In this document: in pieces, positions 1-64,000 of the stretch
Layout of the letters: each line of letters opens with the position of its first letter
How positions within the stretch are numbered: the stretch's first letter is position 1
Notes under the pieces: generated by a model
Database searches by the model: none
Seen by the model: the letters and a program-made list of their open reading frames with translations, nothing else
Told to the model about the DNA's origin: nothing
DNA from: an uncultured Roseovarius sp.
GTDB taxonomy: Bacteria > Pseudomonadota > Alphaproteobacteria > Rhodobacterales > Rhodobacteraceae
Length of the DNA stretch: 64,000 bases
Assembly (NCBI GenBank): GCA_964389425.1
Contig: CAYMEC010000003.1
Coordinates: 1,065 to 65,064, forward strand
Direction: 5' to 3'
Program-made: the position numbers and the translations under genes

Positions 1-316
1 CTTCCTTGCCGGACCCAAGAGTGATCTCACCCTTGCGGCCAATCTCGGCCACAGCGGTCGACTTCTGCTCTTCTTCTTCAGCGTCTTCTTCTTCGATGAT
101 GTTAATGCCCATCTCGGACAGCATCGACATCACGTCTTCGATCTGTTCGGAATTCACCTGATCCGGCGGTAGCACGCGATTGAGTTGATCGTAGGTGATG
201 AAACCACGTTCCCGCGCTTCGGCGATCATCTTCTTGACTGCAGCCTGGCTCAGATCGAGGGAGATTTCAGCGTCTTGGTCTTCGGTCTTCTGGTCGTCGT
301 TGTCTTTGGCGGCCAT
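1..316 (-). CDS. rpoD: RNA polymerase sigma-70 factor RpoD, N-terminal part (runs off the window start; absent from the ORF track)
   Basis: Manual translation from ATG at 316: MAAKDNDDQKTEDQDAEISLDLSQAAVKKMIAEARERGFITYDQLNRVLPPDQVNSEQIEDVMSMLSEMGINIIEEED..., i.e. region 1.1 (G.ITYDQLN.VLP motif) then an acidic stretch; directly downstream of dnaG. Confidence 0.95.
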   Translation of the reverse strand, partial: MAAKDNDDQKTEDQDAEISLDLSQAAVKKMIAEARERGFITYDQLNRVLPPDQVNSEQIEDVMSMLSEMGINIIEEEDAEEEEQKSTAVAEIGRKGEITLGSGKE

Positions 317-358
317 GGAGTGCTCCTGATGCATCTCTGGGTGTGCAAACCTGATAGC

Positions 359-443
359 GATTCGAATGATTCGCCCGTTACTCCGAATCATTAGCGCGAT
401 TACGTGATTCGCAAACCCTTGTCCCTTGTTTTTCTACCGATTC
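359..443. promoter_or_regulatory. Cluster of five GANTC (CcrM-type methylation) sites in the rpoD upstream region
   Basis: GATTC 359-363, GATTC 368-372, GAATC 385-389, GATTC 406-410 and GATTC 439-443, read directly. The regulatory role is inferred. Confidence 0.65.
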
Positions 444-491
444 GTGCCTTCCGTGCCATCACAACTTTAACGTTAATGGATTAACAGGCAA

Positions 492-2474
492 TCACGGATC
501 GGACCCTTTCGGCATTCCAATATTTTCAAGCAAGCGGTCAAAGGCATCCTTCTCCGCCCGGCTCATTGCTGCCCCGTTGGGGCCAATTTCGTATTCCGTC
601 TGATCTTCCTGCAAAGATCGTTGGGCTTGGTGCTGCGCGGCCGTGGCTTCTGACAGTCTGTAGGTCACGGTCTCGTCGGCAATTCCTTCAATATCTTCGG
701 CGGCCTCTGAGATTTCAGATCTCAGACCGTGGGCCGCATCCAGCTTGGCCAGTTCCTCCTTGAGTGTCTGCCGCGCCATTTCAATTTGAACCGGGTCCGT
801 ATCGTCACTCGTCCGCGCGCGGCGGATGGCCGGTATCAACGCCACATGGGGGCGCGCGAAGAGGCTTTCAACCGCATGCGCGCCCATTGTCTGCTCAATG
901 TGGTATTCCAGCGTGTCCGCCCCAAGCCCCGCATGGCGCAAGATCACGCCTTGCCACGTCCCATGATCGGGCGTGGAGCAGACCATATTCTCAATCTGTG
1001 CTTCAAATTCGGGGAAGAGATCAGGAAAGCGCAGCACAACGGCGAAGATCACTGCCTCACGAAGTTCCGTTTCCACCTCGCCTTGGGCCGCCGCCAGCAT
1101 GGACGACCGTGTGGTAGCGCGCACCGGCTCCTTCGCCAAACCACGACGGGGTCCACGCTGCGGCCCGGGTGACTGGCCCCGCGTGCTGGGCGCCCGGAAC
1201 AGCTCCCACCGCAAATCCTTGATTGCCTGACCATAGTGATGGCGGATGCTCGGATCCTTGATGTCGGAGATCTTGTCGCGCAACGCCTTATCAAGCGCGG
1301 CACGCCGCTCCGGGCTGTCAAAATTGCGCCCTTCGGTTTCGCGTTCCCAAAGCAGCTGCACCATGGGCGACGCAGCGTCCAGCAGCGCCTGCACCGCCTG
1401 TGGCCCGCTCGCGCGCAACAGATCATCGGGGTCTTGTCCTTCCGGCATCCGTGCAAATCGCAGGGATTTCCCCGCTTCCAGCATCGGAAGGGCAAGATCA
1501 ATCACCCGGTTGGCCGCGCGCAGGCCCGCCGTATCCCCATCAAGCGCAATGATCGGCTCATCGGCCACGCGCCAAAGCATCTGCAACTGATGTTCCGTCA
1601 CCGCTGTTCCCAGCGGGGCAACGGCCGCACCGAACCCAGCCTCGCTCAGCGCGATCACATCCATGTAGCCCTCGGCCACAACCAGCGCCTTGCCCTTCCC
1701 TGCGGCTTCGCGCGCGGGGCCGTGATTGTAGAGCGTGCGAGACTTGTCAAAAAGCTCGGTTTCCGGGGAATTCAGGTACTTCGCGTTGTCATTGGGATCC
1801 ATCGCGCGGCCACCGAAGGCAATGCAGCGGCCCCTCGGATCGCGGATCGGGAACATGATGCGACCCCGGAACGTATCATAGGGCCTGCCGCCCTTCTGGC
1901 TTGGTTTTGCCAAACCGCAATCAAGGATCATCTGCGCCTCGACGCCCTTGCCCGCCAGATGATCCCACAGCCCCTGCCAGGCGTCCGGCGCGAACCCGAT
2001 CCCCCAGCGCTCCAAGGCTTCCTCCTTCAGTCCCCGCCGCTCCAGATACTCTCTTGCCGCGGCACCTGCTCCAGTTTTCAGTTGCATCGCAAAATGCCGC
2101 GCCGCCATTTCCATGACATCGATCAACTGTTGGCGTCGGTCAGCCTTCTGCTGGGCTTGCGGATCACGTTCCGGCACTTGCATCCCAGCCTCTTGCGCCA
2201 GGATCTTTACCGCCTCCATGAAATCGACGTTCTCGGTTTCCCGCACGAAAGAGATGGCATCCCCTTTCGCGTGACACCCAAAGCAATAGTAATAGCCCTT
2301 ACGGTCATCCACGTGGAAACTGGCGGTCTTTTCCTGATGAAACGGGCATGGCGCCCACATATCGCCCTTGCCCTGGTTCGACTTGCGCGCATCCCACATC
2401 ACCTTGCGCCCCACCACTTGCGTGAGCGAGGTCCGAGTGCGCAACTCGTCAAGGAAACCGGGGGGCAGACTCAT
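492..2474 (-). CDS. dnaG: DNA primase
   Basis: Zn-finger CPFHQEKTASF...CFGC, TOPRIM motifs EGYMDV and DGDTAG; likely start MSLPPGFLDEL at 2474 (ORF track extends to 2510). Confidence 0.97.
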   Translation of the reverse strand: MSLPPGFLDELRTRTSLTQVVGRKVMWDARKSNQGKGDMWAPCPFHQEKTASFHVDDRKGYYYCFGCHAKGDAISFVRETENVDFMEAVKILAQEAGMQVPERDPQAQQKADRRQQLIDVMEMAARHFAMQLKTGAGAAAREYLERRGLKEEALERWGIGFAPDAWQGLWDHLAGKGVEAQMILDCGLAKPSQKGGRPYDTFRGRIMFPIRDPRGRCIAFGGRAMDPNDNAKYLNSPETELFDKSRTLYNHGPAREAAGKGKALVVAEGYMDVIALSEAGFGAAVAPLGTAVTEHQLQMLWRVADEPIIALDGDTAGLRAANRVIDLALPMLEAGKSLRFARMPEGQDPDDLLRASGPQAVQALLDAASPMVQLLWERETEGRNFDSPERRAALDKALRDKISDIKDPSIRHHYGQAIKDLRWELFRAPSTRGQSPGPQRGPRRGLAKEPVRATTRSSMLAAAQGEVETELREAVIFAVVLRFPDLFPEFEAQIENMVCSTPDHGTWQGVILRHAGLGADTLEYHIEQTMGAHAVESLFARPHVALIPAIRRARTSDDTDPVQIEMARQTLKEELAKLDAAHGLRSEISEAAEDIEGIADETVTYRLSEATAAQHQAQRSLQEDQTEYEIGPNGAAMSRAEKDAFDRLLENIGMPKGSDP

Positions 2475-2692
2475 AACGTCAAATATGGGGTAAAGCACAG
2501 CCTGGGCCAAGAGGGCTCGACAGGGTTTGGTTGACTGACTTTCTCGGGCGCGACAATCAACCGCTCAGCACACGCCATTCCTTAGTATTTCTGAAAAGAT
2601 GAAACACGGGACGAATATGAGCGCGGCGAGGCTGAAAGCGTTCGGCAAACCGCATGTGCATGTGGGCGAAGATGTCTCACGTTGCCGATCAA

Positions 2693-3244
2693 TCAGGCGC
2701 CATGGCGGGCCGCGACCCCGCGCATCGCCTCTTCCAGATCATGGCGAAACGTCTCCGCCATACTGCGAAAGGCAAGTATCAGAAATCCTGTCTCGGAGAG
2801 GCGGGTGATTGAGACGGCCATATGTTGCAATTCCGTCCGCGCCGTATGCCCCCGTTTGAAACTTTCGATGCGCAGGTCCAAGGGTGTGAGCCGCGCCAGA
2901 ACGGCGGTCGCATCCGCACCATCAAGCCGCACAGATACCCACGCATCTGTCTGATCACTGAGCGCTGCGTGCTGTCCCAGCTTCCTATCCGGCAGAGGGC
3001 CTGCCAAAAGGGCCATTCGGTGGCCAAACCAAATGGCACGCGCGCCTTCTTTGCCATTGGCCCGCCCGGCACCCGGCAGCGCCATACCATGCGCCGCCTT
3101 CAACACTTTTGACAGCGCCGCATCCTTACCCTTGAAGGGCGCAAGGCTTGTTAAAATGCCCAGATCGACCTCGCTCAATCGAACCTTGCCGATCTCAACC
3201 GACGCTATGCCATCCAACGGGCTCCGTGCCTTTAGCTCAACCAC
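2693..3244 (-). CDS. soxG: Sarcosine oxidase-type gamma subunit
   Basis: Last gene of soxBDAG; DQTDAW and PLDLR...ARTELQH SoxG-like motifs; GTG at 3244 overlaps the soxA stop. Confidence 0.88.
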   Translation of the reverse strand: MVELKARSPLDGIASVEIGKVRLSEVDLGILTSLAPFKGKDAALSKVLKAAHGMALPGAGRANGKEGARAIWFGHRMALLAGPLPDRKLGQHAALSDQTDAWVSVRLDGADATAVLARLTPLDLRIESFKRGHTARTELQHMAVSITRLSETGFLILAFRSMAETFRHDLEEAMRGVAARHGA

Positions 3245-6167
3245 GAGTACGCTCTCCTTCCGGGTCAAACTGCACAGGGTCTTGGACCACACAGAGCGTG
3301 CGCGACGATTTCATGTGATCGACGACGCGCACCGTTTCCCCGATCCTCGCGCGACCACCTTTAAGAAACCCCAGACCGATCACATGCCCAAAGGTCGGAG
3401 AATAAGCGACAGACGTCACATAGCCCTGATCATTCACCCGCGTGATCTCATCGCCTTGCGTGAAAATATGTGCGCCTGACACGATTTCCTTCACGGGCCC
3501 CACTGGTTTCAATCCGACCAGTTGTTCGCGGTCCTCCCCCACCAGCCCCGGACGCGCGGCCATCGCTTTGCCGATGCAGTCTTTTTTCGGGCTGACCATC
3601 CGTTCCATCCTGATATCGAAGGCGGTGACACGACCGTGGATTTCGGAATGAGTGATGAAACCTTTCTCGACACGCATCACGTCGAGCGCCTCCATGCCGT
3701 AGGCGCAACCTCCCATCGCCTCGGCCCGACCAACCAACGCATCGAAAAGCGCGGCGCCATATCGTGCAGGCACGGCAATCTCATAGGCATGCTCACCCGA
3801 AAACGAAATCCGGAAGAGCCGTGCGGTAACGCCGCCGATGGTCACGTCGCCACACCCCATGAACGGGAAGCAGTCGTCATCAATGGGCATATCCAACAGA
3901 TCATTCAGCAGGTCGCGCGAAGTGGGGCCGGCCACGGCAAACTGCGCCCATTGCTCGGTCACCGACACAAACCGAACATCCAAACCCGGACGGAGGCATT
4001 GATGCACGTAGTCCAAATGCCCCATCACTTGCCCCGCCGCGGCGGTGGTTGTAGTCATCAGATAATGCGTCTCACCCAGCCGCGCAGTGGTGCCATCATC
4101 CATGACATGCCCGTCCTCGCGCAGCATCAGACCATATCGCACGCGCCCAACCTTCAGCGTCGAAAACATGTTGGTGTAGACGAAATCAAGAAATTCTCCC
4201 GCGTCCGGACCCTGGATATCGATCTTTCCAAGGGTAGAGACATCGCAAATCCCAACGGCTTCCCGCACTGTCTGCACTTCACGGTCGCAAGCCTGACGCC
4301 AAGTCCGCTCTCCCGCGCGCGGGAAATAGCTGGGCCGATACCACAATCCCGCCTCGATCATTGGCGCGCCTCGCGCTTTGGTCGCAACATGGGAGGTGAG
4401 CTTGCGTTCGGGCGCAAACCCTTTGCCCTGCCCGCCAGCGCCCATGGCTGCGATCGCGACCGGCACGTAAGGTGGGCGGAACGTGGTCGTGCCGGTCTCC
4501 GGAATGCCCCGTCCCGTCGCATCCGACAGCACTGCCAGCGCCTGCACGTTCGAGCTTTTCCCCTGATCGGTGGCCATGCCTTGGGTCGTGTAGCGCTTCA
4601 TATGTTCGACCGAGCGGAAATTCTCGGCCGCAGCTTGCTTCACATCCTTGACCGTCACGTCATTCTGGAAATCGAGCCACGCGCGTCCTTTCCCTGGAAC
4701 CATCCACAGCGGTGTGATGTCGTACGTACTGTCTGATGCACGCGGCACCTCCATCTTTGGCGCTTTCAACCCAAGATCAGCAAGCACTTCACTGGCCACA
4801 TCCACCCCGCTTTGCAGGCACGGCCCTGTTTCCATGACACCTGACGCAGAGCCTGCAACGACCAATCCCGGGACAGAACCGGGCGTTGGAACGAAACTCG
4901 CGATATGCGCGTCCCATTTCGGACGTCCGTTCATATGGCAGGTCAGATGTACCGACGGGTTCCAACCTCCGGACACGGCAAGGCATTCCGCCTTTATCTG
5001 CTCTCGGCCCCCAGATGTTTCGACGGTCACTTCTTCCAGCCCCTTGCGACCAGAGGAATTCACAACCTGCGCGCCCGCATAGAATGGAGCATCCAGATCA
5101 CATGTCGCCTCAGCGCGGGCATCGATAAGCGCGCTCACATGCACGCCAGCCTCTATCAGATCGGCAGCAGTGCGATGGGCGTCAGAGTTGTTGCCGAACA
5201 CCGCCACAGATCGCCCAGGGGAAACACACCAACGGTTAAGATAGGCGCGCACCGCGCCCGCCGTCATGATCCCTGGGCGATCGTTATTGGCAAATGCTAT
5301 GGGGCGCTCCAAAGCGCCCGCCGCCAACACCGCGCGTTTGGTCACAATACGCCAGAAACACTCTTTCGGGGCACCGGAACGCGCGGCCACCTCAGGTTCC
5401 GAACGTTCCAAAGCGCCAAAGGTGCCGCCATCGTAGGCACCGGTCACGGTGCAGCGGGTCATGATCCGGACATTGTCCATCGCGCTGAGGTCCGCGATCA
5501 CTTCTGCCGCCCATTTGCGCCCCGGCAGCCCGTCGACTTCAATGGTTTCTGCATTGAGCCGCCCGCCGGGAACCCTGTCTTCTTCCGCGACAATCACATC
5601 CGCTCCGGCCCGCGCTGCGGTGAGCGCGGTCATCAAACCCGCAGGCCCAGCACCGATCACCAAAAGATCGCAATGAGCCCACGCCTTTTCATAGCGATCG
5701 TTGTCTGCCTCCAGATAAAGCGCGCCCAGCCCAGCGGCCCGGCGAATGATTGGCTCATACACCCGCTCCCAAAAATTTTTCGGCCACATGAAGGTCTTGT
5801 AATAAAATCCCGCGCCCAAAAACGGTGCGGCCAGATCATTAATGGCCATCACATCGAACCCGAGCGACGGCCATGCGTTCTGGCTAAAGGCTTCCAACCC
5901 GCGGCTCAACTCGACCATGGTCGCGCGCTGATTGGGCTCTTGGCCACGACCCTTCCCAATCGTCACAAGCGCATTTGGCTCCTCGCTCCCCGCGCTCAGG
6001 ATGCCGCGCGGGCGATGATACTTGAAGGAGCGGCCCACAAATCGGATGTCATTGGCCAAAAGAGCCGAGGCCAGCGTATCCCCTTCAAACCCTCGATAAG
6101 TTACGCCATCAAAACGAAACGACACTGGTTTGCCACGATCAATCAGACCTTCGCCGTCGAGTCTCAT
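3237..6167 (-). CDS. soxA: Sarcosine oxidase-type alpha subunit
   Basis: 976 aa; SFKYHRPRG N-terminal motif, IGAGPAG dinucleotide fold, C-terminal GcvT-like folate domain. Confidence 0.94.
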   Translation of the reverse strand: MRLDGEGLIDRGKPVSFRFDGVTYRGFEGDTLASALLANDIRFVGRSFKYHRPRGILSAGSEEPNALVTIGKGRGQEPNQRATMVELSRGLEAFSQNAWPSLGFDVMAINDLAAPFLGAGFYYKTFMWPKNFWERVYEPIIRRAAGLGALYLEADNDRYEKAWAHCDLLVIGAGPAGLMTALTAARAGADVIVAEEDRVPGGRLNAETIEVDGLPGRKWAAEVIADLSAMDNVRIMTRCTVTGAYDGGTFGALERSEPEVAARSGAPKECFWRIVTKRAVLAAGALERPIAFANNDRPGIMTAGAVRAYLNRWCVSPGRSVAVFGNNSDAHRTAADLIEAGVHVSALIDARAEATCDLDAPFYAGAQVVNSSGRKGLEEVTVETSGGREQIKAECLAVSGGWNPSVHLTCHMNGRPKWDAHIASFVPTPGSVPGLVVAGSASGVMETGPCLQSGVDVASEVLADLGLKAPKMEVPRASDSTYDITPLWMVPGKGRAWLDFQNDVTVKDVKQAAAENFRSVEHMKRYTTQGMATDQGKSSNVQALAVLSDATGRGIPETGTTTFRPPYVPVAIAAMGAGGQGKGFAPERKLTSHVATKARGAPMIEAGLWYRPSYFPRAGERTWRQACDREVQTVREAVGICDVSTLGKIDIQGPDAGEFLDFVYTNMFSTLKVGRVRYGLMLREDGHVMDDGTTARLGETHYLMTTTTAAAGQVMGHLDYVHQCLRPGLDVRFVSVTEQWAQFAVAGPTSRDLLNDLLDMPIDDDCFPFMGCGDVTIGGVTARLFRISFSGEHAYEIAVPARYGAALFDALVGRAEAMGGCAYGMEALDVMRVEKGFITHSEIHGRVTAFDIRMERMVSPKKDCIGKAMAARPGLVGEDREQLVGLKPVGPVKEIVSGAHIFTQGDEITRVNDQGYVTSVAYSPTFGHVIGLGFLKGGRARIGETVRVVDHMKSSRTLCVVQDPVQFDPEGERTRG

Positions 6168-6427
6168 GACGCCAGTTCCTCTGCCAGCTCGCAGGAGATC
6201 ACTTCATGAGTCAGAGTATTTCGCGTCACGACCAGCACGGCACCACAGCCCATCGTGTGATGCCATAGCTCCCGGCTCACCCCGTCGGGGTTGTCGCGCA
6301 GATGCAAATAGTCATCCCAAACCTCTAAAGGCGCACCTGACTCGGGCCGGTCCATCAACGTGGCCGCACCCATGAATGTAAATTCCCGGATGTCCCGCCA
6401 TCCGCAATTGGGGCAGTTGAGCCTCAC
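6164..6427 (-). CDS. soxD: Sarcosine oxidase-type delta subunit
   Basis: 87 aa; CPNC and WHHTMGC zinc ligands; ATGA overlap with soxA. Confidence 0.92.
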   Translation of the reverse strand: MRLNCPNCGWRDIREFTFMGAATLMDRPESGAPLEVWDDYLHLRDNPDGVSRELWHHTMGCGAVLVVTRNTLTHEVISCELAEELAS

Positions 6428-6484
6428 GCGCGCCCCCGATCCATCTTGCCAAAATTACTCACGTCCCGACCTCGTTGTCGCAGC

Positions 6485-7738
6485 CTAGTGCAGATTATGC
6501 TGACTGCCCGTGCCTTCTTCATCCATCAACCCAAACCCGGTGCGGAACCGATCCAGCCGGAACTTGGCACCAGCCTCATGAGGCTCGCCTGTCGCCATCA
6601 GATGCGCCATCACATGGCCTGATCCGGGCACCGCCTTGAACCCGCCATAGCACCAGCCGCAATTCACGAATAGTCCGTCGATATGGGTGCGATCAATGAT
6701 GGGCGAGCCATCGGGCGACATATCCATGATCCCGCCCCAACTGCGCAGCATGCGGGCCTTTCCAATCGCAGGCATCAAGGCCATCGCCGCTTCGGTCACA
6801 TGTTCGGCCATCGGCAGGTTTCCCCGTGCGGCGTAGGACGGGTAGAAATCAATGTTGCCGCCAAAGACCAACCCGCCCTTGTCCGACTGGCTGATATAGA
6901 AATGCCCCATCCCGAAGCTGATCACGTGATCCACGCAGGGCTTCAACCCTTCTGTCACGAACGCCTGCAAAACGTGGCTTTCAATCGGCAGGCGCATCCC
7001 GGCCATCGCCGCGACTTTGGAACTGCGCCCCGCCACGATAATCGCTACTTTCCTGGCCATGATCGCCCCCCGCGTTGTCTGCACGCCCGTGACGCGACCG
7101 CCCTGCGTATCGATCCCCGTCACCTCGCAATTCTGAATGAGATCGACGCCATGTTGACTGGCCCCCCGAGCATATCCCCAGGCCACCGCGTCATGTCGCG
7201 CCGTGCCTGCTCGGCGCTGCAAGACACCGCCATAGATCGGAAAGCGGGCTTGCCTGTAGTCCAGATAGGGCGCCAGCTTCTTCAACTGCGGCACCGACAG
7301 CAACTCCGCATCGTCGCCCTGATTGATCATCGCGTTGCCTCGCCGGATCGCAGCATCACGCTGCCCGTCCGAATGATGCAAAACAATCTGCCCTCGCTGG
7401 GACAGCATGACATTGTAGTTGAGGTCCTGCTCCAACCCCTCCCACAGCTTCAGAGAATGAGAGTAGAACTCGGAATTTCCAGGCATCATGTAGTTCGCGC
7501 GCACGATGGTGGTATTGCGCCCCACATTGCCGCCGCCGAGGTAGCCCTTCTCCAGCACGGCGATATTCCGGACACCGTGGGTCTTGGCCAGATAATAGGC
7601 GGTTGACAACCCGTGCCCGCCGCCGCCGATGATCACCACATCATAGGCGTCCTTGGGCGTCGCATCTTTCCAATGCGCGCCCCAGCCCTTGTTCCCGGTC
7701 AGACCTTCTTTGAGGATGCGAAATCCCGAAAAGCCCAT
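6485..7738 (-). CDS. soxB: Sarcosine oxidase-type beta subunit (FAD)
   Basis: IIGGGGHG FAD motif, GRNTTIVRANY, NCGWCYGGFKA; start MGFSGF at 7738 preceded by GGAGG. Confidence 0.94.
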   Translation of the reverse strand: MGFSGFRILKEGLTGNKGWGAHWKDATPKDAYDVVIIGGGGHGLSTAYYLAKTHGVRNIAVLEKGYLGGGNVGRNTTIVRANYMMPGNSEFYSHSLKLWEGLEQDLNYNVMLSQRGQIVLHHSDGQRDAAIRRGNAMINQGDDAELLSVPQLKKLAPYLDYRQARFPIYGGVLQRRAGTARHDAVAWGYARGASQHGVDLIQNCEVTGIDTQGGRVTGVQTTRGAIMARKVAIIVAGRSSKVAAMAGMRLPIESHVLQAFVTEGLKPCVDHVISFGMGHFYISQSDKGGLVFGGNIDFYPSYAARGNLPMAEHVTEAAMALMPAIGKARMLRSWGGIMDMSPDGSPIIDRTHIDGLFVNCGWCYGGFKAVPGSGHVMAHLMATGEPHEAGAKFRLDRFRTGFGLMDEEGTGSQHNLH

Positions 7739-7833
7739 TTGGCACCTCCCGCTTTCGCGGGAAGTGTCACCATCCTTTGGCGCTGATTGCAATGGGCGAA
7801 AACGCCGATCCCGTGCCGCGGATCAATCCGCGA

Positions 7834-9267
7834 TCAAAGACCAAGCGAATTGTAGCTGCTCACCACCTTGTTGATTGCCACTAGGTAAGCCGCCGTGCGC
7901 AGGTCATGGACATCGTCGCGTTCGTGCCATGTACTGGAAATTTCCTGATAGGCGGACCGCATCGTGTCATCGAGACCGGACCGCACCAGTTCCAGTTCAC
8001 CGGCACCTCTGAGGTAGCGATCCTTGAAACTCGGCGTCAGTGTCCAGTTGATCGAGTTGTCTTTGCTGATGCGCTCCAACTCATCCAGCAGCAACTGGTG
8101 ACGTGTCTCTTCCTGACGACGCTGCAAGCGGCCAAACCGAATGTGGCTGAGGTTCTTGACCCACTCAAAATAGGATACCGTCACACCGCCTGCGTTTGCA
8201 TACATATCCGGAATGATCACCACACCCTTGTCCCGCAAGATCGCGTCTGCACCGGCGGTGACCGGGCCGTTGGCGGCCTCAATGATAAGGTTGGCCTTGA
8301 TGTTGGCGGCATTGCCGAGGTGGATCACCCCTTCCAAGGCAGCCGGGATCAGGATATCGCAATCTTCTTCCAGATACTTTGCACCATCCTTGACGTATTT
8401 ACCGGATGGGTATCCGTCGACACCATTATGCTTGGCAATCCAGTTGCGCACATCTTCGACGTCGAGACCGTTTTCATCATACAGCCCCCCGTCGCGTTCG
8501 ATGATCGCGATCACCTTGCAACCGTCTTCTTCCTGCAAGAACTTCGCACCGTGATAGCCCACGTTGCCCAAGCCCTGCACGATAACCCTTTTCCCGTCGA
8601 GGCTTCCCTTAAGCCCCGCTTTCTTCATGTCCTCGGGATTTCGGAAGAACTCCTGCAACGCGTATTGCACGCCACGGCCTGTGGCCTCCGTACGGCCCTG
8701 TATGCCGCCCGCATTCACCGGCTTACCGGTCACACAGGCGCGGGAGTTGATGTCCGTCGTGTTCATGCGGCGGTACTGATCGGCCATCCAGGCCATTTCC
8801 CGCTCGCCGGTGCCCATGTCGGGCGCAGGCACATTTTGCGCAGGATTGATCAGGTCCCGCTTGGTCAGTTCGTAGGTAAAGCGGCGTGTGATGAGCTCGA
8901 GTTCGTCTTCATCCCATTCGCGGGGGTCGATCCGAAGGCCCCCCTTGGAACCACCAAAAGGCACCTCCACCACCGCGCACTTATAGGTCATCAGCGCTGC
9001 AAGCGCCTCTACCTCGTCCTGATTGACGGCCATGGCGTAGCGGATCCCGCCTTTCACCGGCTCCATGTGTTCCGAATGGACAGAGCGGTAGCCAGTAAAT
9101 GTCTGAAGCTGACCACGCAAACGCACACCAAACCGTACCGTATAGGTCGCGTTGCAAACGCGTATCTTTTCCTCCAACCCGGGCGGCAGATCCATCAGTG
9201 CCACGGCACGGTTGAACATCAGATCCACGCTTTCGCGGAAGCTCGGCTCTTTTGAATTGGTGGTCAT
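7834..9267 (-). CDS. gdhA: Glu/Leu/Phe/Val dehydrogenase family, probably glutamate dehydrogenase
   Basis: KGGIR, GGSKGG, PAPDMGT, GLGNVG and EAANGP motifs. Confidence 0.9.
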   Translation of the reverse strand: MTTNSKEPSFRESVDLMFNRAVALMDLPPGLEEKIRVCNATYTVRFGVRLRGQLQTFTGYRSVHSEHMEPVKGGIRYAMAVNQDEVEALAALMTYKCAVVEVPFGGSKGGLRIDPREWDEDELELITRRFTYELTKRDLINPAQNVPAPDMGTGEREMAWMADQYRRMNTTDINSRACVTGKPVNAGGIQGRTEATGRGVQYALQEFFRNPEDMKKAGLKGSLDGKRVIVQGLGNVGYHGAKFLQEEDGCKVIAIIERDGGLYDENGLDVEDVRNWIAKHNGVDGYPSGKYVKDGAKYLEEDCDILIPAALEGVIHLGNAANIKANLIIEAANGPVTAGADAILRDKGVVIIPDMYANAGGVTVSYFEWVKNLSHIRFGRLQRRQEETRHQLLLDELERISKDNSINWTLTPSFKDRYLRGAGELELVRSGLDDTMRSAYQEISSTWHERDDVHDLRTAAYLVAINKVVSSYNSLGL

Positions 9268-9578
9268 GTCTCTTTCTCTCTCCCTTGGTCGTTACGCCCC
9301 TGCGTTGAATCGCATGGCCTTTTTTTCTCCATGGTCGTCACTTAGTCAGGCTTTGTCCAGCGTTGTGAAAACACGGACATGCAACACAGGTGTGACCGAA
9401 TCGAACCGCGATTGAACACGCATTGGAAACGATCAGCGGATTTTCAGAGAATTGTCCAAATTAATTGTTTTAAATCATGCGTTTATGCCAAGTTTTGCCA
9501 TAATTATGCCTCGTTCCTAAACGATACCTCTCGAGCCGATAACCGCGACGATTCCGTGGTTAAGTTGAGGGAAACGCA

Positions 9579-11423
9579 ATGAGTAACGATTGGGACAACA
9601 CGACGAACGCGTGCATGAAGCAAGCCCGTGACAAGCGCTCATCTTCTATGAATTCGACCGCGATGCGCCGTCTGTCCGCTTTTGGGCGTGACGAAGATGG
9701 TGCCAGCGGCCTGCTGAGTTTTTACACAACATTCATGCTCCTGCTGATCGCGGGTCTGGGCATCGACACGATGCGCCAGGAAATGGAGCGCACGCACCTT
9801 CAATCCACGCTTGATTCTGCCGTGCTCGCAGGCGCGGGGGCACCTCAGGGCACCGATGCACAAGGTGTGGCCAACATCGTTGAAGACTATTTCGCCAAGA
9901 ATGACATGTCCCAGTTCCTCCACGAGATCGACCTCGACGGGGAAGATGCCGACATTGAGACCTCGCTGAACGCATCCAGAGTGTTTGCAGAAGCGTCGAT
10001 GGATATCGATACCTACCTGCTGAAATTGACGGGCGTCGACGCGTTGAATGCAAATGCCGCGGCCCAGGCCGAGGTTGCAACGCCGAAACTCGAAGTGTCG
10101 CTTGTGCTTGACGTTTCGGGCTCCATGCGCGGCACGAAGCTGGCCAATTTGAAGACAGCCGCAAACTCTTTCGTTACGACCATTTTGGGTCAATCCGACC
10201 CGGGCGACACTTTCATTTCCGTCGTTCCATTCGCGTGGACCGTGACGCCGGGCCCAGATGTCTTCGAAGAGCTGACCGTCGCCAAGACGCATGATTACTC
10301 GACGTGTCTGCGGTTTGGATCTTCCGATTACAACAGCCCGAACATCGACCCAAGCTCGACTTACGATCAGCAGATCTACACTTCCATCTATGGGTCATTC
10401 AACGACTTCAACAGAAGCTGGCGGTCCTGCTTTGCCGACGCGAACGCTGTGATTTTGCCATTCTCAACAAGCGAAGCCGATCTGCATTCACACATCAACG
10501 GTTTGACAGCAGATGGCAACACGTCAGCGCATATCGGGATGAAGTGGGGCGCCGCGATGCTCGACCCGGATTTCCAGAGCGTAGCAAGTAGTCTGCAAGG
10601 GAAAGGCGTCGTTGACGCGGCCCTTACGAGCATCCCCGCTCAGTATGCCGAACCTGAAACGCTTAAGATCATCGTGCTTATGGCGGACGGTCGCAACACG
10701 ACCTCCTACTATTTCAACGACAACAGCGCGTATCGCGGCCCGGATTCCGACCTCTATCGCCTGACATGGCAGGAAATGGAATTCGACTATGCATGGCGTG
10801 AGTTGACGGCGGGTACAGAGTACTCGGATGACCAATCCAAGTGCAGCCAGTCCGACTGGAATTGCGAATACACTGCGACCGGTGAACAATTCTCGGCATA
10901 CTACCTGTATGACGATGGTGAATATCTCGACATCGAAGGGACAGGCCCGATCGACACCGAGCCTTTCAATGAGCAAGACAGCCCCGATGACGTGAGCACA
11001 GGTACGCCCAATGGCGGCACGCCCACATGGATTGAAGATGACGTATATGAGGACTTCCAGGATCATCCTGCTTTCGTGTCTGATGAACGTCTGGATTGGG
11101 AAGAGGCCTGGGGCCTGATGACACCGAACTGGTACGGTCACACGACCGGCGATTGGCGTCCTTGGAACGACTATGTGGGCGGCCAGCGTGAGGGCGGCGG
11201 TACGAAAGACACCCGCATGCAGTCCATCTGTTCTGCCACCAAGAACGAAGGCGTGGTCGTTTACACCATCGGCTATGACATCACGGCGAACGGCAATGCC
11301 GAAACGCAACTCGAAAACTGCGCATCAAGCCTCAATCACTATTACCCCACCGACGGTGACAATATCAGCGCCGCGTTCAACTCGATCGCGTCAAACGTGA
11401 AAAACCTGAGGTTGACACAATGA
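9579..11423 (+). CDS. TadG-like Flp pilus protein with vWA domain (true start possibly ~9648)
   Basis: DEDG-hydrophobic prepilin-like N-terminus, LQSTLDSAVLAGA Tad motif, MIDAS DVSGS, GNTS, MADG; C-terminal VYTIGY...CAS...HYY. Confidence 0.85.
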   Translation: MSNDWDNTTNACMKQARDKRSSSMNSTAMRRLSAFGRDEDGASGLLSFYTTFMLLLIAGLGIDTMRQEMERTHLQSTLDSAVLAGAGAPQGTDAQGVANIVEDYFAKNDMSQFLHEIDLDGEDADIETSLNASRVFAEASMDIDTYLLKLTGVDALNANAAAQAEVATPKLEVSLVLDVSGSMRGTKLANLKTAANSFVTTILGQSDPGDTFISVVPFAWTVTPGPDVFEELTVAKTHDYSTCLRFGSSDYNSPNIDPSSTYDQQIYTSIYGSFNDFNRSWRSCFADANAVILPFSTSEADLHSHINGLTADGNTSAHIGMKWGAAMLDPDFQSVASSLQGKGVVDAALTSIPAQYAEPETLKIIVLMADGRNTTSYYFNDNSAYRGPDSDLYRLTWQEMEFDYAWRELTAGTEYSDDQSKCSQSDWNCEYTATGEQFSAYYLYDDGEYLDIEGTGPIDTEPFNEQDSPDDVSTGTPNGGTPTWIEDDVYEDFQDHPAFVSDERLDWEEAWGLMTPNWYGHTTGDWRPWNDYVGGQREGGGTKDTRMQSICSATKNEGVVVYTIGYDITANGNAETQLENCASSLNHYYPTDGDNISAAFNSIASNVKNLRLTQ

Positions 11424-11971
11424 TCAAAAGATCTGCGATCACGGGTCTGCGCACCCATATCCACAACTTTGCCCGCGACGAAGGCGGTTCGGCTTCGGTG
11501 GAATTCATCCTGGTGATGCCAATCTACATCACGATCATGGTGATGGGTGTGGAACTGGGCCTGATTACGCTGCGCCACACGCTTCTGGAACGCGGTCTTG
11601 ATATCGCCGTTCGGGAGGTGCGTCTGGGCACGGGCACCGCGCCGCAACATGACGATATCAAGGACATGATCTGCGCCAATTCGCTGATGCTTCTGGATTG
11701 CCAGAACAAATTGCAGCTGGAAATGCGCTCTGCCGATATCCGGTCCTTTGCCTCTCTGGACACGTCTGCGGACTGCACCGACAGCGCCGAGCCGACCAAA
11801 CCCGTTCGCGAATGGACCCCTGGTCTGCAAAACGAATTGATGCTGCTTCGTGCATGCCTGAAATACGAACCGATCTTTCCCGATGCTTTCCTTGGCAGCG
11901 CGCTGGACACGGACGCAAACGGCGAAGCCTCTGTCATCGTGACAAGTGCCTTTGTGCAGGAGCCTCTTTGA
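11420..11971 (+). CDS. TadE-family pseudopilin
   Basis: DEGGSASVEFILVMP prepilin-like motif, AVREVRLG, paired cysteines, C-terminal QEP. Confidence 0.87.
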   Translation: MIKRSAITGLRTHIHNFARDEGGSASVEFILVMPIYITIMVMGVELGLITLRHTLLERGLDIAVREVRLGTGTAPQHDDIKDMICANSLMLLDCQNKLQLEMRSADIRSFASLDTSADCTDSAEPTKPVREWTPGLQNELMLLRACLKYEPIFPDAFLGSALDTDANGEASVIVTSAFVQEPL

Positions 11972-11972
11972 T

Positions 11973-12536
11973 ATGACCTACTGGCCACTGATCAAATCCT
12001 ACCTTCGCGACTTCGCCGAAGACACGCGCGGCACCATCATGGTGGAGACCGTTTTGACCTTGCCGATGATGTTCATGGGCCTCGCAGCCATGTTCGAATT
12101 CTTCGAACTGCACCGGTTCCAAAGTACGCGGGACAAAGCCACTTACACGATTGCAGACATGCTGTCGCGCGAACAGGCGGTGATCAACGATGTCTATATT
12201 GACAACGTTAAAGTGCTGTTTGACGAAATCGCGGATGATTACGGCGACAACGCGATCCGCGTCTCCATCCTCGATTATGATGCGGGCGATGACGAATACG
12301 GGGTGGTCTGGTCCGAGGTACGTGGCCCGAATACTCTTTCGCCACTGACTGACGCTCAGGTCCGCGACGATCATGATATCCTGCCCATTCTTGATGATGG
12401 TGAACAGGTGATACTGGTGGAAAGTCAGGCGCAGTATCGCACGATCTTTGACGTAGGATTTTCCGATCAGATGGTCATGAACACGCGCGTGTTCACATCC
12501 ATCCGTTTTGCCCCGCAGCTGACCTTCGAAAACTGA
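11973..12536 (+). CDS. TadE/TadF-family pseudopilin
   Basis: DTRGTIMVETVLTLP motif, KATYTIADMLSRE, C-terminal RFAPQL; start MTYW at 11973 just after the upstream stop. Confidence 0.8.
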   Translation: MTYWPLIKSYLRDFAEDTRGTIMVETVLTLPMMFMGLAAMFEFFELHRFQSTRDKATYTIADMLSREQAVINDVYIDNVKVLFDEIADDYGDNAIRVSILDYDAGDDEYGVVWSEVRGPNTLSPLTDAQVRDDHDILPILDDGEQVILVESQAQYRTIFDVGFSDQMVMNTRVFTSIRFAPQLTFEN

Positions 12537-12574
12537 TTGGGCCACGCGCCCAAAGCTGCCGGTGTTTTGATCAA

Positions 12575-12601
12575 AGGCGGGTCGTTAAAACGGCCCGTCT
12601 T
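12575..12601. terminator. Hairpin between convergent genes, possible bidirectional terminator
   Basis: aggcgggtcgtt / aacggcccgtct stem with two G-U pairs; short U-tract; covers the stop of the minus-strand gene. Confidence 0.5.
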
Positions 12602-13079
12602 CCCCGTTGTCTCGCTTGAGCAACATCGCACCCAGCATATCAGCCATGATCTTGCCCGCGCCGCCGGGTGTGACCCCACCAATTCCAATGCGCTTTCCCA
12701 TGCGCCACCACAGGCCCGGCATCCAGCGCGCGGACCCCGACCGTTTCAGGCGCACGACAAAACCGTTTGAAGGTTTGAACACGAAAATACTGCGGTCAAC
12801 GGAGTCGATGTCATCCATCGCAGCGATGATTTCCCCGTCACTCCCGCGCAAGCCGTCTTCCGTCAGCTCCACCCCGCGCGATGTGGCTTGACGCATCCGT
12901 TCCGCCACCCAGAGGCACACAAGCCCCATGCCAAGCAAAAAAGCCTGCCAGCCGAAAACAGCTGGTGGATGGGCCAGCCCCGTGTAGACTAGGAGCGCCC
13001 CAAGAATCAAAAGCATCCCCACGCCCAAAAACCGGCGAGAAGGCGAGGCATAGAGTTCCGTGATCACCTCATCAGACAT
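12585..13079 (-). CDS. Hypothetical membrane protein (two N-terminal TM helices, PH-like soluble tail)
   Basis: 164 aa with two hydrophobic segments, typical codon usage, co-oriented downstream of the TetR gene. Confidence 0.7.
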   Translation of the reverse strand: MSDEVITELYASPSRRFLGVGMLLILGALLVYTGLAHPPAVFGWQAFLLGMGLVCLWVAERMRQATSRGVELTEDGLRGSDGEIIAAMDDIDSVDRSIFVFKPSNGFVVRLKRSGSARWMPGLWWRMGKRIGIGGVTPGGAGKIMADMLGAMLLKRDNGEDGPF

Positions 13080-13142
13080 GAGCGCGTCGTTACCTGCTTT
13101 GTGCGCGGGCTGCGAGGAGAAATTTTGAGGAACCTGGTGTGA

Positions 13143-13730
13143 TCACGAAAGAACGGATTTACGCACCATATCCCAATAGAGCGCCTCCACGTCCTCCATG
13201 CTGAGGCGTCCGCCCTGCCGAAACCATGTGTTCACCCCTGTCAGCATAGCAATCACGGCCATGGCCGCGATCCGCGTATCACTGACCTGAAAGGTGCCGG
13301 TTTCGACACCATCTGAAAGGATGCTTTCAAGTCGCGCCTCATAGGCCCGCCGCAACCCCTCAATCTGCTCAAAATTGGGCTCTGTCAGGTTGCGCAGCTC
13401 CATATAAGCAATAAACACCGCCTCGGGCCGGTCCGCATGGTGGCGAATGTGGAAGCTCACAAAATTCTGCAAACGTTCCAGCGGGTTGCCATCAACCACC
13501 TGGGCGTCATAAGCGATGAGCAGCTCATCCATGTGATCCTTCATCAGATCGAAAAGAAGGCTCTGCTTGTCGGGGATGTAGTTGTACAGCGCACCCGCCT
13601 GCACGCCCACTTCGGCCGCAATTTGCCGCATGGAAACAGCAGCATAGCCGAAACGCGCAAAAAGCGCCTTCGCCGCGTCGCGAAGGCGCGGGCCAGTGAT
13701 CTCGGAATGGGATCCTTGGGTGCGTGCCAT
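13143..13730 (-). CDS. TetR/AcrR family transcriptional regulator
   Basis: AKALFARFGYAAVSMRQIAAEVGVQAGALYNYIPDKQSLL HTH; ATG start at 13730. Confidence 0.92.
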   Translation of the reverse strand: MARTQGSHSEITGPRLRDAAKALFARFGYAAVSMRQIAAEVGVQAGALYNYIPDKQSLLFDLMKDHMDELLIAYDAQVVDGNPLERLQNFVSFHIRHHADRPEAVFIAYMELRNLTEPNFEQIEGLRRAYEARLESILSDGVETGTFQVSDTRIAAMAVIAMLTGVNTWFRQGGRLSMEDVEALYWDMVRKSVLS

Positions 13731-13834
13731 GCGCAACCATTTACCGAAGATGGTTCCAAATCAATCCCCGCTTGCACGGGCGGGGGGATAAATGGCAAAA
13801 CACGGTTGTAACCTGCCAGCTCAAAGGATGCGTC

Positions 13835-14170
13835 ATGCGCTGCACCGTCTTGATTATCGCAACCGCAGCAGGCCTGTCGGCATGCACCGCCTTTCCGGAA
13901 GTGGACGCGCGCACATCGCCCGAGGTTCAAAGCGCTTCTTATCCCGCGCTTTTGCCCGCTGATGATCTGCGCGCACAAGCCTCCACGGATCCTCTGGAGC
14001 CTCGCGGTGACTTGCCGCTGGTGGCGACGCTTGAACAAGATGCCGAACAGATCGACAATCGCGCCAATTCCCTTCGCGCCCGCGCAGCCAGCCTTCGCGG
14101 TAATGTGATCGACGACGAAGGGCGTGAACGTCTGGATCAAGAGATCACCATCGACGACGAAGAAGTCTAG
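13835..14170 (+). CDS. Small predicted lipoprotein of unknown function
   Basis: MRCTVLIIATAAGLSAC with LSAC lipobox; acidic C-terminus; upstream of hom. Confidence 0.7.
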   Translation: MRCTVLIIATAAGLSACTAFPEVDARTSPEVQSASYPALLPADDLRAQASTDPLEPRGDLPLVATLEQDAEQIDNRANSLRARAASLRGNVIDDEGRERLDQEITIDDEEV

Positions 14171-14253
14171 TTGACGCCCAACACCCGCGTTGCACCGGCT
14201 CTCGCAAGGTTGTAGAGCCGAGCAAAGGAATTTACGCGGATCGGAGCGCCACC

Positions 14254-15552
14254 ATGACCACCACGAATGACCCCCTTCGCCTCGGGATCGCTGGGCTTGG
14301 CACGGTGGGCGCTGGCGTCGTCAAGATCGTGCGCCAGAAATCCAACTTGTTGGCCAACCGCGCAGGTCGCGCCGTGGATATCTCCGCCATCTCGGCACGC
14401 AGTCGCGACAAGGATCGTGGCGTAAACCTTAGCCAATATGCGTGGGAGGATGACCCCGTGGCGCTGGCCACGCGCGATGATGTAGATGTTTATGTCGAAC
14501 TGATGGGCGGCTCCGACGGCCCGGCGAAAGCCTCGGTCGAGGCAGCCCTCAAAGCAGGCAAAGATGTGGTCACTGCCAACAAGGCTCTTCTGGCCCATCA
14601 CGGTCAGGAATTGGCCGAATTGGCCGAAGCCAATGGGGCGATCCTGCGCTTTGAAGCCGCCGTTGCAGGTGGTATCCCGGTGATCAAGGCCCTTACCGAA
14701 GGATTGGCCGGCAATGATATGGACCGCGTCATGGGCGTGATGAACGGCACCTGCAACTACATCCTCACGCGGATGCAATCGGCGGGCCTGCCCTACGCGG
14801 ACGTCTTCGCCGAAGCGGACGCGCTCGGCTATCTGGAGGCGGACCCAACCCTCGATGTGGGGGGCATTGACGCAGGCCACAAACTGGCGCTGCTGGCTTC
14901 TGTCGCTTTCGGCACGCAAGTCAGTTTTGCGGGTGTCGAACTGGAGGGCATTGAACGCATCACCATCGATGACATCCATCAAGCCGCCGATATGGGCTAC
15001 CGGATCAAACTTCTAGGTGTGGCGCAAATGTCGGGTCGCGGCCTCGAACAACGCATGTCCCCCTGCCTTGTGCCGGAAACCAGCCCGCTGGGTCAGCTTG
15101 AAGGCGGCACCAACATGGTCGTGCTGGAAGGGGATCAAGTGGAACAGGTCGTCCTGCGTGGTCCCGGCGCGGGTGAAGGCCCCACAGCCAGCGCGGTGAT
15201 GGGCGATGTAATGGACATCGCGCGGGGCTTCCGCGTCTCTACCTTTGGCGTCCCCGCGGCCGCGCTTACTCAATCAAAACCCGCCAAAACCGCAACGCCG
15301 GCGCCTTACTACTTGCGCCTCGCGCTGGAAGACAAGCCCGGCGCGCTGGCGAAACTGGCCTCGGTGTTAGGCGATGCGGGCGTGTCCATCGACCGCATGC
15401 GCCAATACCGCCATGACGACGATGGCGCGGCCCCAATCCTGATTGTCACACACAAAACCACCCGCGATGCTCTAGACGCCGCAATCACCGGCATGACCGC
15501 GCTTGACGTGGTCACCGGAGAGCCCGTGGCCCTGCGTATCGAAACCGTCTAA
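14254..15552 (+). CDS. hom: Homoserine dehydrogenase with C-terminal ACT domain
   Basis: GLGTVG, VVTANK, EAAVAGGIP, NGTCNYIL, GYLEADP and DKPGALA motifs. Confidence 0.96.
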   Translation: MTTTNDPLRLGIAGLGTVGAGVVKIVRQKSNLLANRAGRAVDISAISARSRDKDRGVNLSQYAWEDDPVALATRDDVDVYVELMGGSDGPAKASVEAALKAGKDVVTANKALLAHHGQELAELAEANGAILRFEAAVAGGIPVIKALTEGLAGNDMDRVMGVMNGTCNYILTRMQSAGLPYADVFAEADALGYLEADPTLDVGGIDAGHKLALLASVAFGTQVSFAGVELEGIERITIDDIHQAADMGYRIKLLGVAQMSGRGLEQRMSPCLVPETSPLGQLEGGTNMVVLEGDQVEQVVLRGPGAGEGPTASAVMGDVMDIARGFRVSTFGVPAAALTQSKPAKTATPAPYYLRLALEDKPGALAKLASVLGDAGVSIDRMRQYRHDDDGAAPILIVTHKTTRDALDAAITGMTALDVVTGEPVALRIETV

Positions 15553-15583
15553 ACAGACGCGCCATCACCGAAAAGGAACACCC

Positions 15584-16540
15584 ATGTCCGTTCAATTTGA
15601 CGACGCCCTGCTCTCCCTCGGCCTCGCCCGTGTGGCCGAACAGGCCGCCCTCGCCTGCCGCCCTCTCATTGGACGCGGCGATGAAAAAGCCGCCGATCAA
15701 GCCGCCGTCAACGCCATGCGCGAAGAACTGGGCAAGCTCGACATCGCAGGCGTCGTTGTCATCGGCGAAGGCGAACGGGACGAAGCCCCGATGCTTTACA
15801 TCGGCGAAGAGGTGGGCACCGGCAATGGCCCCGGCGTCGACATCGCGCTTGACCCTCTCGAAGGTACCACCATCACCGCAAAGGCCATGCCGAATGCGTT
15901 GACGGTCATTTCCATGGCTCCGCGCGGCACCATGCTGCACGCGCCCGATGTCTACATGGACAAATTGGCCATCGGTCCGGGTTATCCCGCTGATGTGGTC
16001 TCCCTCGACATGACACCCACCCAGCGAGTCGAAGCGTTGGCAAACGCCAAAGGTGTCAAACCCTCTGACATCACGGTTTGCTTACTGGAACGCCCCCGCC
16101 ATCAAGAGACCATCGCGGAACTCCGGTCCATTGGCGCATCCGTCTACCTGATCGGCGACGGCGATGTGGCGGGCGTCATCCACTGCTCCGATGCAGAACG
16201 CACGGGCATCGACATGTATATGGGGTCCGGCGGCGCACCCGAAGGCGTGCTGGCTGCTGGTGCACTCAAGTGTCTGGGCGGCCAGATCTGGGGCCAGCTT
16301 CTGTTCCGCAACGACGACGAACGAGGTCGCGCGGAAAAAGCAGGCATCTCGGATCTGGACCGCATCTATTCGCGTGATGAAATGGTCACTGCCGACGTGA
16401 TCTTTGCCGCCACGGGCGTCACCCAAGGGTCCATGGTGAACGGTCTCAAGCTGGGCGCGGGCTACATCGAAACCGATACGATGCTGCTGCGCTCCAAAAC
16501 CGGTGAACGCCGCCGCATGGCCTGCCGCCACCCGGTGTAA
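15584..16540 (+). CDS. glpX: Class II fructose-1,6-bisphosphatase
   Basis: GEGERDEAPML, DPLEGT, DGDV, GGAPEG motifs; start MSVQFDD at 15584. Confidence 0.95.
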   Translation: MSVQFDDALLSLGLARVAEQAALACRPLIGRGDEKAADQAAVNAMREELGKLDIAGVVVIGEGERDEAPMLYIGEEVGTGNGPGVDIALDPLEGTTITAKAMPNALTVISMAPRGTMLHAPDVYMDKLAIGPGYPADVVSLDMTPTQRVEALANAKGVKPSDITVCLLERPRHQETIAELRSIGASVYLIGDGDVAGVIHCSDAERTGIDMYMGSGGAPEGVLAAGALKCLGGQIWGQLLFRNDDERGRAEKAGISDLDRIYSRDEMVTADVIFAATGVTQGSMVNGLKLGAGYIETDTMLLRSKTGERRRMACRHPV

Positions 16541-16577
16541 CCGAAGCGAGACGCGCCCGGAGGGAGCGACGAGCGAC

Positions 16578-18326
16578 ATGCCCACCTCAGCATTCCTCAA
16601 CGTGGAGACCTCACTCACCGGTCGCCGCTGGACCGGCCCTGGTGCAGAGGTCGACCGACAGGCGGAGGCACTGGCCCAATCCACCACCCTCCCCCGGTCC
16701 CTCTGCCAAACGCTGGCGCGCCTCGGCGTCCCGCCCGAGGATGTCGACGGCTATCTCGATCCCAAACTGCGCGATCTCCTGCCCGACCCGCGCGGCTTAC
16801 GCGACATGGAACAGGCCGCGAGCCGCTTCCTCAAAGCGGTTACATCGAGGTCCCGCATCGCGGTTTTCGCCGATTACGACGTGGATGGCGGCAGCTCAGC
16901 CGCACTTCTCATTGATTGGCTGCGCCAAATGGGCCTGACCTGCACCCTCTACATTCCCGACCGCATCGACGAAGGCTATGGCCCTAACCCCACCGCCATG
17001 TCAGATCTCGCAGCGGGCCACGATCTGATCATCTGCGTCGATTGCGGCACTCTCAGCCATGACGCGATCGCCGCTGCCGCTGGAACGGATGTCATCATCC
17101 TCGACCATCATTTGGGCGGCGAAACGCTGCCCCCCGCCCATTCCATCGTGAATCCCAACCGACAGGATGAAAGCGCCGATCTGGGTCATCTTTGTGCGGC
17201 CGCCGTCGTGTTTCTGATGCTGGTAGAAGTGGGTCGCCAACTGCGCGAAGCGGGCGAAACAGGCCCTGACCTCATGGCCATGCTCGATCTTGTGGCGCTG
17301 GCCACCGTGGCAGATGTGGCCCCTCTCAAAGGCGTCAACCGCGCTTTCGTCCGCCAAGGCCTGCGCGTCATGGGTGAACGCCGACGGCCTGGGTTGACCG
17401 CTCTCGCGGATGTGGCCCGGCTCGACACCGCGCCGTCGTCCTATCATCTAGGTTTTGTCCTAGGCCCCCGCGTCAATGCAGGTGGCCGCATCGGCAAGGC
17501 CGATCTGGGCGCGCGCCTTCTGGCCACCACCGACCCACATGAAGCCGCCGCCCTCTCGGAACGCCTTGACCAGCTCAACACGGAACGCCGCGATATCGAA
17601 GCGGTCGTCCGCGATGCCGCCCTTGCCCAGGCCGAAGACCGTAGCCTTGACGCGCCCCTTATCTGGGCTGCCGCCGATGGTTGGCACCCGGGCGTCGTGG
17701 GCATCGTGGCCAGCCGCCTCAAGGAACACACCAACCGCCCCGCCGTGGTAATCGGCTTTGACGGCGACGAAGGAAAAGGCTCGGGCCGTTCCGTTTCAGG
17801 CGTCGATCTGGGGGCCTCCATCCAACGCCTTGCGACCGAAGGCCTGCTGATCAAAGGCGGCGGACACCGCATGGCCGCAGGCCTTACCGTCGCACGTGAC
17901 AAACTGGAACCGGCCATGGCCCGCCTGTCCGAACTGCTCGCCAAGCAAGGCGCGGGCGAGGCAGGCCCTGCTGACTTGCGCCTCGATGGCCTGATGATGC
18001 CGGGCGCGGCCACCCCGGACGTTGTTCATCAAATCGAAACCGCCGGTCCCTTCGGCGCGGGCGCCCCCGGCCCCCGCTACGCTTTCCCCGATATGGCCAT
18101 CGCATTCGCCAAACGCGTCGGTGAAACCCACCTCAAACTGCGTTTTGGCGACGGCACGGGGCCACAACTCGATGCGATATGCTTTGGCGCCTTTGACGGC
18201 CCGCTTGGCCCCCGCCTTCTGGAGCACGGCGGCGCCCGGTTTCATCTGGCCGGTCGGCTCGACATTAACACATGGGGTGGCCGGCAAAGCGTGCAACTGC
18301 GCCTCGAAGACGCCAGCCCTGCCTGA
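16578..18326 (+). CDS. recJ: ssDNA-specific exonuclease RecJ
   Basis: DYDVDG, DHH, ATVADV, PRVNAGGR, GSGRS, GGH motifs; start MPTSAF at 16578. Confidence 0.96.
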   Translation: MPTSAFLNVETSLTGRRWTGPGAEVDRQAEALAQSTTLPRSLCQTLARLGVPPEDVDGYLDPKLRDLLPDPRGLRDMEQAASRFLKAVTSRSRIAVFADYDVDGGSSAALLIDWLRQMGLTCTLYIPDRIDEGYGPNPTAMSDLAAGHDLIICVDCGTLSHDAIAAAAGTDVIILDHHLGGETLPPAHSIVNPNRQDESADLGHLCAAAVVFLMLVEVGRQLREAGETGPDLMAMLDLVALATVADVAPLKGVNRAFVRQGLRVMGERRRPGLTALADVARLDTAPSSYHLGFVLGPRVNAGGRIGKADLGARLLATTDPHEAAALSERLDQLNTERRDIEAVVRDAALAQAEDRSLDAPLIWAAADGWHPGVVGIVASRLKEHTNRPAVVIGFDGDEGKGSGRSVSGVDLGASIQRLATEGLLIKGGGHRMAAGLTVARDKLEPAMARLSELLAKQGAGEAGPADLRLDGLMMPGAATPDVVHQIETAGPFGAGAPGPRYAFPDMAIAFAKRVGETHLKLRFGDGTGPQLDAICFGAFDGPLGPRLLEHGGARFHLAGRLDINTWGGRQSVQLRLEDASPA

Positions 18327-18372
18327 TCGGGTCCCTATCCCTGTTGAAACGAAAAATGCTGCAAAAACCCCC

Positions 18373-18399
18373 TTGCACACGCCCATGCTTTTTCATAAT
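18373..18399 (+). promoter_or_regulatory. Putative sigma70 promoter of tRNA-Glu
   Basis: TTGCAC at 18373-18378 and CATAAT at 18394-18399, about 30 nt upstream of the tRNA; the 15-nt spacing is short. Confidence 0.45.
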
Positions 18400-18429
18400 C
18401 AGCGGGTCTAGACCATTGCCAGGTCACGT

Positions 18430-18504
18430 GGCCCGTTCGTCTATCGGTTAGGACGCCAGGTTTTCAACCTGGAAAGAGGGGTTCGATTCCCCTACGGGCT
18501 GCCA
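18430..18504 (+). tRNA. tRNA-Glu (anticodon TTC), 75 nt, CCA encoded
   Basis: Acceptor GGCCCGT/ACGGGCT, anticodon arm CCAGG-TTTTCAA-CCTGG, T-loop GGTTCGATTCC, 3' GCCA. Confidence 0.97.
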
Positions 18505-18573
18505 CTTTCCCAAACAATTACGAAAGTCGCGTCGAAGAAACGTAGCGAGACATCGTTCTTTTGCAGAACTATG

Positions 18574-19167
18574 TTAAAGCTGTTCACTGGCATCCCAATA
18601 CGGCTCAAGCAACATACCGATCAGATCTTGGGCTTTCTCACGGTCAAAGCTGTCCATGAAAAGGAAGTAATCCGCCCAGAACCCTTCCAGCATGGCAATC
18701 GTCGCAGTTGCAAGATCCTGTGCAAGGGATGGGTCGTTTTCCGATTGGCCCAACGCATTCGCAATGGCGGTGGTGTAGATATTCCGCAGTCGGTGATCCC
18801 GCGTGGATGAGAACTCGCGAATTTTCGGATCGCTTTGCGCAAGGCCGCGCAGGACAGTCAGAACCGCGATCGTGTCCGCGTTCAGAACCTCTGCACACAG
18901 ATCAGCCCGCACCATCGCGCGTACGATATCCCGAGGGTCGGGGCCCGAGGCTTTCGTCAAACGCTCGATCTTTTCGAAATACATCTCGCCGAAGCGTTCC
19001 GCCGCAGCCCGCAGCAGGTTTTCCTTGTTGCCAAAGGTTTTCATGATCATGGCGCGGGTCAGTCCGGCCTCGGTGACGATATTGGTCACGGTCGTTCCTT
19101 CGAACCCATGTTTGGCGATGGACCGGATGGTGCCATCGACAAGCCTGTCTGCGGCGGACTTTGACAT
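18574..19167 (-). CDS. TetR family regulator (BetI-like C-terminal domain)
   Basis: IRSIAKHGFEGTTVTNIVTEAGLTRAMIMKTFGNKENLL HTH; divergent from the dehydrogenase operon. Confidence 0.88.
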   Translation of the reverse strand: MSKSAADRLVDGTIRSIAKHGFEGTTVTNIVTEAGLTRAMIMKTFGNKENLLRAAAERFGEMYFEKIERLTKASGPDPRDIVRAMVRADLCAEVLNADTIAVLTVLRGLAQSDPKIREFSSTRDHRLRNIYTTAIANALGQSENDPSLAQDLATATIAMLEGFWADYFLFMDSFDREKAQDLIGMLLEPYWDASEQL

Positions 19168-19223
19168 GTGACCTCTTGCTTCAATTGCAGGCGAAAACCC
19201 TTGACGAACACCTGCGTAGTCTG

Positions 19224-19246
19224 GTTTACAGTAAACGATCGTTTAC
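19224..19246. promoter_or_regulatory. Putative TetR operator
   Basis: Perfect 16-bp palindrome GTAAACGATCGTTTAC (19231-19246) overlapped by GTTTAC-A-GTAAAC (19224-19236), just downstream of TTGACG (19201). Confidence 0.7.
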
Positions 19247-19315
19247 CATACCTCCACCCCAAATCGCCCAGCGCGCCAAGCCGCGCCTCGGGCGCGCAAG
19301 AAAGAGGCGCGGCCG

Positions 19316-21385
19316 ATGTCACATTACGCATCCCTTTTCGAGCCTGTGGCCGTTGGTCCGGTCACCTCCCCCAACCGGTTTTACCAAGTGCCCCATGCCT
19401 GCGGTATGGGCCATCTGCGGCCCGGGGCCCATGCGGCCATGCGGGGCACCAAGGCGCGTGGCGGCTGGGGTGTGGTCTGTACCGAGGAATGCGAAATCCA
19501 TCCATCCACCGATCTGTCGCCTTATCCAGAACAGCGGCTGTGGGATGAACGCGATATTCCCGCGCTGTCGCTGATGGTAGAGGCCGTGCATGGCGAAGGA
19601 TCGCTGGCGGGGATTGAGCTTGTCCATAACGGCCATATGGCGAGCAACCTCTACACCCGCCTGCCAGTCCTATCGGTGGGCGAACGGCAATTGGCCGATG
19701 GCTACCCGAAGATGGCACGCGTGATGGACAAGCAAGACATCCGGGACCTGCGCCGCTGGCACAGGCAGGCCGCACGCAACGCCAAACAGGCGGGGTTTGA
19801 CATCATCTATGTCTATGCAGGCCATGAGATGTGCTTGCCGCAACATTTCCTTCTGTCCCGTTACAACCAGCGGATGGACGAATATGGCGGCTCTCTTGAA
19901 AACCGCGCACGGCTTATCCGGGAGTTACTCGAAGAGACCAAGGACGAAGTGGGCGACACCTGCGCGGTTGCCCTGCGGCTGGCCCTTGATGAAAGGCTGG
20001 GAGAAGACGGCATGCAAGCGCGCGAAGAGGGCCGCGCGGTGGTCGAATTGCTGGCTGATCTGCCGGATCTCTGGGACGTCAATCTCTCTGATTGGACGAA
20101 TGACACGCTGTCCTCGCGCTTTGAACCGGGTGAAGGCGCGCAGGTCGATTACATGCGCTTCGTGCGAGAGGTCACGGGTAAGCCAGTGGTGGGCGTCGGG
20201 CGCTATTCCTCCCCCGATCTGATGACAAAGCTGGTGCGCGACGGCGTTCTGGATTTCATCGGGGCCGCGCGCCCTTCCATCGCTGATCCCTATCTGCCCA
20301 CGAAGATCAAGGAAGGCCGGGTCGACGACATACGCGAATGCATCGGCTGCAACATCTGCGCCAGTTGCGAAGGCTTTGGAGTACCCATCCGTTGCACTCA
20401 AAACCCCACCATGGGCGAAGAATGGCGGCGCGGCTGGGATCCGGAGGTGATCGACAGCAAGGTCACTGACACATCCTGTCTTGTCGTGGGCGCGGGTCCA
20501 GCGGGGTTGGAATGCGCCTTGCAACTGGGCCGGCGCGGCTATGACGTGACGCTGGCAGACGCACGGGCCGATTATGGTGGGCGGGCTTTGCTGGAAAGCG
20601 GACTGAAAGGGCTAGGACCGTGGCGGCGGGTGGTGGACAACCGCCTCTATGAACTGCGGCAAATGCCCAACGTAGCGATGTTCAAGGACAGCCGCGTCGA
20701 TATCGATATGGTGGCTGCGGTGCAGGCTGATCACGTCTTCATTGCGACCGGTGCCACGTGGCGCAACGACGGCACAGGCCGGACGCATTTCGCGCCATTC
20801 GCCTGGCATCCGAGCCTCAATATCCTCACACCTGATGACATCATGGCGGGCGCAGAACCCAAGGGACGCATCGTGATCTATGACGATGATCACGGATATA
20901 TGGGCGGGACACTGGCCAGCCATTTGGCGCATCTGAACCCAGTATTTCTGTCTTCCGCGAGCATCGTTGCGCCCTTCACGACCTTCACGTTGGAGCAGGC
21001 CAAACTGCAGTCTGAACTTGTCGAACACGGGCTTGACCTGCAACTCTCCGCCAAAATCTGCGACAGCACGGATGGGGCTCTGACGGTCGCATCTATCTAT
21101 GGCGGGGCCACGCGTCACGTTGTCTGCAATACGCTGATCCTCGTCACGGCGCGGCAGGCGAACATGGGGCTGGCGCGAGAGTTGCGTCAAACCGGGCAGA
21201 AGGTTGAGCTGATCGGGGACGCACTGGCACCGGGGCTGATTGCCGATGCCACCTTCTCGGGTCACCTCGCTGCGCGCTCGCTTGAGGAACGCGCAGACAT
21301 CGTGAACGCCGCGCCTTTCCGCCGGGAAATGACAGAACGGCCAACGATCCCTTCCACACCCCACCTTAAAGGAGCTGCAGAATGA
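19316..21385 (+). CDS. Histamine/trimethylamine dehydrogenase-family Fe-S flavoenzyme
   Basis: NRFYQVPH, GGW..VCTE, RLWD, ECIGCNIC...CTQNP [4Fe-4S] motif, MGEEWRRGW, VVGAGPAG; closest in my recollection to histamine dehydrogenase. Confidence 0.88.
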   Translation: MSHYASLFEPVAVGPVTSPNRFYQVPHACGMGHLRPGAHAAMRGTKARGGWGVVCTEECEIHPSTDLSPYPEQRLWDERDIPALSLMVEAVHGEGSLAGIELVHNGHMASNLYTRLPVLSVGERQLADGYPKMARVMDKQDIRDLRRWHRQAARNAKQAGFDIIYVYAGHEMCLPQHFLLSRYNQRMDEYGGSLENRARLIRELLEETKDEVGDTCAVALRLALDERLGEDGMQAREEGRAVVELLADLPDLWDVNLSDWTNDTLSSRFEPGEGAQVDYMRFVREVTGKPVVGVGRYSSPDLMTKLVRDGVLDFIGAARPSIADPYLPTKIKEGRVDDIRECIGCNICASCEGFGVPIRCTQNPTMGEEWRRGWDPEVIDSKVTDTSCLVVGAGPAGLECALQLGRRGYDVTLADARADYGGRALLESGLKGLGPWRRVVDNRLYELRQMPNVAMFKDSRVDIDMVAAVQADHVFIATGATWRNDGTGRTHFAPFAWHPSLNILTPDDIMAGAEPKGRIVIYDDDHGYMGGTLASHLAHLNPVFLSSASIVAPFTTFTLEQAKLQSELVEHGLDLQLSAKICDSTDGALTVASIYGGATRHVVCNTLILVTARQANMGLARELRQTGQKVELIGDALAPGLIADATFSGHLAARSLEERADIVNAAPFRREMTERPTIPSTPHLKGAAE

Positions 21386-22959
21386 GCGATGTCCAAACCG
21401 CCCCCCGCACCCGTCGCAGAGGCGCAGGGCGCGCCGCCCGTGTCGCGCAACGCGAAGCCGTTGCGCCATCTCCCGCCATCTGGCCGGGTATCCCCGGGGG
21501 CAAGTTCCTGCCACTTGAGCCACGCGATATGGAGCGGGTGCATGACGCCGCGCTCACCATTCTGGAGCGCACCGGCATTGCTGAACCGACCCCTGAATTG
21601 CTGGAGATCGTTCTGCCCAAGGGTGCGGTCTTGAAAGACGGACGGCTCTGCTTTCCGCGCGCCTTGATGGAGGATTTGCTATCGGTTGCGGCCAATGAAT
21701 ACTACGTCCACGCCCGTGGAAGTCGTACGGGGAAGGACGACATTCACTGCCGCAAGAACCACGTCTTCTTTTCCAATTCCGGCACCGCAGTTACCACGTT
21801 CGAACCCGAAACGCGAAGCTACCGCCCGTCGGTTGCAAGGGACATCTATGATTTCACGCGGCTCGTGGATGCGCTGGACAACTATCACATGCTGGGCGCG
21901 ACGGTGCTGGCGACCGATGTGCCGGATGACTTCGAACATGACATGACGCAGGTCTACGCCATGATGGCGGGCTCTGAAAAACCGGCCTGCATGTCCTTCC
22001 GCAAAGCCGAGCATATCAAACCCGCGCTGGAGATTTTCGATCTGGCCTCAGGGGGTGACGGCGCGTTCCTGAAAAAGCCTTCTGTGATTTTCGGCGGATG
22101 TCCCATCGTCTCCCCCCTGCGGTTTGGGCAGGAAAACCTCGAGACGTTGATGGAAGCCAGCCGCCTTGGCCTGACCAGCGACATCGCCGTGGCACCACAA
22201 TCAGGCGCCACTGCCCCTGCCCCGCTGGCCGGGATTCTTGCGCAGGTTGTCGCGGAGACCTTGGCCTGCGTGGCCGTCGTGAACCTGATCACGCCGGGCT
22301 GTCCTGTTTCCTTTGCCGCCTGGCCTTTCATCACCGACCTGCGCACCGGGTCCTTCACTGGCGGCAGCGGGGAACAGGCGATCCTCGCGGCGGCCGCCGT
22401 GCAGATGGGCAATTTCTATGACCTGCCCAATTCCGTGGGGTGCGGCATGACCGATGCCAAGATCCCCGATGCGCAATACGGGTTCGAAAAGGCGCTGACC
22501 TACACGCTTGCCGCCCATGCCGGGGCGAACCGTTTGTGTGAGGTGGGCGGCATGATGGGCTCTCTGATGGGGTGCAGCTTTGAATCCATGGTAATCGACA
22601 ATGACATCATCGGCGCCATAGCCCGCACCCTGCGCGGGATCGAGGTGAGCGATGATACGTTAAGCGTCGACACGATCCACGAATGCGCCACGGGCCCGGG
22701 ACACTACCTGGGGCATGGGCAGACGTTGGAGGTGATGGAATCCGAGTATGTCTATCCCACGCTGATGGATCGCGGCCCCACCGATCAGTGGGAGACCGAA
22801 GGGTCCAAAGACCTCTTTGAGCGCAGTCGGGACCGGGTGCAGGAGATCATGGAAGATCACTTTCCCAACTATCTGAGCCGCGAAGCCAGTGCCAAAATCC
22901 GGGAACGGTTTCCGATAAAACTGTCACCGGCGCACCTGAACCGGTCGCGTATCCGGTGA
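21382..22959 (+). CDS. Trimethylamine methyltransferase (MttB/MtgB superfamily), non-pyrrolysine
   Basis: Arg-rich N-terminus, SPLRF, SGATAPAPLAG, DLRTG..TGG..EQ, DAKIPDAQ.G.EK, VIDNDI; no in-frame TAG. Confidence 0.9.
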   Translation: MSDVQTAPRTRRRGAGRAARVAQREAVAPSPAIWPGIPGGKFLPLEPRDMERVHDAALTILERTGIAEPTPELLEIVLPKGAVLKDGRLCFPRALMEDLLSVAANEYYVHARGSRTGKDDIHCRKNHVFFSNSGTAVTTFEPETRSYRPSVARDIYDFTRLVDALDNYHMLGATVLATDVPDDFEHDMTQVYAMMAGSEKPACMSFRKAEHIKPALEIFDLASGGDGAFLKKPSVIFGGCPIVSPLRFGQENLETLMEASRLGLTSDIAVAPQSGATAPAPLAGILAQVVAETLACVAVVNLITPGCPVSFAAWPFITDLRTGSFTGGSGEQAILAAAAVQMGNFYDLPNSVGCGMTDAKIPDAQYGFEKALTYTLAAHAGANRLCEVGGMMGSLMGCSFESMVIDNDIIGAIARTLRGIEVSDDTLSVDTIHECATGPGHYLGHGQTLEVMESEYVYPTLMDRGPTDQWETEGSKDLFERSRDRVQEIMEDHFPNYLSREASAKIRERFPIKLSPAHLNRSRIR

Positions 22960-24221
22960 CGGCGCTCGCTCAAACCTCGTCCTTGAAATCCATCGCCTCG
23001 ATCCTGCTGTGCGTCGGGTTTCTGGTGGCGGGCAATGGGCTGTTTCAAACGCTCTTTCCCTTACGCGCGGATGCCGAAGGGTTCCCGGTCGTCGTCATCG
23101 GCTTTCTCGGCACCGCCTATTTCGCAGGCTTTGCCATCGGGTGTTTCTGGTGCCCTCGGATCATCAAGTCATCAGGGCATATTCAGGCTTTTGCGGGCGT
23201 TGCCGCGCTGACCACGGCCATATCGCTTGCGTTTCCGATCCTGCCCGATGCCTACACCTGGGCGCTTCTTCGTTTTTTGCAAGGCATTGCTTTTGCCGCA
23301 CTTTTCGTTGTCATCGAAAGCTGGCTCAACGATTGCTCGGACAATTCCAATCGCGGGCGCGTACTGTCAGGCTACATCATCGTGTCCAATCTCATGATGA
23401 TTGCAGGGCAGTTGATGATCAATCTCTACGCGGTCGAGGCAGATAAGCATTTCATTCTCGCTGGGATTTTGATCTGCCTGGCCATCGTGCCCCTCACGCT
23501 TGTACGCATCACGGCACCCACGCCGATCACCACCGCGCGGATCGATTTGCGCGCCCTCTACCGCCTGTCACCCGTGGGATTGATCGGGTGCTTCCTCGTC
23601 GGCACGGCGGAAGGTGCGTTCTGGTCACTTGGCCCGGTTTTTGCCCAGTTGCGGGAATTTGACGTGAGCGATGTGGCCTTCCTGATGGCCGCCTTTGTGC
23701 TGGGTGGCACTCTGAGCCAATGGCCACTTGGGTGGCTCAGCGACAGGGCGGATCGCCGCTATATCATTGCAGCACTTGCCTTTGGCAGCGTCTGCACGGG
23801 GCTTGTGATCGGCTATGTGGATCTGACAGGCGATGCCGCGATTTTCGCGCTAGCCGTGGCCCATGGCGCGCTCATGGTGCCGCTTTACGCCATGTGCCTC
23901 AGCCATGCCAATGACTACGCGCCGAATTCCAAAATGGTTGAAATCAGCAGCGGGCTCTTGCTGGCCTACGCCACAGGGGCTGCGCTTGGACCGGTAGTGG
24001 CCTCTGTCTTCATGGGGCCGGATGGCAGCGGACTTTTTGCGTTCATTGCCTTCGTTCTTCTGATCCTTGGTGTGTTCACCTGTTTGCGGATCGTCAGTCA
24101 CAACCGCGATTATGATTATGAGGAGCGCGCGGAGTTTGTGCCGGTGCCCAAAACCACATCCGTTGTGTTCTCGCTTGAGGAAGACGATGAGGTTGCAGCT
24201 AGCCCTCCTCCACCTGCATGA
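22956..24221 (+). CDS. MFS transporter (YcaD-like)
   Basis: About 12 hydrophobic segments, ESWLN...RG.VLS.Y and QWPLGWLSDR.DRR motifs; GTG start overlapping the mttB stop. Confidence 0.88.
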   Translation: MTALAQTSSLKSIASILLCVGFLVAGNGLFQTLFPLRADAEGFPVVVIGFLGTAYFAGFAIGCFWCPRIIKSSGHIQAFAGVAALTTAISLAFPILPDAYTWALLRFLQGIAFAALFVVIESWLNDCSDNSNRGRVLSGYIIVSNLMMIAGQLMINLYAVEADKHFILAGILICLAIVPLTLVRITAPTPITTARIDLRALYRLSPVGLIGCFLVGTAEGAFWSLGPVFAQLREFDVSDVAFLMAAFVLGGTLSQWPLGWLSDRADRRYIIAALAFGSVCTGLVIGYVDLTGDAAIFALAVAHGALMVPLYAMCLSHANDYAPNSKMVEISSGLLLAYATGAALGPVVASVFMGPDGSGLFAFIAFVLLILGVFTCLRIVSHNRDYDYEERAEFVPVPKTTSVVFSLEEDDEVAASPPPPA

Positions 24222-26304
24222 GCACATCCACCGCCAGAACGCCGTCTTCGTAGACAAAAAGCGGATTGATCTCCAGTTCGACCACCTGACCCGCTCGGGC
24301 GACCACCTGGTTCGCCAAACCGGCAAGCGCGGCCGTAACACACGCCATATCGGCCCTTGGCCCGCCCCGGAACCCGTCCAGCAGTTTCGCCACGCGCAAA
24401 ACGGCCAAGGCCCGGGCAATATCCGCCTCTGTCGCAGGTAGCAGCAGGGTGGATACGTCTTCAAGAAGCTCCACCAGCACGCCGCCACTGCCCAGGGTCA
24501 TGGACAACCCGAATTGCGGGTCGCGGCGGATCCCCACAATCAATTCGGCCAAAGGACGCGGTGCCATGGGTTCCAACAGGAACGTGTCCGTTACCGCGGT
24601 TTCAGAATATTGCGCGACCGATGCTTGCATCGTGTTTGCTGCTGTCACCAACGCGTCAGCCGTGTCTATCCCCAAGGCGACAGCCCCGGCTTCGGTTTTG
24701 TGGGCAAGCTCTGCGCCCATCATCTTCAAAGCAAGAGGATAACCCACCTTTTCCGCCGCAGAGATCAGGCCATCCACATCGGCCAAATGTCCCGCAGGGA
24801 CGGGAAACCCGGCCTCCGCCAGATATGCTTTGCCCTCCGCCTCATTCAACCTGCGGGGCGTTTGTGCCTCTGTCGTCATCACAATCGGCGGGGCGGGCGC
24901 GCCCAATATCCGAGTCCGCGCGGCCTGCCACCGCGCCGCATCCCGCATAGCGTCCAGCGTCTCATGAATGCCCTGCATCGGGGCAATGCCGCGCGCGATG
25001 AAGGCCTCTCGAATATGCGCAGGCATGTTTTCAGGGATCGTCGCGCAGATCGCAGCAGGCAGGCCCACGGAAACGGCAGCATCTGCAAAGGCATGACCAT
25101 CGTTGGTATAGAAATACTCACCCTCATCCAGACCGGGGGCGGGGTAATCCTGCACCAGAAGCGTGGCATCTGACGGGATCGTCTCCATGGCAGAGGCAAA
25201 GACCGGACGGGTGAGATCAGGCTGGCCCCAGATGGGCGTCGTGTAGTCGAGCGGGTTGCTGACCGTTGCGATGGGCGGCAGCAATTCTGTCAGGGTTTTG
25301 CGGGCTTTGTCATCAGGTTCCGGGAAGTTAAGCCCGATCACTTCGGCATAGTCCGCCAGCATCGTGGCCCCGCCGCCTGAACAGGTGAAGCCCATTATCC
25401 GCGCGCCTCTCGGCGCTCCTGAAACACAGAGGAACTTAAGAGTTTCAAGAAGTTGGGAAGGGTTGGTCACGCGGATTACGCCCAAACGGTCGAAGAGCGC
25501 GTCATACAGCGTATCTGACCCAGCCAGTGACCCAGTGTGGCTGAGCGTGAGAGTTTCACCAATGGAGGAACTGCCCGTTTTCAGCGCTACAACCGGTTTG
25601 CCCCCACGCATGGCCTTCAGCGCGGCCCGCTCAAAGGCTGACACGTCCGAGAGGCCTTCGATATGCAAACCGATCGCACGCACTTCTTCGCGTTCGCACA
25701 AAAGATCCAATAGTTCTGTCAGGCCAAGATCCGCCTGATTGCCGACAGAAGCCATATAGGCCATGGGCAAAGACCGCTGGCTCATCGTGATGTCCGACGA
25801 AAACATCCCCGACTGCGTGATGATCGCCGCACCAAAGCCGGGACAGGTGCCGCCATGGGCAAACGGCCAGAGCGCACAGTTGCCCACGTAGTTGATCAGC
25901 CCGTAGCAATTTGGACCAATCAGAACCATGTCACCCAGCGCATCCTTCAGCGCCTCTTCAAGCGCCTGACCTTCCTCATGGGCCTCCCCGAACCCGGCGG
26001 AATAACAGATGATCCCGCCCGCGCCCCGCGCCGAAAGCCCCCGGATTGTTTCCGGCACATGTTTGGCAGGGATCGCAAGGAAGACCGCATCAGGGGCTTG
26101 GGGAAGATCGTCAATGCTGGCCACGCAGGGCAACCCGGCCAGCGTATCGCGTCGTGGATTGACCACCCACATCTCGCCCTGAAACCCCGCCCGGCGCGCC
26201 TCTCCGATCGCCACGGCGGCATCTGTGCCACCGATGAAAGCGATGTGTCCGGGGTTGAGCAGCCGCTCGAAGTTTCGCCGTTTGGCAGGGGTCACGCGGG
26301 TCAC
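24199..26304 (-). CDS. NDP-forming acyl-CoA synthetase (fused alpha/beta; BcoAB-like candidate)
   Basis: N-terminal CoA-binding domain, GPNCYG, QSG, SVGNQAD, SHTG phospho-His, C-terminal ATP-grasp HKTEAG...ELEINP. Confidence 0.85.
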   Translation of the reverse strand: MTRVTPAKRRNFERLLNPGHIAFIGGTDAAVAIGEARRAGFQGEMWVVNPRRDTLAGLPCVASIDDLPQAPDAVFLAIPAKHVPETIRGLSARGAGGIICYSAGFGEAHEEGQALEEALKDALGDMVLIGPNCYGLINYVGNCALWPFAHGGTCPGFGAAIITQSGMFSSDITMSQRSLPMAYMASVGNQADLGLTELLDLLCEREEVRAIGLHIEGLSDVSAFERAALKAMRGGKPVVALKTGSSSIGETLTLSHTGSLAGSDTLYDALFDRLGVIRVTNPSQLLETLKFLCVSGAPRGARIMGFTCSGGGATMLADYAEVIGLNFPEPDDKARKTLTELLPPIATVSNPLDYTTPIWGQPDLTRPVFASAMETIPSDATLLVQDYPAPGLDEGEYFYTNDGHAFADAAVSVGLPAAICATIPENMPAHIREAFIARGIAPMQGIHETLDAMRDAARWQAARTRILGAPAPPIVMTTEAQTPRRLNEAEGKAYLAEAGFPVPAGHLADVDGLISAAEKVGYPLALKMMGAELAHKTEAGAVALGIDTADALVTAANTMQASVAQYSETAVTDTFLLEPMAPRPLAELIVGIRRDPQFGLSMTLGSGGVLVELLEDVSTLLLPATEADIARALAVLRVAKLLDGFRGGPRADMACVTAALAGLANQVVARAGQVVELEINPLFVYEDGVLAVDVLMQVEEG

Positions 26305-27461
26305 GCCCCAAGCGGGCGCAGGATCGACCGGGTGATGATATGGCGCTGAATTTCGCTGGTGCCGTCCCAGATGCGTTCGAGCCGGGAATCACGCCAAAGG
26401 CGTTGGATAGCCAGTTCTTCCATCAGCCCCATACCGCCATGGATTTGCACCGCGTCATCGGCGATCCGACCCAGTATTTCGGAACAAAACACCTTTACCA
26501 TCGCGGCATCCTGATCCGCCATCTGACCCTGCTCGTGGCGAGCCACTGCGTCATCCACCATCAGATCCGCCGCGCGCAGGTTCATCGCGCCATCCGCCAA
26601 GCGGAACCCTGTCGCCTGAAACTGACCGATAGGTTTGCCAAACTGTTTGCGGTTCGCGGCCCAGTCCGTGGCCATCTCCAGAATGCGTTCGGCCTTGCCA
26701 CAGCAGGATGCGCCGACCCAGATGCGGCCCATGCCCAGCCACTGGCCCGCAATCTCAAATCCCCGCCCCTCTTCGCCGAGGATCTTGTCCGGCCCAACGC
26801 GCACATTGTCGAAGCTGAGCGCATAGGTCTTGTAACCACGGTAACTGACGGATTTCGTTCCCTCGCGGCAATCAAACCCCTTCAGGCCCACATCCACCAG
26901 AAACGCCGTCACGCGTTTGCGTTTGCCCCTTGGCGTGTCATCCTCACCCGTCGCGGCAAAAACGATGGCAAAGTCAGGCATGCAGGGACCAGAGATGAAG
27001 TGTTTGGACCCATTGAGGATCCAGTCATCACCATCCCGCACGGCATTCGATTTCATACCCATGGCATCGGACCCGGCCTCGGGTTCGGTCAGCGCAAAAA
27101 GCTCGCGTTTGTCGCCCCGCACGCAAGGCAGCAGATACTCCTCGCGCTGGTCGCCCTCACAGGCCAGCAAAATCTCCGTCGGGCGCGCGGCCCATGCATG
27201 CAGGGCATGAGTCGTTTTGCCGTATTCACGCTCAATCAGCTTTTGCGCGCGCAGGGACACGCCGCCGCCACCAACGTCTTCGGGCAGGTTGCAGGCATAC
27301 AGGCCCAGCTCTTTCGATCGCGCTTCAATTTGGCGGCCCAAATCCTCGGGCACCTCGCCCGTGCGGTCCACCATCTCTTCATGAGGGTAGCATTCTTCCT
27401 CAAGAAACCCGCGCACAGTGGCCAGAAGCAGTTCTTCTTCGTGGGACATATGCATGTTCAT
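26301..27461 (-). CDS. Acyl-CoA dehydrogenase (BcoC-like candidate)
   Basis: FALTEPEAGSD, GSKHFIS, RKQFG, QIHGGMG, IWDGTSEIQR. Confidence 0.92.
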   Translation of the reverse strand: MNMHMSHEEELLLATVRGFLEEECYPHEEMVDRTGEVPEDLGRQIEARSKELGLYACNLPEDVGGGGVSLRAQKLIEREYGKTTHALHAWAARPTEILLACEGDQREEYLLPCVRGDKRELFALTEPEAGSDAMGMKSNAVRDGDDWILNGSKHFISGPCMPDFAIVFAATGEDDTPRGKRKRVTAFLVDVGLKGFDCREGTKSVSYRGYKTYALSFDNVRVGPDKILGEEGRGFEIAGQWLGMGRIWVGASCCGKAERILEMATDWAANRKQFGKPIGQFQATGFRLADGAMNLRAADLMVDDAVARHEQGQMADQDAAMVKVFCSEILGRIADDAVQIHGGMGLMEELAIQRLWRDSRLERIWDGTSEIQRHIITRSILRPLGA

Positions 27462-27472
27462 CGCGTGCTCCT

Positions 27473-28363
27473 CTAACTGTCCGCGCCGCGCAGACGCAGT
27501 TTGTTGCGCGCTTCTTGCGGCGTGAGGGCACGACCGCCCATGCGCTCGATGATCTCGACGACACGCGTCACAAGCTGGCCGTTGGTGGCCGGCACACCGC
27601 GATCAAGCCAGATGTTGTCCTCCAGTCCCACACGCACATTGCCACCCAGGGCGACGGCAGCAGCGGCCATCGGCATCTGCATTCGGCTGATCCCAAAACT
27701 GGCCCAGCTGGCACCGGGGGGGAGTTGGGATTTCATCGCCGACATAATCTCTACCGACTGATCCGCACCCCAAGGGATGCCGAGGCAGAGCTGGAACATA
27801 GGCGGAGCATCGATCAGACCCTCATCGACCATAGCCTTTGCAAAACGGATATGGCCCAGATCGAACACCTCAAGTTCCGGCTTCACGCCCCACTCCTGCG
27901 TCAGCGACGCCATTCGGCGCAACATGGGCGGGGTGGAGATGTAAATCTCGTCCCCATTGCCGAAATTGAGCGTCCCGCAATCGAGCGAACAGATCTCCGG
28001 CATGCATTCCTTGATATGGGCAAGGCGTTCTTCCGCGCCGATCATATCGGTGCCGGGGCCGGGCATGGCAGGATCATCGGCGGAAGGGGTCCAATCCCCG
28101 CCCATCCCGGCGGTCAGATTGATCACGACATCGGTGTCAGACGCCCGAACCAGATCCACCGCTTCCTTGAAAAGCCCTGTATCGCGGGATCCTTTGCCTG
28201 TCTCAGGGTCGCGCACATGAAGATGGGTAATGGCCGCACCGGCCTTCGCCGCCTCGATGGCCGCATCCGCAATTTGGCGCGGCGCAACCGGCACGTGCGG
28301 GTTCTTGGCAGTGGTGTCTCCCGCACCCGTCACGGCGCATGTCACGATGACATCGAAATTCAT
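27473..28363 (-). CDS. Beta-keto acid cleavage enzyme (BKACE/DUF849), CdhC-like dehydrocarnitine-cleavage type
   Basis: [32 protein letters not shown]; strongly resembles remembered Pseudomonas CdhC sequence. Confidence 0.88.
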
Positions 28364-28413
28364 GGGCTCTCTCCCTCTTGTCCCGAGTTTGGGCAGGGAT
28401 GCCGCGAATAATG

Positions 28414-28453
28414 TCGATTTTTCGCCATTGCCGATCTATAAAATGGCGATAAA
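28414..28453. promoter_or_regulatory. Inverted TCGCCATT repeats in the BKACE/GlxA divergent promoter
   Basis: TCGCCATT (28422-28429) and AATGGCGA (28442-28449) with a 12-nt spacer; TCGATTTTTCGCC (28414-28426) recurs at 34149-34161 on the minus strand. Confidence 0.6.
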
Positions 28454-28482
28454 GTTTACCAAGCGCAGGACGAGACAGGGCG

Positions 28483-29535
28483 ATGTCATCGACAGCAAAA
28501 TCAGCCGAGCCAAAGCGGATCGCCTGCATCCTGCTGCCGCGTTTCAACATGATGGGTATGGTCAGTTTGCTGGAGCCAGTTCGCATTGCCAACTACCTCT
28601 CCGAGGCGCCGCTTTACCAGCATACGTTCCACGCATCCAAGGCCGGTTCAGTTCCCGCGAGCAATGGCATGGAAATCACTTGCGATGGCCTGCCAGAGGC
28701 ACTGACACGAGATGACATCGTGTTCGTGGCGGGCAGTTGGGGGGCGGAAACCTACGATGATCCTGCGCTCTTGGCTTGGCTCAGACGGCAGGCACGGCTT
28801 GGTATCCGACTCTGCGCCCTGGAGATGGCCAGTTATGTCTTTGCCCATGCGGGATTGCTGGCGGGGCGGCAGGCGACGGCCCATTGGTCCTATCTTGCGG
28901 GGTTTCAGGAGAAATTTCCCGACATTCTGGCCGCCGAGCAGCTTTTCACCTTAGATGGCGGCATCATGACCTGCGCAGGGCTGACCGCAGCGAGTGACTT
29001 GATCTTGCATCTCATTGGGGAGGACCACGGTGCGCCACTGGTGGGGGAAATATCCGATATCATCATGCATCACCCGGTGCGCCCCGCGCAAACGCCACAA
29101 CGCAAGACCATGGGCCGCGGGGTGGAAACGCTGCCCGAAAGCGTGCAGACGGCGATTGATCTGATTGAGCGCAATATCACGGAACCGCTGCGCGTCCCGG
29201 ATATCGCCCGCGCGGTGGGTATTTCGCAACGCCAGTTGGAACGACAGTTCAACCAGACCATCGGTTGCTCGGTTGTGCAGTTCGGAATGCTGCTCAGGCT
29301 GCAACACGCGCGGGTTCTGCTGATTTCCACGGATCTCAGCGTACGGGAGATCTCAGCCGCGTCAGGGTTCAATTCGCTGTCGCATTTTGCCTATGCGTTC
29401 CGAAAATGCTTTGACCGGCGGCCCAGTGAATACCGGCACGCCTGGCCGGATGGCGAGGACGCACCGAGTTGGCCGGGGACATTGGCAAAGTATCTCGATA
29501 CGCTTCAGGTCAACCAGCGGGTGCGGGGAGACTAA
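28483..29535 (+). CDS. GlxA-family AraC regulator (DJ-1/PfpI sensor + HTH; CdhR/GbdR-like)
   Basis: LEPVRIAN, GLLAGRQATAHW, TCAG, C-terminal SQRQLERQF...SGFNSLSHFAYAFR. Confidence 0.92.
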   Translation: MSSTAKSAEPKRIACILLPRFNMMGMVSLLEPVRIANYLSEAPLYQHTFHASKAGSVPASNGMEITCDGLPEALTRDDIVFVAGSWGAETYDDPALLAWLRRQARLGIRLCALEMASYVFAHAGLLAGRQATAHWSYLAGFQEKFPDILAAEQLFTLDGGIMTCAGLTAASDLILHLIGEDHGAPLVGEISDIIMHHPVRPAQTPQRKTMGRGVETLPESVQTAIDLIERNITEPLRVPDIARAVGISQRQLERQFNQTIGCSVVQFGMLLRLQHARVLLISTDLSVREISAASGFNSLSHFAYAFRKCFDRRPSEYRHAWPDGEDAPSWPGTLAKYLDTLQVNQRVRGD

Positions 29536-29652
29536 AGTGTCACGACGGCGCAGGTTCAAGGCCATTGGGGCACCCCGCCTTTGTCCACTGCCCGATGGAC
29601 GATTGCTTGCAACCGCTGAGAGGTGGGTCCCACCCAAGCCATGGCAAAGCCG

Positions 29653-30597
29653 CTATGTCGTATCCCACACGGCCTTCAGAACGGCCACGATTTTTCGATC
29701 CCGTTCGGCGGCCATATCCTCAAAATGCCGCTCACCCGCCATGACATTGCAGCCATCAACCATACGGTCGCGCAGTTCCTGCGTCAGTTCGGGCGCCTCC
29801 AGCCGCGTCCAGGGCCATTTGAGCGCGGGGCCGAATTGGTCAAGGTTCGTGGCCATGCCCCCCTCTCCACAGGCCACATGAAACGCCATGCACTGGCCCT
29901 GTACCACCATGCGGGGCGCCGGGCCGTTTCTGAGCGCGATGTCGATATCCTCGGGCGTCGCCTCCCCATTGGCGACCATGTGGAGCGCCTCGCGCCAAAG
30001 CGCCTCTTGCAGGCGGGTCCCGACGAAACCGGGGACTTCCTTTTTCATCACCAGCGGGGCCTTGCCCGCGATCTCATAAAAGCGCGCAGCCCAGTCTACG
30101 GCCTCCGGCGCGGTTGTCTTCCCGCCCACGATTTCCACCAGCGGCAACAGGTATGGCGGGTTGAACGGGTGCCCGATCACGCAGCGTTCGGGTGTGGGAC
30201 ACGTGGCTTGTATCTCCGTCATGGTGAGACCGGAGGTAGAGGACCCGATGATAATCTCGGGGGGCAGGATCGCGCCCATCCGGGCGTAGAGGTCCTGTTT
30301 GATCTCCACCCGCTCCGGCCCGCTTTCCTGCACGAACTCCGCGTCCTCCAACGCCTCTTCCAGATCGCTGGTCACGGTCAGTCGGTCAAGCGACGCATCC
30401 GGCGCAAGACCCAATTCCGTCAAGCTGCGCCAACCCGTTTCGATCACCGCCATCAGGGCATCGTGTTCCGCCGCATCGTGGATATAGGCCGTCACATCAT
30501 AGCCCCGCGCCAGAAAATGCGCCGTCCAACCGCCCCCGATAGGGCCCGCGCCAAGGCTGGCTACGCGGGTGATCGAGTGTGGATCGCAATACATCAT
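29653..30597 (-). CDS. 3-hydroxyacyl-CoA/carnitine 3-dehydrogenase family (CdhA/LcdH-like), no fused thioesterase
   Basis: LGAGPIG Rossmann motif, QESGPE, SSTSG, GHPFNPPYLLPLVE, LWREALH, QFGPAL..PWT; start at 30597 overlaps the caiD stop. Confidence 0.87.
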   Translation of the reverse strand: MMYCDPHSITRVASLGAGPIGGGWTAHFLARGYDVTAYIHDAAEHDALMAVIETGWRSLTELGLAPDASLDRLTVTSDLEEALEDAEFVQESGPERVEIKQDLYARMGAILPPEIIIGSSTSGLTMTEIQATCPTPERCVIGHPFNPPYLLPLVEIVGGKTTAPEAVDWAARFYEIAGKAPLVMKKEVPGFVGTRLQEALWREALHMVANGEATPEDIDIALRNGPAPRMVVQGQCMAFHVACGEGGMATNLDQFGPALKWPWTRLEAPELTQELRDRMVDGCNVMAGERHFEDMAAERDRKIVAVLKAVWDTT

Positions 30598-31397
30598 TCG
30601 CCCTTGAAGTTGGGTTCGCGCTTTTCGACGAAAGCCGCCACACCCTCGGCCGCGTCTTCGGATTTCAGCATCTTGCGGTAGATTGGCATCGGATCGGTGC
30701 GCATCTTTTGGAAGGCCTCCTCCAATGGATGGCACTCGATCTCGCGTTGCACCTCTTTCACCGATTGCATGGCCAGCGGCGCGGACCACGCGATAGACGC
30801 GGCCCATTCGCGCGCGGCGTCTATGAGGTCTTCTTTCGGAACGATCTTGTTGACCAGCCCGTAATGGGCGGCCTCACTCGCGGTCATGCGACGGCCCAGC
30901 AGGAACATCTCCATCGCGATGTTATGGGGGATGCGGCGAGGAAGGCGTTGCAGCGCGCCTGCATCGGGTACAATCCCAAGCGGCATTTCCGGCAGACCAA
31001 ATTCCACATGCTCTGACGCGATCAACAAATCACAAGCCATCGCCATCTCGAACCCACCGCCAATGGCCAATCCATTGATCGCGGCAATGACTGGTTTGTT
31101 GAGCGCCCAATTCTCCGTCAGACCGGTGAACCCACCAAACCCGTAGTCATCGCTTTCCCACCAGTTATCGAGCTGCATCTCGCCCGAATTAAGCGCCTTT
31201 AGATCCCAGCCGGCCGAGAAAATCTTTTCCCCGCCGCCGGTCAGGATGGCGCAGCGCAGGTCTTTGTCTTCATGCAATTCCTGAAATGCCGCCGCCAGCG
31301 CCCGCGAGGTGGGCACGTCGATTGCGTTCACCTTACCCCGTTCCAGCGTGACCTCCAGTACATGGCCGTCACGGACCACCTTCACACCGTCAGACAT
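30594..31397 (-). CDS. caiD: Carnitinyl-CoA dehydratase / crotonobetainyl-CoA hydratase
   Basis: NAID..TS, FSAGWDLKA, GF.GLTE, GGGFE, LPE..LGIVPD; closely matches remembered E. coli CaiD. Confidence 0.85.
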   Translation of the reverse strand: MSDGVKVVRDGHVLEVTLERGKVNAIDVPTSRALAAAFQELHEDKDLRCAILTGGGEKIFSAGWDLKALNSGEMQLDNWWESDDYGFGGFTGLTENWALNKPVIAAINGLAIGGGFEMAMACDLLIASEHVEFGLPEMPLGIVPDAGALQRLPRRIPHNIAMEMFLLGRRMTASEAAHYGLVNKIVPKEDLIDAAREWAASIAWSAPLAMQSVKEVQREIECHPLEEAFQKMRTDPMPIYRKMLKSEDAAEGVAAFVEKREPNFKGE

Positions 31398-31406
31398 GGT
31401 TTTCTC

Positions 31407-32441
31407 CTATTGAAAGGCGGGCATCACTTCGTCGCAGAAAAGCCGCATCGAGCGTTTCTGCGCGTCCAGATCAAGGCCCATTGAGGCATAGTAGATGAAC
31501 TCGTCTACCCCCAGCGCCTCATAGCGTTTGAGTTTTTCGATCACCCGATCAGGGGAGCCAAAGAGCAGGTTTTCTTCAAGCATGTCCGGGTCGTATTGCT
31601 CGCGGCCTGCCAGCTCTTCCAGCGGGATTTGCGCGGGGAAGCCGTTCGTCACGCCGCCTGCATTGCGGAACAGGTTTTCAAACTGGCCGAGCACCAGCCG
31701 AATGGCATCGATGGCCTTCCGCCGGTCGCCTTCATTGTCATAGACAGCGGCGTGACGCATCATCGCAAACGTCGGACGAAATCCGTTCCCGGCCTTCTCC
31801 ACCGCCTCATCCAGTTGTTTCTTGTAAAGCTCTGCCTCCGAAAAGGGGCGCGTCAGGGGCCAGCTCATCACGTGGCATTTTTCGCGCAGCGCGTAATCAT
31901 AGGTGATCGGCGACCGGGCCGCGACCCAGACGGGGATGTCTTGCTGAAGCGGTTTGGGGCAGGAGGTAGAACTGGGAAACTGCCAGAACTGTCCGTCATG
32001 CGCGTAATCGCCCTGCCAAAGTGCGCGCACGGCAGGCAGCATTTCCTGCATGTATTGCCATGCATCCGATTGCTTGAGTCCCGGGCGCATACGGTCAAAT
32101 TCACGTTGGTAAGCACCCGACCCGATGCCAAACTCCAGCCGCCCATCGCTGAGCAGATCCAGCATCGCGGCCTCACCGGCTAGGTTGATCGGGTGCCAAT
32201 AGGCCGCCGTCGCCACGGCTGTCCCCAGACGGATCGTATCGGTGTGTTCCGCCCACCATGTGAGCAACTGAAATGGATTGGGGGCAATCGTCATTTCCAG
32301 CGCGTGGTGTTCTGCGGCCCAGACGATGTTGAACCCGCCCTCTTCGGCCATCTGCACCATCTCCAGCGTGTGATCGCGGACGGCGCGCATGTCGGTCGCG
32401 TCATTCATGCGCTCCAGATTCACGGCAAGTTGGAACTTCAT
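31407..32441 (-). CDS. LLM-class flavin monooxygenase, TgnB-like
   Basis: W..EHH..E.TIAPNPF, WHPINLAGEAAM, GDYAHDG.FW.FP..TS.PKP.Q, YEALG.DE, VMPAF; these match my recollection of the trigonelline oxygenase TgnB family. Confidence 0.82.
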   Translation of the reverse strand: MKFQLAVNLERMNDATDMRAVRDHTLEMVQMAEEGGFNIVWAAEHHALEMTIAPNPFQLLTWWAEHTDTIRLGTAVATAAYWHPINLAGEAAMLDLLSDGRLEFGIGSGAYQREFDRMRPGLKQSDAWQYMQEMLPAVRALWQGDYAHDGQFWQFPSSTSCPKPLQQDIPVWVAARSPITYDYALREKCHVMSWPLTRPFSEAELYKKQLDEAVEKAGNGFRPTFAMMRHAAVYDNEGDRRKAIDAIRLVLGQFENLFRNAGGVTNGFPAQIPLEELAGREQYDPDMLEENLLFGSPDRVIEKLKRYEALGVDEFIYYASMGLDLDAQKRSMRLFCDEVMPAFQ

Positions 32442-32468
32442 CGCGTTCTCCTTTATCGGCCCCGCCCC

Positions 32469-33950
32469 TCAGCGCATCACGAACGGATTGGCCATCGGCT
32501 CGTCCGAGGTGTTCATCCAGACCGTCTTGGGGCGCGTGTAATCATACATCGCCTGGAACCCGCTTTCGCGGCCATAGCCCGATCCCTTGATCCCGCCGAA
32601 CTCGGCGATGGGGGAGACAACGCGGTACGTGTTCACCCAAACGATCCCGGCGCGCACCGCGCTCGACATACGCAAGCTCCGCGCGCTGTCACGGGTAAAG
32701 ATGCCCGCGGCCAGCCCGTGTTCGGTGTCATTTGCCAGTGCCAACGCCTCATCTTCGGTCTTGAACCGTTGCACGCACAAGACAGGGCCGAAAAGCTCGG
32801 TATCCACGATGCGCAAATCCTGCCGGGGGCAGGACAGGATCGTGGGTTCAAAAAACAGCCCCTCCATCCCCTCGGGGCGTTTGCCACCGGTCAGGATGTC
32901 CGCGCCTTCTTCCTGCGCAAAGGCCAATTCGCGTTCGATCATATCCCGCTGGCCGGTGGTACAAAGCGGTCCCATCTGCGTTTCTTCCAGCAGCGGGTCC
33001 CCGATCTTGATCTCCTTGGCCTGCGCCACCATCCGCGCAAGAAACTCGTCGGCGATATCGTCATGCAGATAAAGCCGCGAACCGGCCACACAGCTTTGCC
33101 CGGTAGCGCCGAAGATGCCAGCAATGGAGGCATTGACCGCGCTTTCGATATTGGCGTCCTCGAAGACGATGAAGGGGGATTTGCCGCCCAGCTCGAGGCT
33201 GACTTCGGCAAAATTGTTCTTGGAGTTTTCCAGCACATGGCGGGCCGCGCCCGGCCCCCCGGTAAAGGAGATGCGCGACACCAGCTTGTGCCCCGTCAAC
33301 GCCCGGCCACAAGGGTCGCCATGGCCTGTGACGATGTTCACCACGCCGGGCGGGATGCCCGCCTCTTCAATCAGTTGGGCAAACTCCAGCATCGCGGCTG
33401 AGGCATGTTCAGAGGCTTTGATGACAATCGTGTTGCCCGCCGCAAGCGCGGGGCCAACCTTCACGGCCACCAAGAAAAGCTGGCTGTTCCATGGCACGAT
33501 GGCGGCCACAACGCCCAGCGGTTCACGCTTGGTAAAGACAAACAGATCAGGTTTGTCGATGGGCAGGGTTTCACCGCTGACTTTATCGGCACAGCCTGCG
33601 TAGAAATGGAAAAACTCGGCGATGTATTTGGCCTGCCAACGGGTTTCCTTGAGCATCTTGCCGGTATCGATCGTTTCCGTACGGCCCAGATCCTCTGACC
33701 GGTCCGCCAGCAGATCGCCCAGACGGCGCAGATGTTTGCCGCGCTCTGACGGGGTCATCCTGGACCATGGGCCAGTCGTGAACGCCTCGTGGGCGGCACG
33801 AACAGCGCGGTCGACATCGGCCTCGGTCGCCTCGGGCACCCGTGACCAGACCTGACCGGTGGCAGGATTGACGCTGTCGAAAGTTGCGCCGTCCGAGGCA
33901 TCCACCCATTCGCCATTGATCAGCATCTGATAGGTTTGGATTTTGTTCAT
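32469..33950 (-). CDS. Aldehyde dehydrogenase, TgnC-like
   Basis: LELGGKSP (Glu) and GQSCVAG (Cys); LPIDK, VPWNSQLFL.AVKVGPALAAG and FTGGP are shared with remembered TgnC. Confidence 0.88.
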   Translation of the reverse strand: MNKIQTYQMLINGEWVDASDGATFDSVNPATGQVWSRVPEATEADVDRAVRAAHEAFTTGPWSRMTPSERGKHLRRLGDLLADRSEDLGRTETIDTGKMLKETRWQAKYIAEFFHFYAGCADKVSGETLPIDKPDLFVFTKREPLGVVAAIVPWNSQLFLVAVKVGPALAAGNTIVIKASEHASAAMLEFAQLIEEAGIPPGVVNIVTGHGDPCGRALTGHKLVSRISFTGGPGAARHVLENSKNNFAEVSLELGGKSPFIVFEDANIESAVNASIAGIFGATGQSCVAGSRLYLHDDIADEFLARMVAQAKEIKIGDPLLEETQMGPLCTTGQRDMIERELAFAQEEGADILTGGKRPEGMEGLFFEPTILSCPRQDLRIVDTELFGPVLCVQRFKTEDEALALANDTEHGLAAGIFTRDSARSLRMSSAVRAGIVWVNTYRVVSPIAEFGGIKGSGYGRESGFQAMYDYTRPKTVWMNTSDEPMANPFVMR

Positions 33951-34005
33951 CCGTCAGCCCCCTGTGTTTTACAGTGTCCATCTTTGGGTGATCTTGCGCG
34001 CTTGC

Positions 34006-34042
34006 ATGCATTTTTTCGACTCTTTTTGGCGAAAAAATGCAT
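34006..34042. promoter_or_regulatory. 13-bp perfect inverted repeat upstream of the ALDH operon
   Basis: ATGCATTTTTTCG (34006-34018) and CGAAAAAATGCAT (34030-34042) with an 11-nt spacer. Confidence 0.6.
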
Positions 34043-34118
34043 CATTGGTCAGAACATCCGCCGCGCTCCAATCTGTGCTATTCTGGGATTGGAGGGATAT
34101 GGTGCCAGATACCGTTGT

Positions 34119-34161
34119 GCGAAATTTCGCCATTAAACCCGGTCACGCGGCGAAAAATCGA
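34119..34161. promoter_or_regulatory. TTTCGCC motifs upstream of the binding-protein gene
   Basis: Palindrome GCGAAATTTCGC (34119-34130) followed by CATT; GGCGAAAAATCGA (34149-34161). Confidence 0.55.
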
Positions 34162-34219
34162 AAGTGAGGCTGGCGAACCGACCGCTTACTTGAAATCATA
34201 GAACAACAGGGAGTGAAAG

Positions 34220-35833
34220 ATGACACGCACAGTCGACCAACAGGTCCTAGACCGCATCATTGCGGCGGGCCGCAGGCGCGGGATTACACGCCGTTCATTC
34301 GTGGCCCATGCCACGGTTGCAGGCCTGACTGTTCCGGCCGCAACGGGGCTTTGGACAAGCAAGGTTTCCGCCCAGACCCCCAGCCAGGGCGGGACGTTCC
34401 GCGTGGCGGTGCAGGATGCCAACACATCCGATACCCATGACCCGGGTCAATATCTTTCCGTCTTCATGATCCAGTTGGCCCATTGTTCACGCAGCTACCT
34501 GTGCGCGATCGAACCCGATGGCAGCCTTGGTCCGGATATGGCGGACAGCTGGTCGGCATCACCCGATGCAAAGCTCTGGACGTTTGAACTCAATCAGAAC
34601 GCCAGCTTCCATGATGGGCGCAAGTTTACCTCCAAGGATGCGATGGCCTCTATCAAGCATCACTTGGGTGAAGACAGCACTTCGGCAGCCAAGTCACTGC
34701 TGACCAATGTGGTGGATGTGCGCGCCGATGGCGACTTCACCATGGTGATCGAGCTGGATCAGGGCCTGGCCGATCTGCCCTACATCCTGACCGATTACCA
34801 CATTGCGATGGTGCCCGCCGATGGCGACGGCAACGCCGATTGGGAAGGCGGTATTGGAGCCGGGCCGTATCGGATCACTTCTTTCAATCCCGGCGTCGGC
34901 GCCGAGCTTGTGAAGCATGACGGCTGGCACGGCGAAGGCGCGTGGTTCGATGCGGTCAATCTTGTGGCGATCAACGACCCCAACGCACGACAAAGCGCGA
35001 TCATCGCGGGCGATGTGGATGCCAATACGTCTGTCGAATATCGCACCTTCCAGCGTTTGGAACAGAACCCCAATATCGAGGTGCTCAACCTGCCCTCAGG
35101 CTCGGCTATCACCTGCCCCATGCATGTCGATAAATCGCCCTTCAGCGACAACAATGTGCGCATGGCGATGAAGCTGGCGATGGACCGCGATGAGATCAAC
35201 GAAAAGATCTTCTTCAACGCAGGCACCGTGGGCAATGACTTCCACATCTCACCCAACATGCCCTACTACCCCGAAGGCATCGAACAGCGGACCTATGACC
35301 CCGATAAGGCAAAGTGGCACCTCAAGCAGGCCGGCATGGACAGCCTTGAGACGAACATGTCCGCCTCGGATTCCGTGCAACCGGGCGCGGTGGATTTCGT
35401 CACGCTCTATTCGGAACAAGCCAAGGCCGCAGGCATCAACATCACGCCGGTGCGTGAATCGGGTGATGGTTACTGGGCCGATGTCTGGCTGAAGAAGCCC
35501 TTCATGTTCTCCTCTTGGGGCGGACGTCCCACGCCGGATGTGATCTTCTCGCTGGCTTATCAGACGGGTGCGGCGTGGTCAGAAGCGTTCTGGTCCAACG
35601 AGCGGTTCGATGAGCTTCTCTTGCAGGCCAAGGCGGAACTTGACGACACGTTGCGCGCGGAGATGTATCGCGAAATGTGCATGATCGCCCGTGACGATGG
35701 AGGGTCCATCGTTCCTCACTTCACCAACTACGTCTATGCACATCTGACGAATGTGGGCCGCCCCGATGTGGTCGGCAACACGTGGGAACTTGACGGCGCC
35801 CGCGGCTATCAGCGCTGGTGGTTCAAGACCTGA
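34220..35833 (+). CDS. ABC transporter family-5 (DppA/OppA-like) substrate-binding protein with Tat signal
   Basis: TRRSFV twin-arginine motif, PDMADSW, FHDG..FT..D, GAGPY, DGGSIVP; no permease or ATPase adjacent. Confidence 0.9.
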   Translation: MTRTVDQQVLDRIIAAGRRRGITRRSFVAHATVAGLTVPAATGLWTSKVSAQTPSQGGTFRVAVQDANTSDTHDPGQYLSVFMIQLAHCSRSYLCAIEPDGSLGPDMADSWSASPDAKLWTFELNQNASFHDGRKFTSKDAMASIKHHLGEDSTSAAKSLLTNVVDVRADGDFTMVIELDQGLADLPYILTDYHIAMVPADGDGNADWEGGIGAGPYRITSFNPGVGAELVKHDGWHGEGAWFDAVNLVAINDPNARQSAIIAGDVDANTSVEYRTFQRLEQNPNIEVLNLPSGSAITCPMHVDKSPFSDNNVRMAMKLAMDRDEINEKIFFNAGTVGNDFHISPNMPYYPEGIEQRTYDPDKAKWHLKQAGMDSLETNMSASDSVQPGAVDFVTLYSEQAKAAGINITPVRESGDGYWADVWLKKPFMFSSWGGRPTPDVIFSLAYQTGAAWSEAFWSNERFDELLLQAKAELDDTLRAEMYREMCMIARDDGGSIVPHFTNYVYAHLTNVGRPDVVGNTWELDGARGYQRWWFKT

Positions 35834-35847
35834 CCACTGGACTTTCG

Positions 35848-35873
35848 CGGGCGGTGCCATAAGGTCCCGCCCG
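35848..35873. terminator. Hairpin downstream of the binding-protein gene
   Basis: CGGGCGG / CCGCCCG 7-bp stem with a 12-nt loop and no strong U-tract; may be an mRNA stabiliser or attenuator. Confidence 0.35.
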
Positions 35874-35901
35874 TATTGCATCTACCTGAAAGTTGAAGCG
35901 A

Positions 35902-36690
35902 ATGCCCACGGCGCCCGACGGCACGGCCTATGAGATATCTGGCGCACCGGATGGTCCCAATGTGGTGCTGATCCACGGGCTGGGCCTGAACCAAGACTGC
36001 TGGCAATGGACGATCCCGGCGCTCGTGGATCGGTTTCGCATTCTAAGCTATGACCTCTACGGGCATGGGGCCTCGGCGAACCCACCAGAGACACCGTCTT
36101 TGAGCCTGTTTTCCCGCCAGTTACAGACTCTAATGGATCATTGCCGCATGCCATCTGGAGCGATCGTCGGCTTTTCACTGGGCGGCATGATTGCGCGACG
36201 TTTTGCGCAGGACGCGCCCGAAAGATGCAGGGCCTTGGCGATCCTGCATTCTCCCCATCAACGTACGCCCAAGGCCCAAGCAGCCATTCTGGCCCGGGTG
36301 GAACAGGCCAAGGAAGACGGCTCTGCCGCAACGGTCGAGGCCGCATTGAAACGGTGGTTCACGGACTCTTTCCGCATCGCTAATCCAGACGTGATGGATA
36401 CTGTGCGCCATTGGGTACTGGCCAATCGCAAAGACGTCTACCACACGATCTACCGCGTGTTGGCCGACGGCGTGGATGAAATCACAACACCCACGCCCGC
36501 AATCACATGCCCGACATTGGTGATCACGGGGGATGAGGATTACGGCAATGGTCCCGAAATGACCCACGCGATTGCGGCGGAAATTGAAGGGTCGGAGACG
36601 GTGATCCTGCCTGGCCTGCGACACATGGCACTGGCAGAAGACCCAGAGGCGATCAATGCGCCGCTGCGCAAGTTTTTGAACGCCGTTTGA
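35902..36690 (+). CDS. Alpha/beta hydrolase, TgnD/PcaD-like
   Basis: LIHGLGLN, YDLYGHG, GFSLGG nucleophile elbow, AAL.RWF, TGDED, RHM. Confidence 0.85.
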   Translation: MPTAPDGTAYEISGAPDGPNVVLIHGLGLNQDCWQWTIPALVDRFRILSYDLYGHGASANPPETPSLSLFSRQLQTLMDHCRMPSGAIVGFSLGGMIARRFAQDAPERCRALAILHSPHQRTPKAQAAILARVEQAKEDGSAATVEAALKRWFTDSFRIANPDVMDTVRHWVLANRKDVYHTIYRVLADGVDEITTPTPAITCPTLVITGDEDYGNGPEMTHAIAAEIEGSETVILPGLRHMALAEDPEAINAPLRKFLNAV

Positions 36691-36874
36691 AGAGAGCCCC
36701 CGGCGCGGAATCAAGGGCTTTAGCCCGCCGCGCCTTCGTCAGGCCCCCTCCAAGGCCTGGCGACTTGGGAATTGCAGACCGTTGCTCAAATGATCAGCGG
36801 GACCGAGGGATAAATTGCTGCTTTCCAAAGATCGGGATCGCCAGACCGGGGCCAGACGAAGACGCTCTTCGTCT

Positions 36875-37516
36875 CTACAACATCTTCCGAAACAGATTGA
36901 TCGCCCATTGGGCATCCTGCTCGACCAAGTGTCGCACCTTCTGCGCATTACCGGCCTTGCACGCCGCAACAATGCCCTCGTGGCCATCCTCGATCCGGTC
37001 CACATCGATCAGGCTTGTCACGCCATGGGCCAGCCACGGGCCGATCCGCGCATAGAGTCCGTCAATCAGCACCAGCAAATCCCCATTGCCAGCCCGCGCA
37101 TTGATCGCGCTATGAAAGTCAAAATTCGCTTTGATATAGCCGTGCGGGTCGCCCGCAGCCCATGCCGATTTGGTTTGCCCCGCCAAACGCTCCAGCGAGG
37201 CAAGATCGGCCTTGGTCATATGCGCCACCGCCAACTCCCCCGCCGCTCCTTCCAAGACGGACCGCACGAAGAAAAGGTTGGCCGCCTCCGCCGGTGTCAG
37301 GTCAGGCACGCGATAGGCTTTCTTGGCCGCACCAATCAAAGCCTGTTCCGTGGCCAGCTGTCGCAACGCTTCGCGCACGGGCATGGCTGACAAACCGAAT
37401 TCATCCGCCAAGGTCCGAATGGACAATGGCGCTCCGGGGGCGAGATCGCCAAGGATCAGCCGTTGGCGCAGATCGACGTAAATGCTGTGGCTCAGGTTGT
37501 CACCAAGCGTCGCCAT
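36875..37516 (-). CDS. GntR family regulator (FCD domain)
   Basis: IYVDLRQRLILGDLAPG...LADEFGLSAMPVREAL HTH, NFDFH; start MATLG at 37516. Confidence 0.9.
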   Translation of the reverse strand: MATLGDNLSHSIYVDLRQRLILGDLAPGAPLSIRTLADEFGLSAMPVREALRQLATEQALIGAAKKAYRVPDLTPAEAANLFFVRSVLEGAAGELAVAHMTKADLASLERLAGQTKSAWAAGDPHGYIKANFDFHSAINARAGNGDLLVLIDGLYARIGPWLAHGVTSLIDVDRIEDGHEGIVAACKAGNAQKVRHLVEQDAQWAINLFRKML

Positions 37517-37517
37517 C

Positions 37518-38612
37518 TCAGCTTTGGGCCATGAACTGCGACAACGCCTCAATCGTCGCGTCCATTTCCGCATCGAGCCCGACCGTAAACCGCAGCTTGT
37601 CCGCGAAATCATCCAGCGCAAACTTGCGGGCGACGATGCCTTTGGTTTGCAGGTACGCATCCGCCTTTTCGGCGTGGTCCGGGCTGGGAAAGGCGACCAG
37701 CACGAAGTTTGTCTGACTGGGATAAACCGTCAGCCCCATGCCCGTCAGTGCGGTGGTCAATCTGTCAATCCACTTCGCATTATGGGCCAACACGTGGGCG
37801 CAGTGCCCCCCATCCTCGACCGCCGCAATCCCCGCCGCCTGCGCAGCTGAATTGACCGGAAAGGATGGCCCCACGCGCTCCATCAGGTCGATCACAGGCG
37901 CCGGTCCATAGCACCAACCTAACCGCAACCCGGCCAGCGCGTAGAGTTTGGAAAAGGACCGCGTCATCACCACGTTGTCGAATTCATGCACCAGCGCGGT
38001 GGGATCTTCATAATCCTCCGCGTCCGCGTACTCGTGATAGGCCCCGTCAATGATCAGCAGCACATCGTCAGGCAACGCGGCATGCAACCGCCGCACCTCT
38101 GATCCCGGCAGGTAAGTACCCGACGGATTGTCCGGATTGGCGATGATCACGACCTTCGTGCGCGGTATCACGGCCGCCAGGATCTTATCCACGCTGTGGC
38201 GGAAATCATCATCATCAGCGGCCACCGGAACGGATCCCGCGCGCATCGCGTAGATCGGGAATTGCATGTAGGCGTTCTTGGAATGCACCACCTGATCCCC
38301 CGGCCCCGAATAGAGGCTGATGAGGCGCAGCAAAATCTCATCCGACCCCGGCCCAAAGGCCATGCGCCCCGGATCGAGATCAAAGCGTTTGGCCAATGCC
38401 TCCGGCAGCGCGCCGGTCCCCAGCTCGGGATACCTGTGAGCCGTCTCCATCGCGACCTGCGCAGCCCGGATCGCTCGGGGGCTGGGACCAATCGCCGTTT
38501 CATTGGACGACAGTTTGGAGATCGCATCAAACCCCGGCAGGGACGAGATGCCGACCATGTAATACCCCACATCAGCGAGGCTTTTCTTGCTGGGGGGAAG
38601 CGTCAAAGGCAT
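37518..38612 (-). CDS. PLP-dependent class I/II aminotransferase, HisC-like
   Basis: KLSSNE, GSDEIL, NPDNPSG, DGAYHEY, RSFSKLYALAGLRLG (PLP lysine). Confidence 0.9.
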   Translation of the reverse strand: MPLTLPPSKKSLADVGYYMVGISSLPGFDAISKLSSNETAIGPSPRAIRAAQVAMETAHRYPELGTGALPEALAKRFDLDPGRMAFGPGSDEILLRLISLYSGPGDQVVHSKNAYMQFPIYAMRAGSVPVAADDDDFRHSVDKILAAVIPRTKVVIIANPDNPSGTYLPGSEVRRLHAALPDDVLLIIDGAYHEYADAEDYEDPTALVHEFDNVVMTRSFSKLYALAGLRLGWCYGPAPVIDLMERVGPSFPVNSAAQAAGIAAVEDGGHCAHVLAHNAKWIDRLTTALTGMGLTVYPSQTNFVLVAFPSPDHAEKADAYLQTKGIVARKFALDDFADKLRFTVGLDAEMDATIEALSQFMAQS

Positions 38613-38628
38613 GGCTTGGAACCTGATT

Positions 38629-38646
38629 TATCTGTGATCACAGATA
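38629..38646. promoter_or_regulatory. Putative GntR operator
   Basis: Perfect 18-bp palindrome TATCTGTGATCACAGATA in the 77-bp divergent gap. Confidence 0.75.
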
Positions 38647-38689
38647 TGCTACGCAGGTCACAAATGCAAGCAATGCCACGGAGACGGAC

Positions 38690-40312
38690 ATGACCAGTAC
38701 CCCCCTTCCCACCAAGGGCAAAACCTGCGGTGAAGCCTTGATGCATCTGTTGGAAGGCTACGGCGTGGATACGGTCTTTGGCATGCCTGGCGAACACACC
38801 TTGGAGCTTTATCGCGGGATTGAAACAAGCAATGTGCGCCACGTCCTTGTGCGGCACGAAGGCGGCGCGGGCTTCATGGCCGATGGCTATGCCCGGTCGT
38901 CTGGCCGTCCGGGGGTGTGCACGCTGATCACCGGGGCGGGGGTGACAAACGCCGCCACGCCCTTGGCGCAAGCCTACGCGGATTCCGTGCCGGTCCTTCT
39001 GATCTCCAGCGCCAATCGCAGTGAATCGCTGGGCAAAGGCTGGGGATGCCTGCATGAACTCACCGATCAGCGCGCCGTCACGGCCCCCCTCACCGCCTTC
39101 AGTCAGATGGTCACCGATCCCGAAGAGCTGCCCGAACTCATCGCGCAGGCCTTCACCGTGTTCTATTCCCGCAGGCCCCGGCCGGTGCACATCTCCATTC
39201 CCATTGACCTGCTCGATGCGCCGGTGACGCGGGACTGGCAGGTGCGCCAACCGCCCTCTCTGCCCGTTGCGCCCAGAGCCACCATCGAAGCCGCCGCGGA
39301 CATGCTGGCGAGGGCCAAGCGCCCGGTGTTGATGGTAGGGGGCGGCGCGCAGAACTGCGGAGAGTGCGTAACGCAGCTTGCCGAACATCTGGACGCCGCT
39401 GTTGTCTCTTCCAACGCGGGCAAGGGCGTGGTGCCGGAAAGCCACCCGCTCAGCCTTGGCGGCGGGATGATCACGAAGGCGGTGCGCGACTTCGTGGAAA
39501 CCTGCGATGTCATACTCTCCATCGGGTGCGAGATATCCGAGACCGACAGCTTCGAGGATTACCTGACCATTAACGCCAAACTTATCCGCGTGGATATCGA
39601 CCCGTCCAAGTTCAACGATCTCTATCCCGCCGATCTGGCCCTCCAAGGCGATGCACGGCCTTCGGTGGAGGCGATCCTGACAACCACGCAAGAGTCAGGC
39701 CCGCAACATCACGGCATGGCCGAGCAACTGACCCCAGTACGAGCGGCGCAAAATGCGGCCTTCACGAACGTGGAACAGCAACACAAACGCCTGCTCTTGA
39801 AATTGCGAGGGGTGCTGCCAGACGACGCCATCATGTTCGGCGACATCGCGCAACTGGTCTACACAGGCTCCGCCGTCATGCCCACCGATCGACCGCGCAC
39901 ATGGTTCTACCCGGCGGGGCTCGGGACGTTGGGATGTGCACTTCCCGGGGCCATCGGGGCCAAGCTGGCGCAGCCCGACCGCCCCGTCGTGGCGCTAGTG
40001 GGCGATGGCGGGCTTCTTTTCACCATTCAGGAACTGGCCACAGCGGTTGAACAGACGCTGCCGATCCCGATCATCCTGTGGAACAATGACGCTTTGGCGA
40101 TGATCCGGGACGGCATGGTCAAACGTGGCATCCCCGAGATTGGCGTCACGCCGAAAAACCCTGATTTTATCACTGTCGCGCAGGGCTTCGGGTGCCATAC
40201 GGCGCGACCTGAAAATCTCGAAGCATTCGGTCAGGCGGTCGCAACGGCCTTGACCGCAGATGCTCCAACCCTCATCGAAGTGCGTGAAAACGTAGATTGG
40301 TTGGTGGCCTGA
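38690..40312 (+). CDS. ThDP-dependent 2-oxo-acid decarboxylase, AruI (5-guanidino-2-oxopentanoate decarboxylase)-like
   Basis: TCGEAL..LLE.YGV, RHE.GAGFMADGYAR.SG.PGVC, AYADS.P.L.ISS, GDGG...WNN ThDP motif. Confidence 0.85.
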   Translation: MTSTPLPTKGKTCGEALMHLLEGYGVDTVFGMPGEHTLELYRGIETSNVRHVLVRHEGGAGFMADGYARSSGRPGVCTLITGAGVTNAATPLAQAYADSVPVLLISSANRSESLGKGWGCLHELTDQRAVTAPLTAFSQMVTDPEELPELIAQAFTVFYSRRPRPVHISIPIDLLDAPVTRDWQVRQPPSLPVAPRATIEAAADMLARAKRPVLMVGGGAQNCGECVTQLAEHLDAAVVSSNAGKGVVPESHPLSLGGGMITKAVRDFVETCDVILSIGCEISETDSFEDYLTINAKLIRVDIDPSKFNDLYPADLALQGDARPSVEAILTTTQESGPQHHGMAEQLTPVRAAQNAAFTNVEQQHKRLLLKLRGVLPDDAIMFGDIAQLVYTGSAVMPTDRPRTWFYPAGLGTLGCALPGAIGAKLAQPDRPVVALVGDGGLLFTIQELATAVEQTLPIPIILWNNDALAMIRDGMVKRGIPEIGVTPKNPDFITVAQGFGCHTARPENLEAFGQAVATALTADAPTLIEVRENVDWLVA

Positions 40313-40341
40313 AGGCCCCTGCCCCAATAAAGGAATAACAC

Positions 40342-41535
40342 GTGCCCGCCCATTTGGGATTTGACAGAACGCGACTGTCCCGCATTGGGTCTTGGATGCA
40401 GGATCATGTCGATGCCGGGCGGCTGGCGGGTTTGGCGGTGCAAGTCACGCGACGCCGCGAGGTGGCATTTTCCGAACGCGCCGGTCTTCAGGACGTGGAG
40501 AACGAGATCGCCGTCAGGCCCGATGCGCTGTGGCGGATTTATTCGATGACCAAGCCGGTCACGTCACTGGCCGCGATGATGCTTTACGAAGACGGCGCGT
40601 TTCAACTGGATCAGCCCGTGGCGGATTTTCTACCCGACTTTGCCAATCTGCGGGTCTGGAAGGGCGATGACCACGCCCTGTCCGCGACTGAAACACTGAC
40701 CCGCCCGGTCACGATCCATGACCTGCTGACCCATCAATCCGGTCTTGTCTATGACGATCCACAAGGCAACGAGCTTGAACGTGCTTTGTCCAAGGCCGGT
40801 CTGGGTTTTGATAAGGACATCCCCACATTGGCCGATGCCGTGGCCCGGCTCACGGAGTATCCTTTGGCCTTTCAACCTGGGGCGCGGTGGTTCTATGGGC
40901 TGTCCACGGATGTCCTCGGCGCCCTGATCGAAACGATCTCAGGCATGTCCCTTGGCGCGTTCTTCCAGACGCGGATTTTTGACCCTCTGGGCATGGAAGA
41001 CACCGGATTTGACGTTCCCCCTAATCAAGCCCAGCGTTTGGCGGTACTCTATCAACACGCGGATGGCGGGTTCGAAAAAGCGCCCCACCAAAACAGATGG
41101 GCCCGCCCCGTGACCTTGCAGAGCGGCGGTGCCGGGCTCGTGTCCTCAATGGCGGATTACCAACGCTTTGCCGACATGCTGTTGCAGCGCGGGGCCTATG
41201 AGGGCGGTCACATGCTGGGGCGCAAGACCTTTGACCTGATGGTGGCGAACCACATGGGCGGTGATCTGGCCAGCCGGGGTCAGGCGCATTTTTCCGAGAC
41301 CACGATGGAAGGCATCGGGTTTGGCCTTGGCATGTCCGTGATGCTGGATCCCGCCCGGGCCAAAATCATCGGCTCACCCGGAGAATTCGCCTGGGGCGGA
41401 TGGGCATCCACCGCCTTCTGGGTGGACCCGGTCGAGGACATGACCGTGATCCTGATGACCCAACTCGCCCCCTCCTCCGCACACGCATTGCGGCGTCAAC
41501 TTCGGGTGCTCAGCTATCAGGCCTTGGTCGAATAA
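40342..41535 (+). CDS. Serine hydrolase, beta-lactamase-like / family VIII esterase
   Basis: SMTK (SxxK), LLTHQSG, FQPG..W.YG.S.D, F.WGG; no signal peptide. Confidence 0.88.
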   Translation: MPAHLGFDRTRLSRIGSWMQDHVDAGRLAGLAVQVTRRREVAFSERAGLQDVENEIAVRPDALWRIYSMTKPVTSLAAMMLYEDGAFQLDQPVADFLPDFANLRVWKGDDHALSATETLTRPVTIHDLLTHQSGLVYDDPQGNELERALSKAGLGFDKDIPTLADAVARLTEYPLAFQPGARWFYGLSTDVLGALIETISGMSLGAFFQTRIFDPLGMEDTGFDVPPNQAQRLAVLYQHADGGFEKAPHQNRWARPVTLQSGGAGLVSSMADYQRFADMLLQRGAYEGGHMLGRKTFDLMVANHMGGDLASRGQAHFSETTMEGIGFGLGMSVMLDPARAKIIGSPGEFAWGGWASTAFWVDPVEDMTVILMTQLAPSSAHALRRQLRVLSYQALVE

Positions 41536-41550
41536 CGGATCCGGAAACCC

Positions 41551-42486
41551 CTAGTCGAGGGCTGGAACGTGACCGAGCCACGTTTCAAAGTCTGGAAGGC
41601 TGAAGGCGGTGCGACGTGCCGTTTCCTTGGGGCTCTTTGCGTTGAACTTGATCCGAATGCCAAGGAACACGCTTGAGGCTGTTACCGATTCCGTCAGGCC
41701 CGTTGTCGAACTCTTTTCCGAACTTTCAAAGTAGCTGACACCACCGACAACCGAGGCGCTGCCGCCCAGAAAATCCCGGTCCAGCACATGTTCGCCAAAC
41801 AGGGTGATTTCGAACAGGTCTGCCGGATCCGGACCCGCATCATCGTTATCGCTCATGCCGTCAGCGCCGGACAGTCTCACCCCGAAGCTGGAGCGGTCAT
41901 TCTTGAAGTAGTATTGCCCGACGAGGCTCAGGAAATGCGCATCATCCAGTGTTTCAAGGTTGCTGGCGCTGGAGGTCAGCCGGCCCACTTGAGCCCCGAA
42001 TGACCAGTTCTCCAAATGAACGGCCCCAGACAGGCCCGCGACACTGAAATCCGCGTTTTGGTCAGAATCAGCATTGTTGAAACTCACTTGGCCCACGCCG
42101 TAGAACGCACCAAAGTACTTGCGTTCTTCAGCGATGCCCAATTGGACGTCAGCGAAGGATCCATTCACAGGTGAGTCATTGGTGATTTGTGTCCCGAGCG
42201 TCTGACTCACGTTGTTTTCTTCATGCCTGAGACCGAATTGAAGTCTTGCATTGCTGGAGATGGGCAAAGCCAGTCGGCCATCAATGCGCGCTGCTTCGTA
42301 GCTATCGAATTCGTCTGGCAAACCAGTGGAATTGAGCGCGTCACCCCCCCGGTCCACGGCACTGAAGGAAAGCCCGACATCGACAACCGTCCCTGGCATT
42401 CCGTCAGCCCGGGCATCAACAGGAAAATTGGCGATTACCGCCGCTGCAACCAGCGCTCCACCCCTGAAGGTCATCGTCACCACCAT
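41551..42486 (-). CDS. Hypothetical exported protein, probable outer-membrane beta-barrel
   Basis: Signal-like N-terminus ending VDARA; many alternating hydrophobic/polar segments rich in G/S/F/Y. Confidence 0.6.
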   Translation of the reverse strand: MVVTMTFRGGALVAAAVIANFPVDARADGMPGTVVDVGLSFSAVDRGGDALNSTGLPDEFDSYEAARIDGRLALPISSNARLQFGLRHEENNVSQTLGTQITNDSPVNGSFADVQLGIAEERKYFGAFYGVGQVSFNNADSDQNADFSVAGLSGAVHLENWSFGAQVGRLTSSASNLETLDDAHFLSLVGQYYFKNDRSSFGVRLSGADGMSDNDDAGPDPADLFEITLFGEHVLDRDFLGGSASVVGGVSYFESSEKSSTTGLTESVTASSVFLGIRIKFNAKSPKETARRTAFSLPDFETWLGHVPALD

Positions 42487-42618
42487 GATTGGTTGATTCT
42501 CTGACGATACTTAACAAGCCCGGAAAAACAGATACCACCGGAACCGGGAGGCCCGAAAATCGGCTGGTCCGACTGTAGCGGAAAAGCAACTTGGCACCGA
42601 GACCCGATTGGACACCCG

Positions 42619-43635
42619 TCAACGGGCCTTGAATGGGGCCGTCGAACAGCGCTCCACCAGATGCGTCCCGAGGCAGACCGACGTTGGACGTGCGTCATGT
42701 TCGACCCATTGGGCAAGATTTTCCGCTGCGCGCTGGCCCATTTGCCGTGCGGGCAGATGCACGGTCGTCAGCGGCGGATACGTAAATTCTGACGCAGGCA
42801 GATTGTGGATAGATATGACTGATACATCACCAGGCACGGACAGCCCGGCGCGATGCAGTTCATGCAGGACGCCAAAGGCCATCACATCGGACATGCAAAA
42901 CACTGCGTCAAAGCTGCCGATTTGCTCGACGGCCCGTCGGGCCGCCGATACGCCCCCTGCAACAGAGATCGGCGCCTCAAAAAACCAACATGATTGGTCG
43001 CTCAGCGCCGCACGGGTGGCATCCACCCGCATCTTGTTGCGGTCATTTCCGGTCAACGGGCCATGGATGACGGCGATCCTTTTGTGACCGAGATCCTTGA
43101 GATGAGCGCAGGCAATCTCCGCGGCCAAGCGATTGTCATAGCCAACCGTCGGCAATTGGTAGTCTTCGTCATAGTAAGAAATCGCCAGCGCCGGCACGCG
43201 CGTGCGCCGCAAAAGATCATAAAGCGCGTCGCTATGCGTCACGCCGGTGACGAAGAACCCCTCAACACCCACATCCACCAGTTCCCTTGCCTTGCGCGCT
43301 TCCTTTTCGGGGTCGTCATCGGTCGTTGCCACAATCAGTGAAAACCCGTGTTCCACCAGCGTCTGTTCCATGCTGCTAACGGTCAGGGAAAAGATGTCGC
43401 TTTCCAGCGTGGGGATCAGTGCGCCCAAGATGCGCGTGCGTCCGGAATTGATCGCAAGCGCCGCCGCCGACCGAACAAAGCCCAATTCCTCAATCACCGC
43501 TTCCACGCGCTGGCGCGTATCCTTGTTGACCACCTCAGGCGAATTGAGCACCCGCGACACGGTTGCGACCGACACCTCCGCCGCCCGCGACACGTCTCGC
43601 AGGTTAGGGCCTTTCTTCTTCGAACCACGTGGCAT
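42619..43635 (-). CDS. LacI family regulator
   Basis: NLRDVSRAAEVSVATVSRVLN, AALAI..GRT, SD.MA.G, PPLTTV. Confidence 0.94.
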   Translation of the reverse strand: MPRGSKKKGPNLRDVSRAAEVSVATVSRVLNSPEVVNKDTRQRVEAVIEELGFVRSAAALAINSGRTRILGALIPTLESDIFSLTVSSMEQTLVEHGFSLIVATTDDDPEKEARKARELVDVGVEGFFVTGVTHSDALYDLLRRTRVPALAISYYDEDYQLPTVGYDNRLAAEIACAHLKDLGHKRIAVIHGPLTGNDRNKMRVDATRAALSDQSCWFFEAPISVAGGVSAARRAVEQIGSFDAVFCMSDVMAFGVLHELHRAGLSVPGDVSVISIHNLPASEFTYPPLTTVHLPARQMGQRAAENLAQWVEHDARPTSVCLGTHLVERCSTAPFKAR

Positions 43636-43656
43636 GGCCCCACGCTAACGGCAGTA

Positions 43657-43713
43657 TGTAACTAGTTTCAAGAAAATCTTGACCCGAATCACGCGCTATG
43701 TAACCAGTTACAT
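43657..43713. promoter_or_regulatory. Two LacI-type operators
   Basis: TGTAACCAGTTACA (43699-43712, near-perfect palindrome) and TGTAACTAGTTTCA (43657-43670), flanking TTGACC (43679). Confidence 0.75.
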
Positions 43714-43731
43714 CGCCAAAAGGAGACAACA

Positions 43732-46056
43732 GTGCTGCCGCAGCCTGTCATTCGGGAATTCAGCAACATGGGGTTCGAGGGATCGCGCCGCAGTTTCCCG
43801 GGCTTTGCCACCTCCAAACAATCCATCACGCGCTCCCTCTCTCCGCGACAGGCGATCCGGATTGCGCTGTCGACCGGCGACATGCTCTCGCTGCACGAAG
43901 GCGCGTCACCTCAAAATGCGGCCCTTCTGGTGTTCGACGATCGCGGTCATGTGACCCCCGAAAATCTGGGGCTTGCTGCCAACACGACATTGGGCACGGA
44001 CGCTTTCGACGCCAGGGAATTGCTGGCATGGTACGCGGGCAACGGAGGCACGCAGGTCAGTGACTTCCCGGCCACCGAAGTGACGGTGCAGGACCTTTGC
44101 GTCTTTCGCGCAACCAAACCTTGCACCATCTGGATCGCGCGCCCTTTGCACACCCACGAACTGATCTCTGGTGCCGATGCAGGACAGTTGATCGTGTCTT
44201 GCACGCCTGCTGCGCAAAACAATCCCGTCCTGCCACCGCCCTTGGGCGCCGTCCGGGATGAATTCACGGTCTCACGCGGCACTGCCCGGGCCTACGAGGT
44301 AAAGCCCGGAGAAGTCGTGCAGATCGTCGACATTGATGGGCAGCAATGCTCCGATTTCATGGCGCTGCGCGCCGACGCCCTGGAACGCGGGCTGGAACGC
44401 GCCATTGACAGCACGGCGACCCGTTCCATGGTGCGCGGCGCCTATCCCGGCCCCGGCCTTCTGGACAAATTCTTCGATCAGGACCTGCGCCCGATGATGC
44501 GGGTCGTGCAAGACACATGCGGCCGCCACGACACGTTCGGCATGGCCTGCACCGCCCGCGGGTACGAAGAACGGGGGTTTCCCGGACACGTGAACTGTTC
44601 GGACAACATTTCGAACGCGTTGGCTCCCTTTGGCGCGGCCCGCCGTCCAGCCTGGCCAGCAATCAATTTCTTCTGGAACACCTGGGTCGATCACCAATCC
44701 CACCAGTTGATGACCGAAGAAAGTCATTCCCGCCCCGGCGATTACGTGGCGCTGAGGGCCGTGGATGCGATGGTCTGTGTATCCACCGCCTGTCCCGACG
44801 ACATTGACCCCATTAATGGCTGGAACCCCACCGATGTGCATGTTCGCATCTACCACTCGGACGCGCCGATCCACCGCGCCGTGGCCTATCGCGAAAAGGA
44901 GGACGCACCCATGGCGATCAGCCAGGAAAGCGCCTTTGCGCCGGAAACCTCCAAACTGACCCAGCATTTCGCGCCCGCGCGGGATCTGTGGGCACCAGTA
45001 TCGTTCCCGTCCACGGGCACCATCGGCGAATACTGGGCCTGCCGGGAAAAGGTCACGCTTCAGGATATGTCGGGTCTGCGGAAATACGACATCATCGGAC
45101 CCGATGCGGAGGCGCTGTTGCAGCGTGTCATGACCCGCGATGTGGCGCGTCTGGCCGTGTGGCGGGGAACCTACGCGCTCATTTGTGATGAGGCCGGCGC
45201 GGTCGTGGACGATGGCACGCTCTTCCGGCTTGCGCCAAATCTCTTCCGTTGGTGCTGCGGCACGGAAGAAAGCGCACGCGTGATGGAAAAAGTCGCGGCC
45301 GCGGAAGGCTTGCAAGCCCGCATTCACGCCATGGGTCAGGCCCTGCCCAACCTCGCATTGCAAGGCCCGCTGTCTCGCGATGTGCTGCGCAAGATTGTCT
45401 TCACCCAACCCACTGTGCCTTCGCTGGATGATGTGAAGTGGTTCGGCGTTACCGTGGCGCGCGTGGGCGATCGCGAGGGCATCCCCTTCATGCTCTCCCG
45501 CTCCGGCTACACGGGTGAATTGGGATATGAACTTTTCTGTTCCACCGATGACGCGCCCGCACTTTGGGCCGCCGTGATGGAAGCGGGCGCGGAATTCGGG
45601 ATCGAACCCATGGGGTCTGCCGCGCTCGATATCCTGCGGATCGAAGCGGGGCTCGCGGCAGCCAATGCGGAATTCGCCCCGGGCGTCGACGCACATGAGG
45701 CAGGGCTGGGCTTTGCCGTCAGCCTCGGCAAGGCGGATTTTATCGGCAAGGCGGCGCTGACCCGCAACGCGGACAACCCACGCAAGGTGTTGCGCGGGCT
45801 CTGGTTTGAAGGTGATGACGTGCCGCTACCCGGCGCTCATGTGTTTGATGGCGAACGCCCTGTGGGGGTCATCACCTCCGCCACCCGATCGCCCATGTAT
45901 GAACGCACCATCGCGATGGCCCGGCTGGCCGTCGAATACGCAGATACGGGGCGGAATTTGGAAGTGGGGCAGTTGGACGGGCATATGAAACGCCTGCCCG
46001 CATCCGTCTGCGCCACGCCATTCTACGACCCCAAGAGAGAGAGGGCACGGGCGTGA
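43732..46056 (+). CDS. DUF1989 - GcvT-like aminomethyltransferase fusion protein
   Basis: Central QQCSDF, CGRHD...C...Y...HVNCSDN, ACPDDID..NGWNPT; C-terminal DMSGL.K, DDGT, RSGYTGELGYE, LRIEAG, G.ITS; GTG start after AAGGAG. Confidence 0.85.
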   Translation: MLPQPVIREFSNMGFEGSRRSFPGFATSKQSITRSLSPRQAIRIALSTGDMLSLHEGASPQNAALLVFDDRGHVTPENLGLAANTTLGTDAFDARELLAWYAGNGGTQVSDFPATEVTVQDLCVFRATKPCTIWIARPLHTHELISGADAGQLIVSCTPAAQNNPVLPPPLGAVRDEFTVSRGTARAYEVKPGEVVQIVDIDGQQCSDFMALRADALERGLERAIDSTATRSMVRGAYPGPGLLDKFFDQDLRPMMRVVQDTCGRHDTFGMACTARGYEERGFPGHVNCSDNISNALAPFGAARRPAWPAINFFWNTWVDHQSHQLMTEESHSRPGDYVALRAVDAMVCVSTACPDDIDPINGWNPTDVHVRIYHSDAPIHRAVAYREKEDAPMAISQESAFAPETSKLTQHFAPARDLWAPVSFPSTGTIGEYWACREKVTLQDMSGLRKYDIIGPDAEALLQRVMTRDVARLAVWRGTYALICDEAGAVVDDGTLFRLAPNLFRWCCGTEESARVMEKVAAAEGLQARIHAMGQALPNLALQGPLSRDVLRKIVFTQPTVPSLDDVKWFGVTVARVGDREGIPFMLSRSGYTGELGYELFCSTDDAPALWAAVMEAGAEFGIEPMGSAALDILRIEAGLAAANAEFAPGVDAHEAGLGFAVSLGKADFIGKAALTRNADNPRKVLRGLWFEGDDVPLPGAHVFDGERPVGVITSATRSPMYERTIAMARLAVEYADTGRNLEVGQLDGHMKRLPASVCATPFYDPKRERARA

Positions 46057-47093
46057 CAGACGCAGTTGTTGAGCTTGAAAACGTCTGGAAAATCTTCGGC
46101 GAACGCGCCTCCGAGGCGATGGAAGCCGTGCGCACAGAAGGCATCGGCAAGCCCGAGGTGCTGGAACGGTTCGGCGCTGTCGTCGGCGTCAAGGACGCAA
46201 GTTTCTCCGTCGCCAAGGGGGAAATCTTTTGCCTGATGGGCCTCTCTGGGTCGGGCAAATCCACTCTGGTGCGCCACATCAACCGCCTGATTGAACCCAC
46301 CGCAGGCACGATCCGCATCATGGGCGAAGACATCGGCGCCATGAAATCCGAACAGCTGCGCGCCACCCGCGCAGACAAGATCGGCATGGTGTTTCAGAAC
46401 ATGGCCCTGCTGCCGCATCGATCCGTACGCGACAACATCGGCTTTGCGCTGGAACTGCGCGGGATGGATGGTTACCACCGCGCCAAGGCCGCCGACAAAG
46501 CCTTGGAAACCGTCAGCCTGCATGGCTATGGCGACCGCCTGCCCTCGGAACTGTCCGGGGGCATGCAGCAACGGGTGGGTCTGGCGCGCGCGCTGGCGGC
46601 TGACCCTGAGATCCTGTTGATGGATGAACCCTTCTCGGCCCTCGACCCGCTGATCCGGCGCAACCTTCAGGATGAATTCCTCAGCCTCAGTGTGGATGTG
46701 AAGAAGACCACCGTCTTCATCACCCATGACCTCGATGAGGCGATCCGCATGGGCGACCGCATCGGAATCATGAAAGATGGCGAAATCGTCCAGATCGGTA
46801 CAGCCGAAGACATCGTCACCGCCCCCGCCGATGACTATGTTGCCGATTTCGTCGCGGGCATTTCCCGGCTGAAACTGGTGTCGGCCTCCAAGATCATGGT
46901 GCCACCGGATAAGCACGGGCCGATCAAGGGCAAAGGCCACCCCGTGGCACGCCCGGATGATGATCTGGACACGCTGGTGGGCCTGTCGACCGGGTCCGAT
47001 CAGCCTGTGCTGATCAAGGATGGCGACGTGCTGGTGGGCGTTGTCAGCAAGGACACCCTGCTCACCGGACTGCAAGGGGGGGCAGAGACATGA
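46053..47093 (+). CDS. proV: Glycine betaine/proline-type ABC transporter ATPase
   Basis: GLSGSGKST, LSGGMQQRVGLARAL, LMDEPFSALDPLIR, FITHDLDEA. Confidence 0.9.
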   Translation: MTDAVVELENVWKIFGERASEAMEAVRTEGIGKPEVLERFGAVVGVKDASFSVAKGEIFCLMGLSGSGKSTLVRHINRLIEPTAGTIRIMGEDIGAMKSEQLRATRADKIGMVFQNMALLPHRSVRDNIGFALELRGMDGYHRAKAADKALETVSLHGYGDRLPSELSGGMQQRVGLARALAADPEILLMDEPFSALDPLIRRNLQDEFLSLSVDVKKTTVFITHDLDEAIRMGDRIGIMKDGEIVQIGTAEDIVTAPADDYVADFVAGISRLKLVSASKIMVPPDKHGPIKGKGHPVARPDDDLDTLVGLSTGSDQPVLIKDGDVLVGVVSKDTLLTGLQGGAET

Positions 47094-48898
47094 GCGGCGC
47101 AGAAAAAATCGACATCGAGGACCGCGACGTTTCCGTGGGCACCTTTGTGGCCCGCAATGAGACCTACTTCAGCACAGTTTTTGAACGCTTGCAACGCGCG
47201 GAACTGCCCCGCTGGCATATGAACGCATGGGGCATTCTCGTGCCGTGGCTCTGGGCGTCGTGGCGCGGTGTCTGGCTGATGTTCTGGATCGCGCTGGCGA
47301 TTGATATCCTCGCAATTGTCTGTCTGATGCAGGTGGTGAAATTCACACCCCTTCTGGAAGAGGCGCTCAAGAACCCCGAAGCGAACACCACCCTGATCCC
47401 CCGCTACACCGGCTGGATCAACACCTATTTCTACATTGGCTGGGGCTTGCTCATCGGCGGCAGGCTCTGGATGGGGAGCCAGGCAAACCGGTGGTACTAC
47501 GGGCAATACACCCGCTGGCGGATCGACCATGCGGTGGCGAACGGCGTGATGTTGAAGCGCGTGGTGATCGGCCTGATCATCATGGCCATCTGCGCGCCGC
47601 TTACCACTTATCGCGCGACACAGCTGCGTCTCGATGACCGGGCGTGCCTTGGGCAGGTGCGGGCCGGCGAAACAGTTCAGGAACTGATGGTGCGCTACAA
47701 CCTCAGTGATCTGCCCGCATTACAGCAATCCATCGCCGACGACGTGGTCGTGCTGCAAACGGCGTTTGACCGGCTGGATGGCCTCGAAAACCCGACCGAC
47801 GCGGAAAAAACGGAGCGCGCAACCCTGCGCAAGGATTTGCGCGCCACGGCGCGGGAAGCCCAGACGGTGGAAGACTACCTCGCCATCACGCCCAAAGATC
47901 GGTTCGATTGCAAGTTCATCGATGATTTCCCGACGCTCGCGCGTTTTGATGCACCAGCCGAAGTCCGCTATCGCCGGGTTCCGGATGAAGAAGCCCGCGC
48001 CGCAGGCGACGAGGACGCCACCAAGGTTCTCGTGCAGGAAAGCCCCCCGGTCGAGGGCCGCCGCATCAACATCTTCACCTATAACGCAGAGGCAATCGAC
48101 ACAGGCATCAACTACCTGCGCGCGCAATACGCAGGCATCTTTGACGCGATGACCCAAGTCTTGCGCCAGTCGCTGATCCGTGTGGAGGTGGCGTTTATGC
48201 AGACGCCCTGGCCGGTGGTTGCCTTCCTCTTCATGGCGCTGGCGTGGGCCTATACCAACCGGGCCACGACCATATTCGTGGCAAGCTCCCTCGCCTTCCT
48301 CGCCGCGTTTGAGCTTTGGCAAGTGGCGATGCAAACCATGGCGCTGGTCGTGGTGGCCACGGCGATATGCGTCTTCGTTGGCTTACCCGTCGGCATATGG
48401 ATGGCCAAGAACAAGGTCTTTAGATGGATCAATGAACCCATACTGGACGTGATGCAGACGATCCCGTCTCTCAGCTATCTGGTGCCTGCCGTGGCCTTCT
48501 TCGGCATCTCGCAGCCGCCTGCCGTTCTGGCGACCGTGATCTTCGCGATCCCCCCGATGGTGAAACTGACCGCTCTTGGCATCCTGCAAGTGCCCGAAAG
48601 CACCAAGGAGGCCGCCCTCGCGTTCGGCGCGTCTGAACGACAGCTTCTGCGAAAGGTCGAACTGCCCATGGCGATCCCGTCGATCATGGCGGGGCTCAAC
48701 CAAACGATCATGCTGGCGCTCTCCATGGCCACGATCTCCGCCTTTATCGGGGCGGCGGGTCTGGGCGCGCTGGTCACAGAATCCCTGGGCGATGCCCAGG
48801 CAGGCAAAGGCTTGTTGGCCGGTATCGCCATCGCGCTCGTTGCGATGATGATCGACCGCATCCTGCGGGGCATCCGCGCCTCGTTCAGCCGCATTTAA
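47090..48898 (+). CDS. proW: ProW-type permease with a ~330-aa N-terminal extension
   Basis: C-terminal PILDVMQTIPSLSYLVP and EAALAFGAS...KVELP.A.PSIMAGLNQT; N-terminal extra TM and coiled-coil region. Confidence 0.85.
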   Translation: MSGAEKIDIEDRDVSVGTFVARNETYFSTVFERLQRAELPRWHMNAWGILVPWLWASWRGVWLMFWIALAIDILAIVCLMQVVKFTPLLEEALKNPEANTTLIPRYTGWINTYFYIGWGLLIGGRLWMGSQANRWYYGQYTRWRIDHAVANGVMLKRVVIGLIIMAICAPLTTYRATQLRLDDRACLGQVRAGETVQELMVRYNLSDLPALQQSIADDVVVLQTAFDRLDGLENPTDAEKTERATLRKDLRATAREAQTVEDYLAITPKDRFDCKFIDDFPTLARFDAPAEVRYRRVPDEEARAAGDEDATKVLVQESPPVEGRRINIFTYNAEAIDTGINYLRAQYAGIFDAMTQVLRQSLIRVEVAFMQTPWPVVAFLFMALAWAYTNRATTIFVASSLAFLAAFELWQVAMQTMALVVVATAICVFVGLPVGIWMAKNKVFRWINEPILDVMQTIPSLSYLVPAVAFFGISQPPAVLATVIFAIPPMVKLTALGILQVPESTKEAALAFGASERQLLRKVELPMAIPSIMAGLNQTIMLALSMATISAFIGAAGLGALVTESLGDAQAGKGLLAGIAIALVAMMIDRILRGIRASFSRI

Positions 48899-48932
48899 CC
48901 AAGAACAGCAGACAACAAATAGGGAGACCAAA

Positions 48933-49886
48933 ATGAAACATCTGCTCAAAACGACCGCCATTACGGCGGCGCTGATGGCCAGCACCGCGGCCTCAGCCCA
49001 GGAAAAGGTCATGATCTCAGATCCCAGCTGGAACGGCGCACGCGCCATCGGCCATGTGATCAAGGCCGTGATCGAAAACGAAATGGGTGGTGAGGCTGAA
49101 ATCCTTGCCGGCATGAACCAACAGCCTGTGATCTTTGCTGGTATGGACAAGGGTGACGGGTCCATCGATGTCCATCCCGATATGTGGATGCCCAACTGGC
49201 AATCCGCCTGGGATGAGTATGTGGACGGCAATGAATCCGTCCGCGTGAACACCCCCTATCTGGGCACATCGAACATCTACGTTCCGGCCTACATGGCCGA
49301 CACGGTGTCTTCCATCGAGGACCTCAACAACCCTGAAGTCGCCGCGATGTTTGACACGGATGGCGACGGCCTTGGTGAATACTGGCCAGGCGATGTGACT
49401 TGGGCCTCGACCAAGCGCTGGCAGATCAAATTCAAATCCTACGGCCTAGATGCTCTGTGGGAACCCAATATCGTCTCCGCTGACACGTTCAAGGCGGGTC
49501 TGGCCGCCGCCTACGCCGCCGGTCAGCCGCAGCTTTTCTACCACTGGACACCTGAGGCGCTTCACGTGCAGTACGACCTGTCCATCGTGGGGGAGCCAGA
49601 GCGCTTTGACGGTTGCGAAGACGTGGATCTGGACGCTGAAAACTGGCTGGAAGTGTCAGAATTCGAATGCGTGATCGCACCCAACAACGTGCATGTCGCC
49701 TATTCGGCCTCCCTCGAAGAGCGCAACCCGGAGGTGGCCGCAATGCTGAGCCGCATGCAGTTCACGGGCAACGAAATCAACGGCTGGATCGTCGAGATGT
49801 TCACCAACAAGCGCGACCCCGCCGAAGTTGCCGCTGAATGGATCGCCGACAATAAAGACATCGTCGACGGCTGGATCAACGGCTAA
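48933..49886 (+). CDS. proX: ProX/OpuAC-type substrate-binding protein
   Basis: Signal peptide ending ASAQ, SW.G, IDVHP..W.PN, Trp-rich motifs, A..WIA.N...VD.W. Confidence 0.85.
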   Translation: MKHLLKTTAITAALMASTAASAQEKVMISDPSWNGARAIGHVIKAVIENEMGGEAEILAGMNQQPVIFAGMDKGDGSIDVHPDMWMPNWQSAWDEYVDGNESVRVNTPYLGTSNIYVPAYMADTVSSIEDLNNPEVAAMFDTDGDGLGEYWPGDVTWASTKRWQIKFKSYGLDALWEPNIVSADTFKAGLAAAYAAGQPQLFYHWTPEALHVQYDLSIVGEPERFDGCEDVDLDAENWLEVSEFECVIAPNNVHVAYSASLEERNPEVAAMLSRMQFTGNEINGWIVEMFTNKRDPAEVAAEWIADNKDIVDGWING

Positions 49887-49909
49887 ACCCGTTCATCATT
49901 GACCCCATC

Positions 49910-49942
49910 AACGGGCCGCGCCTTTTCAGCGCGGCCCGTTTT
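49910..49942. terminator. Bidirectional rho-independent terminator
   Basis: Perfect 12-bp stem AACGGGCCGCGC / GCGCGGCCCGTT, 7-nt loop, followed by TT; sits between convergent proX and lysR. Confidence 0.8.
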
Positions 49943-50849
49943 GCATCCAGGGCGGGGCTTTGCCGATCTCGTCGATCAGGAAATCCATGAACACCCGCAC
50001 CTTCGGCGACAGCACATTGGATTTGGGATAGATCAACCACAGCACATTGTCCTCCGCGACCTCATAACCCGGCAAAACCCGCACCAATTGCCCTGATGCC
50101 AGTTCCGCATGAACAGCCCATCTCGCATTGAGCGATATCCCCGCGCCCGCCAGGGTCGCCCGCACCTGGCTTTGTCCGTCATCCAAGATCAAACGACCCT
50201 TGGCCATTGCGGGATTAAAATGCCCCGTCGCCCCATCCGGGCCCTTCAGGGGGCGGGCATCGCGGTTTCGAAAGGCAATCAGGCTGTGCCGGGCCAGATC
50301 ATCGGTTGTCTGCGGCACACCATGCGCTGCCAGATACGCAGGCGACGCGCACAGGATGCGTTGATCATCCGCCAGCTTGCGCCCCTTGAGGCTGGTATCA
50401 AACAGCGGCGCATTCCGCAGCGCTAGATCATAGCTTCCCTCGATCAGATCCAGCTGCAAATCCGACAGACGCAGATCAAGCGTGAGCTCCGGATGCTGCG
50501 CCAGAAATCCCGGCAATATGGGCGCAATATAGATCTGCGCAAAACTGCTGGGGGCCGCAAAGCGCAAGGTCCCGCGCAGGGTCGTGGTCTGCTTACCAAG
50601 AGAGGCCAGCGCCGCCTCCTCCTGCGCGATGATTTCGCGGGCGAAGGGCAGAAATTCCGTGCCTTCCAAGGACAACGACACCTTGCGCGTCGTCCGATGC
50701 AAGAGTTCCGCACCAAGATGCTGCTCCAGCTTGGCCAACTTGGCGCTCGACACTGCCGGGGCCAATCCCATGCGACGCCCGGCCGCGCTGATATTCAATA
50801 GCTCCGCCGCCAGCACGAACAGGCGAAGCGTGTCGGTGTTCAGGCTCAT
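49926..50849 (-). CDS. LysR family regulator (CrgA-like)
   Basis: LRLFV..AE..NISAAGR...LE..LG..L.HRTTRK.SL..EG; start MSLNTD at 50849. Confidence 0.93.
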   Translation of the reverse strand: MSLNTDTLRLFVLAAELLNISAAGRRMGLAPAVSSAKLAKLEQHLGAELLHRTTRKVSLSLEGTEFLPFAREIIAQEEAALASLGKQTTTLRGTLRFAAPSSFAQIYIAPILPGFLAQHPELTLDLRLSDLQLDLIEGSYDLALRNAPLFDTSLKGRKLADDQRILCASPAYLAAHGVPQTTDDLARHSLIAFRNRDARPLKGPDGATGHFNPAMAKGRLILDDGQSQVRATLAGAGISLNARWAVHAELASGQLVRVLPGYEVAEDNVLWLIYPKSNVLSPKVRVFMDFLIDEIGKAPPWMQNGPR

Positions 50850-50984
50850 TATCTTCAAAATCCGAATTATCAATCCAAAATTACGTGGTTTTTATACGGA
50901 ACACCAGAAGACATATAGGCTCTGTCAGTGCGATAGATGACAGCCATCACCGTCTGTATTGATGCGACGACAAGGATAGAACTC

Positions 50985-51950
50985 ATGCTGGACAGGACTG
51001 AGACACCGGCCTTCCGCTCGATCAACGCAGCCTACAGTCAGGTGTTTCAACCCGGACGCCTGAGCATTGGCCTCGTTCTGCCGTTGGAAGCCTATGCCGT
51101 GGGCGAAACGCCCACCATGGGTGAACATCTTGAGGCCGCGCAACTGGCCGAAGAACTGGGTTTTGCCGCGCTTTGGTTGCGCGATGTGCCCTTCAACGTG
51201 CCCAGTTTCGGCGATGTTGGCCAGATCCACGACCCTTTCGTCTATCTTGGCGCGCTCGCGACCGTCACGGACCGCATTGCGCTTGGCACCGGCAGCATCA
51301 TCCTGCCTCTGCGCCATCCGGCCCATGTGGCCGAAGCTGCCGCCTCTGCCGACGTTCTGTCCGGCGGGCGCTTGTTGTTGGGCGTGGCCTCCGGCGATCG
51401 GCCCGAAGAATACCCGGCCATGAATATGGATTTTCCGGATCGCGGCGCTCGGTTCCGCGACAGCGTGGATTACATCCGCGCCCTTGGCACGCCCTACCCG
51501 ACCCACGAGAACGGTTCCGGCACCCTGTCCGGTGGCATCGATATGCTACCCAAACCCGTTGGGTCCCGCCTACCGCTGCTGATCACCGGCGGCAGTCAGC
51601 AATCCCCGGATTGGGTGGCGCAAAACGGCGATGGCTGGATCACCTACCCCCGCAATGCCGACGCTCAGGGCAAGGTAATCGCCGACTACAGATCCCGCGT
51701 GCAAGCCGCAGGTGGGCCGGACAAGCCGGTCATGCAATCGCTTTATGTGGATCTTTTGCCCGACGCCAATGCATCCCCCCGCCCCATCCATCTTGGGTTT
51801 CAGGCCGGTACGGATGTCCTGCGCGCGTATTTGCGCGAAATCGAAGCACTGGGCGTGAACCACGTGGCCCTGAACCTGCGCTTCAATCAGGCGCCCATCG
51901 ACACAACACTCAAACACCTGGCAGATGTCGTGCTGCCGGAATTTTCCTGA
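50985..51950 (+). CDS. LLM-class oxidoreductase (BA3436-like subfamily)
   Basis: ALWLRDVP, DPFVYLG, LPLRHP, SGGRL.LGVASGDRP.EYP, HVALNL. Confidence 0.85.
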   Translation: MLDRTETPAFRSINAAYSQVFQPGRLSIGLVLPLEAYAVGETPTMGEHLEAAQLAEELGFAALWLRDVPFNVPSFGDVGQIHDPFVYLGALATVTDRIALGTGSIILPLRHPAHVAEAAASADVLSGGRLLLGVASGDRPEEYPAMNMDFPDRGARFRDSVDYIRALGTPYPTHENGSGTLSGGIDMLPKPVGSRLPLLITGGSQQSPDWVAQNGDGWITYPRNADAQGKVIADYRSRVQAAGGPDKPVMQSLYVDLLPDANASPRPIHLGFQAGTDVLRAYLREIEALGVNHVALNLRFNQAPIDTTLKHLADVVLPEFS

Positions 51951-51965
51951 AAAAGGACTCATCTG

Positions 51966-52754
51966 ATGACCAAGACCATTCTGATCACCGGCTCCACCGA
52001 TGGCATCGGCCTGCTGACCGCCAGAAAACTGGCCGCTGCCGGTCATAATGTGCTCCTTCACGGTCGCAGTGCGGCCAAACTGGAGGCCGCCGCGGTTGAG
52101 GTCGGCGGTGATGTCGAAACCTATGCCGCCGATCTCAGCGATCTGTCCGCCGTTGACCTCATGGCGCAGGAGGTCCGCGCGAAACACGACCGGCTGGACG
52201 TGCTGATCAACAATGCCGGGGTGCTCAAGGCGCCGAAGGTGGTGCTGGAAAACGGGCAGGACATCCGCTTCGTGGTGAACACGCTCGCCCCCTATCTCCT
52301 GACAAAACGCCTTCTGCCGCTGATCCCGTCAGATGGGCGCATTGTCAATCTGTCATCGGCTGCCCAGGCCCCGGTGAACCTGAAGGCCCTGCAAGGTGGT
52401 GTGCCTCTCTCGGATATGGACGCCTATTCGCAAAGCAAGCTCGCCATCACGATCTGGACGCGGGAATGGGCAAAATCCCTGCCTGACGGCCCGGTGATGG
52501 TGGCGGTGAACCCCGGCTCCCTTCTTGCCTCGAAAATGGTGAAAGAGGGGTTCGGCATTGCCGGCAATGACCTGAACATGGGCGCAGATATCCTGATCGA
52601 CGCGGCTCTCGGTCCACGGTTCGCGGACGCGTCCGGGGCCTATTTCGACAATGACAGCGGCGCCTTCGCCAACCCGCACGCGGCGGCGATGGATGCTCGT
52701 CACGCGGCAGATGTCATGCAAGCCGTGTCGAACCTGCTCAACATGGATGACTGA
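51966..52754 (+). CDS. Short-chain dehydrogenase/reductase
   Basis: TGSTDGIG, NNAG, YSQSK (YxxxK). Confidence 0.92.
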   Translation: MTKTILITGSTDGIGLLTARKLAAAGHNVLLHGRSAAKLEAAAVEVGGDVETYAADLSDLSAVDLMAQEVRAKHDRLDVLINNAGVLKAPKVVLENGQDIRFVVNTLAPYLLTKRLLPLIPSDGRIVNLSSAAQAPVNLKALQGGVPLSDMDAYSQSKLAITIWTREWAKSLPDGPVMVAVNPGSLLASKMVKEGFGIAGNDLNMGADILIDAALGPRFADASGAYFDNDSGAFANPHAAAMDARHAADVMQAVSNLLNMDD

Positions 52755-52772
52755 TCACAGCGCCTTGCAACG

Positions 52773-53522
52773 CTAAAAATACGTCCGGCTCATCCGGCCC
52801 ATGTAATGCGCCCAGTCCCCCCATGTCATGTCACGCGCATACTTCCGGCGGACATGTCGTAATTCCTGCCGAATATGGCCCCGATCAACCCGCGCGCTCA
52901 CCTGCCCCTTATGCAGCCGGTTCACGACCAAAGGATCCGGCACAATCGCAGGCATTCCCCATTGACCCGCACACCGTTTGTAGAAATCCACATCCATCAG
53001 CCAAACCAGATTTTCATCAAACCGCGGCGCACCGTCCCGTCGAAACGCCAGCACAGACGGGCTGCTGACCGTATTCTTCCCGAAATGAATGCGATCATGG
53101 TAACGCGGCACCATGGGGTTCATCAGCCGCTCGCCATCGCGCGTATGTGCACTGCCTGTCAGGCACCAATCCGCACGCTCAAAGGCAGCCGCAATTCGAC
53201 CCAACGCATCGACGCCGTTCAGGAAATCATCCTGAAAGAGCAGCTTCACAAACTCTCCCCGCGCCGCCTCGATCGCGGCGTTGGAATTGGCCGAGGCCTG
53301 CCGTTTCAGATGCGCCGTCCGCACATGGCGCAAATTCAATGCGCCGAATTCGGCACAAAGATCGCGGATCGCGGTGTCATCCGATTGATCCGCCACGACC
53401 ACCTCGAAATCATCAAAACCCTGCCCTGTCAGCACGGTCAGCGATTGGCGCAGAAATCCTGCCCCGTGGCCGCCCATGGCATAGGATGGAATGCAGACAG
53501 ACAGGAACGGGGTTTCAGGCAT
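52773..53522 (-). CDS. Glycosyltransferase family 2
   Basis: SVCIPSY, EVVVADQS, LFQDD (DxD-like), D.DF motif. Confidence 0.88.
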   Translation of the reverse strand: MPETPFLSVCIPSYAMGGHGAGFLRQSLTVLTGQGFDDFEVVVADQSDDTAIRDLCAEFGALNLRHVRTAHLKRQASANSNAAIEAARGEFVKLLFQDDFLNGVDALGRIAAAFERADWCLTGSAHTRDGERLMNPMVPRYHDRIHFGKNTVSSPSVLAFRRDGAPRFDENLVWLMDVDFYKRCAGQWGMPAIVPDPLVVNRLHKGQVSARVDRGHIRQELRHVRRKYARDMTWGDWAHYMGRMSRTYF

Positions 53523-53768
53523 CGCTATACCGACCGGTTGCGCGCGAAGGTCCGGGCGGTATCGCTGAATTGAACATCAACTGTCAACGACAGCCAGCGC
53601 GTGCCGTGCAGAGAAAAGCAGACATGTTTTAACCCAAACAGACTTTCCGTGGTGGCCCGCTGGCTCTTTCAGCTTGCTTGCGTCACAAATGTGATCGTCT
53701 TCGACAACGCCAAGTGACAAAAACCACGCAACGTCGCATTTGAAATTGAAAGACAGGACTGGACCCCA

Positions 53769-54578
53769 ATGATCGACTGGGACGACGCATTCGAAATTTC
53801 CGGCCACATTCCCGGCGCGCAGGGCCTGCCCGATATCTGGGCCGCTGACGCCGCCGCCTTCCGCGCCGCATGGTCTGCCAAGGGGTTGATGCAACATGAT
53901 ATCACCTACGGTCCCGCCGCGCGCCATCTTTATGATCTCTTTCAGCCTGAAGGCGAAAGCGCGGGCCTCTTCATCTTCATCCATGGCGGGTACTGGCGGC
54001 GGTTCGACAAATCCTACTGGTCCCATCTGGCCGAAGGGGCGCTGCGCGCCGGCTGGACGGTGGCGATGCCAAGCTATGTTCTCGCCCCCGAGGCACGCAT
54101 CTCCGAAATAACCGAGGCCATGGCGTCTGCCGTCACAACCGCGGCTGAAACCACACCCGGCCCCATCCGCATTGCCGGGCATTCCGCAGGCGGGCACCTC
54201 GCCTCGCGCATGATGTGCGCGGATGTGTTGCCAGCTGCAACCGCGCGCAGACTGGCCCGCATTGTTTCCATCAGCGGTCTCCATGATCTGGCCCCGCTCT
54301 GCCTGATCCAATTGAACGACATCCTTCGCCTCACCGAAGCTGAGGCGCGCGCCGAAAGCCCTGCCGCCCTGCCCCCGCTCTCCAGCGCGGCTTTCACAGC
54401 ATGGGTCGGCGCGCAAGAACGACCCGAATTCCTGCGCCAGACCCGCCTCATCGAAGAAGCCTGGACCCGTCACGGCATCGATGCAGGGGCCGTCTACGAC
54501 ACCGGTCACGACCATTTCACCGTCATCGAAGCCCTGCGTCGACCCGACAGCCCCCTGATGCAGGCCATCCTCGCATGA
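53769..54578 (+). CDS. Alpha/beta hydrolase, probable kynurenine formamidase
   Basis: HGGYW oxyanion motif, GHSAGG nucleophile, terminal HF..I; ATGA-coupled to kynU. Confidence 0.75.
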   Translation: MIDWDDAFEISGHIPGAQGLPDIWAADAAAFRAAWSAKGLMQHDITYGPAARHLYDLFQPEGESAGLFIFIHGGYWRRFDKSYWSHLAEGALRAGWTVAMPSYVLAPEARISEITEAMASAVTTAAETTPGPIRIAGHSAGGHLASRMMCADVLPAATARRLARIVSISGLHDLAPLCLIQLNDILRLTEAEARAESPAALPPLSSAAFTAWVGAQERPEFLRQTRLIEEAWTRHGIDAGAVYDTGHDHFTVIEALRRPDSPLMQAILA

Positions 54579-55762
54579 CGCTGCCGCGCAAGGATCTCTT
54601 CTGCCTGCCCGAGGGGGTCATCTATCTGGACGGCAATTCCCTTGGCCCGCTGCCCAAATCCGCGGCGGCGCGTGTGGCCGGGACCGTGGAAACCGAATGG
54701 GGTGAAGACCTGATCCGCGCCTGGAACGCGCGAGGCTGGATGGATGCGCCACGGCGGCTTGGGGACCGGATTGCGCCAATCATCGGTGCGAGCCCGGACA
54801 GCGTGATGGTAGGCGACACGCTCTCACTCAAGCTCTTTCAGGCGCTCTCAGCGGCCCTTGACTTGATGCCCGACCGCCGCGTGATCCTGTCCGACAGGGG
54901 CAACTTCCCCTCGGATCTCTACATGGCAGACGGCCTCGCCGCGCTGAAAAACCAGGATCACGACCTGCGCCTTGTCGATCCCGAAAATGTCGAAGCCGCC
55001 ATCGATGGCAGCGTCGCCGTCGTCATGCTCACTCAGGTGGATTACCGCACAGGCAGGCGCCACGACATGACCCGCATCACCCGCGCGGCCCACGCGGCAG
55101 GGGCCTTGGTGATCTGGGATCTGGCCCACAGCGTCGGCGCGATCGAGGTCGATCTGACAGGAGCGGATTGCGATTTCGCGGTGGGGTGCACCTACAAATA
55201 TCTGAACGCCGGGCCGGGCGCCCCCGCCTTCATCTACGTGCGTCCTGATCTGATCGACAGCGTGACGCCTGCGCTTGCAGGTTGGCTGGGTCATGCCGCC
55301 CCCTTTGCATTTGAGTCTGACTACCGACCCGCCCCTGGCATGGACCGCATGCGTGTCGGCACCCCGCCGGTTCTGCAAATGGCCGCACTGGAGGCGGCGT
55401 TGGACATCTGGGACAGCCTCGATCTCTCCGCGCTCTGGGACGCGTCAGAGGTGCTCTCCCAACGGTTCATTGCCGGGGTTGAGGCCGCCTGCCCCACCTT
55501 GCGCCTTGTCAGTCCACGCGACCCCAAGGTACGAGGCAGCCACGTCTCTTTTGCCACGGAACACGCCTATCCCGTCATGCAGGCCTTGATCGATCACGGC
55601 GTGATCGGGGACGTGCGCGCACCCGACATGCTGCGCTTTGGCATCGCGCCGCTTTATCTGGATGGCGATGATATTGACCGCGCGGTCGAGATGCTGGCGA
55701 GGGTTCTGGATGAACGGCTCTGGGACCGGGAACACTACAAGACGCGCAAACCCGTGACCTGA
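54575..55762 (+). CDS. kynU: Kynureninase
   Basis: YLDGNSLG, WDLAHS.GA, GCTYKYLN.GPG (PLP lysine), RGSHVS; start MTLPRK at 54575. Confidence 0.94.
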   Translation: MTLPRKDLFCLPEGVIYLDGNSLGPLPKSAAARVAGTVETEWGEDLIRAWNARGWMDAPRRLGDRIAPIIGASPDSVMVGDTLSLKLFQALSAALDLMPDRRVILSDRGNFPSDLYMADGLAALKNQDHDLRLVDPENVEAAIDGSVAVVMLTQVDYRTGRRHDMTRITRAAHAAGALVIWDLAHSVGAIEVDLTGADCDFAVGCTYKYLNAGPGAPAFIYVRPDLIDSVTPALAGWLGHAAPFAFESDYRPAPGMDRMRVGTPPVLQMAALEAALDIWDSLDLSALWDASEVLSQRFIAGVEAACPTLRLVSPRDPKVRGSHVSFATEHAYPVMQALIDHGVIGDVRAPDMLRFGIAPLYLDGDDIDRAVEMLARVLDERLWDREHYKTRKPVT

Positions 55763-55853
55763 ACGAAACCGGGGTCCCTGTGCCGCGTACGGGATGAGGC
55801 GCCGTTCTGCGCGGGGCTGCTCCACCGGGCACATCAACACCCGAACAGACCCG

Positions 55854-56210
55854 TCACATGTCGATCCAGTCCCCCGGGTCATCGCGGGGATCAGTCTGCA
55901 TGGCCTGTGCAGCCACCACTCGGTCGCGCAACGCAGACAGATAAACGCCATCAACCACGGCCGCCCTGTCCAACGTATCGGGCGGTCGCGGCGCGGTCTC
56001 GGTGATCTTGATCAGATTTCGCATGATGATGCGCAAACAATCCGCCGATTGGCGCACCAGATCCACATCTTGCATCAACGCCACGGGAAACGCTTGGGTG
56101 GCATCGTGCGATGCCACCGCATCGCCCATGGCCTCATCCAGCGCCACGGCTTTCCGGGTCAACGTGTCCAACTCCTGCGACATGTTTTCCAGTGCGGCCA
56201 CGAAGGACAT
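55854..56210 (-). CDS. Small helical protein at the end of the che operon, CheT/CheZ-like candidate
   Basis: 118 aa from ATG 56210 with a GGAG RBS; DLVRQ (DxxxQ); last gene after cheY. Confidence 0.65.
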   Translation of the reverse strand: MSFVAALENMSQELDTLTRKAVALDEAMGDAVASHDATQAFPVALMQDVDLVRQSADCLRIIMRNLIKITETAPRPPDTLDRAAVVDGVYLSALRDRVVAAQAMQTDPRDDPGDWIDM

Positions 56211-56230
56211 TGTCTTCTCCCCACCCGTCA

Positions 56231-56617
56231 TCAAAGCGGCCCGACCACCTGCTCGATGCATGCCTTCAGCTCCGGCGTCGAAAACGGCTTCTTGATGTAA
56301 TTGTTCATGCCCAACTGATTGCCGGTATCGATCATTTGTTGCGTGGCTTTGCCGGTGATCAGGATGAAACCGATCTTCTGGGTGGTCTGGTATTTTCGCA
56401 ACCCGGCCAGCAACTGCAACCCGTTCGCGCCGGGCATGTTGTAGTCCGAAATTACCAGATGAACGGGCTGTGCAGCCAGTCGTTTGAACGCGGTTTCGCC
56501 ATCGGCACAGTAATCGATCTTCTTGATGCCGAGATCTTCCAGGGCCTGAATGATCAGACCACGGCTGACAGCCATGTCGTCGACCACCATCACCGACAAA
56601 CGATCCTTGGTACTCAT
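56231..56617 (-). CDS. cheY: Chemotaxis response regulator, CheY2-like
   Basis: VVDD, ISDYNMP, ILIT, KKPF; resembles remembered S. meliloti CheY2. Confidence 0.9.
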   Translation of the reverse strand: MSTKDRLSVMVVDDMAVSRGLIIQALEDLGIKKIDYCADGETAFKRLAAQPVHLVISDYNMPGANGLQLLAGLRKYQTTQKIGFILITGKATQQMIDTGNQLGMNNYIKKPFSTPELKACIEQVVGPL

Positions 56618-56684
56618 GAGCTTCTCTCTTTTTTAAAAGTGTCACAGCGCGACCCCGGCTTTTCCGGATCGGCATTTTCCCAGT

Positions 56685-57569
56685 TCAGATGCGTCGATAT
56701 TGCGTGATGCCAGCCGGTTCAAAGCGGGCCTCGCCTGCGCCGCTCAACCGTTCGGAATGCCCGATGAACAGCATGCCACCGGGCGACAACGCATCGGCAA
56801 ATCGCGGCCACAACTCGGCCTGTGTGGCCTTGTCGAAATAGATCACGACATTTCGGCAAAAGATCACGTCAAAGGCGCGTTCCATCGGCCACGGACCGAT
56901 CAAGTTGAGTTCCGCATATGTGATCAGATTGCGCAGCTCGGCAGTGGCCCTTTTCATCGCACCGTCCCCTGACGTCTCAAAGTAGCGCGATGAAATGCTG
57001 TCCGGCATCCGGTCGAACTCAGAACGGGCATACACCCCTTCGCAGGCGGTCCGAAGGCTCGTCGGATCCAGATCGGACGCCAGAATCCTGATGTCCAAAT
57101 CCAAGGCTTCCGGGCACAGACGCACTACCTCGATGGCAATGCTCAAAGGTTCTGCACCGATCGAACAGCCCGCCGACCAAATCCGCACCGGCACGCCGGT
57201 TTTCGCCTTGGCAATCAACGGCGGCAGCACTTCGGCGCGCAAAGTGTCGAAATGATGCGGTTCACGAAAAAAACGGGTGACATTCGTTGTCAGCAAAGAC
57301 AGCATCTCGCGCCGCTCCCGCTGCCCACTTTGGGCACTGACGAAATCCAGATAGCTGTGAAAATCTTTCAAATTCAGCGCTTTCACCCGCCTCCCGAGGC
57401 GGGAGACGATCAAGTTGCTCTTGCTTTTGCTCAGCTTGATACCGGCCTCGGCACGCACAAGATCGGCGATGCGTTCAAAGGCAACGTCGTCCAGGCCAAC
57501 ACCCCGGGAGGGCGTCAGATGTGGCTCTGAGTGGCGGCCAGACGGCTGGATGGCAGTCTCAGGCGGCAT
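56685..57569 (-). CDS. cheR: Chemotaxis methyltransferase
   Basis: LTTNVTRFFRE.HHF, WSAGCS.G.EP.S, FCRNVVIYFD, GHSE. Confidence 0.96.
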   Translation of the reverse strand: MPPETAIQPSGRHSEPHLTPSRGVGLDDVAFERIADLVRAEAGIKLSKSKSNLIVSRLGRRVKALNLKDFHSYLDFVSAQSGQRERREMLSLLTTNVTRFFREPHHFDTLRAEVLPPLIAKAKTGVPVRIWSAGCSIGAEPLSIAIEVVRLCPEALDLDIRILASDLDPTSLRTACEGVYARSEFDRMPDSISSRYFETSGDGAMKRATAELRNLITYAELNLIGPWPMERAFDVIFCRNVVIYFDKATQAELWPRFADALSPGGMLFIGHSERLSGAGEARFEPAGITQYRRI

Positions 57570-58026
57570 GTTTTCCCTCTTGATCCAGGATCATGCCCAG
57601 TTCGAGCCGCCGGATCATCTTATCATCCTGTATCAGCACACCGGATATGAACTGCCGGACCGTCTCGTCGACAATCTCGGGGATCGGCTGCAAATCCGCC
57701 TCGGATACGGTCAGGATGTCAGAGACCACTTCCGCCAGAAGGCCCACGGTCTGATTGGCGACGACCGCGATGATGATGACATGACGCGCGCCGGGGTCTG
57801 CCGCCCCAAACCCGAGACGTTGGGACAGATCGATCACCGGAACGACAGAACCGCGCAGGTTGATGACCCCTTTCACGAAAGGTTGTGCATGGGGCAGCGC
57901 CGTGGTGGATGTCCAACCGCGAATTTCCCTGACCGAGGCCAGATCGAAACAGAAATCCTGCCCTGCGACGCGAAACGCCACAACTTCCAGATCGCGATCG
58001 GCGTTTTCCAAAATTGCGTCTTGCAT
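57559..58026 (-). CDS. cheW: Chemotaxis coupling protein
   Basis: VREIRGW...T.LPHA..FVKGVINLRG.V.PVIDL. Confidence 0.95.
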   Translation of the reverse strand: MQDAILENADRDLEVVAFRVAGQDFCFDLASVREIRGWTSTTALPHAQPFVKGVINLRGSVVPVIDLSQRLGFGAADPGARHVIIIAVVANQTVGLLAEVVSDILTVSEADLQPIPEIVDETVRQFISGVLIQDDKMIRRLELGMILDQEGKHAA

Positions 58027-58028
58027 GT

Positions 58029-60275
58029 CTAAACCGCCATTTTCATTGATGTCTCTCCGGGACCGCCTGATCCCAAATCCCGCATGACTGTGTCTGCGTC
58101 GATGATCAGCGCGATGCGCCCATCGCCCAGAATGGTGGCCGCCGCCACACCGCTGATTTGTTGGTAATTTGTCTCAAGGCTCTTGATCACGACTTGGCGC
58201 TGATCCTGTATCGCATCGACCACAAGTGCATAACGTGGCCCCTGATCCGCAGCGATCAGCAACAACACGTGATCCTCAAGCGTATCCGGTGCCGAGCGGA
58301 ATCCGAAGAACGCGCCCAGATCGACCACCGGCACCAACTCTCCCCGGTTGCGCAGAACCAGTGAATCGACGCCAAGCCGGTCCAGATCCTCCGCGGTGGG
58401 TCGGATGGTTTCCTGCACCGAAGAGATCGGCACAACCATGGTTTCGCCGCCCACCTGCACGACCATCCCCTCCAGCACGGCAAGCGTCAGCGGCAAACTG
58501 ATCGAAAACGTTGCCCCCTCGCCCGGGTTCGATTGAATGGCCACGCGACCGCCCAGTTTATGAATGGCGCTGCGCACCACATCCAGCCCAACGCCGCGAC
58601 CGGACAATTCCGACACTTCCGTTTTCGATGAGAAGCCCGGCATGAAAAGAAGGTGATCAATCTCGCTGGGGCTCAACTGATCGGTGTCCTGAATGAGCCC
58701 GCGTTGAACCGCGAGCTTGCGCACCACTTCGCGGTTGATGCCGCCGCCGTCATCGACCACGTCGATCAGGACACGACCCGACCGATGCGCCGCACTTAGC
58801 GTGACCGTGCCCTCCGCAGGTTTACCCACCGCCTTGCGATCTTTAGGCGATTCCAACCCGTGGTCGATTGCATTCCGGATCATATGCGTCAACGGATCAA
58901 CCAGACGTTCGATCACGGTCTTGTCCACTTCCGTGTAATCCCCGATCGTCACGAACCGGACTTTCTTGCCCGTGGCGGTGCTGGCCTCCCGCACGATACG
59001 GGCCATGCGCTGGAACATCGGCTTCACGGGTTGGGCGCGAATGGCCATCACGCCTTCCTGGATCTCATTTGCGATCTGCTTGACGCTGTCCAGCGCGGCC
59101 GACACGCCCGATCCCCGCGCGATATCCAACTCACCCACGGATTGAGACAGCATCGCTTCCTTGATCACAAGCTCCCCCACAAGGTTGATCAGTTTATCAA
59201 TCCGGTCGAGATCCACGCGGATAGTGCTGGATGATTTGGTCGTTTTTGCAGCCTGTTTTGCGGGCGCCGCAGCCACGGCTGATTTGCGATCAGCGCCGCT
59301 TTGATCAGCGGACGCACGCGCCTCACCGGCTTCGTTTTTATTGCCTTGGGGGCTTCCGAAACCTTCCGCCCCGCCGCAAAGATCCGGCAGCAGATCACCC
59401 AAACCCGGCATATCGAGAACGGCCGGTCCGGCCCCATCGATGTTGACACCATCCGGGCCATGATCACGCAGGTCTCCATCATCCGGAAACCGAAGGTCAC
59501 CGCTCACATCTATGGAGCTGTCGATCGTCAATTCGCAGCAATCCTCGACGAATTCGAAAACGTCCTCTATTTCGGCCTCGCCGCCATCCGTCGTCACCCG
59601 GATCAGCCAGCTTATCCGGCACGACATGGCATCCAGATCAGACAACGCGGGAAGGTCGCTGATATCTGCGGCCACCTCCGTTTCGCCCAAACGGGTCAAC
59701 GCTCGGAATAGCGGAGCAGGCTCGTTTCCTGCTGCAAACAACTCCGCCCTGGGCTGGAACCGAACAGTGTAGACCAAGAGGCCCTGGCCCGTTTCCGTTT
59801 CCGTTTCCGTTTCCGTTTCACCGTCCAAACCGGCATCAAGACCCAGATCAAGCGTGACCGGATTGAAATCCGGGACCTCTTCTTCCTGCATGTCGCCCGT
59901 GATCTCGAGCAGACGCTCTTCAAGCTCGGCAGAGGCTGCTGTGGGGTTGTTACGGCCAGCGCGGGCCATGGTTACCAGATCGGACAGGTTATCGCCGCAC
60001 ATGCGGAACAGGTCCAACATGTCATCGGTCAGATCCACATTGCCCGACCGGATCGCATCCATCGCCGTTTCGAATTTGTGGGAAAAGTCGATGACCGCTT
60101 CAAGACCAAACGCACCCGCACCGCCCTTGATGGAATGGACCGCGCGAAACACCCCGTTCACCGCCTCGACATCGTGCGGATCGTCGGCCATGGCATCCAG
60201 GCCATCCTGCGTTTGTTCGAGAAGCTCTTCACATTCCTCGAAAAAACTGCTGCGGAAATCTTCTTTGCCGGACAT
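58029..60275 (-). CDS. cheA: Chemotaxis histidine kinase
   Basis: Hpt FRAVHSIKGGAG, IRVD..RID.L.NLVGEL, HMIRNAIDHG, DDGGG, GFSS, GRGVGLDVV, C-terminal CheW domain. Confidence 0.97.
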   Translation of the reverse strand: MSGKEDFRSSFFEECEELLEQTQDGLDAMADDPHDVEAVNGVFRAVHSIKGGAGAFGLEAVIDFSHKFETAMDAIRSGNVDLTDDMLDLFRMCGDNLSDLVTMARAGRNNPTAASAELEERLLEITGDMQEEEVPDFNPVTLDLGLDAGLDGETETETETETGQGLLVYTVRFQPRAELFAAGNEPAPLFRALTRLGETEVAADISDLPALSDLDAMSCRISWLIRVTTDGGEAEIEDVFEFVEDCCELTIDSSIDVSGDLRFPDDGDLRDHGPDGVNIDGAGPAVLDMPGLGDLLPDLCGGAEGFGSPQGNKNEAGEARASADQSGADRKSAVAAAPAKQAAKTTKSSSTIRVDLDRIDKLINLVGELVIKEAMLSQSVGELDIARGSGVSAALDSVKQIANEIQEGVMAIRAQPVKPMFQRMARIVREASTATGKKVRFVTIGDYTEVDKTVIERLVDPLTHMIRNAIDHGLESPKDRKAVGKPAEGTVTLSAAHRSGRVLIDVVDDGGGINREVVRKLAVQRGLIQDTDQLSPSEIDHLLFMPGFSSKTEVSELSGRGVGLDVVRSAIHKLGGRVAIQSNPGEGATFSISLPLTLAVLEGMVVQVGGETMVVPISSVQETIRPTAEDLDRLGVDSLVLRNRGELVPVVDLGAFFGFRSAPDTLEDHVLLLIAADQGPRYALVVDAIQDQRQVVIKSLETNYQQISGVAAATILGDGRIALIIDADTVMRDLGSGGPGETSMKMAV
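59789..59818. repeat. Hexanucleotide tandem repeat (CCGTTT)x5 encoding (ET)x5 in CheA
   Basis: Five perfect copies read directly; protein DGETETETETETGQG. Confidence 0.95.
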
Positions 60276-60278
60276 GAC

Positions 60279-60650
60279 TTACCCTTTGCTGGCCACGCGC
60301 TCGATGGCCCAGAGCAGTTTTTCCTCGTCAAATGGCTTCACGATCCAGCCGCTGGCCCCGGAAGCGCGCGCGCGGGCCTTCATCTCCGCGCCAGATTCTG
60401 TGCTGAGCACCAGAATGGGCACAACGCGGTCGCGCTTTCTTTGCCGCGCCGCCTCAATGAAACCGAAGCCGTCCATCTTAGGCATGTTGATATCGGTGAT
60501 CACCACATCGGGATCCGTGTCGTCAAAAACGCGCAAACCGTCTTCACCGTCTTCAGCAAGATCCACATCAAAACCGGCCGGGCACAGGGTTGCCTGCAAC
60601 AGGTTTCGCATGGTCCGGGAATCATCGATTGCGAGGATTTTCAGGCTCAT
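60279..60650 (-). CDS. cheY: Chemotaxis response regulator, CheY1-like
   Basis: AIDDS, ITDINMP.MDG, VLSTE, WIVKPF. Confidence 0.92.
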   Translation of the reverse strand: MSLKILAIDDSRTMRNLLQATLCPAGFDVDLAEDGEDGLRVFDDTDPDVVITDINMPKMDGFGFIEAARQRKRDRVVPILVLSTESGAEMKARARASGASGWIVKPFDEEKLLWAIERVASKG

Positions 60651-60952
60651 GATGCCCCCTGACCTGCTGCGGGCACAGCATCCGCAAAACCCAGATCTCC
60701 ATGGGCGAGGCCCAGAACCTCACCGGCCCGGATCAGTTCGCCCGAAACCTCCACCACCCGGAAGGCGTAGTCATCTTGCCTCCACTGTTTCGTTGCGGAG
60801 GCCAACACTTGCAGTCCGAGCGCACCTGCCGTTTTGACGCGCCCGCCATTCAGCTCAATGGGTTGCCCACGGCGTTTCAGCAATTCCGCCGCGACCTGTG
60901 ACGCGGTTGTGCCGTCGAAATGCTCCGGCAAGAAAAGTCTGTCGTCGGGCAT
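60647..60952 (-). CDS. STAS-domain chemotaxis protein (CheS-like)
   Basis: About 100 aa from ATG 60952 (AAGGAG RBS): LPEHFD...GALGLQVL.SA.K.W; first gene of the operon, ATGA-coupled to cheY. Confidence 0.78.
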   Translation of the reverse strand: MPDDRLFLPEHFDGTTASQVAAELLKRRGQPIELNGGRVKTAGALGLQVLASATKQWRQDDYAFRVVEVSGELIRAGEVLGLAHGDLGFADAVPAAGQGAS

Positions 60953-61304
60953 GCGCGCTCCTTCTGCGTCCATCGTCCACTCACACAGGCCGGAAAGGCG
61001 CGATACGCACAATGCCGGGCCACGGTACGCCAAGGCAATTCGATCCGGGCCAGGTCGCTCAAGTCGGGCAACCCAGGTCAGGACGCACAAATGAAACGCG
61101 TCTGCTGTCCGGCCAGTCGATGAAATCTGCCGTTGATGTCCGACGCGACATTTGCCGCAACAGACAAATAATCCGTTAACCGCCACCGGGCTCTGGGGCG
61201 CAAATTCGTAAAATTCAGGACAAGCGGCCTTTGCGCCCGGCACGCTGCCGTTGTCGGATTCTTAAGGGGCACCTCTTAAACCTCTGGGAAACCAAAGCCC
61301 GATT

Positions 61305-62444
61305 ATGGATCTGCTCGTGCCTCAAACTCCTGTACGTTCTTGCTTTCTTATCGTTCAGGGCAACCTGCCACGCGCCCTGCGGATCATGTCCGATATGCGC
61401 ACAGCCTGTCCGATGGCCATGCTGCGTCATGCTTCGGATCTGTCCGAGGCGCGTGACCTGTCAGAAAAGGCGCATCCGGACCTGGTGATTTTGGATAAGG
61501 ATGTCCTGCAAGAAGAAGGGATTGCCGTCTTCATCTCCTTGCTTTCGGCCTTGGCCGTCGATTGGGTCGTGGTCTATTTCGACACAACCACGGATCGCCT
61601 GCCCGAGCGGCGGCAGATCCGGTTTGATGCACTTCAGTCCTTTGTGACGTCCGATTGGCGATCCCGTGCCGCCACGACCGATGTGCCAGATTGGCAAGAC
61701 GATACGCGACCTCCCGTGCCCCAAGCAGAGGGCAACAGGACGGAATGGCAACAGGGCACAAAAAAGACTGACCGCGCATCAGATGCGCCCACCGGTCAGC
61801 ACTGGAAGCCGGTTGTGATTGGCGCCTCGACGGGCGGGATCGATGCGTTGATCGAAGTGCTTTCGCGGTTTCCGGCGCATGGCCCGCCAACACTGGTCGT
61901 TCAGCATATCAAAGGGTCGTTTGTTCCGGGCCTTGCCGAACGACTGGATCGGATCTGTGCCCCGTCGGTCCGGGCGGCGGAAGGCAACGAACTGCTCGCC
62001 CCCGGGCACATCCTCTTGGCGCCGGGCAACAGCCGACATCTTGAAATCTCTCAGGACGGGCGCCGCTGTCGACTTGAAAACGGACCGCCGGAAAATGGTC
62101 ATCGCCCGTCCGTAGACAGGTTGTTTGCATCTGCAGCCCGGGCCCTGGGGCCAAACGCAGTGGGGATCATCCTGTCCGGCATGGGGCGCGATGGCGCATC
62201 CGGCCTGCTGGCAATGCGTGATTGCGGCGCCTGGACGATTGGGCAGGACCAAGTCACATCCACAGTTTACGGCATGCCGCGTGCCGCCGCTGAAATGGGT
62301 GCGCTGCGCGAAGAACTCCCATTGTCACGGATTGGGTCAGCCGCGCTCAAAGCTGCCTCCCTGCCGCATGGAACAGATACACCTCAGAGCATGGCACATC
62401 CCGGCATACATGCCCCAACTCAGAAGAAGACGCATGATGCTTAA
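61305..62444 (+). CDS. cheB: Chemotaxis methylesterase with a degenerate receiver domain
   Basis: IGASTGG, VVQH, HRPSVD.LF, LSGMGRDGA, VYGMPRAA catalytic domain. Confidence 0.93.
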   Translation: MDLLVPQTPVRSCFLIVQGNLPRALRIMSDMRTACPMAMLRHASDLSEARDLSEKAHPDLVILDKDVLQEEGIAVFISLLSALAVDWVVVYFDTTTDRLPERRQIRFDALQSFVTSDWRSRAATTDVPDWQDDTRPPVPQAEGNRTEWQQGTKKTDRASDAPTGQHWKPVVIGASTGGIDALIEVLSRFPAHGPPTLVVQHIKGSFVPGLAERLDRICAPSVRAAEGNELLAPGHILLAPGNSRHLEISQDGRRCRLENGPPENGHRPSVDRLFASAARALGPNAVGIILSGMGRDGASGLLAMRDCGAWTIGQDQVTSTVYGMPRAAAEMGALREELPLSRIGSAALKAASLPHGTDTPQSMAHPGIHAPTQKKTHDA

Positions 62445-62967
62445 CTCTACCAGAGGTCCCTTCAACGTAAGACAAGGTGAATTTCGCGTGTCGAACAACC
62501 CCAGTGATCGTTTCTTCTGCGTTCTGGGGTCCTGCATCGCCACGGTGTTTCACGACCCGGTGGCACGCATCGGCGGCATGAACCATTTCCTGCTGCCCGG
62601 GCAAGACCCCAGCGCATCGGCAGAGGTAAAGTACGGCGCCCATGCGATGGAACAACTGGTCAATGCGCTTTTGCGGGCCGGTGCCGCCAAATCCCGCTTG
62701 GAAGCCAGCCTGTTCGGCGGCGCGAAAGTGATCCGGGTGGGCCCCCCGATCGGAGCAAACAATGCCCGATTTGCGCAGGAATTTATCCGGCAAGAAGGTT
62801 TCAGACTGACGTCATGCGACGTCGGCGGCACCTATGGTCGGAGGCTCGCTTTCATGCCGTCCACCGGCGCCACGAAGATCGATGTTCTGCGCGAAACGGC
62901 TGCTTTGCCACGCACAAGCACGCCCGCGCAATCGCAGCGCCCCTCCGGAAGCATCGAGTTGTTCTGA
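62434..62967 (+). CDS. cheD: Chemoreceptor glutamine deamidase
   Basis: V.QGEF, LGSCIA, GGMNHFLLP, YG.HAME.L.N.L, LFGGA, DVGG..GR. Confidence 0.93.
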   Translation: MMLNSTRGPFNVRQGEFRVSNNPSDRFFCVLGSCIATVFHDPVARIGGMNHFLLPGQDPSASAEVKYGAHAMEQLVNALLRAGAAKSRLEASLFGGAKVIRVGPPIGANNARFAQEFIRQEGFRLTSCDVGGTYGRRLAFMPSTGATKIDVLRETAALPRTSTPAQSQRPSGSIELF

Positions 62968-63097
62968 ATTTTCTGGATCGAGGCGAAAAAAGCGTTCCGA
63001 AACAAAGGGGGCGGCAACGGGTTCTTAAAGTCTTGATGGCAAGACCGGGTGTGATGCCAGTCGCCTTGTTTGGCGTTTGAGTGAGGAAGGATATCCA

Positions 63098-64000
63098 ATG
63101 CTGCGTTCCGCGACGCTGAACACCAAAGTTATGCTGACCACGATAACCACCGTGATCGCCTCCATGGTCGGTTTTGCAATCATCATGGGCATCTTCCAAC
63201 GTGACGCCTTGCAAGCGGAAAAGGATTTCGAAACCTCCGTCGCGATCAACGTGATGACAGAGGCGCTGATCCGCAGCGCCCAACTCGACCTGTCCGTTGC
63301 CACGCCCAAAACCGTCACCGATGAACGCGGAACGATCGACTCGCTGACGTGGGATGCGCTGCCTCGCGATGGGCTGGACGCAACCCTGGGCCGCGTCACC
63401 ACGCAGTCCCGCGTCTACGTCTCCCTTCTGTCCCACGACGCCGCAACCGGCACGTTTTCGAGAATCGCAACAACGCTGCCTGAAGTTCAGCTTGGCGCGG
63501 TGTCCGCCGATGTCGCCGACCAAATCCAGAGGGATCTGCTGGATGAGGTCAGTGGATACAATGGCCTTATCTCCGGAAGGTCCCGTGACTTCATCGTAAA
63601 CTGGGTGCCAATTCGAAATGCCACCGGCACACTTGTCGGCGCGCTGGAAGCGGGGGTCGACAACGCACTCGTCACCGACAAGCTGACCTCCTTTGCGTCG
63701 ACGGCCGCCATTGTCATCGCCGTGCTGTCCGCGGTGATCACCCTCACCGTGTCCGTAGCCCTGAACCGGGTCATGAAACCGCTTCATGATCTGCGCGGCG
63801 CGATGAAGCAAATGTCGGATGGGAATTTCAACGTGGACATCCCCAATACCGGGGTGCGGGATGTGGTGGGCCACATGGCGGACACCTTGCGGGACTTTCG
63901 CGAAAACCTGTCCAAAACCAAATCCTTGCAGGAAGACCAGGAAAGACATCTCAAGGAAATTGCCGTGCATCGGTCTCAGGAAGATGTTTTTGCCGAACAG
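63098..64000 (+). CDS. Membrane chemoreceptor (MCP) N-terminal part: TM - Cache-like - TM - HAMP (runs off the window end; absent from the ORF track)
   Basis: Manual translation from ATG 63098 (GAGGAAGG RBS) is open to 64000: MLRSATLNTKVMLTTITTVIASMVGFAIIMG...WVPIRNATGTLVGALEAG...MKPLHDLRGAMKQMSDGNFNVDIPNTGVRDVVGHMADTL. The signalling domain is not visible, so a histidine kinase cannot be fully excluded. Confidence 0.8.
   Translation, partial: MLRSATLNTKVMLTTITTVIASMVGFAIIMGIFQRDALQAEKDFETSVAINVMTEALIRSAQLDLSVATPKTVTDERGTIDSLTWDALPRDGLDATLGRVTTQSRVYVSLLSHDAATGTFSRIATTLPEVQLGAVSADVADQIQRDLLDEVSGYNGLISGRSRDFIVNWVPIRNATGTLVGALEAGVDNALVTDKLTSFASTAAIVIAVLSAVITLTVSVALNRVMKPLHDLRGAMKQMSDGNFNVDIPNTGVRDVVGHMADTLRDFRENLSKTKSLQEDQERHLKEIAVHRSQEDVFAEQ

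Follow-up and report, generated by a model that had tools for sequence, protein, structure and literature searches.

The dehydrogenase gene described here, in a stretch of 64,000 nucleotides of DNA that was analysed as a whole (the window), probably encodes a functional amine dehydrogenase of the TMADH/HADH/HisD family whose FMN would be bound non-covalently, because the cysteine that links the flavin in related enzymes has been replaced by an alanine, next to a cysteine that was already there. The loss of the linking residue is probably an ordinary substitution with a known precedent leaving the FMN non-covalent, and Cys29, the neighbouring residue, is best read as an inherited residue of the loop and not as a relocated attachment site. 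Since a non-covalent FMN is already known in the family (HisD), another such member is unsurprising. Of modest use are the natural orthologues with and without the linking cysteine, up to 91% identical and sharing the same pocket and operon, which offer a ready comparison for the purpose of the 6-S-cysteinyl link.

Features of the dehydrogenase gene and its operon (positions in the window)
Feature	Position	Strand	Remarks
BetI-type TetR regulator, divergent	18574..19167	-	PF13977 and PF00440
TMADH/HADH/HisD-family iron-sulfur flavoprotein gene	19316..21385	+	689 aa, ORF without internal stop
Ala28 (GCC), site of the flavin-linking Cys	19397..19399	+	TMADH Cys30, HADH Cys35 (gapless alignment)
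Cys29 (TGC), +1 site	19400..19402	+	Variable position: N, C, T, S, I, D, A
Tyr167-x-x-His170 catalytic pair	19814..19825	+	HADH Tyr176/His179; invariant in homologue alignment
Arg221, flavin-contacting Arg, kept	19976..19978	+	TMADH Arg222, Rhizobium HDH Arg225
[4Fe-4S] motif CxxCxxC-X11-C, Cys342/345/348/360	20339..20395	+	Sequence motif
GAGPAG nucleotide (ADP)-binding motif, residues 392-397	20489..20506	+	Sequence motif
MttB-family methyltransferase, no in-frame stop	21382..22959	+	PF06253, E = 1e-98; 4-bp overlap with dehydrogenase gene
MFS transporter	22956..24221	+	PF07690; 4-bp overlap with mttB

A full-length iron-sulfur flavoprotein

The 689-residue product is collinear with the family over its full length, with an OYE barrel, an Fe-S linker, an ADP-binding domain and a third domain, and it matches Pfam families PF00724, PF07992 and PF22620. 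In a phmmer search against solved structures, 3K30 comes out on top (E = 1e-198), and 6DE6, 6L6J and TMADH (1DJQ/1DJN) are also found. The AlphaFold model matches 3K30, 6DE6, 6L6J and 2TMD with TM-scores of 0.89-0.92 and Z of 48-50, which are whole-fold scores (Foldseek and VIA); this model is ligand-free and has a mean pLDDT of 83, with about 78 near the VPHACG motif and about 35-40 at the Fe-S loop. By its sequence, the protein is a member of the TMADH/HADH/HisD family of Fe-S flavoprotein amine dehydrogenases (cluster 3 of the 2-ER SSN), and no NCBIfam model scored above its own cut-off against it. The [4Fe-4S] and YxxH motifs, which the initial annotation had described as kept, are indeed complete, with Cys342, Cys345, Cys348 and Cys360 on the one hand and Tyr167-x-x-His170 on the other. 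In the alignment, Asp263 corresponds to HADH Asp270 and completes a Tyr167/His170/Asp263 triad (for the roles of these residues in HADH, see PMC10180351).

Histamine dehydrogenase (Nocardioides 3K30, Rhizobium 6DE6) is the best match in both sequence and structure (46-47% identity, Z 48-50), and shares with our protein the Tyr/His/Asp triad, the equivalents of Trp267 and Glu79 and the Fe-S motif. TMADH (2TMD, and 1DJQ for its C30A variant) has the same architecture at 37-38% identity.

Alanine at the flavin-linking site

Codons 19397-19402 read GCC TGC, i.e. Ala28-Cys29, inside Q24-V-P-H-A-C-G-M-G32, as first annotated. Residues 4-106 align with residues 11-113 of the Nocardioides histamine dehydrogenase 3K30 with zero gaps, so that Ala28 matches Cys35, through which that enzyme forms its 6-S-cysteinyl-FMN link; the equally gapless alignment with TMADH places it at Cys30. 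The proposal that the canonical cysteine position is Ala28 here, and not Cys29, is thus borne out, and the Cys directly after VPH, the hallmark of the 6-S-cysteinyl-FMN enzymes (TMADH, DMADH, HADH), is absent. Since an identical protein is present on 22 contigs, the Cys-to-Ala change is real; together with the occurrence of VPHACG in 24 further clusters (90% identity clustering), this rules out a sequencing error as the source of Ala28.

Motif states and history of the substitution

Among the best 120 matches, query included, the two residues following VPH are CN in 45, CC in 44, AC (as here) in 25, CS in three and CT in one, the remaining two being a truncated sequence and one with VPQCCG. 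A wider set of 165 gives CC 71, CN 55, AC 25, CS 10 and CT 3. In the CC homologue P0116, a Gln replaces the conserved His ahead of the linking Cys (VPQCCG). From these counts, the +1 site is variable and a Cys lies beside the canonical one in many relatives; in most of the subfamily the +1 residue is Cys, whether the canonical Cys is present or not. The initial annotation had spoken of a cysteine shifted by one residue, a description that does not hold, as the canonical and the +1 cysteines occur together in 71 of the 165 sequences. A one-residue shift or an indel is ruled out by the gapless alignments and the existing CC state, and no indel was seen near the VPHACG motif in the alignments. 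Because the neighbouring Cys was there beforehand, nothing has moved, and Ala28 results from a simple replacement of Cys by Ala.

With the two motif columns excluded, AC sequences come out inside CC lineages in the trees, and we infer from these sequences that CC is the ancestral state of the subfamily. The C-to-A substitution has recurred about three to four times; in the careful tree, the starred branches require four C/A changes, of which some could be reversions. A single origin of AC was discarded, since AC monophyly is rejected by the AU test (p = 8.5e-6, two motif columns left out), and all AC origins fall within a single region of the subfamily tree. AC and CC proteins reach 90.7% identity, and P0019 (AC) and P0016 (CC) form a natural pair about 90% identical. 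No column changed alongside C-to-A in all three contrasts tested, and convergent compensating substitutions are therefore rejected. The distribution of the AC motif is patchy: one of 18 same-genus genomes carries an 84%-identical AC orthologue, the closest others carry CN or CD, and a sample of 400 further genomes from the order yielded no instance of the AC motif.

Alanine without a neighbouring cysteine elsewhere in the family

HisD of Pseudomonas geniculata N1 (6L6J), a 6-hydroxypseudooxynicotine dehydrogenase/amine oxidase, has the same fold (TM 0.89-0.92) and, like our protein, an Ala at the linking site, reading VPHATA where the query reads VPHACG. Its FMN is non-covalent and planar according to a review, which also describes its close homologue Pno (Agrobacterium S33) as an active dehydrogenase with EtfAB as electron acceptor (PMC7688666). 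HisD differs from the query in having Thr at +1, other pocket residues and a nicotine-pathway context, and seems to belong to a separate lineage; no nicotine genes were found near the query dehydrogenase. At 46% identity the query is no closer to HisD than to HADH, and HisD was no part of the tree. At the linking site, the query is also the natural match of the engineered C30A variant of TMADH, whose structure (1DJQ) retains the fold.

A pattern scan of metagenome DNA, in which the linking site could be Ala, Ser or Thr and the +1 residue was left free, returned at least 120 matches. Among the matches listed, 104 were confirmed as homologues by blastp, i.e. 92 AS, 10 AT and 2 AC, so that 102 of the 104 have Ala without Cys at +1; these matches are dominated by one clade and give no estimate of frequency. 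Since AS and AT are abundant among the matches listed, an Ala at the site does not need a Cys at +1. An obligate coupling of the two is absent family-wide among these matches, and is not significant within the subfamily.

Some further observations concern the same family. The genome holds three more TMADH/HADH-family paralogues, with PHCNG, PHATG and PHCTG, of which the PHATG copy is another case of Ala at the linking site with no Cys nearby. They are located on contigs C1 (38407-40446), C2 (76649-78661) and C4 (52997-54849), and the one on C4 aligns as two pieces, the Fe-S region between them being absent, which could reflect a broken gene or a misassembly. Metagenomes contain a large clade of TMADH-like proteins, about 40% identical to the query (VPHASGFG, YVYGAH; e.g. 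L152, L114 and L101, range L090-L209), in which the flavin-linking Cys is missing and so is the second Fe-S Cys (CTGSNxC...C versus CIGCNxC...C), which suggests a site-differentiated or three-Cys cluster, as judged from the motif. Several alphaproteobacterial genomes (L042, L064, L230) carry two to four paralogues of the TMADH/HADH family arranged in tandem.

State of the flavin and role of Cys29

The FMN had originally been proposed to be non-covalent or differently linked; the former is likely, with HisD (6L6J) as a natural precedent, while a different linkage is unsupported. A point in favour of a role for Cys29 comes from the 88-row subfamily tree, which contains 17 AC and 19 C-x ingroup rows and none without both cysteines. 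The canonical Cys was lost four times, each time beside a +1 Cys, and the +1 Cys eight times, each time beside a retained canonical Cys. Under independent losses, the chance of seeing no double loss is 0.08 when roughly estimated as a product and 0.18-0.31 in simulations with branch-length placement; the missing double loss in these sequences is therefore a hint of compensation that is not significant. It could indicate a takeover by Cys29, in which a register shift or flip of the loop that follows His27 lets Cys29 form the cysteinyl-FMN bond, with the second Cys having made the canonical one redundant and permitted its repeated loss. Besides the pattern of losses, the retention of His27 and Arg221 would fit such a takeover, as the equivalents of both residues assist flavinylation in TMADH, and so would the recurrence of a change that needs two base substitutions (TGY to GCY). 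However, both residues are kept family-wide as flavin contacts, the His also in HisD, the AC origins are confined to one part of the tree, and neither an indel nor a convergent substitution is found near the motif. Moreover, in OYE-type barrels the residue after the one contacting N5 usually points away from the flavin, so that a bond to Cys29 would need a rearrangement of the backbone. Finally, members that have neither the linking Cys nor a +1 Cys are plentiful and include at least one characterised enzyme. We thus regard a takeover by Cys29 as quite unlikely. The same low probability is given to its extension to the whole MttB-linked subfamily, in which the FMN would be bound through Cys29 and the flavinylation site would have migrated via a CC intermediate several times independently. 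If true, it would represent a new geometry of covalent flavin attachment, a relocated self-flavinylation site not being described for the TMADH family.

A slightly less improbable, though still unlikely, alternative is that the FMN is non-covalent and that Cys29 has a supporting role, its packing holding the flavin or shielding C6 from hydroxylation, so that Ala28 is tolerated in the subfamily only together with Cys29. The absence of double losses in the subfamily would agree with it, as would the behaviour of C30A TMADH, which reportedly forms 6-hydroxy-FMN during turnover; the statistics are not supportive, and AT and AS enzymes exist without Cys at +1. The least credible reading, to which we assign very little probability, is that the gene is decaying and that the loss of the Cys is one step of its inactivation. 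The long branches in the AC clade containing the query and the failure to find the AC motif among the 400 other genomes of the order would speak for decay. Against it, the ORF is full-length, every catalytic and Fe-S residue is kept and the operon is maintained across homologues of 64-84% identity. In addition, dN is far below dS (0.16 versus about 2.1 between the query and an 80%-identical AC homologue), as expected under purifying selection, the ratio being rough since dS is near saturation. By these sequence criteria the dehydrogenase looks functional, and a working enzyme with non-covalent FMN and an inherited Cys29 is the reading we retain.

Substrate pocket

When the HADH pocket (residue set from PMC10180351) is mapped on the query, two of its eight sites are identical (Glu79 to Glu72, Trp267 to Trp260), three are conservatively replaced (Ile74 to Leu67, Phe77 to Tyr70, Asp358 to Glu352) and three are changed (Gln65 to Glu58, Asn115 to Met108, Tyr181 to Met172). 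Besides the missing linking Cys, the query departs from HADH at Gln65, Asn115, Tyr181, Phe77 and Asp358. In TMADH, the aromatic bowl consists of Tyr60, Trp264 and Trp355. This bowl is broken in the query, where Tyr60 is replaced by Glu58, Trp355 is without aromatic counterpart and only Trp264 is kept (Trp260). From the mapped residues, we infer an acidic pocket suited to a cationic amine, most likely not trimethylamine and probably not histamine.

Glu58, Glu72, Trp260, Asn262 and Asp263 are the same in AC, CC, CN, CS and CT members, Met172 nearly always, and the triad, Arg221 and the Fe-S cysteines are conserved across these types. As the pocket, catalytic and Fe-S residues match those of the Cys-retaining relatives, the loss of the Cys implies no new substrate, and any new substrate would be a property of the subfamily. 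The suggestion in the initial annotation of a new amine substrate may therefore apply to the subfamily as a whole, whose pocket is unlike those of TMADH and HADH, but not as something tied to the missing Cys. A substrate change tied to that loss is unsupported, CC, CN, CS and CT members having the same pocket and MttB context.

A conserved operon and a proposed pathway

MttB is encoded by the next gene in all AC loci inspected, and at 65-71% identity it is also found 3' of dehydrogenases of the Cys-retaining types CC, CS, CT and CN; no MttB was found within 7 kb of several more distant subfamily loci. The divergent arrangement of a BetI-like regulator and the dehydrogenase recurs in other loci (L085-L087, L089, L001, L213), and the MFS transporter is partly conserved, being present in L086 and the P0115 locus, with other transporters elsewhere. 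The BetI-like regulator/dehydrogenase/MttB module, which occurs in Ruegeria and many uncultured proteobacteria, also gives this observation a modest value. In the Ruegeria locus, a Rieske oxygenase lies between the dehydrogenase and MttB, with a PotABCD-like transporter upstream, and in L087 an aldehyde dehydrogenase gene is located 3' of the dehydrogenase/MttB pair. In the P0019 locus, the downstream mttB is split into two predicted ORFs, possibly by a frameshift. No characterised orthologue of the module turned up in the literature searched, and scanning the intergenic region between the divergent genes for promoters gave no hit.

Ten MttB-family proteins are encoded in the genome, and among them the operon copy fits the Pfam model least well. 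MttB-type proteins of Ruegeria pomeroyi demethylate glycine betaine via a separately encoded corrinoid protein, MtgC (PMC12478193); in the present genome, two small ORFs with a B12-binding domain (C44 and C32) are candidates for the corrinoid partner, as judged from their sequence. EtfAB-like (ETF-domain) genes are present on contig C16.

Encoded in this conserved module, the dehydrogenase probably acts on an N-methylated amine. By homology, MttB would demethylate a quaternary or tertiary amine. The dehydrogenase may oxidise a C-N bond, in either the substrate or the product, to an imine, whose hydrolysis would yield an aldehyde and a smaller amine. The amine is predicted to sit over the FMN in the acidic pocket (Glu58, Glu72, Glu352, Trp260, Met172), with reduction of the FMN aided by Tyr167/His170/Asp263, and electrons would pass from FMN to the [4Fe-4S] cluster and on to EtfAB. 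We lean towards a substrate of the N-methylated or cationic amine type, handled together with the co-encoded MttB under BetI-like control and common to the Cys-retaining orthologues. A functional analogy for this role is provided by the N-methylproline demethylases StcD and OYEBi, OYE/Fe-S flavoenzymes that demethylate N-methyl amines and are encoded in betaine-catabolic loci (PMC11759058); unlike the query, they belong to SSN cluster 2 instead of 3, have an altered Fe-S motif and are about 25% identical to TMADH.

A catabolic cluster of carnitine/betaine type adjoins the operon (24199-33950), with genes for an acyl-CoA ligase, an acyl-CoA dehydrogenase, a BKACE cleavage enzyme, a GbdR/CdhR-like AraC regulator, a hydroxyacyl dehydrogenase, a crotonobetainyl-CoA hydratase-like protein, an LLM oxidoreductase and an aldehyde dehydrogenase. 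No link to the dehydrogenase was seen, the genes of this cluster being absent beside the dehydrogenase in other loci. Upstream (9579-12536), the window contains unrelated Tad/TadE-like pilus genes, namely one for a von Willebrand-type pilus assembly protein and two TadE-like ORFs.

Follow-up and report, generated by a model that had tools for sequence, protein, structure and literature searches.

The closest described systems are pathways for N-heterocycles and for betaines of the carnitine type. In the Rut pyrimidine pathway, RutA is a luciferase-like monooxygenase (LLM), RutF a reductase, RutD an alpha/beta hydrolase and RutC a RidA-family protein. Trigonelline catabolism in Acinetobacter baylyi ADP1 is reportedly encoded by the cluster tgnFDABC(-P-E), and the bco/cdh genes of Sinorhizobium meliloti are said to convert gamma-butyrobetaine to carnitine and then to glycine betaine. 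The cai operon of Escherichia coli encodes CaiA, CaiB and CaiD, and in Pseudomonas aeruginosa the cdhCAB genes are found with the regulator CdhR (PMC5806209). The homarine operon homABCDER comprises an FAD-binding HomA, HomB, a peptidase-like HomC and HomD, which resembles aldehyde dehydrogenases (PMC13236597).

The island studied here occupies positions 24199-36690 of the window, that is, the whole 64-kb stretch of Roseovarius DNA that was analysed, and it joins Tgn-like to carnitine-type genes, a combination for which no pathway description was found in the literature searched. It shares with the tgn cluster an oxygenase (LLM), an aldehyde dehydrogenase (ALDH) and a hydrolase of the same families, but these form a separate orthogroup, with identities of 39%, 53% and 29% compared with 71%, 72% and 51% for TgnB, TgnC and TgnD between Acinetobacter and Sinorhizobium. 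The gene order also differs, the regulator is of the GlxA type, neither a flavin reductase nor a TgnF-like protein is encoded in the island or elsewhere in the window, and the LLM-ALDH operon includes a CaiD-like and an LcdH-like gene. With the bco/cdh pathway the island has in common an ADP-forming ligase, an acyl-CoA dehydrogenase (ACAD), a crotonase, a free-acid 3-hydroxy dehydrogenase, a beta-keto acid cleavage enzyme (BKACE) and a GATase1-AraC regulator. However, this set is paralogous, being 39-54% identical to the canonical cluster on contig C4 of the same genome; no island enzyme reaches an NCBIfam equivalog cut-off, there is no thioesterase within the island, and the set is always accompanied by a Tgn-like LLM. 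As for the cai operon, the hydratase matches the CaiD model best and a family III CoA-transferase occurs in sister islands, but this transferase is nearer to mesaconate and glutarate types than to CaiB, and the context of the island is aerobic, with a BKACE. In the Rut pathway, too, an LLM opens an N-heterocycle and a hydrolase and a RidA-type protein follow, and the RutD and RutF models gave weak matches, but the kinship is distant only and Rut has no ALDH or CoA module. The homABCDER operon is a marine pathway for an N-methylpyridinium betaine in the same taxa, but its enzyme families are unlike those of the island, and it lacks an LLM and a BKACE (PMC13236597).

Gene content and shared operators

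Profile searches against Pfam and NCBIfam bore out the positions and families that the initial annotation had given for ten genes. One operon on the minus strand contains BKACE (27473-28363, 296 aa), ACAD (26301-27461, 386 aa) and, as its last gene, an ADP-forming (NDP-forming) acyl-CoA synthetase, here called the ligase (24199-26304, 701 aa). It is divergent from a GlxA/GbdR/CdhR-type AraC regulator on the plus strand (28483-29535, 350 aa). A second, tightly coupled minus-strand operon places the ALDH (32469-33950, 493 aa) and the FMN-dependent LLM (31407-32441, 344 aa) immediately upstream of a CaiD-like enoyl-CoA hydratase (30594-31397, 267 aa) and an L-carnitine-dehydrogenase-like (LcdH-like) 3-hydroxyacid dehydrogenase (29653-30597, 314 aa). 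The gaps within operons (-4, 11, -4, 9 and 27 nt, the first being the 4-nt overlap of the ligase and ACAD genes) point to tight coupling. For the dehydrogenase the family stood and the start was revised: the reading frame is open to 30807, and the real start is the ATG at 30597, as fixed by the ATGA that it shares with the stop codon of the hydratase gene and by the equal length, 314 aa, of orthologues.

Divergent from the ALDH, on the plus strand, are a Tat-exported family-5 solute-binding protein (SBP_bac_5 in Pfam; 34220-35833, 537 aa), with a TRRSFV twin-arginine motif and a TIGR01409 Tat signal, and an alpha/beta-fold hydrolase, distantly TgnD-like (35893-36690, 265 aa). No permease genes lie beside the binding protein, no solved homologue was found at E 1e-30 or better, and four paralogues (45-54% identity) are encoded in the same genome. 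Orthologues of it sit next to the island in loci L001-L003 and L009, the closest relatives, and in no others.

The promoter motif described earlier as common to both operons was recovered: a putative operator of the TTTTCGCCA type is present in both divergent promoters and kept across genera. Exact TTTTCGCCA has only two copies in the 64 kb, one per divergent promoter; with one mismatch allowed, the nonamer showed no clear enrichment (31 occurrences, where 19 +/- 4.5 would be expected). A wide dyad, T[TA]TCG[CA]C-N13-18-G[GT]CGA[TA]A, has four matches in the 3.7-Mb genome, including 28420-28451 in the BKACE/regulator promoter (TTTCGCCA-N16-TGGCGATA) and 34125-34155 in the ALDH/binding-protein intergenic region, nearer the binding-protein gene (TTTCGCCA-N15-CGGCGAAA). 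It stands upstream of BKACE in seven related loci, with 12 matches in total in 1.35 Mb. The ALDH/binding-protein promoter also holds a tight dyad (34011-34037, TTTTTTCGACTCTTTTTGGCGAAAAAA), whose core TTTTCG.CA-N5-TG.CGA is conserved in 19 loci from several genera, where it precedes the ALDH start by about 70 nt.

Kinship of the island enzymes

The yardstick for Tgn kinship was a cluster on an Acinetobacter junii plasmid, whose proteins are named by NCBI as the oxygenase and reductase components of trigonelline monooxygenase and MFMB dehydrogenase, together with a syntenic cluster on pSymA of S. meliloti. The LLM (Pfam Bac_luciferase) is 39.2% identical to the oxygenase component, TgnB, of A. 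junii and 47.7% to a paralogue type on plasmid pAt of Agrobacterium fabrum; its clade of 66 rows has a support of 98/97, and its nearest solved structure is 7BIP, at E 2e-24 only. The ALDH (Pfam Aldedh) has its catalytic Glu in LELGG and Cys in GQSC and is 53.5% identical to TgnC of A. junii and 55.3% to that of S. meliloti; no other ALDH of the genome exceeds 39% identity to it, and the sister relationship with TgnC has a support of at least 95. Both clades lie far from other paralogues. In the trees the LLM and ALDH each form a sister clade, the one to true TgnB and the other to true TgnC; they belong to a separate orthogroup and are not orthologues. The hydrolase (Pfam Abhydrolase_1/6, nucleophile elbow GFSLG at residue 93) has 3-oxoadipate enol-lactonase as its top NCBIfam model (165 bits, cut-off 256) and is 60-74% identical to island orthologues. 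Tgn-family signatures had been proposed for all three proteins; they hold for the LLM and ALDH but are weak for the hydrolase, whose identity to TgnD of A. junii is only 28.9% and which has no firm position relative to TgnD in the tree.

The enzymes of the CoA module are recognizable members of carnitine-type families, each below its equivalog cut-off. The ligase (CoA_binding_2, Succ_CoA_lig and ATP-grasp_5 domains) is 39% identical to that of the C4 carnitine cluster. The ACAD has all three ACAD domains and the catalytic-Glu region GTSEIQ, with 52% identity to its C4 paralogue and 77% to the island orthologue of Parasedimentitalea marina. The BKACE (335 bits to the Pfam model, full length) has an HxH metal motif at residue 47 and is 54% identical to its paralogue. 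In the hydratase (ECH_1), both crotonase Glu motifs are present (GGGFEMA, GLPEM), the top model is crotonobetainyl-CoA hydratase (CaiD; 297 bits, cut-off 500), and identity to the C4 paralogue is 45%. The dehydrogenase (3HCDH_N and 3HCDH) scores 315.9 bits against L-carnitine dehydrogenase, NF005471 (cut-off 414), and lacks a thioesterase domain. The regulator combines a DJ-1_PfpI sensor domain with HTH_18, its top model being GbdR (235 bits, cut-off 480), and among the 52 well-flanked loci there are 28 that keep it at the same place.

Distribution across genomes

The combination of Tgn-like and carnitine-like genes is real and common in marine bacteria. Far from co-occurring rarely, the two sets show frequent and asymmetric linkage: carnitine-type genes are adjacent in 31 of the 52 well-flanked LLM-orthologue loci, and among 401 Rhodobacterales genomes the island-type dehydrogenase is found in 10, all of which have the island-type LLM (Fisher 5e-13), which occurs without that dehydrogenase in 18 others. 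The carnitine-type set therefore depends one-sidedly on the LLM.

Island forms differ in their Tgn-type partners. Full and minimal islands carry relatives of all five, TgnA, B, C, D and F. Sister islands have TgnA-like reductase and TgnF-like AA_synth genes, and in them the CoA-transferase and a TgnA-like flavin reductase form one fused protein, a hint that both serve a single pathway; this transferase is nearest to mesaconate and glutarate types (432 bits versus 134 for CaiB), as would fit an acid made by ring cleavage. Ligase-type islands keep the LLM and ALDH, but the hydrolase, reductase, RidA and AA_synth are often missing from them; in 5 of 11 such genomes the island-type hydrolase is found nowhere. 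A second cluster with a related hydrolase was present in all five genomes with a hydrolase-less island versus two of the six others (p = 0.06). In a stand-alone form (L031, L065), AA_synth, reductase, hydrolase and RidA genes are divergent from ALDH-LLM, with a GlxA regulator. Other LLM-ALDH contexts lack CoA genes (LysR-ALDH-LLM-hydrolase-ThDP enzyme-CMD; Rieske-LLM-AA_synth), and LLMs from these differing contexts are intermixed in the tree.

A candidate composite route and its alternatives

From gene content and kinship we infer a substrate, a set of reactions and their order. The reading preferred here, to which a probability of about 0.4 is given, is that a single regulon of the GlxA/GbdR type encodes one composite route. 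Its substrate would be a cationic N-heterocycle, probably a betaine of the pyridinium or cyclic-iminium type and neither trigonelline nor carnitine, and the ring would be opened first. The TgnB-like LLM, with FMNH2 from a reductase encoded elsewhere, would cleave the ring beside the nitrogen to an N-formyl aldehyde, and the TgnC-like ALDH would oxidize this to the acid. With TgnB-type C5-C6 cleavage, any six-membered N-ring would yield 4-(N-formyl-N-alkylamino)but(en)oate, which has the N-C-C-C-COOH skeleton of gamma-butyrobetaine and crotonobetaine. The acid may then be activated by the ligase (in sister islands by the reductase-fused CoA-transferase), desaturated or isomerised by the ACAD and hydrated by the CaiD-like enzyme, and the free 3-hydroxy acid that is released would be oxidized by the LcdH-like dehydrogenase; BKACE with acetyl-CoA would give acetoacetate and N-formyl-N-alkyl-glycyl-CoA, and the hydrolase could take off the formyl or thioester group. 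This route is suggested by the single ALDH-LLM-hydratase-dehydrogenase operon, in which the ALDH product would be the natural ligase substrate, by the sister relationships to TgnB and TgnC, by the genomic linkage, by the ligase-type islands that often have LLM, ALDH and CoA module with no island-type hydrolase, by the conserved operators common to both operons, and by carnitine and tgn clusters that exist apart from the island. Counting against it are the stand-alone form of L031 and L065, a hint that the Tgn-like core may need no CoA module after it and that this module could be a funnel upstream, the second hydrolase cluster in genomes with hydrolase-less islands, and the lack of a flavin reductase near the island (the 90%-complete genome has one generic 162-aa reductase only). 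The 55% identity of the ALDH to TgnC also hints that a lactol forms with a ring 3-carboxylate, and oxidation at that carbon would then be blocked.

The initial annotation had proposed side-chain beta-oxidation plus ring opening of a compound such as a pyridinium analogue of butyrobetaine. In the reverse order, which corresponds to that proposal, an imported heteroaromatic or onium butyrate, an analogue of gamma-butyrobetaine, would lose two carbons to ligase, ACAD, hydratase, dehydrogenase and BKACE before LLM, ALDH and hydrolase open the ring. This order is retained as a rival, rather unlikely in itself, and ring opening first is slightly favoured over it. The Tgn-like core with the same regulator type stands alone in three loci (L031, L065 and L028), which makes the CoA module look like an add-on funnel, and the carnitine-type set is never found without the LLM. 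The hydrolase also seems to be needed, since islands that lack one are accompanied by a related one elsewhere in the genome, and in full islands the ABC binding protein is similar to Atu4243 (E 3.5e-52), a GABA-binding protein; this fits import of a 4-onium-butyrate and speaks against ring opening first. To our knowledge, however, none of the natural heteroaromatic betaines abundant in seawater bears an N- or C-(3-carboxypropyl) group; the gene losses of ligase-type islands, which spare LLM and ALDH, and the position of ALDH-LLM directly upstream of hydratase and dehydrogenase also disagree with this order. Two separate pathways under one regulator, for a carnitine or butyrobetaine analogue and a trigonelline analogue that co-occur in algal exudate, would agree with the LLM-ALDH modules that lack CoA genes, with the intermixing of LLMs from these contexts in the tree and with the many betaine genes in the surrounding window, but they appear improbable given single operons that interleave both sets, the reductase-CoA-transferase fusion and the one-sided dependence (10/10).

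Somewhat more doubtful still is a variant with no ring opening, in which the LLM would cleave a C-N, C-O or C-S bond oxidatively to an omega-onium aldehyde that the ALDH turns into an acid resembling butyrobetaine, which would feed the CoA module. Its topology is identical to that of the composite route, the top NCBIfam models of the ALDH are betaine-aldehyde dehydrogenases (494 bits, under cut-off), and some islands have GbcA-like Rieske oxygenases between ALDH and LLM; against this, full and minimal islands hold all five Tgn relatives, and among characterised proteins TgnB is by far the closest to the LLM. The interpretation made at the outset held up in the kinship of LLM and ALDH, in the co-occurrence and in setting plain substrates aside, but not in a firm Tgn kinship of the hydrolase. 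A split in which the halves degrade plain trigonelline and plain carnitine is unlikely, and the idea that the island just adds a further system each for trigonelline and for carnitine/butyrobetaine is the least credible of these readings, even though the Roseovarius genome has no TgnB-type cluster and island-type and TgnB-type LLMs occur together in fewer genomes than expected, 2 instead of 6.4 (P = 0.025, with no correction for phylogeny). True TgnB keeps 71% identity across classes versus 39% for the island LLM, and the equivalog cut-offs exclude every island enzyme. A separate carnitine cluster is present on contig C4 (632.8 bits, above the NCBIfam cut-off of 592), and in two genomes (G491 and G182) a complete tgnFDABC cluster and a complete island are both present.

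Operon layout and shared operators

The ten genes at 24199-36690 form an uncharacterised, widespread marine catabolic island assembled from known kinds of enzymes, carried here by contig C3 of a 3.7-Mb genome (about 90% complete) whose nearest relatives are Roseovarius. Every gene named in the initial annotation was borne out by ORF listing together with Pfam and NCBIfam scans. On the minus strand, the gene for a beta-keto acid cleavage enzyme (BKACE; 27473-28363) is the first of an operon that continues with an acyl-CoA dehydrogenase (ACAD; 26301-27461) and an ADP-forming acyl-CoA synthetase (24199-26304), and it is divergent from a plus-strand gene for a GlxA/GbdR-like AraC regulator (28483-29535). 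A second minus-strand operon encodes an aldehyde dehydrogenase (ALDH; 32469-33950), a luciferase-like monooxygenase (LLM; 31407-32441), a CaiD-like hydratase (30594-31397) and an LcdH-like dehydrogenase. The last of these has a reading frame open to 30807, and its start is placed at the ATG at 30597, in an ATGA overlap with the hydratase stop, giving 314 aa, the same length as in the orthologues. Divergent from ALDH on the plus strand are the genes for a Tat-signal SBP_bac_5 protein (34220-35833) and, after it, an alpha/beta hydrolase (35893-36690). Gaps within the operons range from -4 to 27 nt. Motif inspection found the catalytic motifs of ALDH, ACAD, hydratase, hydrolase and BKACE intact, and none of the island proteins reached an NCBIfam equivalog cut-off in the NCBIfam scan. 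The Tat-exported SBP_bac_5 protein has no adjoining permease genes; four paralogues (45-54% identity) lie on contigs C7, C21, C39 and C27 of the same genome, that on C7 adjoining another GlxA-type regulator and that on C39 near another ThDP enzyme.

The exact motif TTTTCGCCA has two copies in 64 kb, one in each of the divergent promoters. A wide dyad has four copies genome-wide, including 28420-28451 and 34125-34155, and in 80 related loci it is matched 12 times in 1.35 Mb, with 8 of the 12 matches in BKACE or ALDH/LLM promoter windows. A tight dyad is found at 34011-34037, and in 19 loci from several genera its core is kept at some 70 nt upstream of where ALDH starts; a strict regular expression for this dyad did not match even the window's own variant, so genome-wide specificity is not claimed for it. 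Because the dyads are shared by both promoters and conserved in related loci, binding of both by one regulator is well supported at the level of sequence. That regulator may be the adjacent GlxA-type protein, in which Pfam detects a GATase1-like sensor domain and an AraC helix-turn-helix, and which scores 235 bits with the GbdR model, below the cut-off of 480. The conserved operator and regulator provide a ready biosensor for the inducer. An Rfam scan found no riboswitch in the island, and scans of it for sigma-70 promoters and terminators did no better than on shuffled sequences.

Relatives of the ring-opening and carnitine-type enzymes

Searches with tblastn against plasmids separated three tiers of LLM relatives. 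The tier at about 39% identity includes clusters with the gene order AA_synth, hydrolase, reductase, LLM, ALDH, carried by S. meliloti pSymA and by a plasmid of Acinetobacter junii. The A. junii proteins are named by NCBI as the flavin-dependent trigonelline monooxygenase oxygenase component, its reductase component and (Z)-2-((N-methylformamido)methylene)-5-hydroxybutyrolactone dehydrogenase, which makes this cluster a valid yardstick for the trigonelline ring-opening (Tgn) system. Identity to the A. junii proteins is 39.2% for the LLM, 53.5% for the ALDH (53-55% to TgnC) and 28.9% for the hydrolase (E 2e-33 to TgnD), compared with 71% (TgnB), 72% (TgnC) and 51% (TgnD) between Acinetobacter and Sinorhizobium. 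The initial annotation assigned all three proteins to Tgn families, and this holds in so far as the LLM and ALDH stand next to TgnB and TgnC in trees; neither falls inside the Tgn orthogroup. The window LLM belongs to a separate clade of 66 rows (support 98/97) that adjoins the TgnB clade and the type found on the A. fabrum plasmid pAt (47.7% identical to the window LLM), with the other LLMs of the genome far away, and the ALDH lies in a sister clade outside that of TgnC, the MFMB dehydrogenase, with support of at least 95. The hydrolase tree, in which TgnD sits on a long branch, gave no supported placement relative to TgnD. Judged by these comparisons, the LLM, ALDH and hydrolase appear to be the closest known relatives of the Tgn enzymes, outside the Tgn orthogroups. 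The LLM matched no NCBIfam Tgn model, a protein homologue search with it returned generic names only, and no close solved structure was found.

Neither the TgnA flavin reductase nor TgnF (AA_synth) of the canonical order F-D-A-B-C is encoded in the window, whereas sister islands contain both a TgnA-like reductase and a TgnF-like AA_synth. For a reductase the genome, at about 90% completeness, offers only a generic 162-aa protein, encoded on contig C122. The one AA_synth/TgnF-like gene that it has (62% identity to TgnF of S. meliloti) lies at C78:5847-8618, in a three-gene unit with a GbcA-like Rieske oxygenase and a second, paralogous island-type LLM (69% identical); this unit is without ALDH or hydrolase. 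Rieske genes are also found between ALDH and LLM in five of the compared loci (L010, L026, L038, L041, L055).

The carnitine-type enzymes are likewise below equivalog level: the island dehydrogenase scores 315.9 bits with the L-carnitine dehydrogenase model NF005471 (cut-off 414), and the hydratase 297 bits with the crotonobetainyl-CoA hydratase model NF002936 (cut-off 500). The island BKACE matches the Pfam BKACE model over its full length (335 bits) and has the HxH metal motif. On contig C4 the genome encodes another such set, comprising BKACE, SDR, a dehydrogenase::thioesterase, an NMO-family protein, ACAD, ligase and hydratase. This is a canonical carnitine/butyrobetaine cluster (C4:33000-42500), with the SDR and nitronate-monooxygenase/FabK-like gene between BKACE, dehydrogenase::thioesterase and ACAD. 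Its dehydrogenase passes the NCBIfam carnitine 3-dehydrogenase model NF005716 (632.8 bits, cut-off 592), which makes plain carnitine an unlikely substrate of the island. The C4 dehydrogenase carries a thioesterase domain, whereas that of the island does not, and Pfam found no hotdog thioesterase domain in the island for carnitinyl-CoA or betainyl-CoA. Since the island set shares only 39-54% identity with the C4 set, it is seen as a paralogous system that probably serves another substrate.

Linkage of the two gene sets across genomes

The LLM orthogroup (66-91% identity) is present in 80 species genomes of Rhodobacterales, SAR116, marine Acidimicrobiia and Gammaproteobacteria. In marine data it is very common: of 8,000 candidate proteins scored, over 4,000 match at E <= 1e-10; the best 120 matches listed have at least 81% identity, at least one among the matches listed comes from Tara Oceans, and one cluster is found on 210 contigs. 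Cultured carriers of the island include Roseovarius conchicola 2305UL8-3, R. aestuarii KCTC 22174, Ruegeria alba 1NDH52C, Parasedimentitalea marina W43 and Pseudogemmobacter humi CIP 111625. Among the 52 loci for which 18 kb or more of sequence is available, ALDH is found in 40, an adjoining hydratase and dehydrogenase in 31, and BKACE with ACAD in 24. The commonest full form, with at least 11 conserved genes, has three parts: AA_synth, a CoA-transferase::flavin reductase fusion, hydrolase and RidA are divergent from ALDH, LLM, hydratase and dehydrogenase, and the third part holds a GlxA regulator with BKACE, an ABC importer and ACAD, in some cases also the ligase. The window island is a slimmer 'ligase type', without the reductase fusion, AA_synth, RidA and importer. 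Of 401 Rhodobacterales genomes, 28 encode the island-type LLM; the island-type dehydrogenase is found in 10, each of which also has the LLM (Fisher 5e-13); together with the 31 of 52 loci, this confirms that the two gene sets co-occur. The reverse does not hold, as LLM-ALDH pairs are also found without the carnitine-type set, in other contexts.

These contexts include stand-alone Tgn-like sets with a GlxA regulator in two loci (L031, L065). In L031 (161-5066; Roseovarius sp. ZX-A-9), a minimal set comes immediately downstream of the genes for an arginase-family ureohydrolase and a PotD/F-like ABC importer, and may be linked to guanidino or polyamine compounds. A conserved cluster of LysR, ALDH, LLM, (AA_synth), hydrolase, ThDP enzyme and CMD-family genes (L035:7526-14018, L039:7560-14726, L048) occurs in SAR116, Acidimicrobiia and Rhodobacterales, including some Roseovarius; its Xsc-like ThDP enzyme has sulfoacetaldehyde acetyltransferase as closest match (423 bits, cut-off 620), and the cluster is another uncharacterised Tgn-like system. 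A third type, on A. fabrum C58 pAt (214-230 kb) and on contig C5 of G485, a genome of the window's own genus, combines reductase, ALDH, LLM, hydrolase, CMD, NIPSNAP, AA_synth and glyoxylate/hydroxypyruvate reductase genes and adjoins proXWV; its LLM is 48% identical to that of the window and 41% to TgnB.

About 92 of the 401 genomes have a TgnB-type LLM, and 2 have it together with the island type against 6.4 expected (P = 0.025, a raw value that ignores phylogeny). The two types appeared to exclude each other completely in 151 genera, but not in the larger sample, where G491 and G182 each combine a complete F-D-A-B-C cluster with an equally complete island. In G485 there are three Tgn-like systems.

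A candidate betaine pathway and the flanking genes

The initial annotation proposed one composite pathway, with two co-regulated betaine pathways as the simpler alternative; its observations (genes, arrangement, shared motif) stand, and its interpretation stands in part. The interleaved operons, the reductase-CoA-transferase fusion, the single operator and the one-sided dependence argue for the two sets acting in a single pathway. As to the order of steps, by Tgn chemistry as reportedly worked out by Perchat et al. in 2018, C5-C6 cleavage of a six-membered N-ring followed by an ALDH would leave a four-carbon acid on the nitrogen. This is exactly the skeleton handled by butyrobetaine/carnitine enzymes, and ring opening first is slightly favoured. 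Shortening of the side chain before ring opening is the rival order, and is supported by the Tgn-like core standing alone in some loci, by the resemblance of an importer protein in full islands to GABA-binding proteins (4EQ7/4EUO, E 3.5e-52) and by the coexistence of islands lacking their own hydrolase with a second, hydrolase-bearing cluster (p = 0.06).

With ring opening first, LLM and ALDH would cut the ring to an N-formyl-aminobut(en)oate, which would then be processed in turn by the ligase, ACAD, hydratase, dehydrogenase and BKACE, ending in acetoacetate and an N-substituted glycyl-CoA; the alpha/beta hydrolase would act as deformylase or thioesterase. The ADP-forming ligase, reversible in principle, might also set the 3-hydroxy acid free, and this would account for the absent thioesterase. 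A tentative overall reading, given a probability of roughly 0.3, is that the island degrades, by a previously undescribed logic, an as-yet-unrecognised, probably abundant marine N-heterocyclic betaine, whose ring is converted to an N-formyl-aminobut(en)oate mimic of butyrobetaine/crotonobetaine and routed through the CoA/BKACE module to acetoacetate and an N-substituted glycine. If true, this would be a new metabolite sink in the marine carbon and nitrogen cycles, and at least three Tgn-like systems (TgnB type, A. fabrum pAt type and island type) would exist in parallel. Identity with the homarine operon published in 2026 was rejected because its enzyme families differ, and a literature search found no published description of the island. 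Pathways for trigonelline and homarine are known, and the island is a third system, with no pathway described. Knowing its substrate would put a name to a labile compound of the dissolved organic nitrogen on which dominant bacterioplankton draw, and would show how ring-opening and BKACE chemistry combine.

The TetR, TMADH-like, MttB and MFS genes and an AruH/AruI-like pair were rejected as island members, since none is conserved next to the LLM in the 80 loci. At 18574-24221, a TetR/BetI-type regulator is divergent from three translationally coupled genes, which encode a 689-aa flavoprotein resembling TMADH/OYE, a methyltransferase of the MttB family and an MFS transporter; the MFS gene overlaps the island ligase gene convergently by 23 nt. 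A match to Rfam PYLIS_3, the pyrrolysine insertion sequence of mttB (22447-22546, plus strand; 46 bits, gathering score 38), sits inside the non-pyrrolysine, alphaproteobacterial MttB-family gene (21382-22959) and is probably coding-sequence homology, not a functional element. At 37518-41535, genes for a HisC-like aminotransferase and a ThDP enzyme are divergently oriented, the latter being followed by an AcmB-like serine hydrolase of beta-lactamase fold; the ThDP enzyme passes the NCBIfam 5-guanidino-2-oxopentanoate decarboxylase subfamily cut-off (648 bits, cut-off 500), and the genes look like an arginine-transaminase-type (AruH/AruI) module, not kept with the island except for the serine hydrolase in two loci (L001, L019). 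The window is rich in betaine-related genes: a DUF1989-GcvT fusion (774 aa) lies beside a proVWX-type importer at 43732-46056, and at 50937-52754 lie an SDR and a further LLM, unrelated to that of the island, with a LysR regulator divergent from both.

Follow-up and report, generated by a model that had tools for sequence, protein, structure and literature searches.

For marine bacteria, TMAO and similar methylated compounds are a major source of carbon, nitrogen and energy; the same compounds are precursors of climate-active gases. The TMAO demethylase Tdm, represented by Msil_3603 of M. silvestris, SPO1562 of R. pomeroyi and TDM of Paracoccus sp. DMF (PDB 9Q59/9Q5A/9Q5L), is a single chain of about 760-800 residues with three domains: a variable N-terminal domain, a DUF1989 core and a GcvT domain. 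It converts TMAO to dimethylamine and formaldehyde. The DUF1989 core of Tdm acts as neither a hydrolase nor a deiminase; its zinc site binds the oxygen of the N-oxide, and formaldehyde is released there. This formaldehyde is taken up onto tetrahydrofolate by the GcvT domain, without methyl transfer. Two ABC importers serve as further points of comparison, namely TmoXWV, in whose binding protein TmoX (4XZ6) Glu131 hydrogen-bonds the TMAO oxygen, and DmpXWV, in whose binding protein DmpX (7YLE) Y200 is essential for DMSP binding. Here, we describe a module of five genes from a 64,000-nucleotide stretch of DNA (the window), in which a gene with the Tdm layout is followed by its own importer genes and faces a divergently oriented gene for a LacI-family protein (Table 1).

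Table 1. Features of the five-gene module, with positions in the window
Feature	Position	Strand	Description
LacI-family repressor gene (putative), divergent from operon	42619..43635	-	338 aa; Pfam LacI HTH and Peripla_BP_1/3
Operator-like site O1	43656..43671		ATGTAACTAGTTTCAA; 12/14 specified bases match
Operator O2 (putative)	43698..43713		ATGTAACCAGTTACAT; perfect palindrome, 18 nt before the tdm-like start codon
Type-2 Tdm paralogue gene	43732..46056	+	774 aa; N-terminal domain, zinc DUF1989 core, GcvT folate domain
DUF1989 catalytic core	44266..44760	+	Pfam, aa 179-343, E 1.6e-43
GcvT folate-binding domain and C-terminal barrel	44959..46029	+	Pfam, aa 410-766
ABC ATPase, ProV/ChoV-like	46053..47093	+	346 aa; ABC_tran (Pfam)
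ABC permease	47090..48898	+	602 aa; BPD_transp_1 (Pfam); single core aa ~362-591
OpuAC-family periplasmic binding protein	48933..49886	+	317 aa; OpuAC (Pfam); aromatic cage W33, W85, W151, W157, Y203, W205

Judged by sequence, the enzyme encoded in the window has the architecture of Tdm as seen in the cryo-EM structure 9Q59. Its open reading frame begins with GTG, six bases after an AAGGAG motif. Positions 7-763 of the 763 in the NCBIfam TMAO demethylase model NF053776 align to residues 25-774 (E 0), and the match to 9Q59 itself reaches E 2.9e-183. A sequence-only reading of this DNA had described an N-terminal region of about 170 residues, a DUF1989 domain at about 44251-44853 and a full GcvT domain; this layout was borne out by Pfam, the AlphaFold model and the reach of NF053776 from residue 25, and the Pfam boundaries of DUF1989 lie close to those proposed. 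The GcvT portion divides into GCV_T (residues 410-662, E 1.7e-58) and GCV_T_C (residues 686-766, E 2.1e-16). The AlphaFold model contains three domains, the first of them beta-rich, with a pLDDT of about 80-90 over residues 31-160. In a Foldseek search with this model against a PDB set older than 9Q59, which gave matches at the domain level only, the GcvT part superposed on T-proteins such as 1YX2 with a TM score of 0.93. The same reading had called the architecture an orphan, a view that fails because the architecture is that of Tdm.

The residues expected of a Tdm active site are largely retained. C273 and C289 lie within the DUF1989 core together with D208 and H286, and C354 falls just beyond it; the three cysteines correspond to the zinc ligands C285/C301/C365 of 9Q59 and C263/C279/C343 of the M. 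silvestris enzyme, and are invariant in a 40-sequence alignment. M. silvestris D198 maps onto D208, while H276 and D346 map onto H286 and D357, both invariant in the same alignment. D220 and D367 of 9Q59 correspond to D208 and D356, the latter position being Cys in the standard roseobacter Tdm copy. F327 of 9Q59 is replaced by another aromatic residue, W315, in the subclade of the window enzyme and is Phe in the other type-2 subclades. All reported TMAO contacts are either kept or still aromatic. At the folate site, R480, F582, F672 and K782 of 9Q59 are matched by R469, F571, F661 and R769, the last a Lys-to-Arg exchange.

Nevertheless, the window enzyme is a non-standard member of the family and, by sequence comparison, belongs to a distinct group that we designate type 2. 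Its NF053776 score of 1025 bits lies under the curated equivalog cut-off of 1100, as do the scores of all tested members of the group (824-1048 bits for the other type-2 and outlying representatives). It is about 42% identical to the Tdm of Paracoccus aminophilus; in pairwise searches, its N-terminal 150-170 residues align neither to 9Q59 nor to the standard copy in its own genome. Next to the zinc ligands, Tyr is exchanged for Gly, Tyr for Phe and Asn for Ser, in addition to the F327-to-Trp replacement. In the tree, standard Tdm was anchored by HMM scores, by 9Q59 and by plasmid-borne Tdm genes with pathway context. The standard copy, located on another contig (C11) of the same genome, scores 1222 bits with NF053776, matches 9Q59 over its full length with 991 bits and is 46% identical to the window enzyme over 607 residues. 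It closes a tmoX-tmoV-tmoW-cupin-tdm locus whose TmoX is about 88% identical to the crystallised 4XZ6 (E 1.3e-176). Across 151 genera of the host's family, Tdm scores are bimodal: 39 genomes score at least 1156 bits and eight score 1025-1054. Six of these eight also keep a standard Tdm (odds ratio 10, p 0.004, a statistic that ignores kinship), a pattern that one would not expect of a simple duplicate. An association of type 2 with absence of dimethylamine monooxygenase (Dmm) was considered and is not solid: Dmm was found in 1/8 type-2 and 17/33 standard-only genomes (p 0.06, kinship again ignored).

The importer genes are tightly coupled to the enzyme gene, in line with the translational coupling to proVWX described in the sequence-only reading. 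The tdm-like stop codon overlaps the ATPase start by four nucleotides (46053-46056), an overlap of equal length joins the ATPase stop to the permease start (47090-47093), and a 34-nt gap separates the permease gene from that of the OpuAC-family protein. The resulting order, enzyme-V-W-X, differs from that of TmoXWV. The proteins differ as well: TmoW of the same genome has two fused cores, whereas the window permease has one, preceded by an N-terminal extension of about 330-360 residues.

In the divergent intergenic region, two sites fit the putative operator consensus ATGTAAC-NN-GTTACAT. O1 is situated 21-36 nt ahead of the lacI start, and O2 matches the consensus perfectly, as does no other site in the 3.7 Mb genome. 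This 7+7 palindrome was missed by a general repeat search at its thresholds and was found by script. The genome-wide scan yielded no further credible sites; a wider regulon was considered and rejected, as one similar palindrome, on contig C2, is part of a different divergent gene pair, and two more matches fall inside open reading frames. A promoter scan of the intergenic region returned no sigma-70-like match. A LacI helix-turn-helix, an effector domain resembling periplasmic binding proteins and a 14-16 bp palindrome in the promoter are all present, suggesting that the LacI-family protein controls the operon through the predicted palindromic operators. Tdm, in contrast, is associated with TmaR or TmoR.

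The module is conserved well beyond the host. In 57 of 80 related loci, a divergent LacI orthologue is found no more than 600 bp from the tdm-like gene, and the ABC genes are present in 54. Where the LacI gene is present, 43 of 57 loci contain an operator match of at least 12/14, as compared with 2 of the 23 loci that lack it; many loci carry two operator-like sites about 21 bp apart, and the operator is retained from Rhodobacterales to Granulosicoccaceae. Carriers of the type-2 group are marine Alpha- and Gammaproteobacteria (Rhodobacterales, SAR116-type Puniceispirillaceae, Granulosicoccaceae and Aliamphritea); culturable carriers include Ruegeria atlantica, Leisingera aquimarina and Paracoccus seriniphilus. 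When all open reading frames of the 80 loci were clustered, no widely recurrent neighbour emerged beyond the five genes. The small recurrent clusters comprise housekeeping genes (leuB, M23 peptidase and thioredoxin). A sulfonate link was dropped because Xsc, the sulfoacetaldehyde acetyltransferase, adjoins the module at just two loci (L012 and L099). Neither the window nor the 80 loci place tmm, dmm (dmmDABC), tmoXWV or tmoP beside the type-2 gene, whereas the Tdm genes of P. aminophilus and of Rhizobium and Acinetobacter plasmids sit among tmm/dmm. We found no characterised member of the subgroup that combines enzyme, importer and repressor; to this extent, the earlier description as an orphan holds for the subgroup, if not for its architecture.

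The binding protein shows a mixed resemblance to its described relatives. Like TmoXWV, the importer is of the betaine family and is encoded beside a Tdm-type gene, and the TmoX cage (W55, W102, W177 and W222) is retained as W33, W85, W157 and W205, a Trp cage for a methylated cation that is completed by Y203 in place of F220. However, the match to 4XZ6 is distant (E 3.2e-9, as compared with 1.3e-176 for the orthologue in the same genome), and TmoX is about 23% identical to a type-2 binding protein of another genome. Relative to TmoX, Trp151 and Tyr203 are extra invariant residues. The Glu131 position is occupied by Ser113, an alignment on which phmmer and MAFFT agree despite low identity; of the two transporter lineages, arrangement A has Ser or Gln at this position, and arrangement B has Ala, Thr or Gln. 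In SAR11 TmoX, the equivalent of Glu131 is essential for TMAO binding (PMC8918994). The best PDB match is DmpX (E 1.2e-11), whose Y200 has an equivalent Tyr in the window protein, where the Trp cage is also kept. Glu113 and Thr64 of DmpX are nonetheless replaced by Ser and Gln, and the low identity indicates that the window protein is no orthologue.

Taken together, we lean towards viewing the operon as a self-contained, repressor-controlled module for taking up a small methylated onium oxide and stripping it of one C1 unit, with TMAO as the favoured candidate. The OpuAC-type protein would catch the methylated cationic head in its aromatic cage for import by the ABC transporter. The 774-residue enzyme would then act like TMAO demethylase: zinc bound by the three cysteines of the DUF1989 core would hold the oxide oxygen, the substrate would rearrange and formaldehyde would be released, to be converted by the fused GcvT domain to methylene-tetrahydrofolate. 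The divergent LacI-family protein, acting at the two palindromic operators, would keep the operon repressed in the absence of an inducer. This scheme retains several elements of the sequence-only reading, namely folate-linked C1 release, a fused metal-binding DUF1989 domain and a co-transcribed betaine-family importer for a methylated onium compound, but not methyl transfer. Of the possible substrates, we estimate TMAO or a closely similar small amine oxide to be the single most likely, with slightly more than an even chance of being correct. The largely conserved TMAO contacts and the retained TmoX cage must be set against the sub-threshold NF053776 score, a binding protein remote from TmoX and without Glu131, the coexisting standard Tdm, the lack of tmm/dmm neighbours and the group-specific substitutions that flank the zinc ligands.

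A rival reading keeps the Tdm-type mechanism but shifts its specificity: the physiological substrate would be some methylated onium oxide that is not TMAO and that probably bears a polar or anionic tail. Candidates include N-oxides of dimethylated amino or sulfonic acids, and dimethylsulfoxonium propionate (DMSOP). We regard this shifted specificity as quite possible, if rather doubtful. The LacI/ABC-linked enzymes compared (window, Paracoccus seriniphilus, Aliamphritea, P0125, P0126 and P0127) all have D245, F247, G277 (Ile in one), F283, S294, A307 and I361. Tdms in TMA-pathway context (the C11 copy, P0129 and the P. aminophilus, Rhizobium and Acinetobacter genes) instead all have Tyr (Phe in one) at 277, Y283 and N294, the same three residues as the assayed Paracoccus enzyme 9Q59. 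The changed positions lie four after, three to six before and five after zinc ligands. The pocket of the binding protein looks nearer to that of DMSP-binding DmpX than to that of TmoX, as the Y200-equivalent Tyr is invariant in both transporter lineages, the additional Trp151 is present and the Glu is absent. Moreover, the type-2 gene coexists with a standard Tdm and has its own regulator and putative operator. On the other hand, the reported TMAO contacts are conserved or still aromatic, the pocket is not enlarged by the F327W exchange, and binding proteins of this family may bind the same ligand at below 25% identity. DMSOP taken by itself appears unlikely; its conversion to methylmercaptopropionate and formaldehyde would be mass-balanced and redox-neutral, yet chemical analogy is the sole basis for it. 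Whether DMSOP is demethylated, and by which importer it enters cells, are stated open questions (PMC10686828). Against shifted specificity in general, no natural amine oxide besides TMAO is known to reach high abundance in seawater.

Two other interpretations fare worse. Demethylation of an imported non-oxide quaternary amine or betaine, by chemistry not seen in Tdm, would suit an aromatic cage typical for binders of betaine, choline and DMSP, and in about 11 of 85 loci the surroundings of the module include DMGDH-like genes together with ETF, folD and purU. We consider it very improbable: a redox cofactor domain is missing from the enzyme, a quaternary amine offers no oxygen for transfer, and the density of DMGDH-like genes approximates chance at about 20 copies per genome. 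Least probable of all, and largely refuted by the family assignment, is the proposal of the sequence-only reading that a CgdAB-like hydrolase or deiminase joined to a methyl-transferring GcvT domain acts on an N-methylated guanidino or amine osmolyte. Pfam supports the DUF1989 domain on which it was built, and a gene for a TPP enzyme of the 5-guanidino-2-oxopentanoate decarboxylase type lies 3.4 kb upstream, but this gene is not kept with the module in the 80 loci. Nothing in the analysis supports a guanidino substrate. The urea-carboxylase-associated DUF1989 proteins (UAAP1/2 and CgdAB) have the fold and zinc cysteines in common with the window enzyme; unlike it, they are stand-alone, paired proteins of about 200-230 residues without GcvT. 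The corresponding models TIGR03424 and TIGR03425 score 88 and 62 bits, far under their cut-offs of 285 and 206, whereas the Tdm match is full-length and includes the Tdm-specific N-terminal domain. Nor is the protein DmdA, as NF009133 gives 134 bits against a cut-off of 410 and covers the GcvT domain only.

Because the module comprises one repressor, one operator, one importer and one enzyme, it should be easy to test and is a potential ligand-responsive switch. If TMAO is the substrate, the module would provide a second, independently regulated uptake route, present mostly in genomes without a detected dimethylamine monooxygenase, which would point to energy or C1 harvesting rather than nitrogen supply. 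If DMSOP is the substrate, it would represent the missing DMSOP demethylation route and its importer. Surveys of tdm count genes by BLAST or HMM thresholds; should the substrate indeed differ, a widespread paralogue would be mis-counted as TMAO demethylase.

The gene at issue, read from sequence alone as an orphan DUF1989-GcvT fusion combining a hydrolase or deiminase with a folate-dependent demethylase, was correctly described as a fusion coupled to importer genes, and ORF calls and Pfam bear out its domain coordinates (see table). Its architecture is not orphan, however, as the NCBIfam model for trimethylamine N-oxide (TMAO) demethylase (Tdm), NF053776, covers aa 25-774 (model positions 7-763 of 763; E 0), and the cryo-EM structure of Paracoccus TDM (9Q59), reported in eLife in 2026 (PMC13619132), is matched with an E value of 2.9e-183. 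CgdAB-type and DmdA identities were rejected, with both model scores far under their cut-offs.

In 9Q59, the TMAO oxygen is held by a Cys3 zinc site (C285, C301, and C365); D220, F327, and D367 make further contacts, and a formaldehyde tunnel leads to a folate site comprising R480, F582, F672, and K782 (PMC13619132). The equivalents in the window protein are C273, C289, and C354 (zinc), D208, W315, and D356 (contacts), and R469, F571, F661, and R769 (folate). H276 and D346 of the Methylocella enzyme (PMC12560246) have their counterparts in H286 and D357, neither of which varies across 40 aligned sequences. The AlphaFold model (mean pLDDT 81) comprises a beta-rich N-terminal domain, a core, and a GcvT domain, the last of which superposes on T-proteins with a TM score of 0.93. 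The family-level mechanism, in which a zinc-bound oxide is demethylated with formaldehyde release and folate capture, is well supported. More than 20 ORFs in the genome carry a GcvT domain, including a sarcosine oxidase alpha-subunit-like gene in the window; methyl-group catabolism is therefore heavily represented.

Features of the window and of other contigs (C2, C11, C13) of the same genome
Feature	Position	Strand	Remarks
Sarcosine oxidase alpha-subunit-like gene	3237-6167	-	976 aa; 2Fe-2S, SO_alpha_A3, and GcvT domains
GlxA-type AraC regulator gene beside luciferase-like monooxygenase and aldehyde dehydrogenase genes	28483-33950		regulator: DJ-1 + HTH_18
Aminotransferase, TPP enzyme, and beta-lactamase-fold hydrolase genes	37518-41535		upstream of LacI gene
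311-aa ORF	41551-42486	-	between hydrolase and LacI genes
LacI-family regulator gene	42619-43635		divergent from tdm-like ORF
Second operator-like copy	43656-43671		12/14
Perfect palindrome ATGTAACCAGTTACAT	43698-43713		
tdm-like ORF	43732-46056	+	774 aa; GTG start, AAGGAG six bases ahead
DUF1989 domain	aa 179-343		Pfam, E 1.6e-43
GCV_T domain	aa 410-662		Pfam, E 1.7e-58
GCV_T_C domain	aa 686-766		Pfam
ProV/ChoV-like ATPase gene	next after tdm-like ORF		start 4 nt ahead of tdm-like stop
Permease gene	next after ATPase gene		same overlap with ATPase gene
OpuAC binding-protein gene	34 nt after permease gene		
Standard TMAO cluster	C11:44605-51444 (loci L001, L009, L010)		tmoX-tmoV-tmoW-cupin-tdm
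C11 tmoW			669 aa, two permease cores
C11 cupin gene			125 aa, ChrR-like
C11 tdm			790 aa, 1222 bits
Palindrome ATGTAAGCGCTTACAT	C2:54767		between divergent genes (344 aa, 435 aa)
Third TmoXVW-like transporter	C13:23165-27466 (L104:3166-7467)		690-aa double permease

Within this family, the window protein is a paralogue of Tdm, distinct from the standard enzyme. It scores 1025 bits against the curated NF053776 cut-off of 1100; a second copy, on contig C11, scores 1222 bits and aligns with 9Q59 over its full length, N-terminal domain included (991 bits). The C11 copy lies in a standard TMAO cluster whose TmoX matches the crystallised Ruegeria TmoX (4XZ6; E 1.3e-176) at approximately 88% identity, counted on the printed alignment. 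A GNAT acetyltransferase gene lies downstream of this cluster, which is also flanked by a divergent gene for a GcvA-like LysR regulator. BLAST aligns the two copies over 607 aa at 46% identity but does not align their N-terminal 170 aa. P. aminophilus Tdm is closer to the standard copy (52% identity) than to the window protein (42%).

Analysis of 80 related loci from species genomes (Rhodobacterales, Puniceispirillaceae, Hyphomicrobiales, Geminicoccales, Granulosicoccaceae, and others) revealed a recurrent module. A divergent LacI gene lies within 600 bp of the tdm-like gene in 57 loci, and betaine-type ABC genes follow immediately downstream in 54. The ATPase-permease-binding protein order of the window occurs in 23 loci, with binding proteins 51-91% identical to the window's; in another 25 the order is binding protein-ATPase-permease, with just 35-41% identity. 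No further gene family is conserved around the module among the 80 loci, and the aminotransferase, TPP enzyme, and hydrolase genes of the window are not conserved with it. The TPP enzyme belongs to the 5-guanidino-2-oxopentanoate decarboxylase subfamily (648 bits against a cut-off of 500); the 311-aa ORF has no Pfam or NCBIfam match and was found in none of the 80 loci. The AraC-associated genes may form another small-molecule catabolic unit. Aliamphritea carries the same module, as does a 600-kb plasmid of Paracoccus seriniphilus, and in Ruegeria arenilitoris it adjoins genes for plasmid replication and partition. The Tdm genes of the Paracoccus aminophilus chromid and of Rhizobium and Acinetobacter plasmids, by contrast, lie amid tmm and dmmDABC. 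Two loci place the module beside sulfoacetaldehyde acetyltransferase (Xsc; L099:124-18856 and L012:6941-8719), too few for a general trait; in L099, it additionally adjoins Pta, a taurine-type ABC transporter, and two DMGDH-like dehydrogenases. We found no description in the literature of this type-2 paralogue, of its importer, or of its regulation by a LacI-family protein.

The 96-bp region between the LacI gene and the tdm-like ORF contains the palindrome ATGTAACCAGTTACAT, which occurs once in the 3.7-Mb genome, and a second operator-like copy; related loci often have two sites approximately 21 bp apart. Of the 57 loci with a LacI gene, 43 have a match of at least 12/14 ahead of the tdm-like gene, against only 2 of the 23 without a LacI gene upstream (in one the LacI gene is downstream, and a contig end cuts off the other). 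Because the operator is conserved with the LacI gene and the palindrome is unique, the sequences support a dedicated LacI repressor, whose binding and inducer we infer, with this operon as the sole target detected in the genome. The related perfect palindrome ATGTAAGCGCTTACAT on contig C2 probably serves another LacI-family regulator as its operator.

On balance, TMAO or a very close analogue is the somewhat favored substrate of the module, since the reported TMAO contacts D220 and D367 are conserved in the enzyme, F327 is replaced by another aromatic residue (Trp), and the binding-protein cage fits a trimethylammonium head: W55, W102, W177, and W222 of TmoX are kept, with F220 replaced by Tyr. 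Moreover, no other abundant natural substrate is known for the Tdm family. A shift in specificity toward a different oxide, while short of an even chance, is an alternative favored by signature substitutions in the type-2 enzymes. The tree separates standard and type-2 clades, and context and sequence signature agree with each other more sharply than the tree does. All module-linked proteins carry D245, F247, F283, S294, A307, and I361, and all but one, which has Ile, carry G277. At positions 277, 283, and 294, the assayed Paracoccus enzyme and all Tdm proteins encoded among TMA-pathway genes have Tyr (Phe in one), Tyr, and Asn, respectively. These positions lie a few residues from zinc ligands in sequence, and in the predicted structure G277 and S294 sit on helices starting at C273 and C289.

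The importer likewise argues for such a shift, with a DmpX-like pocket lacking Glu. At the position of TmoX Glu131, whose SAR11 counterpart is essential (PMC8918994), the window protein has Ser, and neither transporter lineage has Glu there. Both lineages share an extra Trp151 and an invariant Tyr203, corresponding to DmpX Tyr200, which is essential for DMSP binding (PMC10030565). The window permease has a single core preceded by a long N-terminal extension, unlike TmoW with its two fused cores. An iron-containing alcohol dehydrogenase gene follows the third TmoXVW-like transporter, whose binding protein is 33% identical to TmoX and keeps the Glu131 equivalent. The separate regulator and the retention of the type-2 gene beside a standard system also favor altered specificity. 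DMSOP conversion to methylmercaptopropionate and formaldehyde, which is mass-balanced, is by analogy a conceivable type-2 reaction; whether DMSOP demethylation occurs is a named open question (PMC10686828).

A survey of Rhodobacteraceae (one genome per genus, 151 genera) yielded two Tdm score groups, at least 1156 bits in 39 genomes and 1025-1054 bits in 8. Six of these eight contain both copies (odds ratio 10, p 0.004, uncorrected for kinship). The nearly complete genome G076 carries the type-2 gene alone, and neither FMO-type Tmm nor TmoX was found there. Queries with P. aminophilus DmmA, PDR, and DUF3445 detected no dimethylamine monooxygenase in the window's genome (90% complete), and the DUF3445 query found no such subunit in four other type-2 genomes (G076, G089, G136, and G143); it matched 19 of the 151 genomes. 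Dimethylamine may be an end product here, as in SAR11.
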